Below the pieces are notes generated by a model. It saw nothing but the letters and a program-made list of their open reading frames with translations, ran no database searches and was not told the DNA's origin. Source: Candidatus Latescibacterota bacterium (GTDB lineage: Bacteria > Latescibacterota > UBA2968 > UBA8231). From it: a stretch of DNA of 64,000 nt. Within the stretch, counting starts at the first letter, position 1. Each line of letters starts with the position of its first letter. The position numbers and the translations under genes are program-made. Where the stretch lies: the NCBI GenBank assembly GCA_964291625.2, contig OZ220089.1, forward strand, positions 1,472,001 through 1,536,000. Reading direction: 5' to 3'. Below, piece by piece: positions 1 through 64,000 of this stretch.

Positions 1-351
1 GCCCACGAGGGCGGCATCCGACCCGGGGTCCTCGAGGCACAGCGAGTCGAGGGCCAGGCGCAGGATGTCGATCGGCCTCTGGCCTGCGGCTGCGGCGGCC
101 TCGATCAGGGACCGGGTGCCGGCGGGAAGGGTCCACCCTGAGATCCGTCCCTGGAGCGCGTCGAGCTGCTCGGCGTCCGGGAGCTCACCTGTCCACAGCA
201 GGCAGACCGTCTCCTCGAACCAGGCCCTCGGGGCCAGCTCCTCCACCGGGAATCCGCCCAGCCAGAGCCGGCCCTCCTCCCCGTCGATCCCGCTCAACCG
301 CGTGCGGGCGGCGACTACGCCTTCCAGGCCTTCCTCGATCCCCACCGTCAT
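1..351 (-). CDS. citrate/2-methylcitrate synthase family protein, N-terminal part (runs off window)
   Basis: Manual translation from ATG 351: MTVGIEEGLEGVVAARTRLSGIDGEEGRLWLGGFPVEELA...FEETVCLLWTGELP, the canonical citrate synthase N-terminus. Confidence 0.85.
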   Translation of the reverse strand, partial: MTVGIEEGLEGVVAARTRLSGIDGEEGRLWLGGFPVEELAPRAWFEETVCLLWTGELPDAEQLDALQGRISGWTLPAGTRSLIEAAAAAGQRPIDILRLALDSLCLEDPGSDAALVG

Positions 352-378
352 GTTCCGCTCCCTTCGGTCCGGGTTCGA

Positions 379-430
379 TTGACGATTGTACCACGAGCCC
401 ATACATTGTCAATGTTGATCCAATAATCAA
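379..430. promoter_or_regulatory. overlapping divergent sigma70-like promoters with palindromic operator candidates
   Basis: + strand TTGACG(379-384)-N17-TACATT(402-407); - strand TTGACA(412-407)-N16-TACAAT(390-385); palindromes ACATTG-T-CAATGT (403-415) and TTGAT-N6-ATCAA (415-430). Confidence 0.6.
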
Positions 431-445
431 TCTATCAGTCCTCGA

Positions 446-1669
446 ATGCCTCCTTCACGCTACCTCTCCTCCACCGAGGCCTGCTCCGAGCTGGGAATCC
501 AGCCGCAGACCCTCTACTCCTACGTGAGCCGCGGTCTGGTCCGCTCCGAGAGCGGGGACCAGCGGCGCCGCACCCGCCAGTACCACCGCGAGGACATCGA
601 GCGGCTCCGCCACCAGAAGGAGCTTCGGGCCCACCCCGAGGCCGCCGCCGGACGAGCCCTGCGGGCCCGGGATCCGGTCCTGGAGTCCGCCCTCAGCCGG
701 ATCGACGACGACGACCTCTACTACCGGGGGATCAGCGTCGGCGAGCTGGCGCGGCAGAGCACGGCCGAGGAGGTGGCGGCCCTGCTGTGGACGGGGGACC
801 GGTCCCGGCCCATCGAGGGATTCGCCGGCGAGATCCGGCTCGAAGGAGTCGGCCCCGCCCTCGACGCGGAGCTGGCGCCGCTGTCGGCCGTCGAACGGAT
901 GCAGGCGCTGCTGCCCGTGATCGGAGCGGGCGATCCCGCGGCCTACGCCACGGCGCCTCCGCGGATCCATCGCAGCGGGGCCCGCATCCTCCGGCTCATG
1001 ACGCTGATCGCCGCCGGCCGGCCGCGGACCGGCAGCGGAATCGCCCGGACCCTGCAGACCGCCTGGCTGCCGGAAAGACCGGAGACCGCCCGGCTCCTCG
1101 AGGCCGCCCTGATCCTCTGCGCCGACCACGAGCTCAACGTCTCCACCTTCACCTGCCGCACCGTGGCGTCGAGCGGGGCCGGCCTCCACGCGGTGGTCAC
1201 GGCCGGACTCAGCGCTCTGCAGGGACCCCGCCACGGCGGATCGACCGGTCGCCTGGAGGCCCTCTGGGACGAAGCGGAAGCCAGCGGCGCAGGCGAGACG
1301 ATCGCCAGCAGGCTCCGGAGAGGGGACCCCGTCGAGGGCTTCGGACACGTGGTCTACCGCGGCGTCGACCCGCGGGCGAAGATCCTCCTGGACCTGCTGG
1401 AGGCAGCGGTCCCCGAGGCCCTGGAACTTCAGACCGCGAGGGAGTTGATCGGGGAGGTCGGGAAACGGACGGGGCTCTCCCACAACCTGGACCTGGCGCT
1501 GGTGGCCCTGCGCCGGTCCCTGGGCCTGGAGAGAGGAGCCGCCCTGCTGTTGTTCTGCCTCGGCCGGACCATCGGCTGGATCGCCCACGCGATGGAACAG
1601 TACCAGACCGGACGCCTCATCCGCCCGCGCGCGAGATACACGGGACCGGATCCACGGAAAGGGAACTGA
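446..1669 (+). CDS. HTH (MerR/excisionase-like)-citrate synthase fusion protein
   Basis: N-terminal YLSSTEACSELGIQPQTLYSYVSRG HTH; citrate synthase motifs DHELNVSTF, GPRHGG, GFGHVVY, NLDLAL, GRTIGWIAH. Confidence 0.9.
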   Translation: MPPSRYLSSTEACSELGIQPQTLYSYVSRGLVRSESGDQRRRTRQYHREDIERLRHQKELRAHPEAAAGRALRARDPVLESALSRIDDDDLYYRGISVGELARQSTAEEVAALLWTGDRSRPIEGFAGEIRLEGVGPALDAELAPLSAVERMQALLPVIGAGDPAAYATAPPRIHRSGARILRLMTLIAAGRPRTGSGIARTLQTAWLPERPETARLLEAALILCADHELNVSTFTCRTVASSGAGLHAVVTAGLSALQGPRHGGSTGRLEALWDEAEASGAGETIASRLRRGDPVEGFGHVVYRGVDPRAKILLDLLEAAVPEALELQTARELIGEVGKRTGLSHNLDLALVALRRSLGLERGAALLLFCLGRTIGWIAHAMEQYQTGRLIRPRARYTGPDPRKGN

Positions 1670-1671
1670 CC

Positions 1672-2067
1672 ATGTCCATCGACCAGATGAACCACTACCA
1701 GCGCAAGCTCGCCTGCGAGATGGACTCGTGGGACCTCTACGAAGCCCTGGGCGAGAGCGAACCCGTCACCGTCATCGACGGCCGCTCTGCCGAGGCCTAC
1801 GCGGAAGAGCACATTCCGGGCGCGGTCAGCCTGCCGCACCGGAAAATCTCACACAGTTCCACCCGGACCCTGGACAAGTCCCGGGTCCACGTCTGCTACT
1901 GCGACGGCATCGGCTGCAACGCCTCGACCAAGACGGCGCTGAAGCTGCTCACCCTGGGCTTCGAAGTGCGCGAGCTGATCGGAGGGCTGGACTGGTGGAA
2001 GCGCGACGGCTACGCCACCGCGGGGACCGGCGGGCGGCCCGGGACGGAGGTCAGGTGTGGGTGTTGA
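1672..2067 (+). CDS. rhodanese-like sulfurtransferase
   Basis: ATG 1672 just after the previous stop; VIDGRSAEAYAEEHIPGA, CYCDGIGCNAS, LIGGLDWW. Confidence 0.9.
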   Translation: MSIDQMNHYQRKLACEMDSWDLYEALGESEPVTVIDGRSAEAYAEEHIPGAVSLPHRKISHSSTRTLDKSRVHVCYCDGIGCNASTKTALKLLTLGFEVRELIGGLDWWKRDGYATAGTGGRPGTEVRCGC

Positions 2068-2071
2068 GGGA

Positions 2072-2398
2072 TCAGGTCCCGTTTTCCAGCCGCGCACTCA
2101 CGAGCCGGTTCAGGCTGACCCCTTGCTCGGCAGCCTGGATAGCCAGCGCTCGATGGGATTCCGGCGGCACCCGCACCATGAACTTCCCGCTGTAGCTGCG
2201 GTCCGCGATCGGCTCGGGGGCGGTTTCTCCGGTGACTTGCATGTCTGCGAGGCACTCGCGCACCAGGCGTTGGATTCCAGACAGCGCCGCGGCGTGCGTA
2301 GGTGCCAGCCAGCTCAGCGAGGGGAACTCCGCGCACAGACCGACATGCTCGTTGTCTTCCGCCGACCACGTGATGCGGTAGGTGTAATGGTCGCTCAT
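2072..2398 (-). CDS. hicB: HicB-family antitoxin
   Basis: YTYRITWSAEDNEHVGLCAEFPSLSW...YSGKFMVRVPPESHRALAIQAAEQGVSLNRLV (RNase H-like fold + RHH). Confidence 0.9.
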   Translation of the reverse strand: MSDHYTYRITWSAEDNEHVGLCAEFPSLSWLAPTHAAALSGIQRLVRECLADMQVTGETAPEPIADRSYSGKFMVRVPPESHRALAIQAAEQGVSLNRLVSARLENGT

Positions 2399-2559
2399 CT
2401 CATGCCCTCCAGCCTTTCGATGGCCTTGATGACTTGGCGCACCTGGTAGGGTTTCGCCATCCCCCTTGGCGTTCTGGATGTTCACACGCGGATCTCCAAG
2501 CCACGGTGTCCGGTAGACTGATGACTGGTGCTCTTCTGGCGCGGATCTCCGAAGTAGTA
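2395..2559 (-). pseudogene. hicA: HicA toxin remnant (5' deleted, two frameshifts)
   Basis: Three frames join to YYFGDPRQKSTSH / VYRTPWLGDPRVNIQNAKG / MAKPYQVRQVIKAIERLEGMR*, with ATGA overlap to hicB. Confidence 0.8.
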
Positions 2560-2585
2560 GCATTAATGATACTGTTGTCAATACC

Positions 2586-5000
2586 TCACTCCGTCCTGAT
2601 GACGAAGTAGGGCGTCCCGATGCGCCAGTCGGGCCAGCGGGTGGCCCGGCCATCGCCGAAGCCGAACTCGAAGAACACCATCAGGTCCCAGGCGGGATCG
2701 ATCGCCTGGCCGGGGATCACGGCGGAGTGGCCGTCGCCGGCGGGTCGCATGTCGATGCTGTCGAAGTCCAGGGCCTGATGGGCGATCCGGTGGAAGCAGC
2801 GGATGAAGCGCGGCGTGGGTGATTCGCACCGGATGTGCAGCTCCAAGTCGCGCCCGGCGGTGGCGCAGGCTGGAGGAACGAAGGCCACCTGCGGCGGATC
2901 GGGGTGGACCTCCCCGCCAGGGAAAGGCACGGGAGCCGAGGATCCGCTCTCCGGCTGTTCCGCGAGGAGCGCATCGATGGCCGCCAGGTCCCGCTCGACC
3001 ACGGCCAGGTCATCCCTCCAGTGGCCGGTGTGGCCCTTCTCCCGGAACCCGAAGACCAGATCGCCGCCGTAGGCGCCCTCGGCCGCCGAGGACAGGGCCG
3101 ACCAGTGGTCCCGCGCCTGCAGCAGGAGCTCGCGCACGTCAGGCAGCCGATGGCAGTCCCCCGCCTTGCGGTGAAAGGCGAGGTGGACCGCCGCCAGCAG
3201 GCGGCAGGCATGGTACTCCGCCAGGTGCGTGAGCAGGGTGAAGTCGAGCAGGGTGTGCCGCAGCTCCGGCTCCCCCGGATCTCCACTTAGGCCGGACAGA
3301 ATACCGCGCACCTCTGCGGCAATCCGGCGCAGGTGTCCGGCCACCTGGGGCGGCGTCCACTTGCCGCAGAGACGGCCCCCCAGGGCATCCCCCACGTATT
3401 CGTCGATGCCGTAGAACCGGGTCGGGTCGCTGGGCTCGGTGCGCGCGTCCTCCTCCAGGCCGCGGCCGGCGTAGCGCTCGGGCCAGAAGGTCCAGAGGCT
3501 GGCCGAGTGCTGCAGCACCACGGTCAGCAGGGGCAGGATCCGGCCGCCGATGCGGTAGAGTTCCTCCACCGAGGCCGCCGCTCCCCCGAAGCGATGACGC
3601 AGCTCCCGCCGCCAGACTTCGGGATCGCTGTCCGGGTCGTATCCCAGGCGGCCGAAGAGCAGGTGGAACATCCAGTGGCGCCCGTGCTCCGCGGCGGGGG
3701 ACGCGAAGGCGGGATCGGTGCTCGCCGGCCAGGGCGGCCCCTCGTCCCGGACCCCCTTGTTGGTCAGCGGCGCCATCACCTCGAAGCCGTCGCCGCCGAA
3801 GGTGCAGGACCGGGCGAAGCGACGCACCCACTCCGGATCCCCCCACAGCAGCACGCGCTGGCTGCCCGCGCTCCAGAGCCGGTGGATCAGCGGGAAGGAA
3901 CGCGGCTTTCGCAGCAGGTCCCAGGTGCCGTAGCGGCGGTAGTTGTTCCGGTCCAACCGCTGGATCGCCGGCATGGGGTAGGGCAGGCCCAGGTGCTCGC
4001 ACCAGTGCTTGGTGGAGACCATCGTCTCCGGGACGAGCTCCCGCGCCAGTCGGATGGTGTCGTCGGTCAGCCCCTTGGCGCGCAGGTCCAGGCGGACGGG
4101 CCGGCCGCACCCGGCGACGGCGCGGAACTGCGGCTCGTAGTACTCGGCTTGGCGATCCTCGGCGACGCCGGACTCGGAGTTCATGCGGAACTGGACCCCG
4201 TCGATCCCCGGACACGAGTCGAGCAGCCGCGCCAGGCCCGCGGCGTTGTACGCCGCCAGGATCTCCGGCGTGAGGCCCTCCACCATGGGGTCGCCGTAGT
4301 CGTGGGCGTGCTGGGACCAGACGCCGAAGGTGAAGTGCAGGCCCCGCCCGCGGGTGAGTCCGGCGACGCGGACCAGCATCTCCAGGTGCCGGGACCGCTC
4401 CTCGGCGGTGAAGCCGATGGGGCGGACCTGCGGGAACCCGGGAACCTCCAGCAGGAAGGGATACGGCGGCGACAGGTAGGCGATCTGGTGGCCGAAGGTG
4501 AGGCTCAGGTTGTTGTAGCGGCACCGCGCCAGCCGGCCCAGGTACTCCTCCCAGAAACCGTCGTCGTAGAACCAGGCCTCCTCGAGGCGGCGGTTGCAGA
4601 GGAAGAGCTGCATGCTGCGCCAGGCGAGCTGCGGGGACTGGACGGCGGGAGCGATGGCCGCGAAGGCATCGGCTCTCGGCGGCGCCAGCTCGACGGCGCG
4701 CGCCGCTTCGAGGAGGGCGTACGTCAGGCCACGCTCGTCCCGGCCACAGACGAGGAACCCGCCGCCGGCGAGTGGCTGGAGGACCAGGGATTCGGCCGCG
4801 GCGGGACAGCGTACCCCGCCGCGGGCGAGGCCATCCTCCACGGCCGGCGATCCACCCGCCAGGCCGATGACGAAGGCGGGACCCACGCCGGGGGCAGAGG
4901 TGATCTCGGGGGACTCCCCTCGGGCGCGAAGGACGCGTGTCAACTCGTCGAGGGCCCAGCGGGCGGCCGGGGGCAGCGCCGTGTCGACGACGAGTCTCAC
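2586..5000 (-). CDS. large hypothetical protein, glycoside-hydrolase-like (GH67/GH20-type N-terminal domain + probable TIM barrel)
   Basis: 804 aa ORF with high-GC codon bias; AESLVL...CGRDERGLTYALLE resembles the beta-hexosaminidase-like N-terminal domain; family not assignable by eye. Confidence 0.55.
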   Translation of the reverse strand: MRLVVDTALPPAARWALDELTRVLRARGESPEITSAPGVGPAFVIGLAGGSPAVEDGLARGGVRCPAAAESLVLQPLAGGGFLVCGRDERGLTYALLEAARAVELAPPRADAFAAIAPAVQSPQLAWRSMQLFLCNRRLEEAWFYDDGFWEEYLGRLARCRYNNLSLTFGHQIAYLSPPYPFLLEVPGFPQVRPIGFTAEERSRHLEMLVRVAGLTRGRGLHFTFGVWSQHAHDYGDPMVEGLTPEILAAYNAAGLARLLDSCPGIDGVQFRMNSESGVAEDRQAEYYEPQFRAVAGCGRPVRLDLRAKGLTDDTIRLARELVPETMVSTKHWCEHLGLPYPMPAIQRLDRNNYRRYGTWDLLRKPRSFPLIHRLWSAGSQRVLLWGDPEWVRRFARSCTFGGDGFEVMAPLTNKGVRDEGPPWPASTDPAFASPAAEHGRHWMFHLLFGRLGYDPDSDPEVWRRELRHRFGGAAASVEELYRIGGRILPLLTVVLQHSASLWTFWPERYAGRGLEEDARTEPSDPTRFYGIDEYVGDALGGRLCGKWTPPQVAGHLRRIAAEVRGILSGLSGDPGEPELRHTLLDFTLLTHLAEYHACRLLAAVHLAFHRKAGDCHRLPDVRELLLQARDHWSALSSAAEGAYGGDLVFGFREKGHTGHWRDDLAVVERDLAAIDALLAEQPESGSSAPVPFPGGEVHPDPPQVAFVPPACATAGRDLELHIRCESPTPRFIRCFHRIAHQALDFDSIDMRPAGDGHSAVIPGQAIDPAWDLMVFFEFGFGDGRATRWPDWRIGTPYFVIRTE

Positions 5001-5064
5001 CGGGTCGTCTGGCGAGCGCCAGACGGGGGCATCCTCGCGATGGCTCTGGATCGGGGCATGGTGG

Positions 5065-5347
5065 TCAGGAAGGACCGGCGTCCTGGTCCGTCAGATCGAG
5101 CAGAGAGGAACCGTCGTCCAGATCGACGCCGGGTTGCAGGCCTCGTCCCTTGAAGGTCTTCAAGGTGACGCGCAAACTCTTCGCCTCCTCGAAGTGGCGG
5201 ATCGCCGTCTCGAACTTGTCCCGGCACCCGGGATTGCAGAGCACCGACGACCTGGCCGTCGAACTCGGTCAGCGAGTCGGCCTGCACCGGCTTGCCCGAC
5301 CACGGGCAGGTCTCGTTGATGCAATCGGCAATGTCGAGAGCGGGCAT
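5065..5347 (-). pseudogene. small YHS/TRASH-like Cys protein with +1 frameshift, fused to a VapB-like antitoxin tail
   Basis: MPALDIADCINETCPWSGKPVQADSLTEFDGQVVG /frameshift/ LCNPGCRDKFETAIRHFEEAK, then TFKGRGLQPGVDLDDGSSLLDL*. Confidence 0.55.
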
Positions 5348-5384
5348 GGTGTCTCCCCGTAGACTCGTGCAGCGGTCGAGCACC

Positions 5385-6113
5385 CTACTGCGGCGATACC
5401 CGGCTGGTCAACTGCTCCTTCGCGGCCTCGTAGCGCAGGCCCATGGACTCCAGTACCCGCGCCGCGGCTGCATCCGAATCCCTGAGCAGGCCGAGCAGGA
5501 AGTGCTCGCACTGGACGGCCCCCGCACCGGACCCCCTCGCCTCGGCTGCGGCGGACTGGACAACCCTCCTGGCGGTTGGTCCGAACAAGCTCTGCAACTG
5601 GGACGGCCTGGAATCGGCCGGCCCTTCGCTGGCCTGCGAGCTTCCTGCGGACACGGTATTCTCGGCCCTGCGCCGGACCTCGTCGGGCGTGACCCCTAGT
5701 CTCTCCAGTATGGGGCCGGCAACGGGACACATCTCCTCTCCCGCCACGGCGAGCAGCAGGTGTCCGGAGCCCACTTCCCGCTCTCCTCGACGAGCGGCTT
5801 CCGTGCACGCCAACTCGAGGATCTTCCGGATCGAGTCGGCAAAGACCAGCTCATCCGCCTTCTCATCGACCGAGGCCATCATTTTCGGCCAGCTCTCGAA
5901 GCCGTAGTCCCGGGCCAGCGTGAACTGCGCCTCCTGCACGGTGATGCCGGCGTGCCAGCCGCGGCCGTCGCGAGGTTGCCCGGCCAGGCGCGGAAGGTGA
6001 GCGCGCAGCAGCCGGATGGCGGACACCCGGCCGGTGCGGCAGGCTCTCTGCAGCCGCCGCGCCTCTTTCCTGAGGTGCTCCGCGCTTGGACGACGTGGAA
6101 GGGAACGGGACAT
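5385..6113 (-). CDS. Clp N-terminal-repeat protein with an N-terminal 'LPxRPxxEHLRKEA...EAQFxLARxYGFESW' module
   Basis: ATG 6113 with AGAGG RBS; two Clp_N repeats (EAARRGEREVGSGHLLLA; EARGSGAGAVQCEHFLLGLL). Confidence 0.8.
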   Translation of the reverse strand: MSRSLPRRPSAEHLRKEARRLQRACRTGRVSAIRLLRAHLPRLAGQPRDGRGWHAGITVQEAQFTLARDYGFESWPKMMASVDEKADELVFADSIRKILELACTEAARRGEREVGSGHLLLAVAGEEMCPVAGPILERLGVTPDEVRRRAENTVSAGSSQASEGPADSRPSQLQSLFGPTARRVVQSAAAEARGSGAGAVQCEHFLLGLLRDSDAAAARVLESMGLRYEAAKEQLTSRVSPQ

Positions 6114-6274
6114 GCCTGACCTCTTTCCGAAGCGCCGGGGGGTTCGCCAAGGCCGGCAGAAAGAAGGTCGATGGGTACCGCGAGGCGGGGTGGGCTTGGC
6201 CCTGACCGCGAACGTGGGCGCTCCCCCGGGGAGCACTGTTTCGGAAGGTACCCCGGCTCGAGGTCTGCGGTCAA
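6114..6274 (-). promoter_or_regulatory. promoter plus ~125-nt structured 5' leader (candidate cis-regulatory RNA)
   Basis: TTGACC-N18-TACCTT; 5' hairpin GTGCTCCC/GGGAGCGC; stem GACCTTCTTTCTG/CGGAAAGAGGTC sequestering the RBS. Confidence 0.45.
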
Positions 6275-6343
6275 CGCGAAGCCGCTGGCCGGGCTGCTCC
6301 TGGATGACGGACAAGGGGGTTTTCCGTTCATTCAGGACCGGCC

Positions 6344-7315
6344 ATGCAAGCGTCGGGAAGCAGAGAGTCGGGAGTGTACCTGGCACAAGGGATCTCCGCG
6401 AGCGATCCCGATCGGCACATCCGAGCCGCCGCTCTCACCGCCATCGAACGGCTCTCCCGCCAACACGGGGGCAGAGTCCAATGGGCGGACATCCACAAGG
6501 GATTCCACGCCGGAGGTGAGAGGGTCCACTTCGCCAACCGTGCGAAAGGCATCTTCAAACCGAGACAGATGAGCGCCGCCCTCAGCATCAAGACAGTCGT
6601 CCCCCGGTCCGGCCGCGGAGTCTGGTACCGCGACCAGGCCCTTGCGGCCCGGAGCGATCACGCAACCGGCCTTCTGCGCTACGATCTCGCCCGCGGCGGA
6701 CCCGGGGAGTCGACCAACCGATCTCTGAGGATGGCGAAAGAGCGCGGCGCTCCGCTCATCTACTTCGCCGGTCTCTCACCGTCTGTGTATCAGCCGGTGT
6801 TCCCCATCTGGGTCGAAGAGTTCCGCGAGAGCGAGGTCCTGCTCGCTACTGCGGACAACGTGGACTCGGCGGCGAGTTTCGCACACGAGGGACCCGAACG
6901 GTCCTACTCACTTACGACGGCCCAGTCCAGGAACCATCAGGCGTGGTTCAGCGCCCGCACCAAGGCCGCATACGGGTATCAGTGCGCTTTCAGTGGCCTT
7001 CCGGTGCGTGAACTGTTGGTGGGGGCCCACATCATTCCCGACGCCGACGGCGGTCCTCCTTCCGTGAGGAACGGGATCTGCATGTCCACCCTTCACCATA
7101 CAGCCTTCGACACGCACTTGATCGGGGTTGATCCCGACTTCCGGATCCACGTATCGCCGCCCCTCCAGGAACGCAGGGACGGCGACTTGCTCACCACCCT
7201 CAAGGGTCTCGAGGGAACCCGTCTCCGCCTGCCTTCCGACCGGGAGGACTGGCCGAAGGCCGCTTTCCTGGAGCAGCGGTTCTCTCGATTCCTCTCCCAG
7301 GCATCTCCCCCATGA
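6344..7315 (+). CDS. HNH endonuclease, putative restriction (type IV-like) enzyme
   Basis: C-terminal AYGYQCAFSGL...LVGAHIIP...VRNGICMSTLHHTAFDTHLIG; N-terminal KGIFKP...ALSIKT region typical of SRA/PUA-like HNH nucleases; start uncertain. Confidence 0.8.
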   Translation: MQASGSRESGVYLAQGISASDPDRHIRAAALTAIERLSRQHGGRVQWADIHKGFHAGGERVHFANRAKGIFKPRQMSAALSIKTVVPRSGRGVWYRDQALAARSDHATGLLRYDLARGGPGESTNRSLRMAKERGAPLIYFAGLSPSVYQPVFPIWVEEFRESEVLLATADNVDSAASFAHEGPERSYSLTTAQSRNHQAWFSARTKAAYGYQCAFSGLPVRELLVGAHIIPDADGGPPSVRNGICMSTLHHTAFDTHLIGVDPDFRIHVSPPLQERRDGDLLTTLKGLEGTRLRLPSDREDWPKAAFLEQRFSRFLSQASPP

Positions 7316-8058
7316 CCAATTCAGCAACAGGCGACAGCGTCGTCATCCTCTTCAAGGGCGGGCGCCTGCCCACGTGGCACCTGCTCAGCGAAGCCCAGCA
7401 GGCCGACTACGAGCGCCAGCACGTGGACCTGATGCTCTCGGTCTCTGAGCGGCACGGCCTGATGGGGCTGCACGGGTACCGCCTGCTGGCCCCGCTGGGC
7501 GACTGGGTGCGGTTCTGGACGGTCGAGTTCCCGGGCCTGGCCGGCGCCGAGGCCTGGATGGAGGCGGAGGTCGAGCCACCCTACGGGCGCTACGGCTTCC
7601 ACGACTACTCCCTCGCCCGGCGCTGGCAGCCGGAGAGCCTGTCCTGGCTGCCCCGCCGGCCCGAGCCCCCCGTCCCGCCGGACGCCGATGCGCACGTGAT
7701 CGCGCCCCTGTCCGCCGACCCGTCCTCGGTCGTCGTCCTCGCCTTCGGTGGCTGGCGGCGCGGCTCCGACGAGGTCGACCCGCGAACCCGGGGGGACGAG
7801 GAGCGCCGAGAGCGGCTGCGGGAGGTGGCCGGCGAGCACGGCCTCCTGCACGGGGAGGTCTTCCGCCTCCTCGGGACCGCCGACGAGGGCGCGCTGGTCT
7901 GGATCCTCGAGTTTCCCGAGCTGGCCGGCGCCGAGGCCTGGATCGAGGCGGAGGCCGAGCCGCCCGCCGGGGCCTACCAGGAGCGCCGCTTCCACCTGGC
8001 CCGGCGGTGGGCGCCGGAGTACTTCGTCACTTGGCCTCCGCGAAAGTCGGGCGGCTGA
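7312..8058 (+). CDS. hypothetical protein with two internal repeats (probable dimeric alpha+beta barrel)
   Basis: Duplicated motif W.(V/L)EFP.LAGAEAW.EAE.EPP.G.Y......LARRW. Confidence 0.7.
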   Translation: MTNSATGDSVVILFKGGRLPTWHLLSEAQQADYERQHVDLMLSVSERHGLMGLHGYRLLAPLGDWVRFWTVEFPGLAGAEAWMEAEVEPPYGRYGFHDYSLARRWQPESLSWLPRRPEPPVPPDADAHVIAPLSADPSSVVVLAFGGWRRGSDEVDPRTRGDEERRERLREVAGEHGLLHGEVFRLLGTADEGALVWILEFPELAGAEAWIEAEAEPPAGAYQERRFHLARRWAPEYFVTWPPRKSGG

Positions 8059-8129
8059 GACGGGCCCGGATCGCCTGCGCCGTCGTGCCGCGGACCCGAC
8101 CCCCTGGCCATGCTGAGCCCTCGCCGAAC

Positions 8130-8640
8130 CCCGGCTCTCGCCGGCGCCCTGACCTGCCTTTCCTGTTGACCTTGGGCAGCACCGCCCGGCCGATTCCCGC
8201 GACGGGACCGCGGCCCTGACCTCGTGGGCTGCACCACCTGCTCCGCTGGACCCTTGCCTGCGCCTCCCGGCCGATGTCCGCGACCGGACGGCGGCCCCGG
8301 CCTCGTGTGCCGCCCCACCTGCTCTGCTGGACCCTTGCCCGCGCCTCCCGCCGCGGCCCGTCGCCGCGGCCCTGACCTGCCTGCCTTGCTGACCTTCGCT
8401 GGCGCATCCCGGCCGGGGCCCGCGGCCGCGTCCCTGCTCCGGCCTGCTGCGCTGACCTGGCTCCGGTGCGCCCTCGCCGGCGCCGGGCCCCCTGCCCGCC
8501 CGCGGCTCGGGCCTCGTGCGCCGAACCGCCTGCTCTCCTGGACCTCAGCCGGCGCCGGCCGGCCGCTGCCCGCCGGCTCGCGGGTCCGGCCGTGGGCGCT
8601 GATCTGCCTCCTGGGCTGGACCCTGAGCGTCGCCGGGCCC
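8130..8640 (+). repeat. about seven degenerate tandem units (55-90 bp), each resembling the signal-peptide-coding segment of the downstream gene
   Basis: Units near 8146, 8234, 8315, 8369, 8449, 8526, 8596 share a (GCCCTG/CC)ACCTGC..CTGGACC(C/T)T..GC..CCGGCC-like core. Confidence 0.6.
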
Positions 8641-11511
8641 GCCGTTGCGGGCGGGATCGACCTGCATCCCGGTGAGCCCCTGAAGGTGCGCAAGATCCGG
8701 CCCGCGGACTGCCGCCTCGTCCGCGGCTTCACCCACTCGCCGGTGGACGGCCGCGTGGACACGCGCTATGCCACCGGCACAGTCGGCGAGTGGCAGGGGC
8801 TGCACGGGACCCCGGCGGTGAACTACCGCCTGTTCAACGGCAACGACGGGCTCCACGTGACCCTGGCGGAGACCGGCTTCGACGCGATCCAGACCCGCGG
8901 CCGCTGGCGGGGCCGGGTCTACGCCGGCGGCGAGGACCTGCACCCGCCCGACGGCCCGCCGCTGTGCGAGGTGCGGCCCCGGGAGGGAGCGTTCCACCGG
9001 CGGTTCGAGCCGCGGGTGGAGGCCCGCCGCCTCTCCTTCTTCCAGGAGCCGGGCCAGGACGGGGCGCTGAGGGACCTCACCGTCCTCCGGGTCGACCGGG
9101 GCGAGATTGGTGGGCCTGCGGTGGACCTGGCCGTCCCTGCCGGCTCCAGCGAGCTGGAGCTGGCGCCCGGAACCCCGGTGGAGCTGGCAACGCCCTGGGC
9201 CGATCCGTCCCTCGGGATCGCGGCGCTCACCCTGGAGCTGGAGGTCTCCCGCGCCGGCCCGAGCGAGATCCTCTCGGTCCGCGTGGGCGACGTGCTCGAC
9301 GCCCGCCGCGACGCCATGACCGTCGAATTCCGCCTCCACGGTCCGGGGCGCTACGTGGCCGGTCTCGATCTGCCCGACCAGGTCTTCCTGCCGTCGCGGG
9401 ACGACTGGGCGCGGCCCCCGAGGATGGCGGGACCCCTGGCCCCGGAGCCGCGGGTCCGGGTGTCGATCGAGTCCGGAGGCGCCTGCCGGCTCGCGTCGGT
9501 GAGGGCGAAGGCGCACCCCGTCCCGCGCGCCGAGGCCCTTCCCGAGGCGGCGGCCTGGCGGCGGTTCCTCCTGCGCGGCCTGTTCTCGGCGATGAGCGAG
9601 CCCCGGCCGTGGATGCACCTCAAGCGCGGGAGCCCGGTGCGGGAGCAGATCGCCTCCAGCCCGCCCATCGAGCGCTACCGGACCTCGCTCACCGAGCTGC
9701 TGGAGACGGTGGAGGCCGCCCGCCTGCTGGCGCCGGAGGACTCCCTCATCGCCCGGTACCACGACTGGATCTACCAGAACATGGACCGCCGCGAGCCCCT
9801 GCCGCCGCCGGTCCTGCCCGAGGAGCCGGGGGCGCCCCGCTGGGCGGTCCTGCTGCGCGAGAACTGGAAGGAGCAGGCGCGCATCGCCCGGTGGTGGCTG
9901 GACCACCGGCTGGTGGCCAACGGCGAGTTCGGCGGAGGGCCGCAGGACGACACCGATCTGTTCCAGGTCTGGCAGTGCCTGCCGATGGTCGAGAGCGAGC
10001 CCCTGGGAGCGCGGCTGCGGGAGGCGGCCTCGAGGCTGGCGGACCTCGTCGTGGAGCACCGCCTGGAGGAGGGCATCAACAGGCGCTCCATGGACGCCCT
10101 CCACGCCTACGAGGAAGGGGTGAACCAGCTCGCCCTCAACGCTTGGTGGAAGTACGGCGATCCCCTCCACTTCGAGCGGGTCATGGCGTCGGCGCGCTCG
10201 GCCATGCGGCTGCTGGTGGAGACCGGGGACGGCCGCATGCACTTCGGCGGCGACCGCCTCGGGATCGAGGAGGCGCGCCGGGGATTCGCCGACATCGGCG
10301 CCAGCCCCGGCGCCTTCGGATGGGCGCCGGCCCGCCTCTTCCTCCATCCCATGCACGTCGTGGCCGACTACAACGGCCACCCCGCGGTCCTGGAGCGCTA
10401 CGCGGCCTGGGGCCGGACCTGGCTGGAATACCAGCGGCCCGGCGCCTTCGTCGAGAAGGTGGACATCCCCACCGGCGAGCCCATCCGGGTGACGGACCTG
10501 CCCCCGTCGGCCAACATCGCGCCCCTGACCGAGCTGCTGGGGCTCTACCTGCTCACGGGGGACCCCGACTGGCACCGGGCCTACCGCATGGGCGTCGACG
10601 GCGACGGCTTCACAGGGGTCCAGGCGCGCTACGGACGGGCGCCGCACGCCCTGGTGCCCTGGGAGGAGCCCTATGCGAGCCATCTCCAGGAGAAGCTCTC
10701 GGGTCCGAAGAGCGGCTACGCCGGGTTCTTCGTGAACCAGGACCGGGCCCTGCTGGAGCGCTGGCTCTCCGACTCCCTGACCTGGTACCGCCGCTACCGC
10801 TACATGACCACCGCCGCCGAGCAGAAGACCGACCGCATCCTCACCTACCGGGCCACCACCGCCATCTCCTGCTACCTCGGCGACGCGCCGAACCGCAACC
10901 GCTGGCTCAACCTGACCGCTGTGAGCTACGAGGGCCTGCGGGGCGAGGACTTCGCCGCCCTCGTCTGGGAGGCGGGCCCCCGGTCGCTGCGGGTGGCCCT
11001 CTACAACTTCCGCGAGGAGGAGGTCAGGGGCCGCATGCGCGTCTGGCGGCTCGAGCCCGGCCGCTACCGCGTCGAGACCGGCCTCGACCTCGACGACGAC
11101 GGGCATTTCGAGGAGGCCGCCCGCCGCACGGCGACCCTGCAGCGCTACTCGGCCATCCCCCTCGACCTGCCGCCCCGGCAGGTGACGGTGGTCCGCGTCG
11201 AGCAGTTGCAGGCCCTCGGCGGCCTCCGCCGGCGGCCGGACCTGGCCCTGTCGCGGGGTGACGCCGGCGGCGTGCGGGTACACAACATCGGCAGCGTCGA
11301 GGCCGCGGCGGTTCGCGTCGACCTCCGGCGCGGGGGCCGGGTGGTCGAGAGCCGGACCATCGAGAGGATCGAGGCCCCCCTCGACCTCCACCCCCGCCGG
11401 GTGGCCGTGCGTTTCGAGGGGACCCGCGCCGGGGACGTGATCGTCGTCGATCCCGAGGACCGCATCCCCGAGATCGCCGAGCACAACAACCGGCTGGTGC
11501 TGGCCCCCTAA
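8224..11511 (+). CDS. large secreted protein with C-terminal CARDB/Ig-like domain (true start uncertain)
   Basis: Signal-like WALICLLGWTLSVAGPAVAG at ~8590-8650; C-terminal RPDLAL...VRVHNIGS...VVDPEDRIPEIAEHNN; in-frame ATG 8110 is cut by TGA 8167. Confidence 0.7.
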   Translation: MGCTTCSAGPLPAPPGRCPRPDGGPGLVCRPTCSAGPLPAPPAAARRRGPDLPALLTFAGASRPGPAAASLLRPAALTWLRCALAGAGPPARPRLGPRAPNRLLSWTSAGAGRPLPAGSRVRPWALICLLGWTLSVAGPAVAGGIDLHPGEPLKVRKIRPADCRLVRGFTHSPVDGRVDTRYATGTVGEWQGLHGTPAVNYRLFNGNDGLHVTLAETGFDAIQTRGRWRGRVYAGGEDLHPPDGPPLCEVRPREGAFHRRFEPRVEARRLSFFQEPGQDGALRDLTVLRVDRGEIGGPAVDLAVPAGSSELELAPGTPVELATPWADPSLGIAALTLELEVSRAGPSEILSVRVGDVLDARRDAMTVEFRLHGPGRYVAGLDLPDQVFLPSRDDWARPPRMAGPLAPEPRVRVSIESGGACRLASVRAKAHPVPRAEALPEAAAWRRFLLRGLFSAMSEPRPWMHLKRGSPVREQIASSPPIERYRTSLTELLETVEAARLLAPEDSLIARYHDWIYQNMDRREPLPPPVLPEEPGAPRWAVLLRENWKEQARIARWWLDHRLVANGEFGGGPQDDTDLFQVWQCLPMVESEPLGARLREAASRLADLVVEHRLEEGINRRSMDALHAYEEGVNQLALNAWWKYGDPLHFERVMASARSAMRLLVETGDGRMHFGGDRLGIEEARRGFADIGASPGAFGWAPARLFLHPMHVVADYNGHPAVLERYAAWGRTWLEYQRPGAFVEKVDIPTGEPIRVTDLPPSANIAPLTELLGLYLLTGDPDWHRAYRMGVDGDGFTGVQARYGRAPHALVPWEEPYASHLQEKLSGPKSGYAGFFVNQDRALLERWLSDSLTWYRRYRYMTTAAEQKTDRILTYRATTAISCYLGDAPNRNRWLNLTAVSYEGLRGEDFAALVWEAGPRSLRVALYNFREEEVRGRMRVWRLEPGRYRVETGLDLDDDGHFEEAARRTATLQRYSAIPLDLPPRQVTVVRVEQLQALGGLRRRPDLALSRGDAGGVRVHNIGSVEAAAVRVDLRRGGRVVESRTIERIEAPLDLHPRRVAVRFEGTRAGDVIVVDPEDRIPEIAEHNNRLVLAP

Positions 11512-11532
11512 CCGATTGGCACCGGAAACGCA

Positions 11533-11583
11533 GCCCAGGCGCCGGCTGCCGCCAGGGTCGACGCCCAAAGGCGAGGAGGACGG
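11533..11583 (-). repeat. degenerate copy of the 3' end of the MFS gene (21500-21551)
   Basis: GCCAGGGTCGACGCCCAAAGGCGAGGAGGACG vs GCCAGGTCGACGCCCAAGGCGAGGAAGACG. Confidence 0.6.
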
Positions 11584-11613
11584 TGGCGCGACGCTGGCTG
11601 TTTACGACGCCCG

Positions 11614-12696
11614 CTATCCCATCCGCAGCTCCCGGTCCGCCAGCGGCAGGTCCACCCGCCCGTTTCCCTGCCGATGGGACTCGCGCATGCCAATGGCGAC
11701 TTCCAGCGCCTCGCGCCCGAACTCCCCGGGACAGATCCGCTCCTCCCCCTCCTCGATCGCCCGACAGACGCCCTCGATCGCATCGACCATGGAAGAGCGC
11801 GGATGCCACGGGTTGGGGAATGGCCGCTGGATCGGCTCGCCGGTCTCCGGGTGCGCTCCCCACAGCTCGAACTGCGCGTGGGCGTTGCGCGAGACGATCC
11901 TGCCGCTCTCGCCGATGAACTCCAGGGTCCACGCACGCCCCGAGCGGTCGGCCCGGGAGTTCAGGAGAGCGCGCACGCCGTTGGCGTAGGCGATGTAGCC
12001 CGATCCGGACAGGTCCCGGTCGGCGGCGGCCTGCTCCTCGTCGTCCATCTCGCCCATCACCCACTCGGCCGGCGCGCCGGCAAACAGCCGAAACAAGGCC
12101 AGCGTATGGCTTTGCAGATTCGACAGGCTGTGGGGGCTGTGGCAGACCATGGAGCGCAGCCGGCCGATCGCTCCGTCGGCGATGGCCTGCCGCGCATTGG
12201 TGTACCAGTTGTACCAGTTGAGATGACAGGCGATGGACAGGATGGTGCCCCTGGCCTTGCACGCCGCGATCATGGCGTCGGCCTCGGCCAGGGTGCGGCA
12301 CATCGGCTTGGTGGCGAAGACCGCCCGCACCCCGGCCTCGGCCAGACCGACGACCACCTCGGCCCGCTCGTCGGGCCGCGTCGTCACCGCCACCAGGTCG
12401 GGCCGCTCCCGGGCGACCAGCTCGCGGTAGTCTTCGTAGAGGGCGTCCACGCCCCAGCGCCGGCCAAAGTCGTCCAGCCTGGCCCGGTCCAGGTCGGCCG
12501 CGCCGATCAGCTCGATGCCCCGCGCCTCGATCATGGCCGGGGCGTGGGCCCACGGCCAGGGATAGTTCGACATCCCGATGTGCTCGTCGTCGATGGTGCT
12601 GCCCATCCGTCCGCAGCCGACGACCGCGCCGCGATACGTTCCTCGCGGCTCCGTCGCCGCAATCTGCCTGTAGGCCTCGCCCAACGGTTGTGCCAT
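11614..12696 (-). CDS. Gfo/Idh/MocA family oxidoreductase
   Basis: GAVVGCGRMG Rossmann motif; (T)KPMC; LYEDYRELVARERPDLVAV. Confidence 0.9.
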   Translation of the reverse strand: MAQPLGEAYRQIAATEPRGTYRGAVVGCGRMGSTIDDEHIGMSNYPWPWAHAPAMIEARGIELIGAADLDRARLDDFGRRWGVDALYEDYRELVARERPDLVAVTTRPDERAEVVVGLAEAGVRAVFATKPMCRTLAEADAMIAACKARGTILSIACHLNWYNWYTNARQAIADGAIGRLRSMVCHSPHSLSNLQSHTLALFRLFAGAPAEWVMGEMDDEEQAAADRDLSGSGYIAYANGVRALLNSRADRSGRAWTLEFIGESGRIVSRNAHAQFELWGAHPETGEPIQRPFPNPWHPRSSMVDAIEGVCRAIEEGEERICPGEFGREALEVAIGMRESHRQGNGRVDLPLADRELRMG

Positions 12697-12723
12697 GCCG
12701 TGCCTCCTCCGCTAATTTGAGCC

Positions 12724-13536
12724 ATGCGCCTCGCCTTCTACACCTACAGCTACACCGACCGGCTCAAGATGCCCCTCGAGCCGGCACTGGCCAAGATCGC
12801 CGCTGCCGGCTACGACGGCATCGACATTTCGGGCACCCATGGGCCGTCGGCCGACCCGCGCTCGGTGACGCCCGGGTTGCGCGCGCAGACGCGGAGCATG
12901 GCCGAGGGACTTGGCCTCACCATCGAAGCCGTCATCACCCACGCCAATCTCGCCGACTCGCTCTTCACCGGCGAACCGCTCGACCTCAAGGGGTCGGTCG
13001 ATCTGGCCATGGACGTTGGCGCACCGCTCGTCGTGTTCCACATGGGCGGCCCCAAGGACGATGCCGCCCGGCGAGCCGAGGCCTGGCGGCGGGTGGTCGC
13101 CTGTCTCCAGGATGCGCTGTCCTACGCGGAGCCGCGCAACGTGCGGCTGGCGGTCGATGGCGTGTGGACCGGTTGGCTCACCGACACCCCCGAGCGCTTC
13201 CTGGAGCTGCACGAAGAAGTGGGCAGCGCGTCCTTCGGCGTCAACTTCGATCCGTGCTACCTGACGCTCCTCGGCCTGGATCCGGTCGCGGTCGCCCGCC
13301 AGTGGCAGGGGCGCATCCTGCACGCCCATCTCAAGGACCACATCGGCACGTATCCCGACTACGACCACAGGATTCCCGGCCAGGGGAGCCTCGACTATCC
13401 GCGCATCGTGCAGGGGCTCCGGGGGATCGGCTTTGCCGAAGCCCTGGCGATAGAGACGTTCGTCACCATGGACTTCGACGAATCCTGCGCGGCCGGCTAC
13501 GCGGCGCTGGCACCGGCCATGGGGAGGGACCCTTGA
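12724..13536 (+). CDS. sugar phosphate isomerase/epimerase (xylose-isomerase-like TIM barrel)
   Basis: GYDGIDI, GVNFDPCY, HAHLKD, IPGQGSLDY, LAIE motifs. Confidence 0.85.
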   Translation: MRLAFYTYSYTDRLKMPLEPALAKIAAAGYDGIDISGTHGPSADPRSVTPGLRAQTRSMAEGLGLTIEAVITHANLADSLFTGEPLDLKGSVDLAMDVGAPLVVFHMGGPKDDAARRAEAWRRVVACLQDALSYAEPRNVRLAVDGVWTGWLTDTPERFLELHEEVGSASFGVNFDPCYLTLLGLDPVAVARQWQGRILHAHLKDHIGTYPDYDHRIPGQGSLDYPRIVQGLRGIGFAEALAIETFVTMDFDESCAAGYAALAPAMGRDP

Positions 13537-14351
13537 CTACTTTCGACTTCCACGGCAAGAAGGCCGTGGCCACCGGCGCCGGCGGTGCCATCGGCGGCGA
13601 GATCGCCCGCAGCCTCGCCCGGGCAGGCGCCGAGGTGGCGATCTGGGACATTTCCCCAGAGGCAGCGCGCGCCAAGGCCGACGAGATCAACCAGGACTTT
13701 CCCGACAAGGTCCTGCCCGTCGAATGCAACGTCGTCGACAAGGACAGCGTCGGAGCCGCTCTCGCAAAGACCATCGAGCACTTCGGCACCATCGACTTCC
13801 TGCTCAACGGGGCGGGCGGCAGCCACAAGGATACCACCACTTCCCCGGATCTCGAGTTCTTCGACATCGATCCAGAAGCGGTCAAGATGGTGATGGACCT
13901 CAACTATCTGAGCGCCGTCCTGCCCTCGCAGGCCGTGGGCCGCGTCTTCGCCGCCAAAGGCGATGGAGCGGTCGTCAACATCACCTCCATCGGCGGCGGG
14001 TTGCCGCTGTCGCGGGCCCTGGCCTACTCCAACGGCAAGGCGGCCGCCGACAGCTTCACCCGCTGGCTGGCCGTGCACATGGCCACGACCTACGCGTCCA
14101 GGATCCGCGTCAATGCCGTGGCCCCGGGCTTCATGATCACCAACCAGAACCGCTTCCTGCTCCTCGACGAGGCGAGCGGCGATCTCACCGATCGCGGCCA
14201 GACCATCCTCGAGAACGTCCCCATGGCCCGCTTCGGCGACCCCCACGAAGTCGTCGGCGCGGCCCTGTGGCTCTTTTCGGACGCCGCCGCCTTCGTCACC
14301 GGGGCCATCGTGCCCATCGACGGCGGCTTTTCCGCGTTCTGCGGCGTATAG
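13533..14351 (+). CDS. SDR oxidoreductase, D-mannonate/fructuronate oxidoreductase-like
   Basis: TTG start overlapping the previous stop; TGAGGAIG, LNGAGG, YSNGK, RVNAVAPGF.ITNQNRFLL. Confidence 0.85.
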   Translation: MTTFDFHGKKAVATGAGGAIGGEIARSLARAGAEVAIWDISPEAARAKADEINQDFPDKVLPVECNVVDKDSVGAALAKTIEHFGTIDFLLNGAGGSHKDTTTSPDLEFFDIDPEAVKMVMDLNYLSAVLPSQAVGRVFAAKGDGAVVNITSIGGGLPLSRALAYSNGKAAADSFTRWLAVHMATTYASRIRVNAVAPGFMITNQNRFLLLDEASGDLTDRGQTILENVPMARFGDPHEVVGAALWLFSDAAAFVTGAIVPIDGGFSAFCGV

Positions 14352-14373
14352 CGGATGTAACAGGAGAGAAACC

Positions 14374-15237
14374 ATGGCCAGGAAGAAGCGACCGCAACTC
14401 AAGCTCTGTGCCGCGGCATGGACGCTGACCAACTACCCGTCGGAGGACAAGCAGTGGTCGATTGACCGCAAGGTCCGCGCGGCCAGGGACGCCGGCTTTG
14501 TCGGCTTCAGCGCCGGGGCGGATCCCGAGATCGCCGCGGCCTGCGCCAGGCACGGGCTTCAGCTCGTTGGTGGAGTCGACATCGCCACGGTAGAAGAAGC
14601 GGGGCCGAAACTGGCGGCTTTCAAGGAGGCCGGCGCCAGGCACATCAACGTCCAGCTCTGCGACCACGACACGGCGATTCCCAGGGCGGTGACCGTGGCG
14701 CGGGCGGTGATGCAGGCGGGCAAGGAGCTCGAGCTCAAGCCGGCGATCGAGTGGCATCGCGATACCTGCACCGAGACGCCGGAGAAGGGACTGGCCCTGG
14801 CCGAGCAGTACGAGAAGCGGTACAAGGAGAAGCTGCGCACGAACTTCGACCACTCCCATCCGGCGATCATCAAACAGCTGCGGCCCGAGAGCTTCTGGGA
14901 GCGCATTGCCGAATACCGCCCGGACCTGCTCATGATGAGTGAGCTGATTCACTTTCGCACCTTCACCGGCAGCCATTGCCAGACCCCGATCACCAATGGC
15001 CGCGGCGTGCTGGACGCGGACTTCATCACCTGGCGCGACAACTTCCTCAAGCACCTGCTCTACAACTGGGTCAAGGGACAGCGCGGTGCCACCGAGCTGT
15101 GGGCGGTGGTGGAGCTGGGGCCCAGGGGTTCCGGCTATGCCCTCGACTGCTTTCCGGACGTGTGGAAGGACGCCATCGTCGCCCGCGGCGAGATCGAGAG
15201 GGCCTTCAGAGGCGCGCTGAGGAAAGCGACGCAGTAG
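14374..15237 (+). CDS. xylose-isomerase-like TIM barrel protein
   Basis: AGGAG RBS; IEWHRDT, NFDHSHP, IHFR, VVELGP motifs. Confidence 0.75.
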   Translation: MARKKRPQLKLCAAAWTLTNYPSEDKQWSIDRKVRAARDAGFVGFSAGADPEIAAACARHGLQLVGGVDIATVEEAGPKLAAFKEAGARHINVQLCDHDTAIPRAVTVARAVMQAGKELELKPAIEWHRDTCTETPEKGLALAEQYEKRYKEKLRTNFDHSHPAIIKQLRPESFWERIAEYRPDLLMMSELIHFRTFTGSHCQTPITNGRGVLDADFITWRDNFLKHLLYNWVKGQRGATELWAVVELGPRGSGYALDCFPDVWKDAIVARGEIERAFRGALRKATQ

Positions 15238-15244
15238 CGACCTG

Positions 15245-15487
15245 GTGGACCACATCGACTACCTCGTCGGGCTCATCGGTCCGGAGTCCGTGGGAATCAG
15301 CGGCGACTTCGACGGAGGCGGCGGGGTCACCGGATGGGACGATGCGTCCGAGACCTTCAACGTGACGCTCGAGCTGGTGCGCAGGGGCTATACCGAGGAG
15401 GAGATCGGCATGCTCTGGAGCGGAAACCTGCTCAGGGTGCTGGACGAGGTGCAGGCCGTGGCCCGGGAGATCCAGGGCTCCGGATAG
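15245..15487 (+). pseudogene. C-terminal fragment of a membrane dipeptidase (peptidase M19)
   Basis: VDHIDYLVGLIGPESVGISGDFDGGGG...ELVRRGYTEEEIGMLWSGNLLRV; N-terminal part absent. Confidence 0.8.
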
Positions 15488-15526
15488 TTCGCCGGCGGGC
15501 GCTCTTCACGGCCGGATCGCCGAGAC

Positions 15527-16471
15527 ATGGGACGCATGATGGACGGGCCGCTCTTCCTGGGCATCGATGGCGGCGGCAGCAAGCTCCGTATCGCCATCAC
15601 CGACGCGGACCTGCGGCCTCTCGCTTCGCTCGAGAGCGGGCCCGCCAATCCGAGTGCCATCGGACACGACAGCGCCCGGTCCCTCGTACGACACGAGATC
15701 GCCGGCGCCCTGCGGCAGGCGGGCCTCCAGCCGCAGGACATCGCCGCCGCAGGCATCGGCATCGCCGGCGCCTCCAACCTGCACAGCGAGGACTGGCTGC
15801 TCGAGACCGTAACACCGGCGCTGCCCGACGCATTGCTCGTGCCCAGCTCCGATCTCGAGATCGCCCTGGCCGGCTCTCTCGGGCAGCGCCGCGGCATCCT
15901 GCTCCTGGCCGGCACCGGCAGCGCCGTCTATGGCGTCGCGCCAGGCGGTCAGCGCCTGCAGATCGGCGGCTGGGGCTACCTGCTGGGCGATGAAGGCAGC
16001 GGCTACTGGATCGGTTCGCAGCTCCTGCGCCACATCACTGCGCGGCACGACCGGGGCGCCTCGAGCGAGGAGGACGCGCTCTCCCGCGCGTGCATGGATG
16101 TCCTTGGCCTGGCGGGTCCGCGCGAGCTGATCGCCTGGCTCTACAGGTCCAAAGAGGCGCCGGCCACGCGGATAGCAGGCCTCGCCGAGCTCGTTCTCGA
16201 CGCGGCGGCGGACGGCAGCGAGTGGGCTGCGATCTGCGTTGATTCGGCGGCCGGGCAACTCACCCGGCAGGTCGATCTGATGCGGTCGCGCCTCGACTAC
16301 GGGAGCGCGCCCATCGCTTTCGCCGGCGGCCTGCTCGACAACGACAACGCCCTCTCGCAGCGGGTGACCCAACGCCTGGGTCTGCCACGGCGGCCCACGG
16401 CCAGGCACTCGCCGGTCATCGGCGCCGCACTGCTGGCGACAATGGCCTGGCGTGCAAGAGGAGCGACCTGA
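15527..16471 (+). CDS. BadF/BadG/BcrA/BcrD family sugar kinase (GlcNAc/MurNAc kinase-like)
   Basis: LGIDGGGSK, LAGTGS, GGWGYLLGDEGSGYWIG. Confidence 0.9.
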   Translation: MGRMMDGPLFLGIDGGGSKLRIAITDADLRPLASLESGPANPSAIGHDSARSLVRHEIAGALRQAGLQPQDIAAAGIGIAGASNLHSEDWLLETVTPALPDALLVPSSDLEIALAGSLGQRRGILLLAGTGSAVYGVAPGGQRLQIGGWGYLLGDEGSGYWIGSQLLRHITARHDRGASSEEDALSRACMDVLGLAGPRELIAWLYRSKEAPATRIAGLAELVLDAAADGSEWAAICVDSAAGQLTRQVDLMRSRLDYGSAPIAFAGGLLDNDNALSQRVTQRLGLPRRPTARHSPVIGAALLATMAWRARGAT

Positions 16472-16474
16472 CCC

Positions 16475-17920
16475 TCATCCCTTGGGGAAATGGGGCAGCT
16501 CGAGACCGGATATGTGTTGCAGGATGCGGATCACTTGGGCCCCGTACCCGTACTCGTTGTCGTACCACACGTACAGCACGCAGCGTCGGCCCTGGGTGAT
16601 GGTCGCTCCCGAGTCGACGATACCGGCTCTCTCACTGCCGACGAAGTCGCTCGATACGACCTCGGGCGAGCTGGTGTAATCGATCTGGCCCCCCAGGGGC
16701 ACATCGAGGGAGATATCCCGCAGGTAGGTATTGATCTCCTCGGTGCCGACGGCCCGTTCCAGGTTCAGGTTCAGTATGGCGAGGGAGACATTGGGAGTGG
16801 GCACGCGGATGGCATTGGCCGTGACCCTGCCCTCGAGTTCCGGCAGGACCTTGGCCACGGCGCTGGCCGCCCCGGTGTCCGTTATGACCATGTTCAGCGG
16901 TGCGCCGCGCCCCCGCCGCTCGTGCCTGTGATAGTTGTCGATGAGATTCTGGTCGTTGGTGTAGGAGTGGCAGGTCTCGATGTGGACGCTGGTGATGCCG
17001 TAGCGATCATGCACGACCTTGAGTACCGGCGTGATGGCATTGGTGGTACAGCTGCCGGCGGAGAGGATCCGTTCTTCCTCGACAATGCAGTCGTTGTTGA
17101 TGCCGTAGACGATATTGGGAACATCGCCCTTGCCGGGTGCGGTGAGGACGACCTTGGCGACCCCCGGGGCCCGGAGGTGGCGCTCGAGGCCCTCGCGGTC
17201 CCGCCAGACACCGGTGTTGTCGAGGACAATGGCGTTCTCGATGCCGTAGGTGCTGTAGTCCACGTCCTCCGGGGTATCCGAATGGAGGAGGCGGATCATG
17301 TTGCCATTGGCGACGATGGCGTTCTCTTCCCGGTCCATGACGATGGTCCCTCGGAAGGGGCCGTGAATGGAGTCTCGACGCAGCAGACTGGCCCGCTTCA
17401 CCAGGTCGTCCTCCGAGCCCGTGCGCACCACCACGGCCCGCAGCCGCCACTTGTCGCCCCCGCCGCTGCGTGCGATCAGGATCCGCGCCAGTATGCGTCC
17501 GACCCGGCCGAAGCCGTAGAGCACCACGTCCTGCGGCTTTCCCGACAGCGTCTTCCCGCCATGGATTTCAGCCAGTTCCCGGCGCAGGAAAGCGTCCACA
17601 TCCCCCTTCGCGCTACTCTCCTGGAACCTGGTGGTCAACTTGCCGATATCTATCCGCGTGGGGGCCAGGTTCAGCCGGGACAGGCCCTGGAGGACCGCAA
17701 AGCTCGAAGACATGCAGAGCTCGTCCGTGATCACCTGGCGGGCAAAGCGATGAGCCTTGAGGATGTCGATCGCGGAGTTGTGCACCAGGGAGCGGCCGTA
17801 GATCGTGGTGACCACGCCGGAATCCCGATAGAGCTTGCCGATGAGCGGGACCATGGACTCGGCGACCTCTTCCCGCCTGGCCCAATCGGCAAAGTAGCTT
17901 TCCATCTTCTCGTCGATCAT
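16475..17920 (-). CDS. gap: glyceraldehyde-3-phosphate dehydrogenase, long N-terminal-extension type (481 aa)
   Basis: ATG 17920; VLYGFGRVGR, SAGSCTTNA, RVPTPNVS, WYDNEYGY. Confidence 0.95.
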   Translation of the reverse strand: MIDEKMESYFADWARREEVAESMVPLIGKLYRDSGVVTTIYGRSLVHNSAIDILKAHRFARQVITDELCMSSSFAVLQGLSRLNLAPTRIDIGKLTTRFQESSAKGDVDAFLRRELAEIHGGKTLSGKPQDVVLYGFGRVGRILARILIARSGGGDKWRLRAVVVRTGSEDDLVKRASLLRRDSIHGPFRGTIVMDREENAIVANGNMIRLLHSDTPEDVDYSTYGIENAIVLDNTGVWRDREGLERHLRAPGVAKVVLTAPGKGDVPNIVYGINNDCIVEEERILSAGSCTTNAITPVLKVVHDRYGITSVHIETCHSYTNDQNLIDNYHRHERRGRGAPLNMVITDTGAASAVAKVLPELEGRVTANAIRVPTPNVSLAILNLNLERAVGTEEINTYLRDISLDVPLGGQIDYTSSPEVVSSDFVGSERAGIVDSGATITQGRRCVLYVWYDNEYGYGAQVIRILQHISGLELPHFPKG

Positions 17921-18017
17921 CTCTCCCCCGGCGTCAGCGCAGCGCACCCGCTGCGGCAAGGTTCGTGAGAGGGGCGCGCCCCCGGCCCTCTTTCCCCCCG
18001 TAAGGAGGCTTGCGCAC

Positions 18018-19166
18018 ATGGAGTCGAAAGAACAGATCGCTGGTCGGCCAGAGCTCGTTCGTTGGCTTGCCGTTGTGGCGTCCATATACGTGCTGCTCGT
18101 GGCCGTTGGCCTGATCGGCAAGGGTTTTCGCATGGAGTTCGGCGATGCGGAGGGCGTCGAGTCCCTGTTCGCACTTGCCACGAACCCCTTCGTCGGACTG
18201 GTTCTCGGCATACTGGCGACGGCATTGCTCCAGTCTTCCAGCACCGTCACATCGATCATCGTCGGTCTTGTAGCGGGGGGAATGCCCATTGCCATGGCCA
18301 TACCCATGGTGATGGGTGCCAATGTGGGGACGACGATCACCAACACGCTCGTCAGTTTCGGTCACGTGGGCCGATCGGGGGAATTCCGAAGGGCCTTTGC
18401 CGCCGCTACCATACACGACTTCTTCAATCTCCTGAGCATCCTGATATTCCTGCCGCTGGAACTCGCATTCGGTCTCATCGAAAGACTGAGCGGCGTGTTG
18501 ACCCATATCATCGAGAACATCGGCTCTGTCGATGCAGGGGGAAAGGGCATCGTCAAGGTCGTCATCGGTTTCGGTACCGGCCTTGTAGAGTCCCTGACAT
18601 CCTCCCTCCCCGACGTGTGGGAGGGTCTGGTGCTGATCGTCGCAGGAGTCGCGCTCATTCTGCTCTCGATCACGTATCTGGGAGCTGCGCTGAAGAGCGT
18701 ATTCGTGGGCAGGGCCCGGAAGTTCCTGCAGGCAGCCGTCGGCAAGGGGCCGATCGCCGGCGTATGTTCCGGCACTGTCGTTACCGTGCTCGTGCAGTCG
18801 TCCTCGACCACCACGAGCCTCATCGTGCCCCTGGCAGGATCAGGCGTGGTCGGACTGCGTCATGTCTACCCGTTCACGCTCGGAGCCAACATCGGGACGA
18901 CGATCACCGCCCTTCTCGCCGCAACCGCGATCACCGGTGCCACCCATGCCGTGGCACACCAGATCGCCATCGCGCACTTCCTCTACAATCTGCTTGGCGT
19001 TGTCGTCATCTATGGCATCCCCTGGCTGCGGGAGATACCGATCGCGGGAGCCGAGTGGCTTGCAGGACTGGGAAGTGAACGGAAGTGGTTGGCCATCGTC
19101 TACATCCTCGGTGCATTCTTCGGCATTCCGGGAGCGCTCGTGTTTGCCAGTGCATGGCTGTCCTGA
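18018..19166 (+). CDS. Na+/Pi cotransporter (NptA/SLC34-like)
   Basis: Two QSSS repeats, MGANVGTTITN / LGANIGTTIT, AATIHDFFN. Confidence 0.92.
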   Translation: MESKEQIAGRPELVRWLAVVASIYVLLVAVGLIGKGFRMEFGDAEGVESLFALATNPFVGLVLGILATALLQSSSTVTSIIVGLVAGGMPIAMAIPMVMGANVGTTITNTLVSFGHVGRSGEFRRAFAAATIHDFFNLLSILIFLPLELAFGLIERLSGVLTHIIENIGSVDAGGKGIVKVVIGFGTGLVESLTSSLPDVWEGLVLIVAGVALILLSITYLGAALKSVFVGRARKFLQAAVGKGPIAGVCSGTVVTVLVQSSSTTTSLIVPLAGSGVVGLRHVYPFTLGANIGTTITALLAATAITGATHAVAHQIAIAHFLYNLLGVVVIYGIPWLREIPIAGAEWLAGLGSERKWLAIVYILGAFFGIPGALVFASAWLS

Positions 19167-19261
19167 GGGCCGCGGGCTATTGGCGACCCGGTCGCCTGCG
19201 GCGAGCCGAGCGATAGAAAACCGCGAGCCTTCGGTCGCGGCTACCGCACGTTGACGAGCGT

Positions 19262-21340
19262 TCACCGGGTCGCGCCCCCGGCCGCGGCTCCCATCACCTC
19301 GCGCCGCGCCAGGTTCGCCTCCACCTCGGCGCGGGTGCGCCACACCGGCCGCAGCTCCTGCCGCGCCATCAGCTCCAACTGGTCCCCCACGTGCGGCGAC
19401 CCCGGCTGGCTGGCGTTGCCGTAGCCCAGCAGCGTCCGGGCCCGCACCGGGTCGCCGAACTCCACCACGGCCACGAAGGAGTCGCCGCCGCGCGCCCAGG
19501 AGCGGCCGTCCGGCCCCCGGCGGAACCAGATGGTGCGGAATCCGCGGCCGCCGCTGGCCGGCAGGTCCCGGTCCCCGAGGCGCAGGCGGTGGACCTCGCC
19601 CCAGGCGACGTCGAGGGCCCCGTGGACATCGATCACCTGCACGGCCGCCATCTCCAGGGCCGCCACCGCGGCCTCGGGATCGGCCAGTCCGGAGGGCGTG
19701 CCCAGGGGGTCGTCCACCCGCCAGGGGGTGAGGAAGGGGCGGCCTCCCGTCTGGGCGAACCACGCGTCGAACAGAACCGCGCCGCGGCTGTCCGCGTCCA
19801 CTCGCCGGTCCCACGCCGCCAGCACCGCCGCGGCGGGCTTTACCGCGTCGCCGCCGTGCTCCACCACGGCCCGCAGCAGGTCGTCGAGGACGCGGTCGGC
19901 CGCCTCGCGGCGGGTCGAGTGCTTGTAGGCGATCAGCTCCTCGAAGGTGATCGACTCGTCCTCGCTCAGCATGCGCACCGACCGCTGTTGCCGGAACCCC
20001 AGGCGGGGGGCCGGCGCCAGGTAGGGCGGGAAGTCCGCCGGGTCGAGCAGGGAGGGCACCGTCGCCGTCCACGGCGGGTCGTTGGCGTTCTGCAGCCAGC
20101 CGCCGGGCGGGTCGAGCAGGCGCGGCAGCTCGTCGTAGTCGTGGCACTCCGTCCACAGGGTGGCCGAGGTGTTCCCCGGGACCAGGCCCTGCCACCAGGC
20201 CCGGTCCCCGTGGGGCCGGCGCGGGGTGCAGCCGCCGAAGAGATAGAGGACGTGGCCGTCGCGGTCGGCGTAGAGGACGTTGAAGAAGGGCATCTGCAGG
20301 CGCCGCAGGGCCGCCTCGAACTCCTCCAGCGAGGTGGCCCGGACCATCTCCCAGTACTGCTCCATGAGGTAGGGGCGGTCGAGGCCCGCCAGGCGCAGGG
20401 CGACCGCCCGGTCCTGCTTCCGGGCGAGGACGGGTCCGTGGACTGAGCGCAGTAACGTCAGGGGCACCGCCGCCAGCGTGCCGTCCTCCTGCCGCACGCG
20501 CAGGGTGTCCAGGCTCTGCTCGAAGGCCCGCACGCCGCCGTCCCAGCGGTAGCCGCCTTCCACCAGCTCAAGCTCGTAGAGGTCGGCGCCGTCCATGGGG
20601 TTGTTGGTGTGGGTCCAGCCGAGGTAGTCGTTGAAGGCGATGCCGAGCAGCGGAAAGCCGACCAGGGCGGCCCCGTACGCGTCCACCCCCGGCGCCCGCA
20701 GCTGCGCCTCGAACCAGGTCGTCATGCCGCCCCAGGGCAGGTGCGGGTTGGCCAGCAGCATGGCATGGCCGCTGGCCGAGCGGGAGGGCGCCACGGCCCA
20801 GGCGTTGGAGCCGGCTCCCTGCCAGCTCATCGCCGCCCGGGGCTGGCCGCCGGCGACGAAGGAGAGGTGGATCACCCGCTGCACGTGGGCGACGATGTCC
20901 TCGGGCCCCACCGGCAGCACCTGCCGCCGGCCGGCGTCGAGCCGCTCCGGCCAGGCCCGGGCGTAGTCGTTGATGCCGGCGGCGAAGGCGTCGAGGCCGG
21001 CGCGCATCGGGGGGCCCTGGGCCGCGTACCAGTCGCGGGCCCGGGCGGGCACCCCCATGGCGCGGACGTACCGGTCCCCTTCCAGATGGCCGGGCCCCCA
21101 GTACTCGGCGGCCCGTCCCCGCGCCTGCCCGTAGAGCTCCAGCAGCAGGTCGCCGTGGGCGGCCATCTGGGCCCAGCCGAAGGCGTGGAACAGCCCCGGC
21201 GCGTCGGCGGCGAAGATGTGGGGCACGCCCCAGGTGTCCCACAGGATCTCGGCCGGCGCCGACTCCGAGGGCTTTGCCGCCGGCGCCGGTCCGCAGCCGC
21301 CGATGGCCAGGGTCAGGAGGATCAGCAGGACGAACCTCAT
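19262..21340 (-). CDS. penicillin/AHL acylase family Ntn hydrolase (S45), lipoprotein
   Basis: MRFVLLILLTLAIGGC lipobox-like start; WDTWGVPHI; GSNAWAVAPSRSASGHAMLLANPH; QNANDPPW. Confidence 0.9.
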   Translation of the reverse strand: MRFVLLILLTLAIGGCGPAPAAKPSESAPAEILWDTWGVPHIFAADAPGLFHAFGWAQMAAHGDLLLELYGQARGRAAEYWGPGHLEGDRYVRAMGVPARARDWYAAQGPPMRAGLDAFAAGINDYARAWPERLDAGRRQVLPVGPEDIVAHVQRVIHLSFVAGGQPRAAMSWQGAGSNAWAVAPSRSASGHAMLLANPHLPWGGMTTWFEAQLRAPGVDAYGAALVGFPLLGIAFNDYLGWTHTNNPMDGADLYELELVEGGYRWDGGVRAFEQSLDTLRVRQEDGTLAAVPLTLLRSVHGPVLARKQDRAVALRLAGLDRPYLMEQYWEMVRATSLEEFEAALRRLQMPFFNVLYADRDGHVLYLFGGCTPRRPHGDRAWWQGLVPGNTSATLWTECHDYDELPRLLDPPGGWLQNANDPPWTATVPSLLDPADFPPYLAPAPRLGFRQQRSVRMLSEDESITFEELIAYKHSTRREAADRVLDDLLRAVVEHGGDAVKPAAAVLAAWDRRVDADSRGAVLFDAWFAQTGGRPFLTPWRVDDPLGTPSGLADPEAAVAALEMAAVQVIDVHGALDVAWGEVHRLRLGDRDLPASGGRGFRTIWFRRGPDGRSWARGGDSFVAVVEFGDPVRARTLLGYGNASQPGSPHVGDQLELMARQELRPVWRTRAEVEANLARREVMGAAAGGATR

Positions 21341-21475
21341 CGCAGGTCTCCCGGTTGCGGCGAGGTCTGCCTTCCGCTGGGCCGGCCCTGGCCGCCTTGT
21401 GGGCCAACTCGCCGTGCGGGTCGATCTCGCGCCCACGCTGATGCCCTGCCGGGGCGCATCGCGCTCCGCTCAGGC

Positions 21476-22807
21476 TCAGTCCCCGCCGTCATCCAGCTCG
21501 GCCAGACGGCGGCGCTGCCCCGCCAGGTCGACGCCCAAGGCGAGGAAGACGACGACGGCGGTCAAGGCGGCCGGGACGAGGAACAGGTTCGGGTAGGAGA
21601 GAACGGCCTCCAGGGGCCCCAGCAACGCGTTGCCCGACGACGTCCCCATGTTGGAGATCGCCATGTACAGGGAGAACTGGGTGGCGCCCACCCGCTGCCA
21701 GCAGATGGCCATCATCAGCGACAGGAAGGCGATGATGACGAGCACGTCGATCAGCAGGTAGCCGGCGATGTAGGCCTGGGCCGGCAGCTCGTGCTCCCAC
21801 AGCTCGGGCATCAGGCCCATGGCCACCGAGCCCAGGCCGAGCAGGGCGGCGCCGACGGCGATCGTGCGCTGCCGGCCGAGGACCTCGATCAGCATCCAGC
21901 CCGTGAGCGCGCCGGTGATGGCGGAGGCGAAGCCGGCGGTGGCGTTGAGCCCGGAGTACTCGGTGTGGTCCCACCCCAGCTCCTGCACGGTGAACACCGG
22001 CAGCAGGGCGTCGAGGAATCCGGTCCCCAGGCTGAAGAGGAACATGCAGGCCGCCGCCCGCAGGCTGACGGGCCACACGACGACCTTCAGCAGGCTCCGT
22101 CCGATGTCCCGCCAGCCCTCCAGCTGCAGGTGGCGGGCGATCTCCGACGCCTGCCCCCGGGTCCACGGCAGCAGGCGCTCGCCCGGGCGCTCCCGGAGCA
22201 GCAGGGGCACGAGCATCACCACGCCCACCGCCGCGGTGTGGGCCACCATGGCGCCCGCCAGGCCGTAGCCGTCCAGCAGCAAGGAGCCGCCGTAGACGGC
22301 CCCGGACTTGCCCAGGGCCTTGCCGCCCCACATGAAGCTGTTGGCCCGCGGTTGCTCGTCCACCGGGACGATCTCGATCGCCATGCCGTCGGTGGCCACG
22401 TCCTGGAAGGCGGTGAAGAAGTTGATGGCGAAGCCGCAGGCCGTGAGCAGGGCGAGATGCTCGAGCGGATCGGGCACCAGGGCCAGGGCCAGCGAGGTGC
22501 CGATCATCCCCGCCTGGGCGGCCAGCACCCACGGACGGCGGCGGCCCATGGCCAGAAAAGTCCAGCGGTCCATGATGGGGCCGTTGATCAGCTTCAGGCT
22601 CCAGGGCAGCAGGATGATGGCCATGTACGAGCCGATCTGCGCCGGGCTGAGTCCCTGCTGGGCCATGTAGGCCGGCACGGCGACGGAGAGCAGACCGTAG
22701 GGGAATCCCTGGGCGGCGTAGAGAAGGGTGAGGGCCGCGTAGCGGAGCAGGCTGTGCTCGGAGAGCACCGCACCCGGGGCGGCTCGTGCCAGAGTCTGAC
22801 TGGTCAC
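21476..22807 (-). CDS. MFS transporter, AmpG-like
   Basis: LYAAQGFPYG, LPWSLKLINGPIMDR, GRRRPW, QDVATDG, GATQFSLYMAISN. Confidence 0.88.
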   Translation of the reverse strand: MTSQTLARAAPGAVLSEHSLLRYAALTLLYAAQGFPYGLLSVAVPAYMAQQGLSPAQIGSYMAIILLPWSLKLINGPIMDRWTFLAMGRRRPWVLAAQAGMIGTSLALALVPDPLEHLALLTACGFAINFFTAFQDVATDGMAIEIVPVDEQPRANSFMWGGKALGKSGAVYGGSLLLDGYGLAGAMVAHTAAVGVVMLVPLLLRERPGERLLPWTRGQASEIARHLQLEGWRDIGRSLLKVVVWPVSLRAAACMFLFSLGTGFLDALLPVFTVQELGWDHTEYSGLNATAGFASAITGALTGWMLIEVLGRQRTIAVGAALLGLGSVAMGLMPELWEHELPAQAYIAGYLLIDVLVIIAFLSLMMAICWQRVGATQFSLYMAISNMGTSSGNALLGPLEAVLSYPNLFLVPAALTAVVVFLALGVDLAGQRRRLAELDDGGD

Positions 22808-23647
22808 CTAGACCGCCGTGTTCGCCTCGTCGCGGTACTGGTTGATGCCGGGGACCTCGCTCATGCCGTGCCAGACGCCGCGGAACAGGGTCTGGCGCTT
22901 CGGCGGCATGGCGGCGATCACCTCCGGCGCCGGCCGTCCCTTGCCCCACTTGGCGTTCACCGTGTTGTAGCAGGTGAACAGGCTCAGCCGCGGGTTGGCG
23001 CCCGTCCACCGGGTCCCCGAGTGGCACAGGGCCTCGGTGAAGATCAGGGCCGATCCCGCGGGACAGCCGTAGGTCTCCCACACGGGGCTGTCCCGTCCGC
23101 TCAGCCCCTCGGGCCGCGGGAAGGCCGTCTTGTGGCTGCCCGACAGGAGCAGGGTGCCGCCCCCGCCGTGGACGACCTCGTTCAGCTCCCACACGACCCG
23201 CGTGAGCCCGGCATGCACCTTGCCGGGCAGCATCTGGTAGATGTGGGAGTTGCCCTCGAAGTTGAAGTAGCCGCCGCCCCCGTGGGGGTTGAAGTTGTCG
23301 TGGCCCTTCTCGCGGAAGCTGGTGTAGGTGTGGTCGTAGCGGAAGCCGTAGCAGTCGGCCGTGGCCAGGGCTTGGTGCGACAGGATCTCGTTGAGGACGC
23401 CCACCACGGCCGGATGGTCCACCAGCACCTGCGACGGGCCTCCGTGGTTGTCCCGCTCCTCGGGCGGCAGCGACTCCCGGTCCTTCAGGAACCGCATCTG
23501 GTGCTCCCGGATCGGACCGAGCTGCTCCGCCGTCAGCAGCGACGGCAGCAGCAGCCACCCCTTCAGGTCGAAGAAGTAGCGCTGCTCGTCGGTCATGGGC
23601 ACCACGGGCAGGCCGTCGGCGTTCGTGTCCGGCAGAAGCCCCGTCAT
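22808..23647 (-). CDS. phytanoyl-CoA dioxygenase (PhyH)-family Fe/2OG enzyme with HxG motif
   Basis: YFFDLKGW, PHGGG, LLSGSHK, PAGSALIFTEALCHSG, R of 2OG site. Confidence 0.8.
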   Translation of the reverse strand: MTGLLPDTNADGLPVVPMTDEQRYFFDLKGWLLLPSLLTAEQLGPIREHQMRFLKDRESLPPEERDNHGGPSQVLVDHPAVVGVLNEILSHQALATADCYGFRYDHTYTSFREKGHDNFNPHGGGGYFNFEGNSHIYQMLPGKVHAGLTRVVWELNEVVHGGGGTLLLSGSHKTAFPRPEGLSGRDSPVWETYGCPAGSALIFTEALCHSGTRWTGANPRLSLFTCYNTVNAKWGKGRPAPEVIAAMPPKRQTLFRGVWHGMSEVPGINQYRDEANTAV

Positions 23648-23669
23648 CCCTCGTCTCCCGTCAACTGTA

Positions 23670-23879
23670 TCAGGTTACTCCATGGATGGTTCTCACGTCC
23701 CGCTGGAGATCCTCTAGGTCGTACTGGACCGGCACCTTCCTGGCGCGAGCGTAGTCCATCATCTCCCACAGGGACACCCCGGCCTCGCGTGCCGCTCGTG
23801 CAAGGGTGAGCTTCCCATCCTCCCATTCACGGAGCAGCTCCAAGGGGAGCCGGGTCCCCACCATCCGGTCCTTCTTCAT
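23670..23879 (-). pseudogene. UPF0175-family antitoxin-like gene, internally deleted
   Basis: MKKDRMVGTRLPLEL (RHH start) joined directly to GKLTLARAAREAGVSLWEMMDY...YDLEDLQRD. Confidence 0.55.
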
Positions 23880-24095
23880 CTGTCGGTCTCCGGGCAAGTC
23901 TCAGGATTTCCGCAACGACGGCTGCGCTGCTCGTCGCGGCGCCGGACGCAACGCCGGGTCGGCCTCGTCGGCGAACCAGGGGTGGTGGGCAAGGTGAAGG
24001 GAGGACCGCAGGCCCTCGGGTGGGTTGGCGTCCGCGCGGTCAGGGGAGCGGAGAAGTCGTCCCCGAGGCGCGCCGGCACCTGCTATCCAGCGGTC

Positions 24096-24347
24096 CTACT
24101 GCGTCGCCTCCCGAGACCGTCCGAACAGCGCCTCCCGCAGTCCGTCGAGGACACCCTCGAGGCGCGCCATTCGCTGCTCCAGGGAGTCGAGACGGCTCTC
24201 CATGCCGTCAAGGCGGGTCTCCAGGCGATCCAGCCGTGCATCCAGGCGGTGTATCTCCTCCCGCAGGCTGCGAAGGCTGGCCAAGTGCAGCGCCGCCAGG
24301 GCGACGCCGACGCTCAGGATGCCGATCAACTCAGGGCTCATTGTCAC
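24096..24347 (-). CDS. small TM + coiled-coil protein (DUF1640/CCDC90-like)
   Basis: GGAGG RBS; MSPELIGILSVGVALAAL then heptads RLDARLDRLETRLDGMESRLDSLEQRMARLEG. Confidence 0.75.
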   Translation of the reverse strand: MTMSPELIGILSVGVALAALHLASLRSLREEIHRLDARLDRLETRLDGMESRLDSLEQRMARLEGVLDGLREALFGRSREATQ

Positions 24348-24451
24348 TCGTCCCTCCTCGGGGCGAGGAATATACCGAGCAGAGGGGACCCGAGACAGCG
24401 GAGGGACCCGAGAGTGCCTGGCAACTCATGCCGATCTGCTGGCGACCACCA

Positions 24452-25285
24452 TCAGCCTCGCGAGGGCTCGCCCCGCTCCCGGCGCGCCTGCGCCGACAGC
24501 TCCGGCAGGTGGTCCTGGTTGGCCAGGGGCTGCTCCAGGTGGCGCATGCGCTCGGGGGTGGCCGTGTCGACCATGGCCGGCCCGTAGACCGAGTCGGTGA
24601 GGAAGCGGGAGAAGTTGGCCACCTCCCGGCGCATGATCGGCAGCTCCTCCTCGGTGTGGCGCCGGGTGCAGTTCAGTGTGAACATCCGCCGCCGGTCGCC
24701 GCCGCCCCAGGCCGAGTGCTTGGTCCCCTGGTGGAAGACGACGACGTCGCCGGGCGACGTCTCCACCGCCACCGCCGGCACCCGGTCGCCGGAGACGCCC
24801 CAGGTCTCCTCGGACTCGCGGACGCCCGCCTGCAGCGCCTCGGCGTAGCCCTCGCCGTAGCGGTGGCTGCCCGGGATCACGCGGATGGCGCCGCTGTCGC
24901 GCGTCAGCCGGTCGAGGTAGAAGGCGATCTTGTAGTAGACGATGGGGCGCGGCCAGCCGCCGTCGGAGTGCCAGCCCGTGTCCCCCACGTAGTAGTTGCC
25001 GTCGCTGCCGAGGTAGACGTAGTCGTCCCCCAGCAGGCTGCCCAGGATGCCGTCGATGCGCGGGTCGTCGAGCAGGCTGGAGAGGTACTCGCTCTGCCCA
25101 GCGAAGGGCACGATGCAGGAACGCGCCGTGCCGTCGTGGGGCCGGCCGTCGTGGCCGCCGCCGTGTCCCGCCCAGATCTCCTCGAAGGCGTCGATGACGG
25201 CCTCGATGCGGTCCTCGATGAGGCCGGGGAAGTGGAGGTACCCGAAGGTCTCCATGAAGTTGAGCTGCTGCTGTGTCAGGCGCAT
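24452..25285 (-). CDS. PhyH-family dioxygenase
   Basis: MRLTQQQLNFMETFGYL; WHSD; VIPGSH; PGDVVVFHQGTKH. Confidence 0.88.
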   Translation of the reverse strand: MRLTQQQLNFMETFGYLHFPGLIEDRIEAVIDAFEEIWAGHGGGHDGRPHDGTARSCIVPFAGQSEYLSSLLDDPRIDGILGSLLGDDYVYLGSDGNYYVGDTGWHSDGGWPRPIVYYKIAFYLDRLTRDSGAIRVIPGSHRYGEGYAEALQAGVRESEETWGVSGDRVPAVAVETSPGDVVVFHQGTKHSAWGGGDRRRMFTLNCTRRHTEEELPIMRREVANFSRFLTDSVYGPAMVDTATPERMRHLEQPLANQDHLPELSAQARRERGEPSRG

Positions 25286-25296
25286 GGGGTTCTCCT

Positions 25297-26052
25297 TCAG
25301 CTTTCGTAGGCTTCGTCCCGGGTGCGGGCCTGCCGGCCCGTGCACAGGGCCCGCATCTCCGCCGGCATGCGCGCGAACGTCTCCGGCCAGACCGGCTGGT
25401 GGTTGTTCTCGACCCAGTTGTTGAACCACCTCGGGTAGTAGGCCACGTTGAGGCCGACGCGCACGCTGGAGCCGGAGTTGGAGCGGGCCATGTGGTAGGC
25501 GCCGCCGTGCCACATGAGCAGGCTGCCGGCGGTGCCGGTGACGGTGCGCACGAGGGGGCCGTCCACGTCGAGATCGGGCGGCGGCGACCGCAGGCCGGAA
25601 CGGTGGCTCATGGGCACCACGCCGGTGGCGCCGTTGTCGGTGGTGAAGTCGGTGAGCATCCAGATGGAGTTGATCATCCAGGGCACCCCGGGCAGCTCGT
25701 GGAAGTGCCCGGCCGAGTCGACGTGCAGGGGCTGGTGGGGGGCGCCGGGCCAGGTCGGCTTGGAGCACGCCTCCACCACGCGGCAGCGGGGCCCGAGGAA
25801 GTGCCGGGCCACGGCCACGGCCGCCGGGTGGAAGGCCAGTTGCCAGGTGCGGTCGTCGAGGTTGAGCATGCCGAAGAGGGTCTGGTAGTGCTCGTCGCCG
25901 ACGACGAAGGGCCGGCAGCGTTCCTCGGCGTGCAGCTCCAGGCAGCGCTCCGCCAGGCCGCGGGCCAGCTCGGCGGGCACGAGGCCGGGGAGCAGGCAGT
26001 AGCCGTAGGTGTCCAGGTGCTCGACGGCTTCGGTGGTGTCCGGCGTGGTCAT
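25297..26052 (-). CDS. PhyH-family dioxygenase
   Basis: QPLHVD; WMLTDFTTDNGATGVVPMSH; AGSLLMWHGGAYH. Confidence 0.88.
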   Translation of the reverse strand: MTTPDTTEAVEHLDTYGYCLLPGLVPAELARGLAERCLELHAEERCRPFVVGDEHYQTLFGMLNLDDRTWQLAFHPAAVAVARHFLGPRCRVVEACSKPTWPGAPHQPLHVDSAGHFHELPGVPWMINSIWMLTDFTTDNGATGVVPMSHRSGLRSPPPDLDVDGPLVRTVTGTAGSLLMWHGGAYHMARSNSGSSVRVGLNVAYYPRWFNNWVENNHQPVWPETFARMPAEMRALCTGRQARTRDEAYES

Positions 26053-26087
26053 GGCGCGAGGGTAGTCAACCGCCCGGGGCGGGGGCA

Positions 26088-26139
26088 AGGGACCGCCCGG
26101 GAGCGCCGCCCTCTTGCACGCTCGGGGCGGAGCGGGTAT
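26088..26139 (+). repeat. degenerate direct repeat of 27855-27905 (promoter region of PhyH 27932), bracketing the BCCT gene
   Basis: AGGGACCGCCCGGGAGCGCCGCCC..TTGC...GGGTAT vs AGGGACCGCCCGAGAGCGCAGCCC.TTGC...GGGTAT. Confidence 0.6.
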
Positions 26140-26223
26140 GGAGGTCGGCGGACAGTTGCGGCAGCCTCCCGGAGGACCGATACCCCGGCGGCGGTCGGAG
26201 GCGCCGACTCAGGCGATGTGGGG

Positions 26224-27789
26224 CTACCGTTCGGCTGACCGCTTGCGCTGCGCGCTCATGCCGCGAACCAGACTGAAGCCGAGCAGCAGCAGCACGACGG
26301 CGAAGGGCAGACCTGTGGTCACCACCGCCGTCTGCAATGCCAGCAGCCCTCCACCCATGAGCAACACGGCGGCGACGACGCCCTCCATGGAAGCCCAGAA
26401 CACCCTCTGGATCCGCGGCGGATCCAGATGGCCGCCGGCGGTGATGATGTCTACGACGAGGGAGGCCGAATCCGAGGAGGTAACGAAGAAGGTGATGACG
26501 ATGCACACCGCGAGCGTCACGGTGAGCGAGGTCAGTGGATAGTGTTCGAGCAGCTGAAAGAGGGCAACCGCCACGTCTTCCTTCACAGCCGCGGCGATGC
26601 CGCCCGCGCCAAAGAGCTCGACGTGCAGTGCCGCATTCCCGAACACGGTCAGCCAGACGCAGGTGGCCAGGGTGGGTACCAGCAGGATGGCACCGACGAA
26701 TTCGCGCACTGTGCGGCCGCGCGACACACGGGCGACGAACATCCCGACAAACGGAGACCAGGCGATCCACCAGGCCCAGTAGAAGAGGGTCCAGCCATGC
26801 TGCCAGCCTGTGTTGCGGTAAGCCTCGGTCCAGAGGCTCAGCCGGGGCAGCTTCTGCATGTAGATGCCGAAGTTCTGCACGAGGGCATCGAGGAGGTAAC
26901 GCGTGGGGCCCGCCGCCACGACGAACAGCAGCAACAGGCAGGCCATGATGACGTTGAGTTGACTCAGGCGTCGGATTCCCCGGTCGACGCCGAGGACCAC
27001 GGAGATCGTCGCCATGGCCGTGATTCCGGCGATCAGACCGACCTGCACCGTCACGCTTTGCGGGATGTCGAAGAGGTAGGCGAACCCGGCGTTGACCTGT
27101 TGCGCACCCAGCCCCAGCGACGTGGCCAGGCCGAAGATCGTCGCCAGCGTCGCCAGAATGTCGATCGCGTCCCCGGCCAGACCGTGGATGTGCTTCCCCA
27201 GCAGCGGGTAGAAAGTGGCGCGCACCGTCAGCGGCAGGCCGCGGTTGTAGGTGAAGTAGGCCAGGGCCAGGGCCATCAGACCGTAGAGACCCCAGGCGTG
27301 AAATCCCCAGTGGAAGAAGGTGATGCCCATGGCCAGGCGGGCGGCCTCGGCCGTATGCGGCTCCCCCCACGGGGGGCTGCCGAAATGGTAGATGGGCTCG
27401 GCGACACTCCAGAACATCAACCCGATGCCCATGCCGGCGCTGAAGAGCATCGACAGCCAGCCCCAGTAACTGAAGTCGGGGCGCGCCTCGTCGCCGCCCA
27501 GACGAATGCGGCCGTGGCGGCTGAACAGGAAGAACAGGACGATGGCCAGATAGACGTTCACACAGAGGACGAAGAACCATCCGGCGCTCGCCGTGATGAA
27601 CTCGAGGACAGCGTCGAAGACCTCGGTCATCCCGCCCAGGTTCAGCAGACTGAAGGCGACGAAGAGAACCACCAGGGCCGCCGCCGCCCAGAAGACGGTC
27701 CGGTTCATCTCGAGACCGAGGCCGTTCTGTCCCCCGGGCTTCGAGGGGTCTGACGGCGAACCGCTGATTCGATCGCCCAACTCGGACAT
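26224..27789 (-). CDS. BCCT family (betaine/choline/carnitine) transporter
   Basis: WLSMLFSAGMGIGLMFW, FFHWGFHAW, WTLFYWAWWIAWSPFVGMFVARVSRGRT, FFVTSSDS. Confidence 0.95.
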   Translation of the reverse strand: MSELGDRISGSPSDPSKPGGQNGLGLEMNRTVFWAAAALVVLFVAFSLLNLGGMTEVFDAVLEFITASAGWFFVLCVNVYLAIVLFFLFSRHGRIRLGGDEARPDFSYWGWLSMLFSAGMGIGLMFWSVAEPIYHFGSPPWGEPHTAEAARLAMGITFFHWGFHAWGLYGLMALALAYFTYNRGLPLTVRATFYPLLGKHIHGLAGDAIDILATLATIFGLATSLGLGAQQVNAGFAYLFDIPQSVTVQVGLIAGITAMATISVVLGVDRGIRRLSQLNVIMACLLLLFVVAAGPTRYLLDALVQNFGIYMQKLPRLSLWTEAYRNTGWQHGWTLFYWAWWIAWSPFVGMFVARVSRGRTVREFVGAILLVPTLATCVWLTVFGNAALHVELFGAGGIAAAVKEDVAVALFQLLEHYPLTSLTVTLAVCIVITFFVTSSDSASLVVDIITAGGHLDPPRIQRVFWASMEGVVAAVLLMGGGLLALQTAVVTTGLPFAVVLLLLGFSLVRGMSAQRKRSAER

Positions 27790-27931
27790 CTCTCAGAATG
27801 TATACACCATCCGATCCGGACACGAGTTGGACCCCCAGGTCCTCGACGGGCACGAGGGACCGCCCGAGAGCGCAGCCCGTTGCCGGCCGGCGCGGGTTGG
27901 GGTATCGTGAGGACGACCGGCAAGACAGCCC

Positions 27932-28882
27932 ATGAGCCTGACACAACCACAGCGGCAGCACTACGACGAGCACGGATACGTCGTGGTCGAGGGCGGACTG
28001 ACCGCCGGCGACCTGGCCCCGGTGATCGCCGCCTACGAGGGCTTCATCGACACCGAGGCGCGCCGCCTGCACGCGGCCGGCGTGCTGCCGCGGCCGTGGG
28101 AGGAGGAGCCCTTCCACCGCCGCCTCGCCCGGATCTGCGAGCACGAGACGAGCATCTACGACCGCATCGACCTGATGTACTGCCGGCTGCGGGGCGTCTT
28201 CCGGTTCCTGCGCAACGGGCGGCTGCTCGACCTCGTGGAGGGGATCGTCGGCCCCGAGATCACCTGCAGCCCCATCCAGCACGCCCGGGCCAAGCTCCCG
28301 GAGTCGGTGCGGCCGGCCGCGGACGACGAGGAGTCCCGCCGCAAGCGGGACGCCATGGTGGGCGAGAACGTGGCTCCCTGGCACCAGGACGCCCAGGTGC
28401 ACCTGGAGGCCGCCGACCCGCACGCCATCGTCACCGTCTGGGTCCCCCTGGTCGACGCCACCCCGGACAACGGCTGCCTGCAGGTGATCCCCGGCGTGCA
28501 CCGGAAGCGCCGCGTCTACTGGGGCGAGGGCTTCGGCGTCAGCGACGAGCACCTGCCCGCGGGCGAGGCCGTCACCCTGCCGATGCGCGCCGGCGACGTG
28601 CTGCTCATGGACAAGCTGATCCCCCACCGCTCCACCCCGAACCGCACCGGCGGCATCCGCTGGAGCCTCGACCTGCGCTACCAGCGCGCCGGCACCCCCA
28701 CCGGCCGCGACGACTACCCGGCCTTCATCGCCCGCAGCCGCGCGTGCCCGGCCTCGGAGCTGACCGACTTCGAGCAGTGGCGCCGCCAGTGGGTGGCGGC
28801 CCTGGAGCGGATCCCCCTGGACCAGCGGCGGCGGCGCCAGGACCGCCCCACCGAGCCGCGGGCGATCGAGATCCGGCCGTGA
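27932..28882 (+). CDS. PhyH-family dioxygenase
   Basis: PWHQDA; WVPLVDATPDNGCLQVIPGVH; IPHRSTPN; RWSLDLRY. Confidence 0.9.
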   Translation: MSLTQPQRQHYDEHGYVVVEGGLTAGDLAPVIAAYEGFIDTEARRLHAAGVLPRPWEEEPFHRRLARICEHETSIYDRIDLMYCRLRGVFRFLRNGRLLDLVEGIVGPEITCSPIQHARAKLPESVRPAADDEESRRKRDAMVGENVAPWHQDAQVHLEAADPHAIVTVWVPLVDATPDNGCLQVIPGVHRKRRVYWGEGFGVSDEHLPAGEAVTLPMRAGDVLLMDKLIPHRSTPNRTGGIRWSLDLRYQRAGTPTGRDDYPAFIARSRACPASELTDFEQWRRQWVAALERIPLDQRRRRQDRPTEPRAIEIRP

Positions 28883-29532
28883 GCGAGCCCCGCCTGCTGC
28901 TGATCTCCGGCTCCTTCGAGTACGACTCGGAGGAGTCCCTGGTCATCCTGCGGGACTACCTGCTGGCCAACGCCCCCTGGTCCTGCGAGCTGCTGGTCTT
29001 CCAAAGCGAGGCGGACGCCGTCTCCCTCGAGCCGCTGGAGAGCGCCGACGCCGTGGTGCTCTTCACGCGGCGGCTGCTGACCGACGGCGCCGAGCTGGAG
29101 CGCTTCCAACGCTACTGCCGGGACGGCCGGCCCGTGGTCGGCCTGCGCACCGCCAGCCACGCCTTCCAGCGCTGGCTCGAGTTCGATGCGGAGGTCCTCG
29201 GCGGCCACTACGAGGGGCACTTCGGCGCCGGCGAGATCACCCGGGTGACCGCGGCCGACGGCGCCGGGGACCACCCGGTCCTGGAGGAGGTGGAGCCCTT
29301 CGAGGCCTACGGCTCCCTCTACCGGAACACGCCGCTGGCGGCGGACACGACGACCCTGCTCATCGGCCGCGAGGGCGAGCACTGCGAGCCGGTGGCCTGG
29401 ACCTGCGAGCGCGCCGGACGGGCCTTCTACACCTCCCTCGGCCACCAGCGCGACTTCTGGGAGCTGGACTACCTGCGCCTGGTGCGCAACGGCATCGCCT
29501 GGGCCCTGGGTCAGGCGAGCACGCCCCGGTAG
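28879..29532 (+). CDS. ThuA-like (class I GATase-fold) protein
   Basis: GTG overlapping the PhyH stop; VVGLRTASHAF, LGGHYEGH, RAFYTSLGH. Confidence 0.85.
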   Translation: MSEPRLLLISGSFEYDSEESLVILRDYLLANAPWSCELLVFQSEADAVSLEPLESADAVVLFTRRLLTDGAELERFQRYCRDGRPVVGLRTASHAFQRWLEFDAEVLGGHYEGHFGAGEITRVTAADGAGDHPVLEEVEPFEAYGSLYRNTPLAADTTTLLIGREGEHCEPVAWTCERAGRAFYTSLGHQRDFWELDYLRLVRNGIAWALGQASTPR

Positions 29533-30758
29533 ATCCGCTCCGCGTCCCCGGCCGTCACCTCCACCGGGTTCGGGTCGAGGAGGCGGCGCACCTGCAGGGC
29601 CACCTCGATCATGCGCGGCAGGTCGTCCTCGCCGAGGCCGGCGTCGCTCAGGGTTGCGAAGGGCGTGTGGCGGCGGCGCACGTCGTCGATCCAGCCGGCC
29701 GCCAGGCGCGCCCCCTCCTCGCGGCTCTTGCCCCCTAGGTCCAGCCCGGCGGCGCCGGCGGCGTAGTAGTACTTGTCGGCCGCGGCCGGGGCGTTGTGCT
29801 CCATCACCCCCGGCAGGACCAGGGCCACGGCGGTGCCGTGGGGCACGGGCCGGCCCTTCTCGTGGGAGAGCTTCTCGATGCCGTAGCCGAGGGCGTGGGC
29901 GGCGCCGGTGTTGATCGGGCTCAGCAGCAGGCCGGCCAGCAGGCTGCAGCGGCACATCTGGAGGCGCGCCTCGGGATCGGCGGCGCCCTTCGCGATGGCC
30001 CGCGGCAGGTGGGGCATCCCCGCCGCCAGGGAGGCCCGGGCCACGGCGTCGCCCAGGGGGCCGCTCTTCTTCGAGGCCGTGCACTCCAGGGCGTGGCCGA
30101 GGGCGTCGAGGCCGGTGGTGGCCGTCAGGCCCGGGGGCATGCCCGCCGACAGGCGCGGGTCGACGATGGCCGCGGCGGGATGGAGGTGCTCGGAGTAGAC
30201 GGCCTGCTTGCCGCCCTCGGCCACGACCACGGAGACGCAGCTCGCCTCGGCCCCGGTGCCGGCGGTGGTGGGCAGGCAGACCAGGGGCCCGCGCGGCCCC
30301 CGCTCGAAGAGGTCGAAGCCGAAGTAGTCGGCGGTGGAGCCGCCGTTGGCGGCCACGCACAGACCGACCTTGGCGGTGTCCATGGTGCTGCCGCCGCCGA
30401 TGGCGACCACCGCCTCGGCGCCGCTGCGGTCCGCGGCTTCGGCCAGGGCGTCGACGGAGGCCACCGTCGGGTTGGGCACGATGCCGGTGAAGGTGGCGGC
30501 GATGCGGAGGCCCGCCTCCCGCAGCCCCTCGACCACCGGCGCCGCCACCGCCTCCAGGGCGGCGTCGTGGACGACCATCACCGACCCCGCGCCGAGGCGC
30601 CGGCACTCCTCCGGCAGCCGGCTGGCCGCCCCCTCCCCGAGCAGCAGCCGCCGCCGCTCGAAGCCGAAGATCTCCCTCATCTCCTCCCGGCGCTCGTCGG
30701 TGGCGAAGTACTCCTCGTGCTCCAGCAACTGCTCGTTCACCAGCGGTTCCGTGCTCAC
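29511..30758 (-). CDS. iron-containing alcohol dehydrogenase
   Basis: GGAGG RBS before GTG 30758; NPT, GGGSTMDTAK, PTTAGTGAE, GLDALGHALE, GAAHALGY, PHG. Confidence 0.9.
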   Translation of the reverse strand: MSTEPLVNEQLLEHEEYFATDERREEMREIFGFERRRLLLGEGAASRLPEECRRLGAGSVMVVHDAALEAVAAPVVEGLREAGLRIAATFTGIVPNPTVASVDALAEAADRSGAEAVVAIGGGSTMDTAKVGLCVAANGGSTADYFGFDLFERGPRGPLVCLPTTAGTGAEASCVSVVVAEGGKQAVYSEHLHPAAAIVDPRLSAGMPPGLTATTGLDALGHALECTASKKSGPLGDAVARASLAAGMPHLPRAIAKGAADPEARLQMCRCSLLAGLLLSPINTGAAHALGYGIEKLSHEKGRPVPHGTAVALVLPGVMEHNAPAAADKYYYAAGAAGLDLGGKSREEGARLAAGWIDDVRRRHTPFATLSDAGLGEDDLPRMIEVALQVRRLLDPNPVEVTAGDAERIYRGVLA

Positions 30759-30830
30759 CTTCCTCCTCCTTTCCCTGCGCATCCCCGGCGCCTATACTCG
30801 CCGTGCTCACCCCATCGCAGGAGCTTCCCC

Positions 30831-31586
30831 ATGACCGTCACCACCACCGACCTGGCCGCCGCGTACCAGCGCGACGGCTTCGTCACCCGGCTCGACATCT
30901 TCACCGAGCCCGAGATCGCCGCCTTCCGCGCCCAGTTCGACGAGCTCGAGGCCCGCGAAGGCCGGGAGGAGTGCCAGATCGGCCTCCAGGGCCGGCACTT
31001 CGACGAGGAGTTCATCTGGCAGATGGCCTCCGACTCGCGCATCGTCGAGCCGATGGCGGCCTGCATGGGCGACGACATCATGCTGCTGTCCACCCACTTC
31101 TTCTGCAAGTACCCGGACCCCGAATCGACGAAGTTCGTCGCCTGGCACCAGGACATCACCTACTGGGGGCTCGAGCCGCCCGAGGCCCACACCGCCTGGA
31201 TCGCCGTGGACGACGCCGACGTGGAGAACGGCTGCATGCAGGTCATCCCCGGCTCCCACCGCGACGGCATCGCCGAGCACGGCACCTCCGACCGCGGCGG
31301 CAACCTGCTGAGCATCAACCAGGAGATCCCCGACGAGCTGGTCGACTCGAGCCAGGCGGTCCCGCTGGAGCTGAAGGCCGGGCAGATCTCCATCCACAAC
31401 GGCCAGCTCTTCCACGCCAGCCAGCCGAACCTCTCGCGGCGGCGGCGCTGCGGCCTCACGGTGCGCTACATCCCGCCCGAGGCCCGCCAGGTGCGCCCCA
31501 ACTCGGTGGGCCTCGACTGGCGCCCGGTCCTGCTGCGGGGCGAGGACGCCTTCCACCACTACCCCGACACGCCGGCGCCCTTCTGA
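30831..31586 (+). CDS. PhyH-family dioxygenase
   Basis: AWHQD; WIAVDDADVENGCMQVIPGSH; LFHASQPN; RRCGLTVRY. Confidence 0.9.
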   Translation: MTVTTTDLAAAYQRDGFVTRLDIFTEPEIAAFRAQFDELEAREGREECQIGLQGRHFDEEFIWQMASDSRIVEPMAACMGDDIMLLSTHFFCKYPDPESTKFVAWHQDITYWGLEPPEAHTAWIAVDDADVENGCMQVIPGSHRDGIAEHGTSDRGGNLLSINQEIPDELVDSSQAVPLELKAGQISIHNGQLFHASQPNLSRRRRCGLTVRYIPPEARQVRPNSVGLDWRPVLLRGEDAFHHYPDTPAPF

Positions 31587-32272
31587 TGGCCCGCTACGAC
31601 CGCATGACCGTCCTCGGCGCCATGGGCGACATCGGCGTCGTGCCCGTGTTCTACAACAAGGACCCCCAGGCCGCCATCGACATCATCAGGGCCTGCGCCG
31701 ACGGCGGCGCCCGCTGCGTCGAGTTCACCAACCGCGGCGACCTCGCCTGGAAGGTCTTCGTCGAGGCCATGGAGCGCCTCGTGGCCGAGGACCTCGACAT
31801 CATCCTCGGCGTCGGCTCCATCGTCGACACGGCCACGGCCGGCCTCTACATCTCCAGCGGCGCCGACTTCGTCGTCGGCCCCCTCCTCAACCCCGAGGTC
31901 GCCCGCCTCTGCAACCGCCGCAAGGTCGCCTACTCCCCCGGCTGCGGCACCGTCTCCGAGATCGCCCAGGCCGAGGAGCTGGGGGTGGAGATCGTCAAGG
32001 TCTTCCCCGCCGGCGAGGTCGGCGGCCCCGCCTTCGTCAAGTCCGTCCTCGGCCCCTGCCCGTGGACGCGCATCATGCCCACCGGCGGCGTCGACGCCAC
32101 CCGCGAGAGCCTGGAGGCCTGGTTCTCCGCCGGCGTCGCCTGCGTCGGCATCGGCTCCAACCTGGTGACGCGGGAGATCGTCCAGACCCGCGACTACGCC
32201 GGCTTGACGGCCAGGGTGAAGCAGGTGGTCGCCTGGATCGAGGAGATCCGCGCCGGAGGGAACGACCATTGA
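31586..32272 (+). CDS. eda: KDPG/KHG aldolase
   Basis: VEFTNRG, GVGSIVD, PGCGTVSE, VKVFPA, MPTGGV. Confidence 0.88.
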   Translation: MARYDRMTVLGAMGDIGVVPVFYNKDPQAAIDIIRACADGGARCVEFTNRGDLAWKVFVEAMERLVAEDLDIILGVGSIVDTATAGLYISSGADFVVGPLLNPEVARLCNRRKVAYSPGCGTVSEIAQAEELGVEIVKVFPAGEVGGPAFVKSVLGPCPWTRIMPTGGVDATRESLEAWFSAGVACVGIGSNLVTREIVQTRDYAGLTARVKQVVAWIEEIRAGGNDH

Positions 32273-32517
32273 CAGGAATCGACTGGATTACCCCGGCCTT
32301 GATCGTGGCCGTCGGCTTGGCGCTATGGCGCTTCATGCGCACGGAGATCCGGGATCTGCGCACCGAGATCCGAGACCTGCGCCATGACCTTGGCAGCCGC
32401 ATCGACCACGCCAGCGCCGATCTGGGAGGCCGCATCGACCGCGTCAACGACGACTTGGGAGGCCGCATCGACCGCGTCAACGACCGCCTGGACCGCTACT
32501 TGGAGGGAACCCCATGA
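32269..32517 (+). CDS. small TM + coiled-coil repeat protein
   Basis: TTG start; WITPALIVAVGLALWRF; RTEIRDL x2; DLG.RID x3 (11-aa period); ends RLDRYLEGTP. Confidence 0.7.
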   Translation: MTGIDWITPALIVAVGLALWRFMRTEIRDLRTEIRDLRHDLGSRIDHASADLGGRIDRVNDDLGGRIDRVNDRLDRYLEGTP

Positions 32518-32673
32518 AGTCCAAGCGCAAGAGGCGCCCATGGGAACGGACGGTTCCCCGGTGACCAGCATCGGCAGGGAGGAGGCCGAACTGCGGCCAA
32601 GGCCGCGGACGAGGTCGACAGACGCTTGAACTAGCTCAGGAACGAGAGGTCAGGGGGTCCGGCTCTCCCTGAT

Positions 32674-32693
32674 ACATCAATGAATCTTGATAT
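32674..32693. promoter_or_regulatory. SahR operator candidate
   Basis: ACATCAATGAATCTTGATAT, a near-palindrome resembling the ATCAAG-N4-CTTGAT SahR site, directly upstream of sahR-ahcY. Confidence 0.7.
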
Positions 32694-32776
32694 CTTGTCC
32701 TCGACGGGGGCCTTCCCTACCTTCTGCCCTCCCGCCCCCGCAAGGACCCCCAACCCACCCCGTCCCCCTCCCCCCC

Positions 32777-33709
32777 GTGCCCGAGCTCCTGCAGATCCAC
32801 AAGGCCCTCGCCGACGAGACGCGCCTGCGCCTGATGCGCCTGCTGGCGCGGGGGCCCCTGAACGTCAACGAGATCCTGGGCATCCTGCGCATGGGCCAGA
32901 GCCGGGTCTCGCGCCACCTGCGCATCCTCGCCGAGGCGGGCCTGGTGACCAGCCGGCGCGAGGGCACCTGGATCTACTACGAGCGCATCATCTCCGAGAG
33001 CGGATCCCCGCTGGTGAGCGACACCCTGGCGCTGCTGGACGCCCACGAACGCGGCCTGCCCCACTACGAGGCCGACGTGCAGCGGCTGGAGACGGCCGTG
33101 GAGCGCCGCCGCGAGCAGACGCGCAGCTTCTTCGACAGCCTCTCCCCCGGCGACGAGCTGCGCCACCGATCCCTCGACGGCACCTACTACCGCCGCGTGG
33201 CGCTGTCGGTGCTGCCCCCAAGGTCCCGGACGATCCTCGACCTCGGCACCGGCTCGGGCCTGATGCTGCCGGCCCTGCTGGAGCGCGCCGGGGGGGTCAT
33301 CGCCGTCGACTCCTCCACCACCATGCTCGACCTGGCGCGCAAGTCGGCGGGCGCCGAGGCGCACCGGTGCGACTTCCGCCTCGGCGACCTGGAGCACCTG
33401 CCCGTGGCCGACGGCGAGGCCGACGCGGTGCTGGCGTGCATGGTCCTCCACCACGTCTCGGCGCCGTCCCAGGCGCTCGAGGAGGCGCACCGGGCCCTGG
33501 CCGCGGGCGGCGACCTGGCGCTGATCGACCTGGCCCCGCACACGGACGAGAGCCTTCGGGACCAACTGGCCGACCTGTGGCTCGGGTTCCAGCCCGAACA
33601 GGTGCGCCGCTGGCTCGAAGCAGCCGGCTTCGAGGTCGTCGAGGCCGGTTCCGCCGCACCGGATTCGGAAGCCCTTCAACTCATCACATTCAGAGGACGG
33701 AAACCATGA
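32777..33709 (+). CDS. sahR: ArsR-HTH + SAM-methyltransferase regulator (SahR)
   Basis: [11 protein letters not shown]...[17 protein letters not shown]; LDLGTGSG; overlaps the ahcY start. Confidence 0.85.
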
Positions 33710-35055
33710 GCAAGACCGCGACCCCCGCACGCAGGACCCGCAAGGCGAAAGGTCGCAACGGCCGCGCCGGAGACTTCAAGGTGGCGGACATCGGGCTGGC
33801 CGGATGGGGCCGCAAGGAGATCCGCCTGGCCGAGCGCGAGATGCCGGGGCTGATGGCCCTGCGCGAGGAGTACGGCGAGGAGAAGCCGCTGAAGGGGGCG
33901 CGCATCGCCGGCTCCCTGCACATGACGATCCAGACGGCGGTGCTCATCGAGACCCTGCAGGCCCTCGGCGCCGAGGTGCGCTGGTGCTCGTGCAACATCT
34001 TCTCCACCCAGGACCACGCCGCCGCGGCGATCGCCGCCACCGGCACGCCGGTCTTCGCCTGGAAGGGGGAGACGGAGAAGGAGTACTGGTGGTGCACGGA
34101 CCAGACCCTGAACTGGCCGCGGGGCCAGGGGCCGAACATGATCCTCGACGACGGCGGCGACCTGACGAACTGGGTCCATGACGAGCGCCCCGAGCTGCTG
34201 CCCGAGATCCGCGGCACCTCGGAGGAGACGACCACCGGCGTCCACGCCCTCTACCGGCGGCTCGAGGAGGGCCAACTGAAGATCCCGGCGATCAACGTCA
34301 ACGACTCGGTGACGAAGTCGAAGTTCGACAACCTCTACGGCTGCCGGGAGTCGCTCCTCGACGGCATCAAGCGCGCCACCGACATCATGACCGCAGGCAA
34401 GGCCGTGGTCGTCGCCGGCTACGGAGACGTGGGCAAGGGCTCGGTGGGCTCGATGAAGGGCTTCGGCGCCCGCGTCATCGTCACCGAGGTCGATCCGATC
34501 TGCGCCCTGCAGGCGGCGATGGAGGGCCTGGAGGTGATGCCCATGAGGCAGGCGGCGAAGGAGGGGGACATCTTCGTCACCACCACCGGCTGCCGCGACG
34601 TGATCACCCTCGAGCACATGAAGGCGATGAAGGACGGCGCCATCGTCTGCAACATCGGCCACTTCGACGTGGAGATCCAGGTGGAGGCGCTGCAGAAGTT
34701 CCCCGGCATCCGGCACACGGAGATCAAGCCCCAGGTGGACGAGTACACCTTCCCCGACGGCCACTCGATCCTGCTGCTGGCCGAGGGCCGGCTGGTCAAC
34801 CTCGGCTGCGCCACCGGCCACCCATCCTTCGTGATGTCCATGTCCTTCTGCAACCAGGTGCTGGCCCAGATCGAGCTGTTCAACCGCGAGCACGAGGTCG
34901 GCGTCTACCGCCTGCCCAAGAAGCTGGACGAGCAGGTGGCGCGGCTGCACCTGAAGAAGCTGGGGATCCGGCTGGACCGGCTGAACAGCGGCCAGGCGGG
35001 CTACCTGGGGATCAAGGCGGGAGGGCCGTACAAGCCGGAGCACTACAAGTACTGA
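33706..35055 (+). CDS. ahcY: adenosylhomocysteinase
   Basis: [59 protein letters not shown]. Confidence 0.98.
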
Positions 35056-35058
35056 GGA

Positions 35059-35312
35059 CTACCGCCTCCTCTGCAGAGTCATGCAAGGGGGCGGTAAGCC
35101 CCGCTCCACGATCCGCCGCTCGTCGAGACGTCCCGCGCCGGGGCTGCTCCCCCGGGGCCGCCCGCAGCGCGGGGCTGTCCTGCGTCCGCACGACCATCAT
35201 CCCGCCGCGGCGGCACAGGCCCGCCGCTTCCGCGAGGGCGGCGCCGTAGAGGGCCGGCTTCGAGCCCCGGGGGGCTCCCCCAGGGCCGGGTCGGCGGTCA
35301 CCGCGTCGAAGG
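35059..35312 (-). pseudogene. displaced, frameshifted copy of the RNA methyltransferase 3' end (direct repeat of 42093-42355)
   Basis: Colinear similarity over ~255 bp including exact blocks CACGATCCGCCGCTCGTCGAG (21 bp) and GGTCGGCGGTCACCGCGTCGAAGG (24 bp). Confidence 0.85.
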
Positions 35313-35355
35313 TACGGCCGCGCCAGCCATCGCCTGGTCCTGTTTCGCTGCCAAG

Positions 35356-36441
35356 CTACCGAAGCAACTCAAAAGCGGCATCAGACGCGGCATCCTGAGG
35401 AGCATCACCGTCCCTTTGGCACGCATCGAAGCGCAATTGCAGCTCGCAGCCGTCGATTCCACCTTCCTCACCGATAAAGACAAGCTGTGTCCCCGGAGTC
35501 TCGTCGCCCCACGGCTCACCCATGATCAAACGCGCCCGCCTGCCAACAACGTGGACCATTCCCTTACGACCGGGATTGTCGGCGAGGTGAACGAACCCCT
35601 TGGCGCGGTAGATGGTCGCAGGCAGGGTCTTCACCGCATCACGCACCGCCCCACGGGACAGAGGTTTGTCAGTCGTGTAGCACCAGGTGTTGAAGACAAG
35701 CGTATGGTCCGTGTGGTGTTGGTGATGATGCCTGTCAGCGTGTTCGTGCTCATGCTCCTCGCCGTCCGCATGAATGTGAACATCCGGACCCGGCTTCCCC
35801 GCAAAGCGCTGGAGGTCGTATGTCCCCACTCCGAGTACCAGATCGAGCGGGACCTTGCCAAAAGTAGCTTCGAGGATACGCGCACTCGGAACGATATCCC
35901 TGACCAGGTCCCCCAATTCCTCCCGCCTTGCATCATCGACCAGGTCAAGCTTGTTCAGCACCACAATGTCTGCCATGGCGATCTGCTCCACCGCGAGCCT
36001 GCGATGCGCTTCGTTCACCTGGTGGATCTGCTCCGCATCGACTACGGTGAGCACACTGTCCACTCGCGTCCGGGACTGCAACTCGCCAGCCAGGAAGGTC
36101 ATTGAAACAGCCCCAGGGTCGGATACGCCGCTTGTTTCAACGACGATATACTCCGGCGAGTTTCGGTCGTCCTGAATCAACTGGACCGCTGCTTCAAGCA
36201 AGTCATCGCGAATCGAGCAACAGATACACCCGTTGGCGAGGTTGATGCTGGACTCCCCGGAGACCCCGGAGATCAACTCGGCGTCGATGTTGATCTCTCC
36301 GAAGTCGTTGACCAGGACCGCCACACGCAACCCGTGGTCGGCGTTGAGAATGTGGTTGAGCAGGGAGGTCTTGCCCGCACCCAGGAAGCCGCTGATGATT
36401 GTTACTGGAATGGGCTCTGACAGGTCTCGATCTTCAACCAT
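35356..36441 (-). CDS. COG0523/CobW-family G3E GTPase zinc metallochaperone
   Basis: GFLGAGKT, NDFGEINID, GCICC, ETSG, NKLD, His-rich linker, CobW_C domain. Confidence 0.93.
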   Translation of the reverse strand: MVEDRDLSEPIPVTIISGFLGAGKTSLLNHILNADHGLRVAVLVNDFGEINIDAELISGVSGESSINLANGCICCSIRDDLLEAAVQLIQDDRNSPEYIVVETSGVSDPGAVSMTFLAGELQSRTRVDSVLTVVDAEQIHQVNEAHRRLAVEQIAMADIVVLNKLDLVDDARREELGDLVRDIVPSARILEATFGKVPLDLVLGVGTYDLQRFAGKPGPDVHIHADGEEHEHEHADRHHHQHHTDHTLVFNTWCYTTDKPLSRGAVRDAVKTLPATIYRAKGFVHLADNPGRKGMVHVVGRRARLIMGEPWGDETPGTQLVFIGEEGGIDGCELQLRFDACQRDGDAPQDAASDAAFELLR

Positions 36442-36536
36442 TGGATCTCTCTCCTGGAGGTGCCGCGCATCTACTCAAGCCAAACCGAGCCGGTCTCGGT
36501 CATGCTCGTCGTCGTGTTCAATCTCTTGTGCCTCAG

Positions 36537-36917
36537 CTACTGCCCAGCGCTGCACTCGCCGCATCGTCCATAGAGGGTGATCTCGTGCTCATCGACCTCG
36601 AAACCCGGCGGCGCCAGCTCTGCCATCTCTCCCGGACATCCGTGTATATCGAACGCTTCCTCGCACTCACGACAGAGAAAGTGGTGATGATGACCCCGGT
36701 CGGTGGGCTCGTAGCGCACATCATTGACGCCCAGGTCCACCGCCCGCACCTCATCGGCGTCTTGCAGGCGCCTGAGCTGCCGATAGACCGTTGCAATGCC
36801 CAGCGTCGGAACTATGCGGGACGCCAAGTCGAGGATTTCCAGGGGCCGAAGTGGCCCGGGGGCGTCGCGAACAACCCTCACGATGGCGCTGCGTTGGCTG
36901 GTGCGTCTGCTGCTCAT
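36537..36917 (-). CDS. Fur-family regulator, probably Zur
   Basis: TSQR, ATVYRQL, HHHHFLCREC, YGRCGEC; zinc-gene context. Confidence 0.88.
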   Translation of the reverse strand: MSSRRTSQRSAIVRVVRDAPGPLRPLEILDLASRIVPTLGIATVYRQLRRLQDADEVRAVDLGVNDVRYEPTDRGHHHHFLCRECEEAFDIHGCPGEMAELAPPGFEVDEHEITLYGRCGECSAGQ

Positions 36918-37001
36918 GAGGTTGCCTCCCTGGGAGCGCCGGCCTGGGTTTCGTCCAAGACTCTCGCATCTCTCCTCCTGCAGTGTCCGATCCAGGTTGG
37001 C

Positions 37002-37472
37002 CTAGAGTTGGGTGGGATTGGGGGCGGCGCCATAGACCTCCTGGTGATTGAAGACCTTCTGCGTCTCCGTGAATCCCAGGGGCTCGCCGGCCTGATCGCC
37101 AAAGGGCACGGCGCGGTAGAAGCAGGAGCGGTACCCTACATGGCAACTGGCCCCGCCCTGGACGTCCACACGCAGCCAGATGCAATCCTGGTCGTCATCG
37201 ATTCGGATCTCGCGGACCCGCTGCACCAAGCCGCTCGTTGCGCCCTTGTGCCAGAGGCACTTGCGGCTCCGGCTCCAATAGACGGCCTCGCCCATGGCGA
37301 TCGTTCGCGTGAGCGCCTCGGCGTTCATGTAGGCATGCATGAGTACTTCGCCGGATATGAAGTCCGTGGTGACTGCGGGGATCAGCCCGTGCTCATCGAA
37401 CCTGGGGGCCAGTTGGACTCCTTCCTCGACCTGCTGGACGCTCTGTCTCTCCGAATAGGGCGAATTGCTCAC
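37002..37472 (-). CDS. hisI: phosphoribosyl-AMP cyclohydrolase (likely Zn-starvation paralog)
   Basis: [21 protein letters not shown] (Asp where the Zn-ligand Cys of DCD usually sits), [10 protein letters not shown]. Confidence 0.9.
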
Positions 37473-37529
37473 TTTGCTCTCCTGGTTGTGTCAGCCCACG
37501 AGCCCGCCGCCGATGATCAGCCGATCCAG

Positions 37530-37630
37530 TTGAGCGCACCACGCCGCGCCAGTCTTCTCCGTCGTTGAGGATCGCCCACAACTTCTCGGCGTCGAACGGA
37601 GTCGGCCCCTGACAGGCAAAGCTCGAGGTG
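37530..37630 (-). pseudogene. fragment of a second CobW C-terminal domain
   Basis: SSFACQGPTPFDAEKLWAILNDGEDWRGVVRS resembles the CobW_C SSF...PF...L........W.GV.RSKG pattern. Confidence 0.5.
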
Positions 37631-37651
37631 CACCAACGCCTGGCATGATAC

Positions 37652-37670
37652 TGATAAGTCATTATCATTT
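37652..37670. promoter_or_regulatory. Fur/Zur-family box candidate
   Basis: AT-rich palindrome TGATAA-GTCA-TTATCA upstream of the hisI-zur-cobW unit. Confidence 0.55.
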
Positions 37671-37689
37671 AGCTGGCAAGTCGAATCGG

Positions 37690-37843
37690 GCCGAGGGCGC
37701 GGAGGACGGTCGCCGGCGCAAGCCGGAGGCGAGCACGGCTACCGGGGCACCTGATCCGGCGCAACGAGCGTTTCGAGACTCTGGCCGAGCTGCAGACGAC
37801 CTCGGGTCGGTGGGTGCGGGAGTCGGCCGAGCGCCTGCGCTGT
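37690..37843 (+). mobile_element. telescoped IS21 istA relic (three joined fragments)
   Basis: Matches non-contiguous parts of istA 57581-58882 encoding AEGAEDGRR.KPEA, EHGYRGT and LIRRNERFETLAELQT...ESAERLRC. Confidence 0.8.
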
Positions 37844-37892
37844 AACCTGGCAACGACGCACTCCACCCAAACACCCGGGCAGGTCAACCACA

Positions 37893-38732
37893 TTGCCTCA
37901 ATCTGACCCGATCCTCTGGAGTGTCGACCCGATCCTCTTCCAGGTCGGTCCGCTCACGATCAGGCACTACGGAGTCCTCTTCGCGCTCTCGTTCTTCATC
38001 GGACACAACATCATCCGTTCCGTCTTCCGGCGAGAGGGCAAGCCGGAATCCGATCTCGCAACGCTCCTGACGTACATGTTGATCGGCACGACCGTGGGCG
38101 CGCGCCTCGGTCATTGCCTCTTCTACGACCCGGGATACTACCTCGGCAATCCGCACAGGATGCTGATGGTGTGGGAAGGCGGGCTCGCCAGCCACGGTGC
38201 CGCGATCGGCATTCTGACCGCGCTGTTCGTCTACGCCCGACGCCACCCCGATCAACCGTATCTGTGGCTGCTCGATCGGATGGTCATTGTCGTCGCCCTC
38301 GCAGGACTGCTGATCCGGCTCGGGAACTTCCTCAACTCGGAGATACTCGGAATCCCCACCGATCTCCCCTGGGCCGTCGTCTTCGACCGGATCGACGATA
38401 CCCCGAGACATCCCGCACAACTCTACGAGTCGATCGCCTACGGAATGATCTTCGTGGGGTTGTATCGACTCTACATCCGGCTCGAAGCCCGAACCCCGCG
38501 AGGGTTCTTGTTCGGCCTCTTCCTCGTCTCCGTCTTCGGGTTCGGGTTCCTCATCGAATTCGTCAAAGAACGACAGGCGGCGTATGGCGCGGACCTTGCT
38601 CTCAGTGTCGGTCAGATCCTCAGCATACCGCTGGTCATCCTCGGAATCGCACTCCTGGCAAGGCCGCTGCGCAATGGCCTCTCCAGGCCCGATTCGGTTG
38701 ATGCAGCTCACCGGGCTGCCGCCGGCGTGTAG
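37893..38732 (+). CDS. lgt: prolipoprotein diacylglyceryl transferase
   Basis: VGARLGHCLFY, WEGGLASHG, IRLGNFLNSEILG, RHPAQLYE, GQILSIP. Confidence 0.95.
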   Translation: MPQSDPILWSVDPILFQVGPLTIRHYGVLFALSFFIGHNIIRSVFRREGKPESDLATLLTYMLIGTTVGARLGHCLFYDPGYYLGNPHRMLMVWEGGLASHGAAIGILTALFVYARRHPDQPYLWLLDRMVIVVALAGLLIRLGNFLNSEILGIPTDLPWAVVFDRIDDTPRHPAQLYESIAYGMIFVGLYRLYIRLEARTPRGFLFGLFLVSVFGFGFLIEFVKERQAAYGADLALSVGQILSIPLVILGIALLARPLRNGLSRPDSVDAAHRAAAGV

Positions 38733-39268
38733 GGCTCGATCGACTCGACGTCCATCGAGTAGCCGGAACTGACATCGAGGAGGGAGTCATAGCCGTCCTC
38801 AGCAAGCTCGCTCGTACCGTGACCCGTCTTCAGGCGGCCGGAGATCCAGACCGGGCGCCACATCTCCTGCAGCTCATGGGCCTGCTCGAGGCTGCAGCGG
38901 ATGACCTGGTTGGCCGGCGGCGGCGGGGTGTGCAGACAGGCCCCAAGATAGGGCACCAACAGGAATTCGCGGATCCGTGCCTCTTCGTATTCCAGGGGCA
39001 ATACGTAGCCCGGAATCCTGACCGTCTGGCCATCGAGCTCCTCGATCACCGGCGCCTGGTCGAGCATTTCCTGGGCCTTCTCCTGCAACGCGAGGTACTC
39101 TTCGTCGCTGAGTGCGGCGTACTCCTCGTCGCTGAGCTCATCGAAGGCGGCGTAGGGATTCCAGTCCTCGGGAACGAGCTGGTCCCACAGGATCTCGCGC
39201 GGTGGGTCCGAGGCGGCTGCGCTCGTGACGAGCAGCAACATGAGCAATCGTTGGCGAGACATGGGCAT
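38708..39268 (-). CDS. DUF3299 family protein (ZrgD-like)
   Basis: WDQLVP, LDGQTVRIPGYVLPLE, EFLLVPYLGACLHTPPPPANQ. Confidence 0.88.
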   Translation of the reverse strand: MPMSRQRLLMLLLVTSAAASDPPREILWDQLVPEDWNPYAAFDELSDEEYAALSDEEYLALQEKAQEMLDQAPVIEELDGQTVRIPGYVLPLEYEEARIREFLLVPYLGACLHTPPPPANQVIRCSLEQAHELQEMWRPVWISGRLKTGHGTSELAEDGYDSLLDVSSGYSMDVESIEPYTPAAAR

Positions 39269-39303
39269 GGTCCTCCCGATCTGCGACGGAGAGTGTCCCG
39301 CGC

Positions 39304-40545
39304 TCACAGACGGGTCGACAGTCCGTCGGCGAGCGAGTTCCGGTAACAGCGCCAGGCCGGCACCAGGCCGGCGAGCAGGCCGGCGGCCATCAGACCGCCG
39401 AGGAGCGGCCATTCGCCCGCGGTGGGCAAGCCGATCGGCAGGAGCAGGCCGAAGCGCTCGACGATCCAGGGCTGCAGGGCCCTCAGCGCCATGCTCTGCA
39501 TCGCCACTCCCAGTACGATACCGAGCAGTGTCAGCAGCGCTGACTCCATGATGAGCAGCTCCATGACGTGGCGGTAGCCGGCGCCGACCGAGCGCAGCAC
39601 GGCCATTTCGCGCCGGCGTTCGTTGAGTCCCGCCAGCGAGACCGCCAGCAGGCCCGCCAGCGCCGCGGCTGCCACAAGGATCGAGACGATCCGCAGCGCC
39701 TGCTCGCCGGTGCGCATCAGGTCCCAGAGTTCCTGCAGCGCCACGCCCGGAAAGATGGCGAGCAAGGGTTCGGCGCCGTACCGATTGATGTCGCGCTGCA
39801 GCTTGAAGGCGGCGAGTCGGTTGTCGAGGCCGAGGAGGAAGGCGGTGATCTGGCGCGGGGTCAGGTCCTGACCGCGAGCCCGCCGGAGATCGGTCTCGAC
39901 GCGGTTCCAGTTCATGTGCATGGCCTCGATCCCCGCGAGGCCGACGTGAACGGTGCGGTCCACGGGCGTGCCCGTCGGCACCAGGATGCCCGTGACCTTG
40001 AACGGGTGGTTGTCGTGGTCGCCGAAGCCTTCTGTCCCGATGCCGTGGGTGACGACCAGTTCGTCGCCGAGCCGGTACCCGAGCTTGCGCGCCACTTCTG
40101 CGCCGAGGACGGCATCCAGCGTCTCGGCGAAGGGTCCACCTTCCGCAAAGCCGAGACGACGCTTGTCGGCGTAGCGGAAGTGCTCGAAGTAGCCGGTAGA
40201 GGTGCCCATGACGCGGTAACCGCGGTGCGAATCGCCGAGGGAGATCGGGATGGCCCAGCGGACGCCGGGCCAGGTCGCGATGTCCGAGTAGCTGGACCAG
40301 GCGACATTGCTCGTGGCGTTGCCGATGCGAAAGACCGAGTAGAGCAACAGCTGCACCGAGCCGCTGCGGGCGCCGACGATCAGGTCGGTACCGGAGACGG
40401 TGTTGGCGAAGCTCAGGCGCGCGTGGGAACGGACCTTCTCGACGCCGAGCAGCAGCGCCACGCTGACCGCGATCGTCAGGACGGTCAGGGACGCCGTATC
40501 GCGCCGGTTCAGCAGACTCTTCCAGGCCAGACGCAGCACGTTCAC
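39304..40545 (-). CDS. ABC transporter permease, FtsX/MacB-like (ZrgC-like)
   Basis: LAWKSLLNRR, SGTDLIVGARSGSVQLLLYSVFRIG, ERRREMAVLRSVGA. Confidence 0.9.
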   Translation of the reverse strand: MNVLRLAWKSLLNRRDTASLTVLTIAVSVALLLGVEKVRSHARLSFANTVSGTDLIVGARSGSVQLLLYSVFRIGNATSNVAWSSYSDIATWPGVRWAIPISLGDSHRGYRVMGTSTGYFEHFRYADKRRLGFAEGGPFAETLDAVLGAEVARKLGYRLGDELVVTHGIGTEGFGDHDNHPFKVTGILVPTGTPVDRTVHVGLAGIEAMHMNWNRVETDLRRARGQDLTPRQITAFLLGLDNRLAAFKLQRDINRYGAEPLLAIFPGVALQELWDLMRTGEQALRIVSILVAAAALAGLLAVSLAGLNERRREMAVLRSVGAGYRHVMELLIMESALLTLLGIVLGVAMQSMALRALQPWIVERFGLLLPIGLPTAGEWPLLGGLMAAGLLAGLVPAWRCYRNSLADGLSTRL

Positions 40546-41243
40546 GGGCGAGCCTCGGCTCGGAATTCGTCGATGTCGACGGTACGGTCGAAGCGCGCCG
40601 CGAGGGTTGGATCGTGACTGGCGAAGACCAGCGTCGCCCGCGACGCCTGAACCTGCTCGAAGAGCAGCTCGATGAAGCGCGCTCGTGCATCGAAGTCGAG
40701 TGCCGAGGTCGGTTCGTCGGCAATCACGATCTCGGGATCGCCGATCAGGGCTCGCGCCGCGGCTACGCGCTGCTGCTGGCCGACGGAGAGCCTGGACACC
40801 GGTGCCGTCCGGTCCAGCTCCTCCTCGACGAACAGGCGCCGCAGCAGCAACCGCGCGGCCGCGGTCACGCCACCGTGCGCCTCGGCCGCGCGCGCGGCTC
40901 GGCGCCGGGAGAAGTGGCAGGGCAGGACGACGTTCTCGGCCAGGTTGAGGTAGGGGACCAGGTTGAACTGCTGGAAGATGAACCCGATGTGGTCGGCACG
41001 AAGTCGGTCGCGGGCGGCCGCGGCCAGCGAGCCCGTATCCCGCCCCATCAGCGACAGGCGGCCCGAATCCGGCGTCAGTACTCCCGCCACCAGGTTCAGC
41101 AGCGTCGACTTGCCGCTGCCCGAGGGACCGCGGACATACAGGTGTTCGCCGCGTCGCAGGAGGAAGCGGTCGCAGCCGAGCAGGGGCGCGGCGCCGGGCC
41201 AACCGAAGCGCAGGCCCTCGATCTCGATGAGCTCTTCGTTCAC
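40542..41243 (-). CDS. ABC transporter ATP-binding protein (ZrgB-like)
   Basis: GPSGSGKST, LSVGQQQRV, IADEPTSALD. Confidence 0.92.
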   Translation of the reverse strand: MNEELIEIEGLRFGWPGAAPLLGCDRFLLRRGEHLYVRGPSGSGKSTLLNLVAGVLTPDSGRLSLMGRDTGSLAAAARDRLRADHIGFIFQQFNLVPYLNLAENVVLPCHFSRRRAARAAEAHGGVTAAARLLLRRLFVEEELDRTAPVSRLSVGQQQRVAAARALIGDPEIVIADEPTSALDFDARARFIELLFEQVQASRATLVFASHDPTLAARFDRTVDIDEFRAEARP

Positions 41244-41263
41244 GTCGGGCGTCGGCTCGCGTG

Positions 41264-41929
41264 CTATCTCAAACTGATCACCGGGTCATCCGCCTTGGCA
41301 ACGCCACCGAACTGGCCGTCCGGCGTCAGGGCCTGCACGCGGATCTCCTCGATTCGCGGCCAGTACTCGAAGAGACGAACCCCGATCGTCCCGATGGCTG
41401 ATCCGTTGCACTCGCAGCGGTAGCGTGCATGGAACTCGGAGTGCGTCTCCCCCTCCTCGCCGGCCTCTCCGTCCTCGTCGCCGTCATCGTGTCCGGAGTC
41501 CGTGCCGTCCTCTTCCTCGACGGCCTGTCCGTGCTCGTCGCCGTGGTCCTGTGCGGCTTCATGTCCGATGTGCGCGCCGTGCTCGTCCTCGTCCTCGTCC
41601 TCGTCATCAGCGCCGCGTCCATGACCTCCGTGCTCCACTTCCGCGACATGCAGGCTGCAGCTGGCCGCAAGGGGCAGGTCGAACAGCTCGTTGCCTTTCC
41701 TCAGCTGTTCGATCGCATCCCGGATCGCTCGACGCTCGGCGGCGGTGACCGCTTCGTGCTCGAAGCCGACGATGTTGCCGGCCGGTGACACGAACTCGAT
41801 CTCGAGTTCGTCGGCTTCCATGGCCAGGTTGAGGGTTGCGATCCCGTGAACGTGTGCGGACTGCTGAGCTGCCGTCACGCCGGTCAGCATCAACAGGAAG
41901 GCAACGACGGGCAGAGATCTGTGGATCAT
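41264..41929 (-). CDS. DUF2796 His/Asp-rich zinc-binding exported protein (ZrgA-like)
   Basis: Signal peptide, AHVHG, SPAGNIVGFEH, His/acidic insert, HSEFHARYRCEC. Confidence 0.88.
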   Translation of the reverse strand: MIHRSLPVVAFLLMLTGVTAAQQSAHVHGIATLNLAMEADELEIEFVSPAGNIVGFEHEAVTAAERRAIRDAIEQLRKGNELFDLPLAASCSLHVAEVEHGGHGRGADDEDEDEDEHGAHIGHEAAQDHGDEHGQAVEEEDGTDSGHDDGDEDGEAGEEGETHSEFHARYRCECNGSAIGTIGVRLFEYWPRIEEIRVQALTPDGQFGGVAKADDPVISLR

Positions 41930-42092
41930 ACGGCTCCTCCTCCGAGCGGGGCGCAGTCACAGTGGCGGAGATCAGGACGACGGACGCGCGAGCAGGCGCG
42001 CTTCTGCAACTCCGTCGGCGCGTGAGAAGCAGGCCCTGCAGCGCCGACGGAAGGGTGAATGAGCATAGACACGGTGCCGGCCTTCGCAAGCC

Positions 42093-43243
42093 CTACCCCC
42101 TTCTCCGCAGGGTCAGGCACAGGGGGCGGTAGCTCCGCTGCACGATCCGCCGCTCGTCGAGGACATCCCACGCCGGGGGCGGCTCCCCCAGGACCGCCCG
42201 CAGCGCGCCGCTGTCCTGGGTCAGCATGACCATGATCCCGCCTGCGCGGCAGAGACGCGCGGCCTCGGCCAGAGTTGCGCCGTAGAGGGCGCGGTTCGAG
42301 CCGCGGGAGCCGTGCCGCCCGCCCCACGGCAGGTCGGCGGTCACCGCGTCGAAGGCGCCGCCGGGGAACCCCGTGGCCCGGGCGTCTCCGCGGACCAGCC
42401 GGACCCGCTCCGCCAGACCGGCGGCGGCCAGGTTCCCGCGGCTGGCGGCCAGGGCCTCGCGGGAGTTGTCGACCCCCACGGCCGTTGCGGCGCCCCGCCG
42501 CAGGAGCCGCTCGATCAGCAGGGTACCGGCGCCGCACATCAGGTTCAGGTAGCGCTGCTCCCGCCGGGGGCGGCTCAGCTCCACCATGCAGGCGGCGATG
42601 GCGGCGTTCAGGCTGACGGGCCAGTCGACCCGCCGCCAATCCCTGGAGGCCAGGGGGCGGTTCCCGGCGCGGCAGAGCACCTCCCAGCCCCGGCGCCCCG
42701 GCCGGAAGGTGATCAGGCAGTCCCCGTCCTCGGGGTCCCAGGGCATGCCGAGCCGCTCCTCGAGGGCCGCGGCGATGCGCCCCATGGTGGGCGATCCGGC
42801 GCCGGCGGCGTCGAAGCGGAAGCCGCCGGGCGGGCGGCCGAGGGCGCGGGCCCGCTCGACCAGCTCCACGAGGGCGGTCATGTGCTCGGGGCTGAGCAGG
42901 GTGCGTGGGCGCTGCACGGCGAAGTCCCGGCGCAGCAGCAGGCTCTGGGCCGTGGCCAGCCGCAGCAGCTCCTCCGGCTCGCCCTCGAAGGTGAAGTGGA
43001 CTTCGTCCTGCCGCTCGTGGGGGACGAGGCGGCAGCGGCCGCCGAAGCGCCGGGCCAGCTCTCCGCGAACGATCTCCTGGGTGCCGTCGAGGGCCGCCGC
43101 CGTCCACAGGTGGGCGGGTCCCGCGGACCTCTTGCCTCCGCGCCGGCGGGTCCCGGCCGGGGCGCCGGCCGCCCGCGTGGAACCCCTGACGACGTTGGAC
43201 CGGGCGCCGGCCGCGCCGCGGCGGCGCCGGGGACCGCCCCGGC

Positions 43244-43247
<4 letters not shown>
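42093..43247 (-). CDS. RNA (guanine-N2)-methyltransferase-like protein (THUMP/UPF0020 family)
   Basis: GTG overlapping the peptidase stop; SLNAAIAACM, LNLMCGAGTLLIE, DLPWG. Confidence 0.8.
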
Positions 43248-45225
<1,978 letters not shown>

Positions 45226-45229
<4 letters not shown>

Positions 45230-46983
45230 CGGCTCTCTCCCGCGGCTTCCGCCGTCTCCTTCCGCGCCTCTTCAGGGGCGGCCATGAGGGACAGGTGGCC
45301 CCGGTCGACCTCGATCTGCAGGGGCGACCCGCCGGCGCCCAGGTGGCCGCTGACGGTGTGGCCGCCGCGGCTGTTGGCCGCCACCTCCAGCGGCAGGTCG
45401 GTGGCCGCGCGGCCGCGGTCGACGTGGCCGAGCACCTCCAGCGACGAATCGCGGGGCACCTGCAGGTGGACGTTGCCGCGCGAGCACTGCACCGTGCAGG
45501 GGGAGCCCACGGGCCGCTTCCAGCGGATCTCGACGTCGCCGCGCTGGCCCTGGACGGTGACCTCCGCGCCCGGCTCCAGGAGGAGGGTGCGGCCGCCGCT
45601 GGATCGCAGGGCGACGTCTCCGGCGACCTCGCGCAGCTCCACGGGGCCGTGGTCGCTGCGGACCATGGCGCCGCCGCCGACGGCGGAGGCCTTGAGCGGC
45701 GAGCGCGAGCTGCGCACCACGAGCCTGCCGCCCACGGCGGAGGCCGTCACGGGGGCGTGGCTGGCGCGCACCACGGCGCCGCCGCCGACCTCGTCGAGCT
45801 TCACCGGGCCGTGGGAGGTGGTCAGCTGCAGGTCCTCCGCGACGCCGGAGATGGTCATGGGCGAGTGACTGCCATCGACCGAGAGACCGGCGCGCAGGCC
45901 CTCGGCCTCCAGGGGGCTGTGGCGCACGCGGACCCGCGCCGCCCCGCGGACCCGGCGGATGCTCACCGGGCCGTGGGCGCCGGACAGCTCGAGGGAGCCG
46001 CCGGCGCGCCGCACCTTGGCCGGCGAGTGCTGCAGGCGCAGGTTGGCCGGGCCCTCGACGGACTTCACGCTCACCTTGGAGTGATGGGCGTCGAGGGTGA
46101 GCCCGCCTCCCAGCTGCCGCAGGTCCGCCTCTCCGTGGCGCTGCCGGAGGACGGTGTCGCCGCCGATGCCCTGCAGGGTCGTGCGGCCGTGGCGGGCGTC
46201 GATCGTGGCATCCGCCTCGAGGGAGGCGACGTCGACCTCGCCGCGGGCGTTGCGCAGGTCCACCGACACCTTCGGGTGCACGCGCACGACGAAGTGACAG
46301 GTCACCCGGGCCGGCCCCTCGTTGATGGTCCCGGAGCCCTGGGCCTCGACCCGCAGGGCGCCTTCGGTGCGGTCGAGGCTCAGGCCGACGCGGCGGGCGC
46401 AGTTCCTCGCCGTCTCCTCGTCGTGGGCGCCGGTCACCGTCCGCAGCTCCACCCGGACCTCGTCGCGGTCCCAGGTCTTCACCTGGATCGACCCCCGGAG
46501 GTTGCGCAGCGCCAGGCGTTCGCCCGGGGCCAGGGGCGCCTGCTCGGAGAGGTTGTACTCGACGGTGAACGCGTAGTCGCGGTCGTCGTCCACCTCGCCG
46601 GCCTCGGCGAAGGCCTCGCTGATCGTCCGTCCCATGTCGTTCAAAGCCTCGCCAAGATCGGGGATGGCGGCAAACGCCTCGTCCACCAGGTGATCCACGT
46701 CGGGGATGGCGTCGCGCACCGTGCGGCGGACCCCCGGCATGGAGGCGCGGACCGTGCGGCGGGCGCGGTCGAACTGGTCGCGGACCTCGCCCTCCAGCTC
46801 CTCCCACTCCACGGCCACCTGGTTCCCGAGATCACCGACCTGGCCCCACTTCACCCGGGGCCACTTCCCCCGCCTGGGCGGCGGGTCCCCGTTGCCGAGG
46901 GCCTTCAGCAGGCGCTCGGCCTCGTCCACCGAGATCTTCCCGTCGGCCAGCATCTGCAGCACCTTGGACCGCTCGTCGCTCAT
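45226..46983 (-). CDS. SHOCT-like + DUF4097 (Toastrack) beta-repeat protein (LiaX/YvlB-like)
   Basis: MSDERSKVLQMLADGKISVDEAERLLKAL; ~19-aa repeats such as HSP/HGP.....V.G.L.L. Confidence 0.82.
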
Positions 46984-47375
46984 GATCCATCCTCCTTCAG
47001 TTGTTCCAGCATGGAGACCGCGGTCCCGGCGTCGATCTCGCCGCGCTCCAGGCGCTCCAGCACGCCGCGGCGGCCTCCGTCCCCCGGAGGGGCGGCCGGG
47101 GCCTCCCCGCGGCTCTCGAAGCCCAGCTCGGCGATCACCTCGTCGAGGCGGCTGCGGACCGCCGCGTAGGGGACGCCGAGCTCGCGCTCCATCTCCTTGA
47201 CGTTGCCCCGGGCCCGCAGGAAGGCCTCGGCGAAGGCCAGCGACCCCGGCGACAGGCGGTCGAAGACGGTGGCGGCGAACCGCCCCGTGACGTCGGTCTC
47301 GCAACCCCCGCAACTCAGGCGGGTGATGCTCAGCTCCCCGCCGCAGGCGGGACAGCGTTCCAGGACCTTTCTCAA
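46980..47375 (-). CDS. DUF2089 family Zn-ribbon/HTH regulator
   Basis: CPACGG...LSCGGCET; RGNVKEMERELGVPYAAVRSRLD; C-terminal VLERLERGEIDA. Confidence 0.88.
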   Translation of the reverse strand: MRKVLERCPACGGELSITRLSCGGCETDVTGRFAATVFDRLSPGSLAFAEAFLRARGNVKEMERELGVPYAAVRSRLDEVIAELGFESRGEAPAAPPGDGGRRGVLERLERGEIDAGTAVSMLEQLKEDGS

Positions 47376-47481
47376 GACTGTTTTCTCCTGTTACGACAAA
47401 GAACGAAACACATGAAGCCGTTTCGCGGCAAGAATTTGGTAATTCCATAAAAAATGATGCCTGCTTCAGTGAGACCGCGAA

Positions 47482-47534
47482 ATATCAAATTATTGAAGTC
47501 TGGACTTGAGTTTTTTGATATATCCGCGTATAAT
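47482..47534 (+). promoter_or_regulatory. sigma70 promoter overlapped by a 40-bp imperfect palindrome
   Basis: TTGAGT(47506-47511)-N17-TATAAT(47529-47534); arms 47482-47501 and 47502-47521 match 15/20 as an inverted repeat. Confidence 0.7.
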
Positions 47535-47558
47535 CGTTTCATATTTGGAGGATGACCG

Positions 47559-47912
47559 ATGGATGTATCGAAAGCCCAGTGCCCCGAATGCTCCAGGGCC
47601 CTCCAGGTCGAGCGCATGGTCTGCCGCTCCTGCGGGGTGGCCGTGGAGGGCGAGATCGAGGTTTCGGCCCTCGGCCAGCTCGACCTCGACGACCAGGTCT
47701 TCGTCACCGCCTTCCTGCGCGGCCACGGGTCGATCCGGCGCATGGAGTCCCTCTTCGGGGTCAGCTACCCGACGGTGAAGAACCGGCTCAACAAGATCGT
47801 GGCCCGCCTCGACGCGGCCTTCACGCCTCCGCGCTCCGACAATGCCGAGGTCCTCGACCGGCTGGCGCGGGGGGAGATCACCGCCGCCCAGGCCCTCGAG
47901 GAGTTGTCTTGA
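47559..47912 (+). CDS. DUF2089 family Zn-ribbon/HTH regulator (second, divergent copy)
   Basis: GGAGG RBS; CPECS...CRSCG; GSIRRMESLFGVSYPTVKNRLNKI; VLDRLARGEITA. Confidence 0.9.
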   Translation: MDVSKAQCPECSRALQVERMVCRSCGVAVEGEIEVSALGQLDLDDQVFVTAFLRGHGSIRRMESLFGVSYPTVKNRLNKIVARLDAAFTPPRSDNAEVLDRLARGEITAAQALEELS

Positions 47913-48139
47913 TCCCTCCCATGTTCGTCCTCGTCGCCTTCGGGCGCGGTCCCTGGATGGTGCCCGTGCCCATCCCGGTCTTTCTCCTGTGGCCGCTGGC
48001 CCCGCTCGTCATCGCCCACGGCCGCATCGCCCGCGACCCCCGCGGCATCGCCCTCCTGCGCCTGGCCGCGGCGGCGCGGGGTCTGCGGGTCAGCCTCCGC
48101 AGCGGCTCCGGGGAGCGCTTCCTGCTCCGCGTGCTCTGA
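47909..48139 (+). CDS. small membrane protein
   Basis: TTG overlapping the previous stop; hydrophobic VPVPIPVFLLWPLAPLV. Confidence 0.6.
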   Translation: MIPPMFVLVAFGRGPWMVPVPIPVFLLWPLAPLVIAHGRIARDPRGIALLRLAAAARGLRVSLRSGSGERFLLRVL

Positions 48140-48166
48140 AACCCCCCTCGAAGAAGGAGACCTCCG

Positions 48167-48586
48167 ATGAGTGATGACCGCCGCAAGATCCTGGACATGC
48201 TGGCCGCCGACCAGATCAGCGTCGACGACGCCGACCGGCTGCTCGACAAGGTGGAGCCGCCGCCGGCGCCGGTGCCGGCCGTGGCGCCGGGCGATCCCCC
48301 GGCCCGGAGCGGGCCCCGCTACCTGCGCATCCACATCGTCGACGACGACGACAAGGTGGAGCTGCAGATCCCGCTGGCCCTCATCCGCACCGGCATCCGC
48401 CTGGGCGCCGTGGTGCCCGACTCGGCCAAGGGCAAGCTCAAGAAACTGAAGAAGCTGAAGAAGGAGGGCTTCGACATCGACCAGTTCTTCGAGATGGCAT
48501 CGGAGGAACTGGTCGACTCGCTGGCGGAGCTGGAGGTCAACATCGAGGGCGAGGACGGCGAGCGGGTGCGCCTGTTCTGCGAGTAG
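48167..48586 (+). CDS. SHOCT-like domain protein (DUF2089 operon partner)
   Basis: AAGGAG RBS; MSDDRRKILDMLAADQISVDDADRLL; RYLRIHI...VELQIPLALI. Confidence 0.82.
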   Translation: MSDDRRKILDMLAADQISVDDADRLLDKVEPPPAPVPAVAPGDPPARSGPRYLRIHIVDDDDKVELQIPLALIRTGIRLGAVVPDSAKGKLKKLKKLKKEGFDIDQFFEMASEELVDSLAELEVNIEGEDGERVRLFCE

Positions 48587-48621
48587 ACGGAGCGGGGGCC
48601 GGCGCCCATATTCGCCCGACC

Positions 48622-49095
48622 GTGGAACAACAACCGATCGACCGGCGCTGCTTCGGGCGGCGCGTGGTGAGCCTCGCCGTCGCCGGGGCCGCCGTCTGGC
48701 GGGGGACCGGCGACGCCGGCGCCCTGCAGCGGCGGGAGGTGGAGGTCGTCGTCGATCTCGACGACCCGCGCTTCGCCGCCCTGCGCGAGGTGGGCGGCGC
48801 CATGAAGGTGGTCCCCGAGGGCAGCTTCGAGCCGGTGATCGTCGTGCGCCTGTCCGAGGACGAGCTGATCGCCTTCAGCAGCGCCTGCCCCCACTGGGGC
48901 TGCGAGGTCACCCTGCCCGACGAGGAGGGCCTCATCGCCTGCTCCTGCCACGAGAGCTGGTTCGACATCGAGGGCCGCTACCTGGAGGGCCCCGCCGAGG
49001 AGGATCTGCCCCGGGTCAAGCTGGTGGTCTCCCCCGCCACCGGGGTGGCCCCGCGGTCCTGGGGACGGGTGAAGGACGGCTCCCGCAGGCGCTGA
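48622..49095 (+). CDS. Rieske [2Fe-2S] protein with Tat-like leader
   Basis: IDRRCF leader; CPHWGC and CSCHESWF boxes; C-terminal ATGVAPRSWGRVK. Confidence 0.88.
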   Translation: MEQQPIDRRCFGRRVVSLAVAGAAVWRGTGDAGALQRREVEVVVDLDDPRFAALREVGGAMKVVPEGSFEPVIVVRLSEDELIAFSSACPHWGCEVTLPDEEGLIACSCHESWFDIEGRYLEGPAEEDLPRVKLVVSPATGVAPRSWGRVKDGSRRR

Positions 49096-49167
49096 TCCCG
49101 CGGTTCCTCCGATGGCTTGACATGGGTCGTCGGCGCGGGAAGGTTCTTGCGAAAGGAGGACTACCCA

Positions 49168-49317
49168 ATGAGCCTGGAATCCTATCTGACCCCGGCGGTC
49201 GTGGTGGCTGCCACCGCCTTCCTCTGGAAGGTTCTGGGAGCCCGGATCGACCACCTCGAGCGACGATTCGATGCCCTGAACGCCCGGATCGACCGTCACC
49301 TGGAAGGCCACCCGTAG
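49168..49317 (+). CDS. small TM + coiled-coil microprotein
   Basis: AAGGAGG RBS, upstream TTGACA; YLTPAVVVAATAFLWK...RIDRHLEGHP, homologous to 32269-32517. Confidence 0.7.
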   Translation: MSLESYLTPAVVVAATAFLWKVLGARIDHLERRFDALNARIDRHLEGHP

Positions 49318-49339
49318 GCGACCCGGAGACCCGACGAGC

Positions 49340-50956
49340 ATGACGCAAGGAACGGACCACATCGGTTGGCAGGCGTCCAGCGACGCCGGCGCCGTGGCCG
49401 CGGGCGGCGCCGGCGCCGTGGACGCGGGGATGCGCATCCTCGAGCAGGGCGGCAACGCCGCCGACGCGGCGGCGGCCACCATCTTCGCCCTGCAGGTCAC
49501 CGACCACATCGCCTGCTGCATCGGCGGCGAGGTGCCGCTGCTGATCTGGGACGCCGGCCGCGGCGAGGTGAAGTCCCTCTCGGGGCAGGGCCGCGCGCCC
49601 CTGGACCCGGCGGCGATCGACTGGTACATGGCCAACGGCATCCCGGGACGGGGGGACATGAAGATGGCCCCGGTGCCGTCGGTGGTGGACCTGTGCATCA
49701 CCACCCTGCAGCACTACGGGACCATGCCCCTGGAGCAGGTCGTGGCGCCGACCCTGGAGATCCTCGACGCCGGCGACCGCGAGTGGGAGCCGAAGCTGGC
49801 CCATACCCTGCGGCGCATGGTGGAGGAGGAGGGTCTGGCGGGCGGCTCCCGCGAGGACCGTCTGCAGGCCGCCTGCGACCGCTTCTACGGGCGCTCGTCA
49901 CGCTGCAACGACATCGCCGAGGAGCTGGAGGCCGAGTTCGTCAGACACGGCAGCTTCCTGCGCCGGGCCGACCTGGCCGCCCACCGCACCACCATCGAGG
50001 CGCCGGCCACCGCCGACTACCGCGGCTACACCGTCTGCAAGTGCGGCCCCTGGACCCAGGGGCCGGCGCTGCTCCAGGCCCTGCGCCTGCTCGAGGGTTT
50101 CGACCTGGCGGCGATGGGCCACCTGTCGGCCGACTACGTCCACGTGGTGGTGGAGGCGATCAAGCTCGCCTTCGCCGACCGCGACGCCCACTACGGCGAC
50201 CCGGAGTTCGTCCACGTGCCCCTGGACTCCCTGCTCTCCGACGCCTACACCGGCCTGCGGCAGCCCCTGATCGACATGGCTTCCGCCTCCCCCGAGGCGC
50301 GGCCGGGGAACCCGCTGGCCTTGGAGGCCGTCGTCGAAGGCGGCGTCTTCCGGCCCGGCGGCGAGGGCACCACCACCTGCGTCGTCGCCGACCGCTGGGG
50401 CAACGTCGTCTCGGCGACGCCGAGCGCCAACGTCGACACCAGCCGCATGGACGGCGGCGAGGCGGGGGTCACCTACGGCAACCGCCTGCGCAGCCTCAAC
50501 ACGACGCCCGACCACCCCAACTGCATCCAGCCCGGCAAGCGCCCTCGCATCACCCTCACGCCGACGCTGGTCCTCAAGGACGGCCAGCCCGCCTTCGCCG
50601 TCAGCGTCGCCGGCGGCGACCGCCAGGACCAGACGACCCTGGCCCTGCTGCTGGACGCCATCGACTTCGGCATGACCCCGGCCGAGGCGGTGCGGGCGCC
50701 CCGGTTCAGCACCTTCCACCACCAGAACTCCTTCGACCCCAACCCGCGGCGGGACCAGACCTTCACCGACGCCGGGGCCCTGGAGATCAACGAGTCGGTG
50801 GATTCCCGGGTGCGGGCGGAGCTTCAGCGGCGGGGCCACCCGCTGCGGGTGAAGGCGGGGGCGATCTCGTCGCCGGTGATGCTGCGGGTGGAGGAGTCCA
50901 GAAGATTCCTGGCCGCCGGCGACCCCGACGCGGGACGGCACGCGGCCGGGCTCTGA
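49340..50956 (+). CDS. gamma-glutamyltransferase family Ntn hydrolase
   Basis: GGNAADAA, IGGE, AFADRDAHYGDP, nucleophile TTTCVVADRWGN, PGKRPRITLTP. Confidence 0.9.
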   Translation: MTQGTDHIGWQASSDAGAVAAGGAGAVDAGMRILEQGGNAADAAAATIFALQVTDHIACCIGGEVPLLIWDAGRGEVKSLSGQGRAPLDPAAIDWYMANGIPGRGDMKMAPVPSVVDLCITTLQHYGTMPLEQVVAPTLEILDAGDREWEPKLAHTLRRMVEEEGLAGGSREDRLQAACDRFYGRSSRCNDIAEELEAEFVRHGSFLRRADLAAHRTTIEAPATADYRGYTVCKCGPWTQGPALLQALRLLEGFDLAAMGHLSADYVHVVVEAIKLAFADRDAHYGDPEFVHVPLDSLLSDAYTGLRQPLIDMASASPEARPGNPLALEAVVEGGVFRPGGEGTTTCVVADRWGNVVSATPSANVDTSRMDGGEAGVTYGNRLRSLNTTPDHPNCIQPGKRPRITLTPTLVLKDGQPAFAVSVAGGDRQDQTTLALLLDAIDFGMTPAEAVRAPRFSTFHHQNSFDPNPRRDQTFTDAGALEINESVDSRVRAELQRRGHPLRVKAGAISSPVMLRVEESRRFLAAGDPDAGRHAAGL

Positions 50957-51347
50957 GGCGCGGCGCCGGGGTGGTGCCCGAGCTCGGTCAGTCCCCCGAG
51001 TCCAGGTCGATCCCCCGAAGACCCCAGGTCACCGGATCAGGGCCACCTTCCCGATCCTCACCTGGTTCCCCGCGATCAGCCTCCACAGGTAGACCCCGCC
51101 GGCGACCTCACGGCCATCGCTGGTGCCGTCCCACTCCTTGGCGTAGACGCCCCTGGGGACGCCAGGATCGGCCACCAGGGTGGCCACAGGCTGGCCGGAG
51201 AGGTTGTAGACGATCAGGCTCACCGGGGCGTCCTCGGGCAACTGATAGTAGAACATGGTCGCCGGATTGAACGGGTTCGGGGCTGAGTGGATGACGAGCT
51301 CCCGAGGTCCTCCCATGGAGGACGGTCAACTGCGGCTGGTGATTCTC

Positions 51348-51425
51348 AGTGCCATCATCGGTGCCGTCGTCGGTCCCGTCATCGGTGCCGTCGTCACTCC
51401 CGTCATCCGTGCCGTCATCGGTCCC
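51348..51425 (-). repeat. 12-bp tandem repeat encoding (GTDD)x6 linker
   Basis: GTDDGTDDGSDDGTDDGTDDGTDDGT. Confidence 0.85.
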
Positions 51426-51553
51426 ACCTCTTCTAGGGACCACCGGGGTGGTCTTGACGAGGGTGGTGTTGTCCTCGTAGTCATCGTTGTAGATCACCGT
51501 CGCCCGGAGTCTGCGTCCGACGTCGGAGGCGCTCGGTGTATAGGCAGGGCCCA

Positions 51554-52975
51554 CTAGCAGGCCGTTGATAATGTCACGTTTTGGCACACGTTCGGTCGAT
51601 CTGAGTGGAAGAGGCGCCGAGGGATGAGAAATCGTCGATCCCGGGCCCAGGTGAGGAAGGGGCCTCCGGCGCGACCCGAGAGGCCCCGAGCGGCTTGCCG
51701 CCACGCCTGGAAGAGCCCAAGAACCGCCCCCCGCGCCCGCAGACCCCTCGGGGTCCCGCAACCGGTGAGCTTCCGCATGGCCAGGCCCAGATTGAAGGCG
51801 CTGCCATGAAGGCTCAGCCGCTTGGAGATGTTGGCGTGGCCCCGCAGGGGCGTCCGCCGCAGACCCCCGCTTTCGTAGGTGTGAGCGAAACTGCGTTCCG
51901 CGCACTCGGCCCGACGCCGTTGCAGGGCGCGGCCTCGGGCCCCTCGAATCCGGCGTCGGTTGGCATACACGGCGGCCTGGGCGTCCCGGTCCTTCCACCG
52001 GCGGCGCCCGCGGTCGGGCTCGGACTGGTAGCCGCGGATCCGGGCGCGCTTCAACATCTTGGTCGTGTCGTTGCTGTGATACCCTTTGTCCGTCACCACT
52101 TCCGACATCGGTTGGCCATGCAGATGTTTCTTGGCTGTCGGATCCTGCGACACGGCCTGCAGATTCAGGTCGCTCTGGATCAGCGTCCAAGACAGCGATG
52201 CCGTGTCTCCCACGTCGGCGCCGGTCACCTGGGTGGCCACCAGGGCCTGGGTGTCCAGATCGACCGCGTGCTCGACCTTGTGTGCCAGGTGGGTCCGCCC
52301 GTCCTTCATCTTGGTGATGCGGGCCTCCGGGTCGTGGGGATGCTGCCAGTCCTGGTTGGAGCCTTTGCGCGGCCGCTTCTTGTCGAGCCGGGCCACGTCC
52401 TGGCGCGTCGGCGTCTCGATCCCTTCGGCCCGGGCCAGCTCCTCCAGGTACTCGCGGTAGCCTTGCCCGGTGTCCCGCCGCACGACGCTGCGCAGGGCGG
52501 CGTTGGCCTCCAGGGTCGTGGCGTCCACCGCCAAGGTCTTGCCCTTCAGGAGCCCTTCCTTGGCCAGCACGGTCAGCACCCAGTTGAACACCTCTTGGTA
52601 GACCTCCGGCGGCAGACGCTGACGAATGCGCGTCAGGCTCGAGTGATCGGGCGTGGCCTCGCTCAAGGCGTAGCCCAGAAACCGCCGCAGCGACAGCGAG
52701 TCGGCCACCCGCCAGGCGATGCCCCGCTCCGAGCCCAGGCCCTCGAAGTAGCCGATCAGGAGCATGCGAAAATAGACCCCCGGCGCGATGCTCGGCCGGC
52801 CCAGCTTCTCCGCGTAATACGGCGCGCACCGGGATTCCACAAACCGGTCAAATCCATGCGCCGCCAGCAGCTGATTCAGTTGCGTATAGAACGGACACCC
52901 GGGCGCCTCCGGCAGCGTGTGGGTCGGCACCCACATCTCCTGTTGCTGACTCTCGGGTCGTCGACTCATCGACAT
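51554..52975 (-). CDS. IS1182/IS5-like DDE transposase
   Basis: GRPSIAPGVYFRMLLIGYFEG, PDHSSL, VDATTL, TDKGY, ERSFAH. Confidence 0.9.
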   Translation of the reverse strand: MSMSRRPESQQQEMWVPTHTLPEAPGCPFYTQLNQLLAAHGFDRFVESRCAPYYAEKLGRPSIAPGVYFRMLLIGYFEGLGSERGIAWRVADSLSLRRFLGYALSEATPDHSSLTRIRQRLPPEVYQEVFNWVLTVLAKEGLLKGKTLAVDATTLEANAALRSVVRRDTGQGYREYLEELARAEGIETPTRQDVARLDKKRPRKGSNQDWQHPHDPEARITKMKDGRTHLAHKVEHAVDLDTQALVATQVTGADVGDTASLSWTLIQSDLNLQAVSQDPTAKKHLHGQPMSEVVTDKGYHSNDTTKMLKRARIRGYQSEPDRGRRRWKDRDAQAAVYANRRRIRGARGRALQRRRAECAERSFAHTYESGGLRRTPLRGHANISKRLSLHGSAFNLGLAMRKLTGCGTPRGLRARGAVLGLFQAWRQAARGLSGRAGGPFLTWARDRRFLIPRRLFHSDRPNVCQNVTLSTAC

Positions 52976-53018
52976 CGATCCGGCTCCTTGGGTACGTGGC
53001 CTATGCCGAATCTAGAAA

Positions 53019-54382
53019 GGCTCATCCGGGATTACTGTGGGTAGCCCCAACATGTTGTGGTCTCGGATAGAGGTCGAGTCCGCCGCAATGGAAGTAGATG
53101 GCGGTCTGGAAGTTCGTGCGGTTGCGATAGCCGCGGGCCAGGCGCTTGACCTTTTCCACCTGCGCGTTCACCGCCTCGTTGAGGGCGTTGGTGATCCGGT
53201 GGCGCAGGTAGGTCAGGATGTTGTCCAGCCGCCGCTTCAGCGTGCGGGCCACGGCGATCACCGGCGGCAGACGGCTGTGGGTGGCCCAGAAGTACCAGCG
53301 CCGGAAGAAGCGACGAGCCCACCCTTCCCGGCGGTAGGTCCACAGCTGGCGCAGATTCTCCTTCAGGGCCCAGGCGCGGCTGACCTGCAGGTCCATGGCC
53401 CGCAACGCCTCGAACCGGGGCAGCAGGGCCTCGGGGATCCGGTCGGGGTGGTAGAGCCAGAGGTATTTGGTCCCCGTGAGCACCTCGTCCTGCTGGGCCC
53501 GCAGCTTCTTGTGCTCCTGGCGGCGCACCCGGTCGACGGCCTCGTTCATCAGTCGCAGGACGTGGAACTTGTCGAACACGATCTTGTCCCCGGCGTCGGG
53601 CACCCAGGCTTTCACGGCCGCGATGTAGGGGTCGTGCATGTCCAGGCAGATGGCCTCGATCCGCTTCAACTCCTGTTCGTCGAAGGGGAGGAAATACTCC
53701 TCCAGGCTCTCCCGTCGACGACCGTCGGCCACGTGTTCCACGCTCTTGGTTTCCAGGTCGCAGACCAGGGTCATGTACTGGTGGCGCTTGGCGAAGGCCT
53801 TCTCGTCGACGCCGAGATGGACCGGCACCCTCCACACCTTGCGGCGCTGGCCCCGGCGAACGGCGCCGGCCAGGACGCTCGAACAGCGATCCCAACTGAG
53901 CCCGGTGAGGCGGCTCACCGCCTGCAGGCTGCACTCCTTGGCCAAGTCGATGACGCGGGCCTCCAGGGCCCGGGTCAGACCCGAGCCGGGCTCGGCCCAC
54001 TCGGAAGCGATGGAGAGCACGACGTGGACCCGGCACTGGACCCGGGGCAGGCGGGTATGGACGTAGGTCGGCCGATCGCAGGTGTCCAGATGGCGCCATT
54101 CCCGCTCGGGGGCGTGGTCGTAGACGGGACACCAGGCGTCACAGCGGGGACAGCGCATCTTGACGCCGCGCTCATGGTCCACGTAGACATCGACCCGCTC
54201 CCGGTCCTGGAACCGCACCTCGAGCACAATCCAAGGGCGCTCGATTCGCAGCAGATGGGCATAGAACTGCTTGAGGTCGTCCATGGACGGCCCTCCCCGA
54301 TGGCGGTGGCAAGGGACTGCGAGACTCGGTCCCTATGATACCACAACATCTTGGGGGTCCCCACTCTCAACCCGGATGAGCC
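53019..54382 (-). mobile_element. ISL3-family IS
   Basis: TIR GGCTCATCCGGG at both ends; 8-bp TSD TCTAGAAA (53011-53018, 54383-54390). Confidence 0.93.
53022..54284 (-). CDS. ISL3 transposase
   Basis: CPRC, WRHLD, GVDEK, DM, DKFHV, TNALNEAVN. Confidence 0.93.
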   Translation of the reverse strand: MDDLKQFYAHLLRIERPWIVLEVRFQDRERVDVYVDHERGVKMRCPRCDAWCPVYDHAPEREWRHLDTCDRPTYVHTRLPRVQCRVHVVLSIASEWAEPGSGLTRALEARVIDLAKECSLQAVSRLTGLSWDRCSSVLAGAVRRGQRRKVWRVPVHLGVDEKAFAKRHQYMTLVCDLETKSVEHVADGRRRESLEEYFLPFDEQELKRIEAICLDMHDPYIAAVKAWVPDAGDKIVFDKFHVLRLMNEAVDRVRRQEHKKLRAQQDEVLTGTKYLWLYHPDRIPEALLPRFEALRAMDLQVSRAWALKENLRQLWTYRREGWARRFFRRWYFWATHSRLPPVIAVARTLKRRLDNILTYLRHRITNALNEAVNAQVEKVKRLARGYRNRTNFQTAIYFHCGGLDLYPRPQHVGATHSNPG

Positions 54383-54962
54383 TCTAGAAAAGACCGGTAC
54401 GAGGGGACAATCGTCCCCTCCCCCATCCGCGCCTTTTTCAACGGACTGCTAGGTCCGGATCGTCCGCTGACTCGACGGTTCCTCCTGCCTTCGACCAGGA
54501 CCACCTCATCTCTTCCGCGTCGTCAGGGTCGATCAATCTCCCTGTGATGACCTGCCCTTGAACCGGAGGATCGGCGTTGTCCAGGGAGATCTCTCCGACG
54601 GTGTTCTGCTTGAGAGTCACGGTGACGGAGTAGGCCTCCGTGGAGGCATGGGTCGCCGTGCTGCCGTTGACGCCCACGGTGTATACGTTAGCGTCGGGGT
54701 CCGTTTCATTGTAGTCCGGTCGACTACTCGTGAAGGTCAGGTCGCCGTTGTCGTCGATCGCGAAATATCCATCGGAGTTGGAGCTCAGTCTCCAGGTCAC
54801 GTCCGATATACTCTCGCCGTCGGAAGTCTCTGCCGCGTACCGGCCAAATGGCCCGCGACCATCCTTGGTAGTAGTCGAGAGTCGTCGGGCCGCGGATGAC
54901 CAGCGCTTGCACGGTAGTCAGTCTCGGCTGGAGAGGAGCGGTGGGCTCGCTCTGGGCGGTAA

Positions 54963-55051
54963 GGCTTTGTCACGAATCAACTGAACTACTGCGGGGCGCC
55001 CTTCGGTCGGCGGAACCTCGACTTATGACTCGTTTATTTGTTCGCGGAGCC
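54963..55051. mobile_element. 89-bp MITE related to ISAzo13
   Basis: TAA TSD (54960-54962, 55052-55054); ends GGCTTTGTCACGAA and GGCTCCGCGAACAAATAAACG match the two ends of the ISAzo13 copy. Confidence 0.8.
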
Positions 55052-56801
55052 TAACCTTCGCCACTGGATGCGCATCGTCGTTGTAGGTCACTGTGGCTCT
55101 GTACTTCCTGTTCAGATACCTGTCGTCGTCTGGCGTAAAGGTGTTGGTGATTTCCCCGTCCACATAGTCACCCGGCCGGCCCTCCATTGTGATCTCCTGC
55201 CATCTCCACCCCACCCTCCTCGGATTATCGCGGTCGTTGAAGGTCGCAACGATTGGCGTGCCAATCCTTGGCGGATCGCCTGTCTGGAGCGTCACGGTGC
55301 CTCGAATGTTCTTCTTGACGTCCACAGACACGTCATAGGACGTTCGACGCTGTGGGTTGATGGTCGCCACGACATCAATGTCGTACGTCCCTGCTGGGGT
55401 GCTGGCTGCATCCGCAAGGGTCAGGCTGCCCTCGTCATCGATGGCAAAGTAGCGGTCGTTGTTGTTGGTCAAGGACCACTCGACGGAGGCTCCTCCGCAG
55501 GTCCCCTCCGGGACCGAGTACTGCCCCAGAGCATTGCCCCGGTGCGTCCAGTGGGTATAGCTGCTCTCCCCTCGACAACTATCGGCACGGGAGGGGCGGG
55601 GAAGTCCCGCGTATAGATGCCGCTCCACCGATAGTGCTCCTCGTCAATGTCACTGTCGCGATCGGCCTTCGTGTCCCTGATGCAGTCGGATTCGCTTCGG
55701 ATGCAGTGACCTGCCTTGACAGCCAGGGTGTAGGTCCTGCCGGGAGACATGGGCCACTCCTCCACTTGGCCCGGTCTCCACCACCTGTCATAGGGGTCGA
55801 CATCGATGGAATCAATAGCCTCCCAGAATTCCACACCCCGCGGCTTCCAGGTGCCTGAGGAGGGGATGTGCTGCTGGGGGTCTCCGCCATGACAGTCTAC
55901 CGAATTCACTTTGAGGAATACCATCGAAATGGGAGGGTTCTGGTCTTGCTCGCCTCCCAATTTGATTGCCACTTTGGCGCGGCTGTTGCTAAGGCATCGC
56001 GCAGAAATAAACGCTGTTCTTTTTGATGGAGGGGTGTTATCTTTGAAGCGTGGACACGGAGAGCACCCTGCGGGCGAAATGCGAAGCCCTGGCGCCGATG
56101 TTGAACGAGCGCACCCGGCGCTTGTGGGCCGCGTCGGAGGCGCAAGCCCTGGGGCATGGCGGCATTGCCGTGGTGGCCCGGGCGACGGGCCTGTCGCGGA
56201 CCCGGATCGCTCGCGGCCTGCAGGAACTGCGGTCGGACGCCCCCCCGGCCGTGTGCGCCGACCGGGCGGCGGCCGCAAGCGGCGCGTCGATACCGACGTC
56301 ACGCTGTTGTCGGACCTCAACGCCCTGGTCGAGCCGGTCACCGCCGGGGCGCCGGACGACAGTCCCCTGCGATGGACGTCGAAGAGCACCCGCAAGTTGG
56401 CGGTCGAGTTGCAGGCCTTGGGCCATTCGGTAAGTCCTCGCCTCGTCAGCGGACTGTTGCACGAGCTCGGCTACACGCTGCAGGCGAATCGCAAGACGAG
56501 AGAAGGCACCCAACACCCGGATCGGGACGCCCAGTTTCACTATCTCAACGACCAGGTCCGAAGGGCCCAGGCCCAAGGCCAGCCGGTCATTTGTCAAGGG
56601 ACACCCAGATTCGCGCAGTTAGGGGACACCCAGATTCGCGCACCCCGGATGGTCGGGGTTGGTGGTACCGGATCGGTTTCCCTCCCTCCGGAGGTGAGGC
56701 GTGGCACCGGGCGCGGGGGTCTTCAATGCACCCCGGGGCGGAGCCCCCGCTCCCACGAAGGGCCCCTCTTCGAAGAGGCCTGGCGGTGAACGACGTACGG
56801 G

Positions 56802-57581
56802 TCATCGGTCCTGGGCGAGCTGCTGCTCCATGTCCCGGAGGCGGAAGCTGCGGCCGTCGATCTGCAGTACATGGCAGTAGTGCAGCAGGCGGTCCAGGAT
56901 GGCCGTGGCCAGGACCTCGTCGCCGGCCAGCATCTCCGGCCATTCGCGGATGCTCTTGTTGGAGGTGATCAGGGTGCTGCCGCGCTCGTATCGATGGTTG
57001 ATGACCTTGAACAGCAGGTGGGCCTGGTGCCGGTCCAGGGCCTGGAAGCCGAGCTCGTCGATGATCAGCAGACTGGTGGTCATGTACTTGCGCCGGTGCA
57101 GCCGCGAGCCGTCGGCGGTTTCGTCGCGGCGGACCACGTCGACGAGGTCGTCGGCGCTCATGAAGGCCACGGAGAAACCGTTCTGCACCGCCTTGACGCC
57201 CAGCCCGGCCGCCAGGTGGGACTTGCCCACGCCCGGGGGGCCCAACAACAGCACCACCTCCTTGCGGCGCACGAACTCGGAGGTAGCCAGCAGGTCGATC
57301 TGGCTCTTGTCGACGCTGGTCTGGAAGGCGAAGTCGAAGGTGTCCAGGGTCTTGCCTCCTGGCAGGCCGGAGAGCTTGAGGCCGGTGCGCACGCGGCGCT
57401 CCTCCCGCGACTCCTGCTCCCGCTGGCAGACCAGGTGCAGGAACTTGGGCAGGCTCAGCTCTTCCTTGACGGCCCGCTCCAGCAACTCCGGCAGGCACTG
57501 GGACACCCACTCCAGGCCCAGGTGCGTCAGCAGGGTGCGGGTGTCGTCCAGCTCGCTCTGCGAGGGGGGACGGGCGGCCAT
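56802..57581 (-). CDS. istB: IS21 helper ATPase
   Basis: GPPGVGKSHLA, LIIDELGF, ITSN, AILDRLLH, GRSFR. Confidence 0.95.
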   Translation of the reverse strand: MAARPPSQSELDDTRTLLTHLGLEWVSQCLPELLERAVKEELSLPKFLHLVCQREQESREERRVRTGLKLSGLPGGKTLDTFDFAFQTSVDKSQIDLLATSEFVRRKEVVLLLGPPGVGKSHLAAGLGVKAVQNGFSVAFMSADDLVDVVRRDETADGSRLHRRKYMTTSLLIIDELGFQALDRHQAHLLFKVINHRYERGSTLITSNKSIREWPEMLAGDEVLATAILDRLLHYCHVLQIDGRSFRLRDMEQQLAQDR

Positions 57582-58882
57582 CAGCCCCGCCTCCCGGCGC
57601 GTTCCACCAGCGCCGCGTAGCCGTCGAGGGGCCGAGTGGGCGCCTGCCAGTCCCAACTCTTGGGCAGCACGATCTGCTGGGCCAAGCGCCCCAGGGGCGT
57701 GGGCGCCTCGAGATGATCCGGCGGCGCCCCCTCGTAACAGCGTTGATCGATGAGACGGCGACAGGCCGTATGGCGCGGATAGCTCATCACACAGCGGTCC
57801 TCGACGTAGATCTCGACCGTGGCGGCGCAGCCGCGCACCTGCACGGCGCGGCCCACCCAGGCGAAGGGCACGCCGTATTCGCGGCCGTCGAAGCGCACCA
57901 AGCCGTCGCGGCCCACGTCTCGCTGCACCTGCGTGTCGAAGGGGGTGGGCAAGGTTTCCGGCAGCGGCGCCAGGTGAGGCCGCTCCACCTGCCAGGACTC
58001 GGCCACCGACTGGCCGGTCAGCGGACAGCGCAGGCGCTCGGCCGACTCGAGCACCCGCAGATCGGACGCCGTCTGCAACTCGGCCAGGGTCTCGAAGCGC
58101 TCGTTGCGCCGGATCAGATTCCAGCGCACATCGCGCACCCGCCGCTCGACCTTGCCCTTGTCGGTGGGCCGGCGGATCCGGCAGGCGTCCGGCACGAAGC
58201 CCAGCGGCCGGGCGTAGGCGGCGTAGTCGTCGTTGAGGATCGCCCACGGCCCGCCGCGGCGGACCACGGCGGTCTTGCAGTTGTCGAAGCGCACGCTCCA
58301 GGGCACCCCCTGTACCGCCTCGAAGGCGCGATTGTGCGCCTCCTGCCAGGACAGCTGGCCCTGGTCGAGCCGCCACTGCACCGACCACATGCGCGAAAAG
58401 CTGAGCGACAGGCTGAAGGCGCTCAGCCGCGTGCGACCACCCAGCTCGCGCACCTGCACCCAGGGCTCGACCCAGTCCACCTGCGCCTGGCTGCCCGGCC
58501 GCACCTCCACCCGACGCAGCGGGCGCACCTTCGGCGGCGGCCGGCGTCGCCGCACATAGCGGGCCACCGCCTTGTAGGTCCCCCGGTAGCCGTGCTCGCG
58601 GACCAGGGTGTCGTAGAGGGCCCGCACCGGCTCCGGCCGCTGGCCCTCTTGCACACGCTCTTGCTGTCCCTGGATCCACGCCTGAATCACCCCGTCATGG
58701 GCCGAACAGGCCTCCGGCTTGCACCGACGGCCGTCCTCCGCCCCCTCGGCTCGACGCTTGAGCCGGTAGCGAAGGGTGCTCTCGGCGACCCCCAACTCCT
58801 GGGCCGCCGAGCGAACGCTGTGACCGCACTCGGCGGTCAGGACTTGCGCACACACCAGATCTCTCTCCCGCAACTTGGTCAT
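57581..58882 (-). CDS. istA: IS21 transposase
   Basis: PGSQAQVDW, FDNCKTAV, KGKVER. Confidence 0.95.
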   Translation of the reverse strand: MTKLRERDLVCAQVLTAECGHSVRSAAQELGVAESTLRYRLKRRAEGAEDGRRCKPEACSAHDGVIQAWIQGQQERVQEGQRPEPVRALYDTLVREHGYRGTYKAVARYVRRRRPPPKVRPLRRVEVRPGSQAQVDWVEPWVQVRELGGRTRLSAFSLSLSFSRMWSVQWRLDQGQLSWQEAHNRAFEAVQGVPWSVRFDNCKTAVVRRGGPWAILNDDYAAYARPLGFVPDACRIRRPTDKGKVERRVRDVRWNLIRRNERFETLAELQTASDLRVLESAERLRCPLTGQSVAESWQVERPHLAPLPETLPTPFDTQVQRDVGRDGLVRFDGREYGVPFAWVGRAVQVRGCAATVEIYVEDRCVMSYPRHTACRRLIDQRCYEGAPPDHLEAPTPLGRLAQQIVLPKSWDWQAPTRPLDGYAALVERAGRRG

Positions 58883-60012
58883 GCCCGGCCCCCTTGCCTG
58901 AGGAACGATTCCTCCAAGGATGGCGCCGAGCGACGGATCGCGGGGTGCGCGAAAGTAGATGTCCCTTAAGAGCGAAAATCGGTGGATTCCTTACATCATT
59001 TCGGTGGACACCAAGAAGAAGGAGCTGATCGGCGACTTCAAGAACGGGGGTCGAGCCTGGCGTCCGAAGGGCGATCCGGAACGCGTGAAGGTCCACGACT
59101 TCCTCATCCCCACCCAGGGCAAGGCGATTCCCTACGGGGTCTACGACCTGAGCCGCAACGAGGGCTGGGTCAGCGTTGGGGTCGACCACGACACCGCCCA
59201 CTTCGCGGTGAACACCATCCGCAGCTGGTGGCAACGCATGGGACGCCCGGCCTACCCGGCGGCCTCGCACCTGTGGATCACGGCCGATGCGGGGGGCAGC
59301 AACGGCCCGAGACTGCGATTGTGGAAATGGGAATTGCAGCGCTTTGCCGATCGCACGGGCCTGACGATCACCGGCTGTCACTATCCTCCGGGCACGAGCA
59401 AGTGGAACCGCATCGAGCATCGCCTGTTCTCCTATATCGCCAAGAACTGGCGAGGCCAGCCGTTGGTCAGTCTGGCCACGGTGGTCAACCTGATCGGCCG
59501 GACGACCACGACGAAAGGGCTTCGAGTGCGCTCGGAGATCGACAAGCGATCGTATCCCAAAGCTGTGGTCGTCAAGGACGAGCAAATGGAGCGGATCGAT
59601 CTCTTGCCGCATGAGTTTCACGGGGACTGGAACTACACGATCCGGCCCACATCGGCCAGCCGAAGTGAATCATCTGTTTCGTGACAAAGCCCTAGTCCTC
59701 CCTGTAGGATAGCTGTATGGAGGGATTTTCTTGCCTACTGAACTACCTGCTACACTTCTAAATGCTCTTTGAACTGATTCCGCGGCCGGATTGTTGAAGA
59801 AGTTCTTCGACCCATCAAATTAACGAGGAGAAATGTGATGGAATTTCCAGCACCGTAATCGTTTGGAGGAAGGGTGTTTCTGCTTTGTGGTCACGGCTGG
59901 AGACGCTAAGATTGAGAACCCTCTTTGCGTTCTCTCTGATGGCCTCGCGGCTCTCTTTGATGGCTTCGCTTAGGTCGGTCATGTATAACTCCTTGAGTTA
60001 AGGTTATTTCAG

Positions 60013-60087
60013 CGGAGGAGAAGAAGGGAAGGGACCTCCCAAGGGAAGGCACCAGAGGTCCCCGGATCAGCCCCTTCTCCCCCTCCG
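60013..60087. other. long imperfect hairpin downstream of the His1 operon
   Basis: CGGAGG/CCTCCG, AGAAGGG/CCCTTCT and GGGACCTC/GAGGTCCC nested stems. Confidence 0.45.
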
Positions 60088-60092
60088 ATCAA

Positions 60093-60626
60093 TCAGGGGT
60101 CGAGGATCTTCGTCCTCGTGCAGTTTGGTTCAGGATTCACCCACTCCCCGTCATAGTAGTAGGTGGTCCCGTTCTTGTCCTCCGAGTCGTTGGAGATCAG
60201 CAGTGCGTCGTTGTGGCACTTGATCCCCGCCGCGGAGAAGTCGAACGTTGCGCACTCGGCTACGGCATCCCCTCTTTCCCATACGTCGTCAGGGCAGTCG
60301 GATTCCTTGGACGTGCACTGAGGCTCGTATCTCGGGTCCCCGTCGAGGCGGGCGATAACCTCGGTGGTTGTCCACTCTCTGGTGTGGTAGTGGTAGTACA
60401 GAGCTTTGCCCCGGCCCACTCCGTCGTGCGGCACCGGGAGCACCTTGTACACGTCTTTCCGCTCCCACCGGGTGTCTATCACGGTTTGAGACGGGAACTT
60501 GCAGCCCCAGCAGTCATACAGCTTCTTGGGCGTCCCGATCCTGTGCTTGTAGCCGTGTCCCTCGGCCTCCTTGACCGCCAGCCCCAGGACCGCGACCACC
60601 AGCCCGACGACGATAGTGATTCTCAT
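60093..60626 (-). CDS. secreted His/Cys-rich hypothetical protein (paralog B)
   Basis: GGAGG RBS; 23-aa signal peptide ending AEG, then HG; HYHTREWTT. Confidence 0.8.
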   Translation of the reverse strand: MRITIVVGLVVAVLGLAVKEAEGHGYKHRIGTPKKLYDCWGCKFPSQTVIDTRWERKDVYKVLPVPHDGVGRGKALYYHYHTREWTTTEVIARLDGDPRYEPQCTSKESDCPDDVWERGDAVAECATFDFSAAGIKCHNDALLISNDSEDKNGTTYYYDGEWVNPEPNCTRTKILDP

Positions 60627-60647
60627 GCTTTCCTCCCTGCGAGTGAG

Positions 60648-61226
60648 TTAGAACGAAAAGAACGCCTCAGTCCTCGCCCCTCCTAAAGCAAGGCTAAAGA
60701 TGGTTCGCACGATGTCTCGGCCGTCCCTGGGCCGGTTCATCCTGGTGTAACGCAAGGACACTCCTTTCTGAGTCCGCAGGCCGACCCGGTTGAAGGGCCT
60801 CCAGGCTACCCCGATCCCTGTTCCGCACCCCAAAATCAAGGTGCTGCCCTTTAGCTCTCCTTCGCTGGTGTGTCGGCTACTCCTTTCGGATAAGCTGACG
60901 AACCAGAAGGGTTTGATTTTGCCCTTGCCCTCCCGGTAGCGGTGGTGGATCAGGCTTATCTCTGCGCTGACCCTACCGGCTTCGAGGTCTCCGATCTCCT
61001 CTTTCACCCACTCCCCTTCTGGCCCCGTGGTGACCTGTGATACCTCACCCTGGCTGCTGGAGATCAACCCTCCTATTTCCAGTCCCCAGGCCGAGCTACC
61101 GCTGCTCCTCCAGACGCTGACCTTGTCCATGTCAGGTACGGTCAGCCCAAGAGCATACTTATCCTCCGGCTCGGCATCGGCCCAGGTGAAGGCCAATGCC
61201 GAGCCTACGAAGATGAGCCTTTTCAC
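60648..61226 (-). CDS. putative outer-membrane beta-barrel protein
   Basis: GTG overlapping the upstream stop; signal peptide; alternating strands (KPFWFVSL, GTGIGVAWRPFNRVGL); C-terminal ...AFFSF. Confidence 0.7.
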   Translation of the reverse strand: MKRLIFVGSALAFTWADAEPEDKYALGLTVPDMDKVSVWRSSGSSAWGLEIGGLISSSQGEVSQVTTGPEGEWVKEEIGDLEAGRVSAEISLIHHRYREGKGKIKPFWFVSLSERSSRHTSEGELKGSTLILGCGTGIGVAWRPFNRVGLRTQKGVSLRYTRMNRPRDGRDIVRTIFSLALGGARTEAFFSF

Positions 61227-61732
61227 GAGGTCTTGCGCACATACCAGCAGGGGTAGTAGTGGTGGTAATAGTAGTAGTCGTAGCCGGAGATTCCGTCGTC
61301 CACGGGCAGGTAGGTTTCTTCCGGGTAACCGTCCTGGCAATTCGTGTCGTTGTAGAAGCAGTAGCCGAGGGAGTTCCCATACGGCTTTTTGACCTTCTCG
61401 TCCGCGCACTTGCTCTCCCACACGTCACAGTCGTAGGAGTAGCGGGGGTGGGGATAGGTGAAGTCCTGGGAGGTTGTCCACTCGGATACGTGGTAGTGGT
61501 TGACCGGATTGACGGCCTTGCTGTGGGTGTCGCCGCCGGGGTCCTCGCTGTACAGGTTGGATCTCTTCCAGGTGGTTGTCACCCGGTAGATGGAGAGCCC
61601 GCTTACGCAGGCCTCTCTTTCTCCGATCTTCTGCTTCTCCCCCTTCCTGACCAGTGATCCGTGCCCGTAAACGTCACTGACGATCAGGACGCATCCGAGC
61701 AGAAGGAGTCCCGCCAAAATCTTGCAGCGCAT
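61223..61732 (-). CDS. secreted His/Cys/Tyr-rich hypothetical protein (paralog A)
   Basis: AAGGAG RBS; 23-aa signal peptide ending VYG, then HG; HYHVSEWTT. Confidence 0.8.
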   Translation of the reverse strand: MRCKILAGLLLLGCVLIVSDVYGHGSLVRKGEKQKIGEREACVSGLSIYRVTTTWKRSNLYSEDPGGDTHSKAVNPVNHYHVSEWTTSQDFTYPHPRYSYDCDVWESKCADEKVKKPYGNSLGYCFYNDTNCQDGYPEETYLPVDDGISGYDYYYYHHYYPCWYVRKTS

Positions 61733-61736
61733 GATT

Positions 61737-61856
61737 CTACTCCTTGAGAGGAGCCCACTCGTCAGTGAGCTTCTCGATGATGAAGAATTTTGCCTCGAAA
61801 GACTTGCTGATCTCCGAGGCGGATTTGCGGCACTTGTCGATGGTGCCGCATGCTAG
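61737..61856 (-). pseudogene. 3' fragment of an upstream gene truncated by insertion
   Basis: Open frame ACGTIDKCRKSASEISKSFEAKFFIIEKLTDEWAPLKE* ending 4 nt before the paralog A start. Confidence 0.35.
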
Positions 61857-61872
61857 GGGTCTCTGCGGAACG

Positions 61873-63442
61873 TGTCAATGCGAATGAGACACTTCGGTTG
61901 ATAGTTTACTGTCCTCCTTCGGCTCGCATTCGATGGTCTTCGGAGGCGGGTTGATCCACACTTCGGCCGGGAGTTCGGGCGCCTGGGGCGGCCCCTGGAC
62001 GAAGCGCTCGGGATGGCGTGCGTAGGCGTCCTCGAGGACGCGTTGCCGTTCGGCCTGGAGCGAGCCGGCCCGGCCTTGATGGACGGCTTCCGGGGTCAGC
62101 AGGCCGAGTCCGCTGTGGCGATGTTGGGTGTTGTACCAGGGAAAGAACGAGCGGCAGTAGGTTCGAGCCTGCTCCGGGTCGGCAAAGCGGCCCGGGTAGG
62201 TGCGGGCGTATTTGACCGTTTTGAACTGACTTTCCGAATACGGGTTGTCGTCGGCGGTGCGCGGCCGGCTGTAGCTGGCCCGGATGTCGAGATCGACGAG
62301 CAGCTGCGAGAAGCTCTTGGCCGTCATGGGGGCGCCCCGGTCCTGGTGCAGGGTCAGTTGCCCCGGCGCGATCCCTTGCCGGTGGCAAGCGGCCTCGACC
62401 AGGCGCCGGGCGCGGCCGGCGCTTTCCCCGGTGGCCACCATCCAGGCCACGACGTAGCGCGAAAACAGATCCAGCACCACGTAGAGCGGATACGTCTCCC
62501 CTCGACGCGGACCGGCCAGGCGGGTGATGTCCCACGTCCAGATCTGGTTGGGGGCCGTGGCCACCAGCCGCGGCGGCTCGGCCCGGGGGTGGCGGCGTTG
62601 GCGGCGACGTTCCCGCACCTCGCCGGCGTCGTGCAGCAGACGATACATCGTGCGCACAGAGCACAGGTAGCGGCCTTCCTCCAGCAGGCTCGCGTAGACG
62701 GCGGCCTGACGGCGGCCGGGGCCTGATCGACGAACCGGTCTTCGTGCAGGGTCGCCAGCACCTGGGCGCGTTCGGCCGGCGCCAGGGCGCGAGGCGAACG
62801 GCGCGGGGCCGGACCCGGCCGGGCCCCCGGCCGCTGGCGGTGCCGGTAGATCGAGGCCCGGGGCACCCCCAGAGCCCGGCACGCCGGCGCCACCCCGACC
62901 AAGGGCGCCAACTGTTCGACCGCGGCTCTCATTCGTCGTCGGCGTTGGCGGGCCGGTTCAGGGGGATCCCCAGGATCTCGGAGGCTTTTTTTGGATCTCG
63001 AGAATCGCCTGGGCCTGCGCCAGACGCCGCTGCAGGCGGGCGTTCTCCTGGCGCAGCCGCTCGTTCTCGCGGGCCACCGGGTCGCGGCGACGGCCCTGGG
63101 GCCCCCGGGGTTTGGCCAGGGCCTGCAACGAGCCTTCCCGGCGCGCCCGCCGCCAGGCGGTCAGCTGCGAAGAATACAGGCCCTCGCGGCGCAGCAAGGC
63201 GCCGACCTCGCCCGGCGCCCGGCAGGCCTCGGCTTCTTCCAGGATCCGCAGTTTGTATTGGGCACTGAAGCGACGGCGCTTGGCCCTCTCCGGCACTTCC
63301 GAATCCGGAGCGGGCGCCGCCTTGGAGGGCCCTCCAGGGACCCTGGCTCCCTTCGACCATTGTCCGTGCTCATCCTTGCTCTCCTTGCCGCCCTCCAACA
63401 ATACTAAACTCGGATGGCAAAGTGTCTCACTCTATACTGGCA
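61873..63442 (-). mobile_element. IS3-family IS (degenerate)
   Basis: TG...CA ends with shared TGAGACACTT; no convincing TSD. Confidence 0.85.
61875..63401 (-). pseudogene. IS3 OrfA/OrfB transposase, OrfB frameshifted by an 11-bp duplication near 62700
   Basis: RRRFSAQYKLRIL HTH; A7G run at QKK; WTWDIT, HQDRG, DNPYSESQFKT DDE core. Confidence 0.85.
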
Positions 63443-63825
63443 CGTAGGGCTGGTCGCCGACAACATCGTGCGCCTCGCGCGCCTGCTGTGCCGAACGCGG
63501 TACCAGCCTGCCGAAGGCCAAGCGAATCCTCTCGGCCTCCTCGGCTTTCCATTAGGAATAATACCCTACGGATATGTGATTCTTGTGTGCCTTCCGGGGG
63601 GGCAGGGGATGTTTTCTTGTGTGTCTCGGGCCTATTTTTCAAACGGATTCGACCCCTTCACCCCGAATCAGATCCCGGACCGAGGCGAGCAACATATGAG
63701 ACCTGCGGGCACCTTAGGCGATTGCTATAGCGGGGATTCGGGACGTATGCGTATATTTTCCAGTGACTTGCTGTCGGTGGCCGCCTCCCCCGCCGGCTCC
63801 CCCGCCTTGACGAAGGAGGGGGGCG

Positions 63826-64000
63826 ATGACCGCGATTCTCTCTCTGGCGCCCTTTCAGCAGCGGCAGCTGTGGGAGCGCTTCCGAGATCACACGCACGAA
63901 GCCCTGGATGCGTTGCCGGATCGGCTGGAGGCGGGCATGACCCAACCCGACGGTCTCCCAAGAGCGCGCCGGACTCACCGCAGCCCTGGTGGAGGCCTTC
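63826..64000 (+). pseudogene. possible transposase N-terminus (ISKra4-like), frameshifted, runs off window
   Basis: AAGGAGG RBS; MTAILSLAPFQQRQLWERFRDHTHEALD... / QERAGLTAALVEAF; family assignment weak. Confidence 0.3.

Follow-up and report, generated by a model that had tools for sequence, protein, structure and literature searches.

Three genes, here called A, B and C, lie on the minus strand within a unique 2.2-kb segment of the window, by which we mean the whole 64,000-nucleotide stretch of DNA that was analysed. The segment was delimited by its composition and by IS ends defined from inverted repeats, with an ISAzo13-family element (right end at 59694) on one side and an IS3-family element (end at 61885) on the other. 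Its GC content is 0.50-0.61 compared with ~0.70 for the window, and it holds A, B, C, one 55-aa ORF and no other ORFs. The features of the region are as follows.

51554-53011: DUF772 transposase gene
53018-54383: ISL3 element
54960-59694: ISAzo13-family element, interrupted by an IS21
56596-58992: IS21 inside the ISAzo13-family element
59695-61884, no strand assigned: unique 2.2-kb segment with A, B and C
60026-60040, minus strand: hairpin resembling a terminator, with a T-rich tract behind it, 53 nt past the stop of C
60093-60626, minus strand: gene C, paralog of A in the His1 family, 177 aa (listed ORF)
60558-60626, minus strand: predicted signal peptide of C, 23 aa, ending in AEG (sequence features)
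60648-61226, minus strand: gene B, putative small outer-membrane β-barrel, 192 aa (GTG start, language-model features)
61223-61732, minus strand: gene A, His1 family, 169 aa (listed ORF)
61664-61732, minus strand: predicted signal peptide of A, 23 aa, ending in VYG (sequence features)
61850-61878, minus strand: promoter-like TTGACA-17-TAGCAT, 10/12 match, ~118 nt upstream of A and 7 nt outside the IS3 end
61885-63429: IS3-family element

An intact gene block among insertion sequences

The preliminary description had pictured three tightly coupled ORFs that stayed intact in an island damaged by IS elements. Both points stand. The frames of A, B and C are unbroken, with five IS elements nested around them; AAGGAG lies 7 nt ahead of the ATG of A and GGAGG 5 nt ahead of the ATG of C, and the start of B, a GTG at 61226 with no visible RBS, overlaps the stop of A (GTGA). 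GC3 in A, B and C is 0.83, 0.73 and 0.83, compared with a GC2 of 0.41, 0.51 and 0.44. The longest middle ORF (60648-61421, 257 aa) was dropped in favour of the 192-aa frame because it overlaps A by ~200 nt in another frame and has no signal peptide. Counts of regulatory signals are within chance: two promoter-like sites were found compared with 0.9 ± 1.1 in shuffled sequence, and two terminator-like hairpins, which are weak, compared with 2.8 ± 1.9.

Synteny with the three closest relatives ends at 50,960, and close relatives do not have the 2.2-kb segment beside the same neighbouring gene. The A-B-C arrangement is known from one genome. Neither a megablast search with the 51-64 kb region nor tblastn with A, B and C matched anything in the plasmid collection. 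When 39 ORFs of the window were scanned with Pfam, no multicopper oxidase, CopD, P-type ATPase, copper regulator, PcoA, PcoD or PcoRS-type regulator was found, nor were pmo or amo genes, and no carbohydrate-active or polysaccharide-degrading genes adjoin A-B-C. The window does contain zinc genes, encoding ZrgA (41264-41956) and an ABC ATPase (40542-41285), which lie 18 kb away in a conserved part of the genome and are unlinked to the segment. Neighbouring DNA also carries weak adhesin-like remnants (CshA_repeat, E=0.019; RibLong, E=0.0011), both below cut-offs.

The A/C family and its conserved residues

A and C are true paralogs. BLASTP finds 31% identity across 134 aligned aa (E=1e-7, single comparison), and in tblastn searches of the whole window each matched only the other copy. 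The motifs HG..R.G...K, T.W.R...Y...P, HYH..EWTT and PRY...C...ES.C.D, together with further Cys, are all invariant in the pairwise alignment, as the preliminary description had it. Its 23-aa signal peptides are likewise recovered, with predicted cleavage at VYG|HG in A and AEG|HG in C, so that positions -3/-1 are V/G and A/G. The mature proteins would be 146-154 aa long. Mature A is predicted to start with HGSLVRKG at 61663, has six Cys and ends in a Tyr/His-rich stretch (YYYYHHYY); mature C is predicted to start with HGYKHRIG at 60557 and has seven Cys, with HYH at mature positions 56-58.

A profile search of 1,835,955,588 representative proteins returned nine proteins at E<=0.001, namely A, C, six relatives (E 6.7e-16 to 3.7e-5) and a 1,648-aa repeat protein, P0009. 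The last matched only over profile positions 97-137 and was set aside as a compositional match. An alignment search of a 5.8-billion protein set gave seven proteins, of which P0012 and P0013 were newly added. The family thus has ten members, A, C and eight relatives, the latter all from metagenome assemblies; one of these, P0007, is truncated to 95 aa, and P0004, P0006 and P0008 come from contigs of 18.5, 99.8 and 6 kb. N-termini were counted in all ten sequences and other conservation in the nine full-length ones; covariation analysis would need a larger set than these ten. A was also considered as a lipoprotein, on account of LLGC at residues 11-14, but this was dropped because C and six of the eight relatives lack that Cys. 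In P0008, P0010 and P0013 a Cys does occur in the signal peptide, but it follows a Leu and not the small residue of a lipobox.

At the N-terminus, all ten sequences have a hydrophobic core, a small residue at -3 (A, V or T), G (nine) or A (one) at -1, and then His, which is followed by G in eight and E in two. That a His would sit directly behind a plausible SPase I site, as first noticed in A and C, therefore holds in 10/10 family sequences by their sequence features, and the HxH motif is retained in 9/9 full-length members. Only ten columns are invariant in the full-length set: G-1, H1, C19, S23, H56, H58, Y77, C81, C88 and C102. In proteins that share 24-30% identity with C, the invariant columns thus comprise almost only residues that could serve as metal ligands or form disulfides. 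Histidine is otherwise variable in number, from four in mature P0006, P0012 and P0013, three of them invariant, to seven in A and ten in P0004.

By every search made here, the family is very rare and undescribed. A word-index homolog search with C returned the query alone. An alignment of eight family sequences offered no stretch conserved enough to serve as a search pattern, and a pattern scan of the genome collection with A and P0004 matched 68 stretches, 0 of which encode a relative. Searching 80 loci fetched by the neighbouring GGT gene with all family members and B by tblastn gave nothing significant (best E 0.049 for B, 0.85 for A and 0.98 for C). The earlier view of an undescribed family agrees with the lack of any Pfam, NCBIfam, PADLOC, PHROGs or PDB match; for A, B and C, PADLOC and PHROGs gave nothing under E=0.02.

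The same view had found no recognisable LPMO or CopC motifs, and LPMO_10 and CopC are indeed absent at E<=1 in Pfam, as is DUF1775. A and C match 0 Pfam families at that threshold and P0004, P0005 and P0006 none, while P0007, P0008 and P0010 have one unrelated sub-threshold match each (E 0.043-0.9), in no case to LPMO_10. In the PDB, 0 sequences matched the family profile at E<=10. AF2 modelled C with a mean pLDDT of 54.4, reaching ~72-82 in residues 11-40 and 61-80 alone; the model places three long strands in residues 11-69, and the rest is under pLDDT 50. Foldseek with this low-confidence model gave 0 PDB matches at E<=0.001 and no LPMO among the matches listed, and a likeness of the C fold to copper proteins is therefore without support. 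The top match, an actin-capping protein (E=0.079), was judged to be noise and dropped because of the low confidence of the model. In the ESM Atlas nothing reached the 0.9 lead threshold for C, its nearest language-model neighbours being an unnamed cluster (0.89) and Sushi-domain clusters (0.84-0.86).

The putative barrel gene B

Protein B starts with the signal-peptide-like VKRLIFVGSALAFTWADA, its signal peptide ending in WADA, and closes with AFFSF (F-x-F), leaving 174 mature residues. Outer-membrane barrels carry a signal peptide and a C-terminal aromatic (Phe) β-signal of the BAM type, and B has both. The preliminary description had taken the middle gene for a small barrel ending in Phe; the Phe is present, and B looks barrel-like by language-model features only. 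These features score 0.97 to clusters of hypothetical proteins from Gemmatimonadota and 0.96-0.97 to clusters carrying DUF3575, OMP_b-brl and TraO; such scores are leads rather than alignments. B resembles OMP_b-brl (PF13505), DUF3575 (PF12099) and TraO (PF10626) in its signal peptide, its C-terminal Phe and its size (174 mature residues compared with clusters of 176-205 aa). It differs from them in that Pfam, including its barrel families, gave 0 matches at E<=1 and the word-index search returned B itself alone. The sole NCBIfam match is unrelated (E=0.065), and three PDB phmmer matches at E=0.57-1.2 were discarded, so that B has no similarity to any solved outer-membrane protein that phmmer detects in the PDB. 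A single-sequence AF2 model of B (pLDDT 37.7) is all-β, with long hairpins at 70-81/85-96 and 138-149/152-163.

Eight-stranded barrels of about this size are anchors or channels rather than protein-conducting pores. Display or export of A and C by a barrel of their own, as proposed, is accordingly unsupported, mature B having the size of an 8-stranded anchor or channel and not of a conduit for proteins. When mature B and mature C were modelled as a complex, the score was 0.00, a value obtained without controls that counts neither for nor against binding.

A candidate metal site and its alternatives

In the account of PMC10952591, few protein folds are known to have a site formed around an N-terminal His that is exposed by loss of the signal peptide. 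Such sites underlie both copper trafficking and strong C-H oxidation chemistry. All histidine-brace classes covered by the account in PMC10952591 have a cleaved signal peptide, and in every class described there the free amino group and side chain of His1 form a copper site. In pMMO, CuB is described as bound by His33, through both its amino terminus and its side chain, together with His137 and His139 (PMC12576850). PcoC is described as a Cu chaperone of the periplasm whose gene accompanies that of PcoB, a protein of the outer membrane (PMC9210255).

Set beside these systems, the conserved residues of the A/C family suggest a metal site, probably for copper, and our best reading from the sequences is that A and C are periplasmic or secreted, disulfide-stabilised metal-binding proteins. 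Signal peptidase I would cut directly ahead of the invariant His. The α-amino group and imidazole of His1 would then combine with the invariant HxH on a β-strand, and possibly with the invariant Tyr, into a mononuclear metal site. The metal would most likely be Cu(II)/Cu(I), with a ligand set as in pMMO CuB and the histidine-brace-like CopC/PcoC sites. A and C could thus bind, buffer or hand over periplasmic copper, while B, if linked to them by more than co-transcription, might stand beside them as a channel or anchor, much like PcoB with PcoC. Taken together, we tentatively favour, at somewhat less than an even chance, a three-gene accessory operon of an uncultured, Gemmatimonadaceae-like diderm, made up of two Sec-exported, disulfide-stabilised metal-binding paralogs and a small barrel; A and C would have diverged anciently within an undescribed and very rare family.

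None of the known systems fits in full. The CuB site of PmoB/AmoB, as described in PMC12576850, has the same ligand set, for which the counterparts in the A/C family would be H1, H56 and H58; however, A and C are small, soluble and Cys-rich, not membrane-enzyme subunits, and the family profile shares no PDB match and the window no pmo or amo gene with that enzyme. CopC/PcoC with PcoB offers a small periplasmic N-terminal-His copper protein encoded with an outer-membrane β-barrel (PMC10952591, PMC9210255). In contrast, the A/C family has four invariant Cys and no CopC match, no PcoA-type oxidase, PcoD or PcoRS lies near A-B-C, and B has no similarity that phmmer detects to any solved outer-membrane protein. 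The mono-histidine brace of YcnI/DUF1775 is, in the account of PMC10952591, that of a bacterial exported copper-handling protein using its N-terminal His, as proposed for A and C. YcnI has another side chain in place of the second His, whereas the A/C family retains two further His and has no DUF1775 match.

A bolder form of the copper reading, which we regard as possible but doubtful, is that A and C represent a new histidine-brace copper scaffold, small and with three disulfides, in which a pMMO-CuB-like His1/HxH set is joined by the invariant Tyr. A and C would form a heteromeric pair and, with a barrel of their own, make up a portable module for copper acquisition or oxidation. If true, such a site would for the first time be known from a fold other than those of LPMO, CopC/PmoF, YcnI, X325 and PmoB. 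A tiny disulfide-locked scaffold with His1 and HxH would serve as a model of the debated pMMO CuB site that is soluble and easy to express, and would broaden what is looked for when metagenomes are searched for copper proteins.

The strongest alternative, in our view unlikely, is that A and C are disulfide-rich secreted proteins without any metal role, serving in envelope structure, adhesion or interaction with a partner organism, with the His structural or needed for processing and the barrel merely co-transcribed. The lack of a fold or family link to any metalloprotein fits this, as do the absence of copper genes among the window ORFs scanned, the sub-threshold adhesin-like remnants nearby and the language-model neighbours of C, which are weak and non-metal. 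Shuffled proteins, however, reach the Sushi score range about one third of the time. Whereas the N-termini of mature proteins usually vary, positions -1, +1 and mostly +2 are fixed across the ten sequences at 24-52% identity, and His occupies three of the ten invariant columns. Were no metal bound, A and C would simply represent a rare family of secreted orphans carried on mobile DNA, and the interest would be no more than local.

Copper is not the sole candidate metal, since zinc- and nickel-binding proteins also carry N-terminal His-rich stretches. A zinc or nickel site at the N-terminal His and HxH, used for periplasmic scavenging or buffering, would agree with the His-rich mature A and P0004 and with conserved ligands that are His throughout, among which no ligand motif of Met or Cys is evident. 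We nevertheless consider it improbable: the His1 amino-group and side-chain sites described in PMC10952591 are all copper sites, and the zinc genes of the window are distant and unlinked. The position of the segment between IS ends within the IS nest, the end of synteny and the truncated P0007 could mark A-B-C as a decaying or silent passenger remnant on mobile DNA, no longer expressed or useful in the host. This is very unlikely given three intact frames with start signals and host-like GC3 bias, and two paralogs that both keep all the invariant residues.

Least probable of all is a highly diverged LPMO-type oxidative enzyme, with a catalytic histidine brace and axial Tyr, whose substrate would be a polymer either of the envelope or outside the cell: a signal peptide followed by His-Gly as in AA10, another conserved His, the conserved aromatic Tyr77 and a β-rich N-terminal half in the low-confidence C model recall that family, but neither profile nor fold searches match it, the second ligand motif is HxH, no polysaccharide-degrading genes adjoin, and typical LPMO domains are larger than mature A and C.

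Genes A, B and C

The interval 60093–61732 is filled by three minus-strand genes, A, B and C. The preliminary description of a tightly coupled set in which two paralogs flank a third gene is borne out by the genes themselves, their coupling, their codon-position GC content and the paralogy of A and C.

61223–61732, minus strand: gene A, 169 aa; uses the first start codon past the upstream stop, with AAGGAG 7 nt ahead
60093–60626, minus strand: gene C, 177 aa; GGAGG 5 nt ahead of the start, which lies 21 nt past the B stop

The ORF finder gave the middle gene a frame of 257 aa from 61421. Judged from the sequence, a start at GTG 61226 makes better biological sense; this codon overlaps the A stop codon (GTGA) and yields a B of 192 aa with N-terminus VKRLIFVGSALAFTWADA and C-terminus AFFSF. 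GC3 is 0.73–0.83 against a GC2 of 0.41–0.51 across A, B and C, as expected of genuine genes where the genome is GC-rich. A and C share 31% identity over 134 residues (E=1e-7), and every motif previously listed as common to them corresponds to invariant columns in their alignment; the window holds no further A/C copy.

The genes sit in a unique 2.2-kb segment (59695–61884) with a GC content of 0.50–0.61, against a window average of ~0.70, and five IS elements are nested at 51554–59694 and 61885–63429:

61885–63429: IS3-family element bounding the segment on one side; 10-bp perfect terminal repeats without a matching target duplication
54960–59694: ISAzo13-family element bounding it on the other side; transposase gene split by IS21
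56596–58992: IS21, inserted into the ISAzo13-family transposase gene
53018–54383: ISL3, further left; CTAGAA target duplication at its flanks
51554–53011: DUF772/IS5-like transposase gene, left of ISL3

A promoter-like TTGACA-17-TAGCAT is found 7 nt beyond the end of IS3, and C is followed by a hairpin weakly resembling a terminator; sites of either class are no commoner than in shuffled sequence. Downstream of C, in the lowest-GC stretch (0.50), a 55-aa ORF (59815–59982, minus strand) has AAGGAG ahead of its ATG and only a weak AbiEi-like match (E=0.021). Open frames at 54438–54917 and 55023–55628 (both minus strand) bear a weak likeness to adhesin repeats (CshA_repeat E=0.019 and RibLong E=0.0011, both below cut-offs) and may derive from a gene for a large surface protein that IS elements disrupted.

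The A/C family and protein B

Word-index searches with C and with B each matched only the query itself. A profile of mature A and C was then scored against 1.84 billion representative proteins (E≤0.001) and recovered nine: A, C, six relatives with E-values between 6.7e-16 and 3.7e-5, and a repeat protein of 1,648 aa, which was discarded because its match covers only 41 profile positions. Searching the resulting eight-sequence alignment against a 5.8-billion set gave seven proteins, two of them additional, so that the family to date comprises ten sequences from about six lineages. Metagenome assemblies are the sole source of the relatives, which form clusters of 1–4 sequences on 1–2 contigs. 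One of the ten, P0007, is only 95 aa long and departs from the alignment at its tail. Trimmed to its first 72 residues for the tree, it pairs with C (support 86/88), while A and the relative P0004 (41% identical) take no resolved placement; since C groups with P0007 apart from A, the tree indicates that the A/C duplication is old. None of the ten sequences has a significant Pfam or NCBIfam match, PADLOC and PHROGs gave none for A, B or C, and no PDB sequence matched the family profile even at E≤10.

All ten N-termini have a basic n-region followed by a strongly hydrophobic core and small residues, with A, V or T at −3 and G at −1 (A in one sequence). His follows directly in every case, with Gly (eight sequences) or Glu (two) behind it. 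The mature N-terminus is fixed across the family; that of secreted proteins is usually poorly conserved. Across the nine full-length sequences, invariance is confined to ten columns (numbering of mature C): Gly-1, His1, Cys19, Ser23, His56, His58, Tyr77, Cys81, Cys88 and Cys102. Two more near-conserved positions bring most mature proteins to six Cys. In three members the mature chain contains only four His, and these include the three invariant ones. The invariant columns are thus almost wholly potential metal ligands and disulfide partners. An AlphaFold2 model of C built from a seven-row alignment is of low confidence (mean pLDDT 54.4, pTM 0.43; only residues 11–40 and 61–80 average 72–82 in blocks of ten) and predicts three long strands (11–20, 24–39 and 54–69), with the HxH at the start of the third, where both of its side chains would face the same way.

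Protein B is best read as a small outer-membrane barrel, on the strength of a signal peptide, a terminal Phe and language-model features that place it (0.97) with clusters of Gemmatimonadota hypothetical proteins, DUF3575, OMP_b-brl and TraO. Profile searches gave no match to a barrel family, and the single-sequence AlphaFold2 model is poor (pLDDT 37.7), all-beta with long hairpins. The earlier proposal that the barrel exports or displays A and C found no support; at 174 residues it is comparable in size to an 8-stranded anchor or a narrow channel.

A putative His1 metal site

In the available excerpts of the literature, a histidine brace is copper chelated by two His, one of them N-terminal and binding through both its amino group and its side chain, and all known classes are described as unmasked via signal-peptide cleavage (PMC10952591). 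Excerpts likewise give the pMMO CuB ligands as N-terminal His33 with His137 and His139, an HxH motif (PMC12576850), and describe PcoC, a CopC-family copper chaperone in the periplasm, as encoded together with outer-membrane PcoB (PMC9210255). By function, the PmoB CuB site and the PcoC/PcoB pairing are nearest to A, B and C: the ligand logic of the former seems to be reproduced on an unrelated, Cys-rich scaffold, and a barrel gene likewise adjoins. The family belongs to none of LPMO_10, CopC and DUF1775, whose profiles gave no match, and nothing resembling it appeared in the available portions of the literature on histidine-brace families and outer-membrane partners.

Starting from genes, paralogy, a family and conservation that are observed, we tentatively favour A and C as periplasmic or secreted metalloproteins, copper being the likeliest metal, that would bind or pass on the ion near the small barrel. 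The signal peptide would be cleaved before His1, the Cys would form disulfides, the metal would sit at His1 and the HxH, and B would be a partner. Against this stand the lack of fold evidence (a Foldseek search of the PDB returned no match at E≤0.001), the absence of copper genes among the 39 ORFs scanned in the window, an A-B-C arrangement seen in a single genome, and the IS-ridden setting. Non-metal secreted proteins are a serious but unlikely alternative, and zinc or nickel at the site is distinctly improbable. The surroundings could suit a silent remnant, which, with the codon-position pattern retained, we consider very improbable; a diverged LPMO-type enzyme, sharing an N-terminal His but no LPMO_10 profile match, is slightly more improbable.

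The favoured metalloproteins would place a secreted His1 metal site, in itself of known kind, on a scaffold that is new; it is doubtful that they make up a truly novel family of histidine-brace copper proteins equipped with a dedicated barrel. The conservation signal is clean and bench-testable, in a tiny family whose functional steps are all inferred.

Synteny and flanking genes

The neighbouring gamma-glutamyltranspeptidase (GGT) gene was used to scan one-genome-per-species contigs; of the 218 pattern matches, 180 were relatives. Amino-acid identity is highest for those from uncultured Gemmatimonadaceae MAGs (95% and 93%) and from a MAG labelled Latescibacterota (93%). Nucleotide synteny with the closest Gemmatimonadaceae-like MAG loci (L001, L002 and L006; 88–93% identity) stops at ~50,960, the end of the GGT gene, and none of the 80 loci examined encodes a relative of A, B or C. 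The sequence comparison therefore indicates that the segment is strain-specific accessory DNA of a diderm lineage; an outer-membrane protein would fit such a host.

Past 50,960, the window shares only a short FlgD_ig-like C-terminal domain (51029–51325) with L001 and L006 (~42% amino-acid identity), and just upstream of this fragment lies a tandem array of a 12-nt unit (51346–51429; 5 overlapping 36-nt copies). At 1264–1757, L002 matches the transposase region of the window's IS21 (58235–58754) over 520 nt (86%), so a related IS21 occurs elsewhere in a close relative.

Elsewhere in the window, a citrate-synthase-domain protein with an N-terminal MerR-type HTH occupies one frame (419–1669, plus strand), an unusual fusion if a single gene. 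A BCCT betaine/carnitine/choline transporter gene lies between two PhyH-family dioxygenase genes (25297–28882), an arrangement suggestive of a cluster for taking up and oxidising quaternary amines. At 40542–41956 (minus strand), a gene for a ZrgA-family zinc-uptake protein adjoins an ABC ATPase gene; the two belong to the conserved part of the genome and have no connection with the His1 segment. Genes with DUF2089 (zinc ribbon and HTH) and SHOCT-like domains cluster at 45226–48586.
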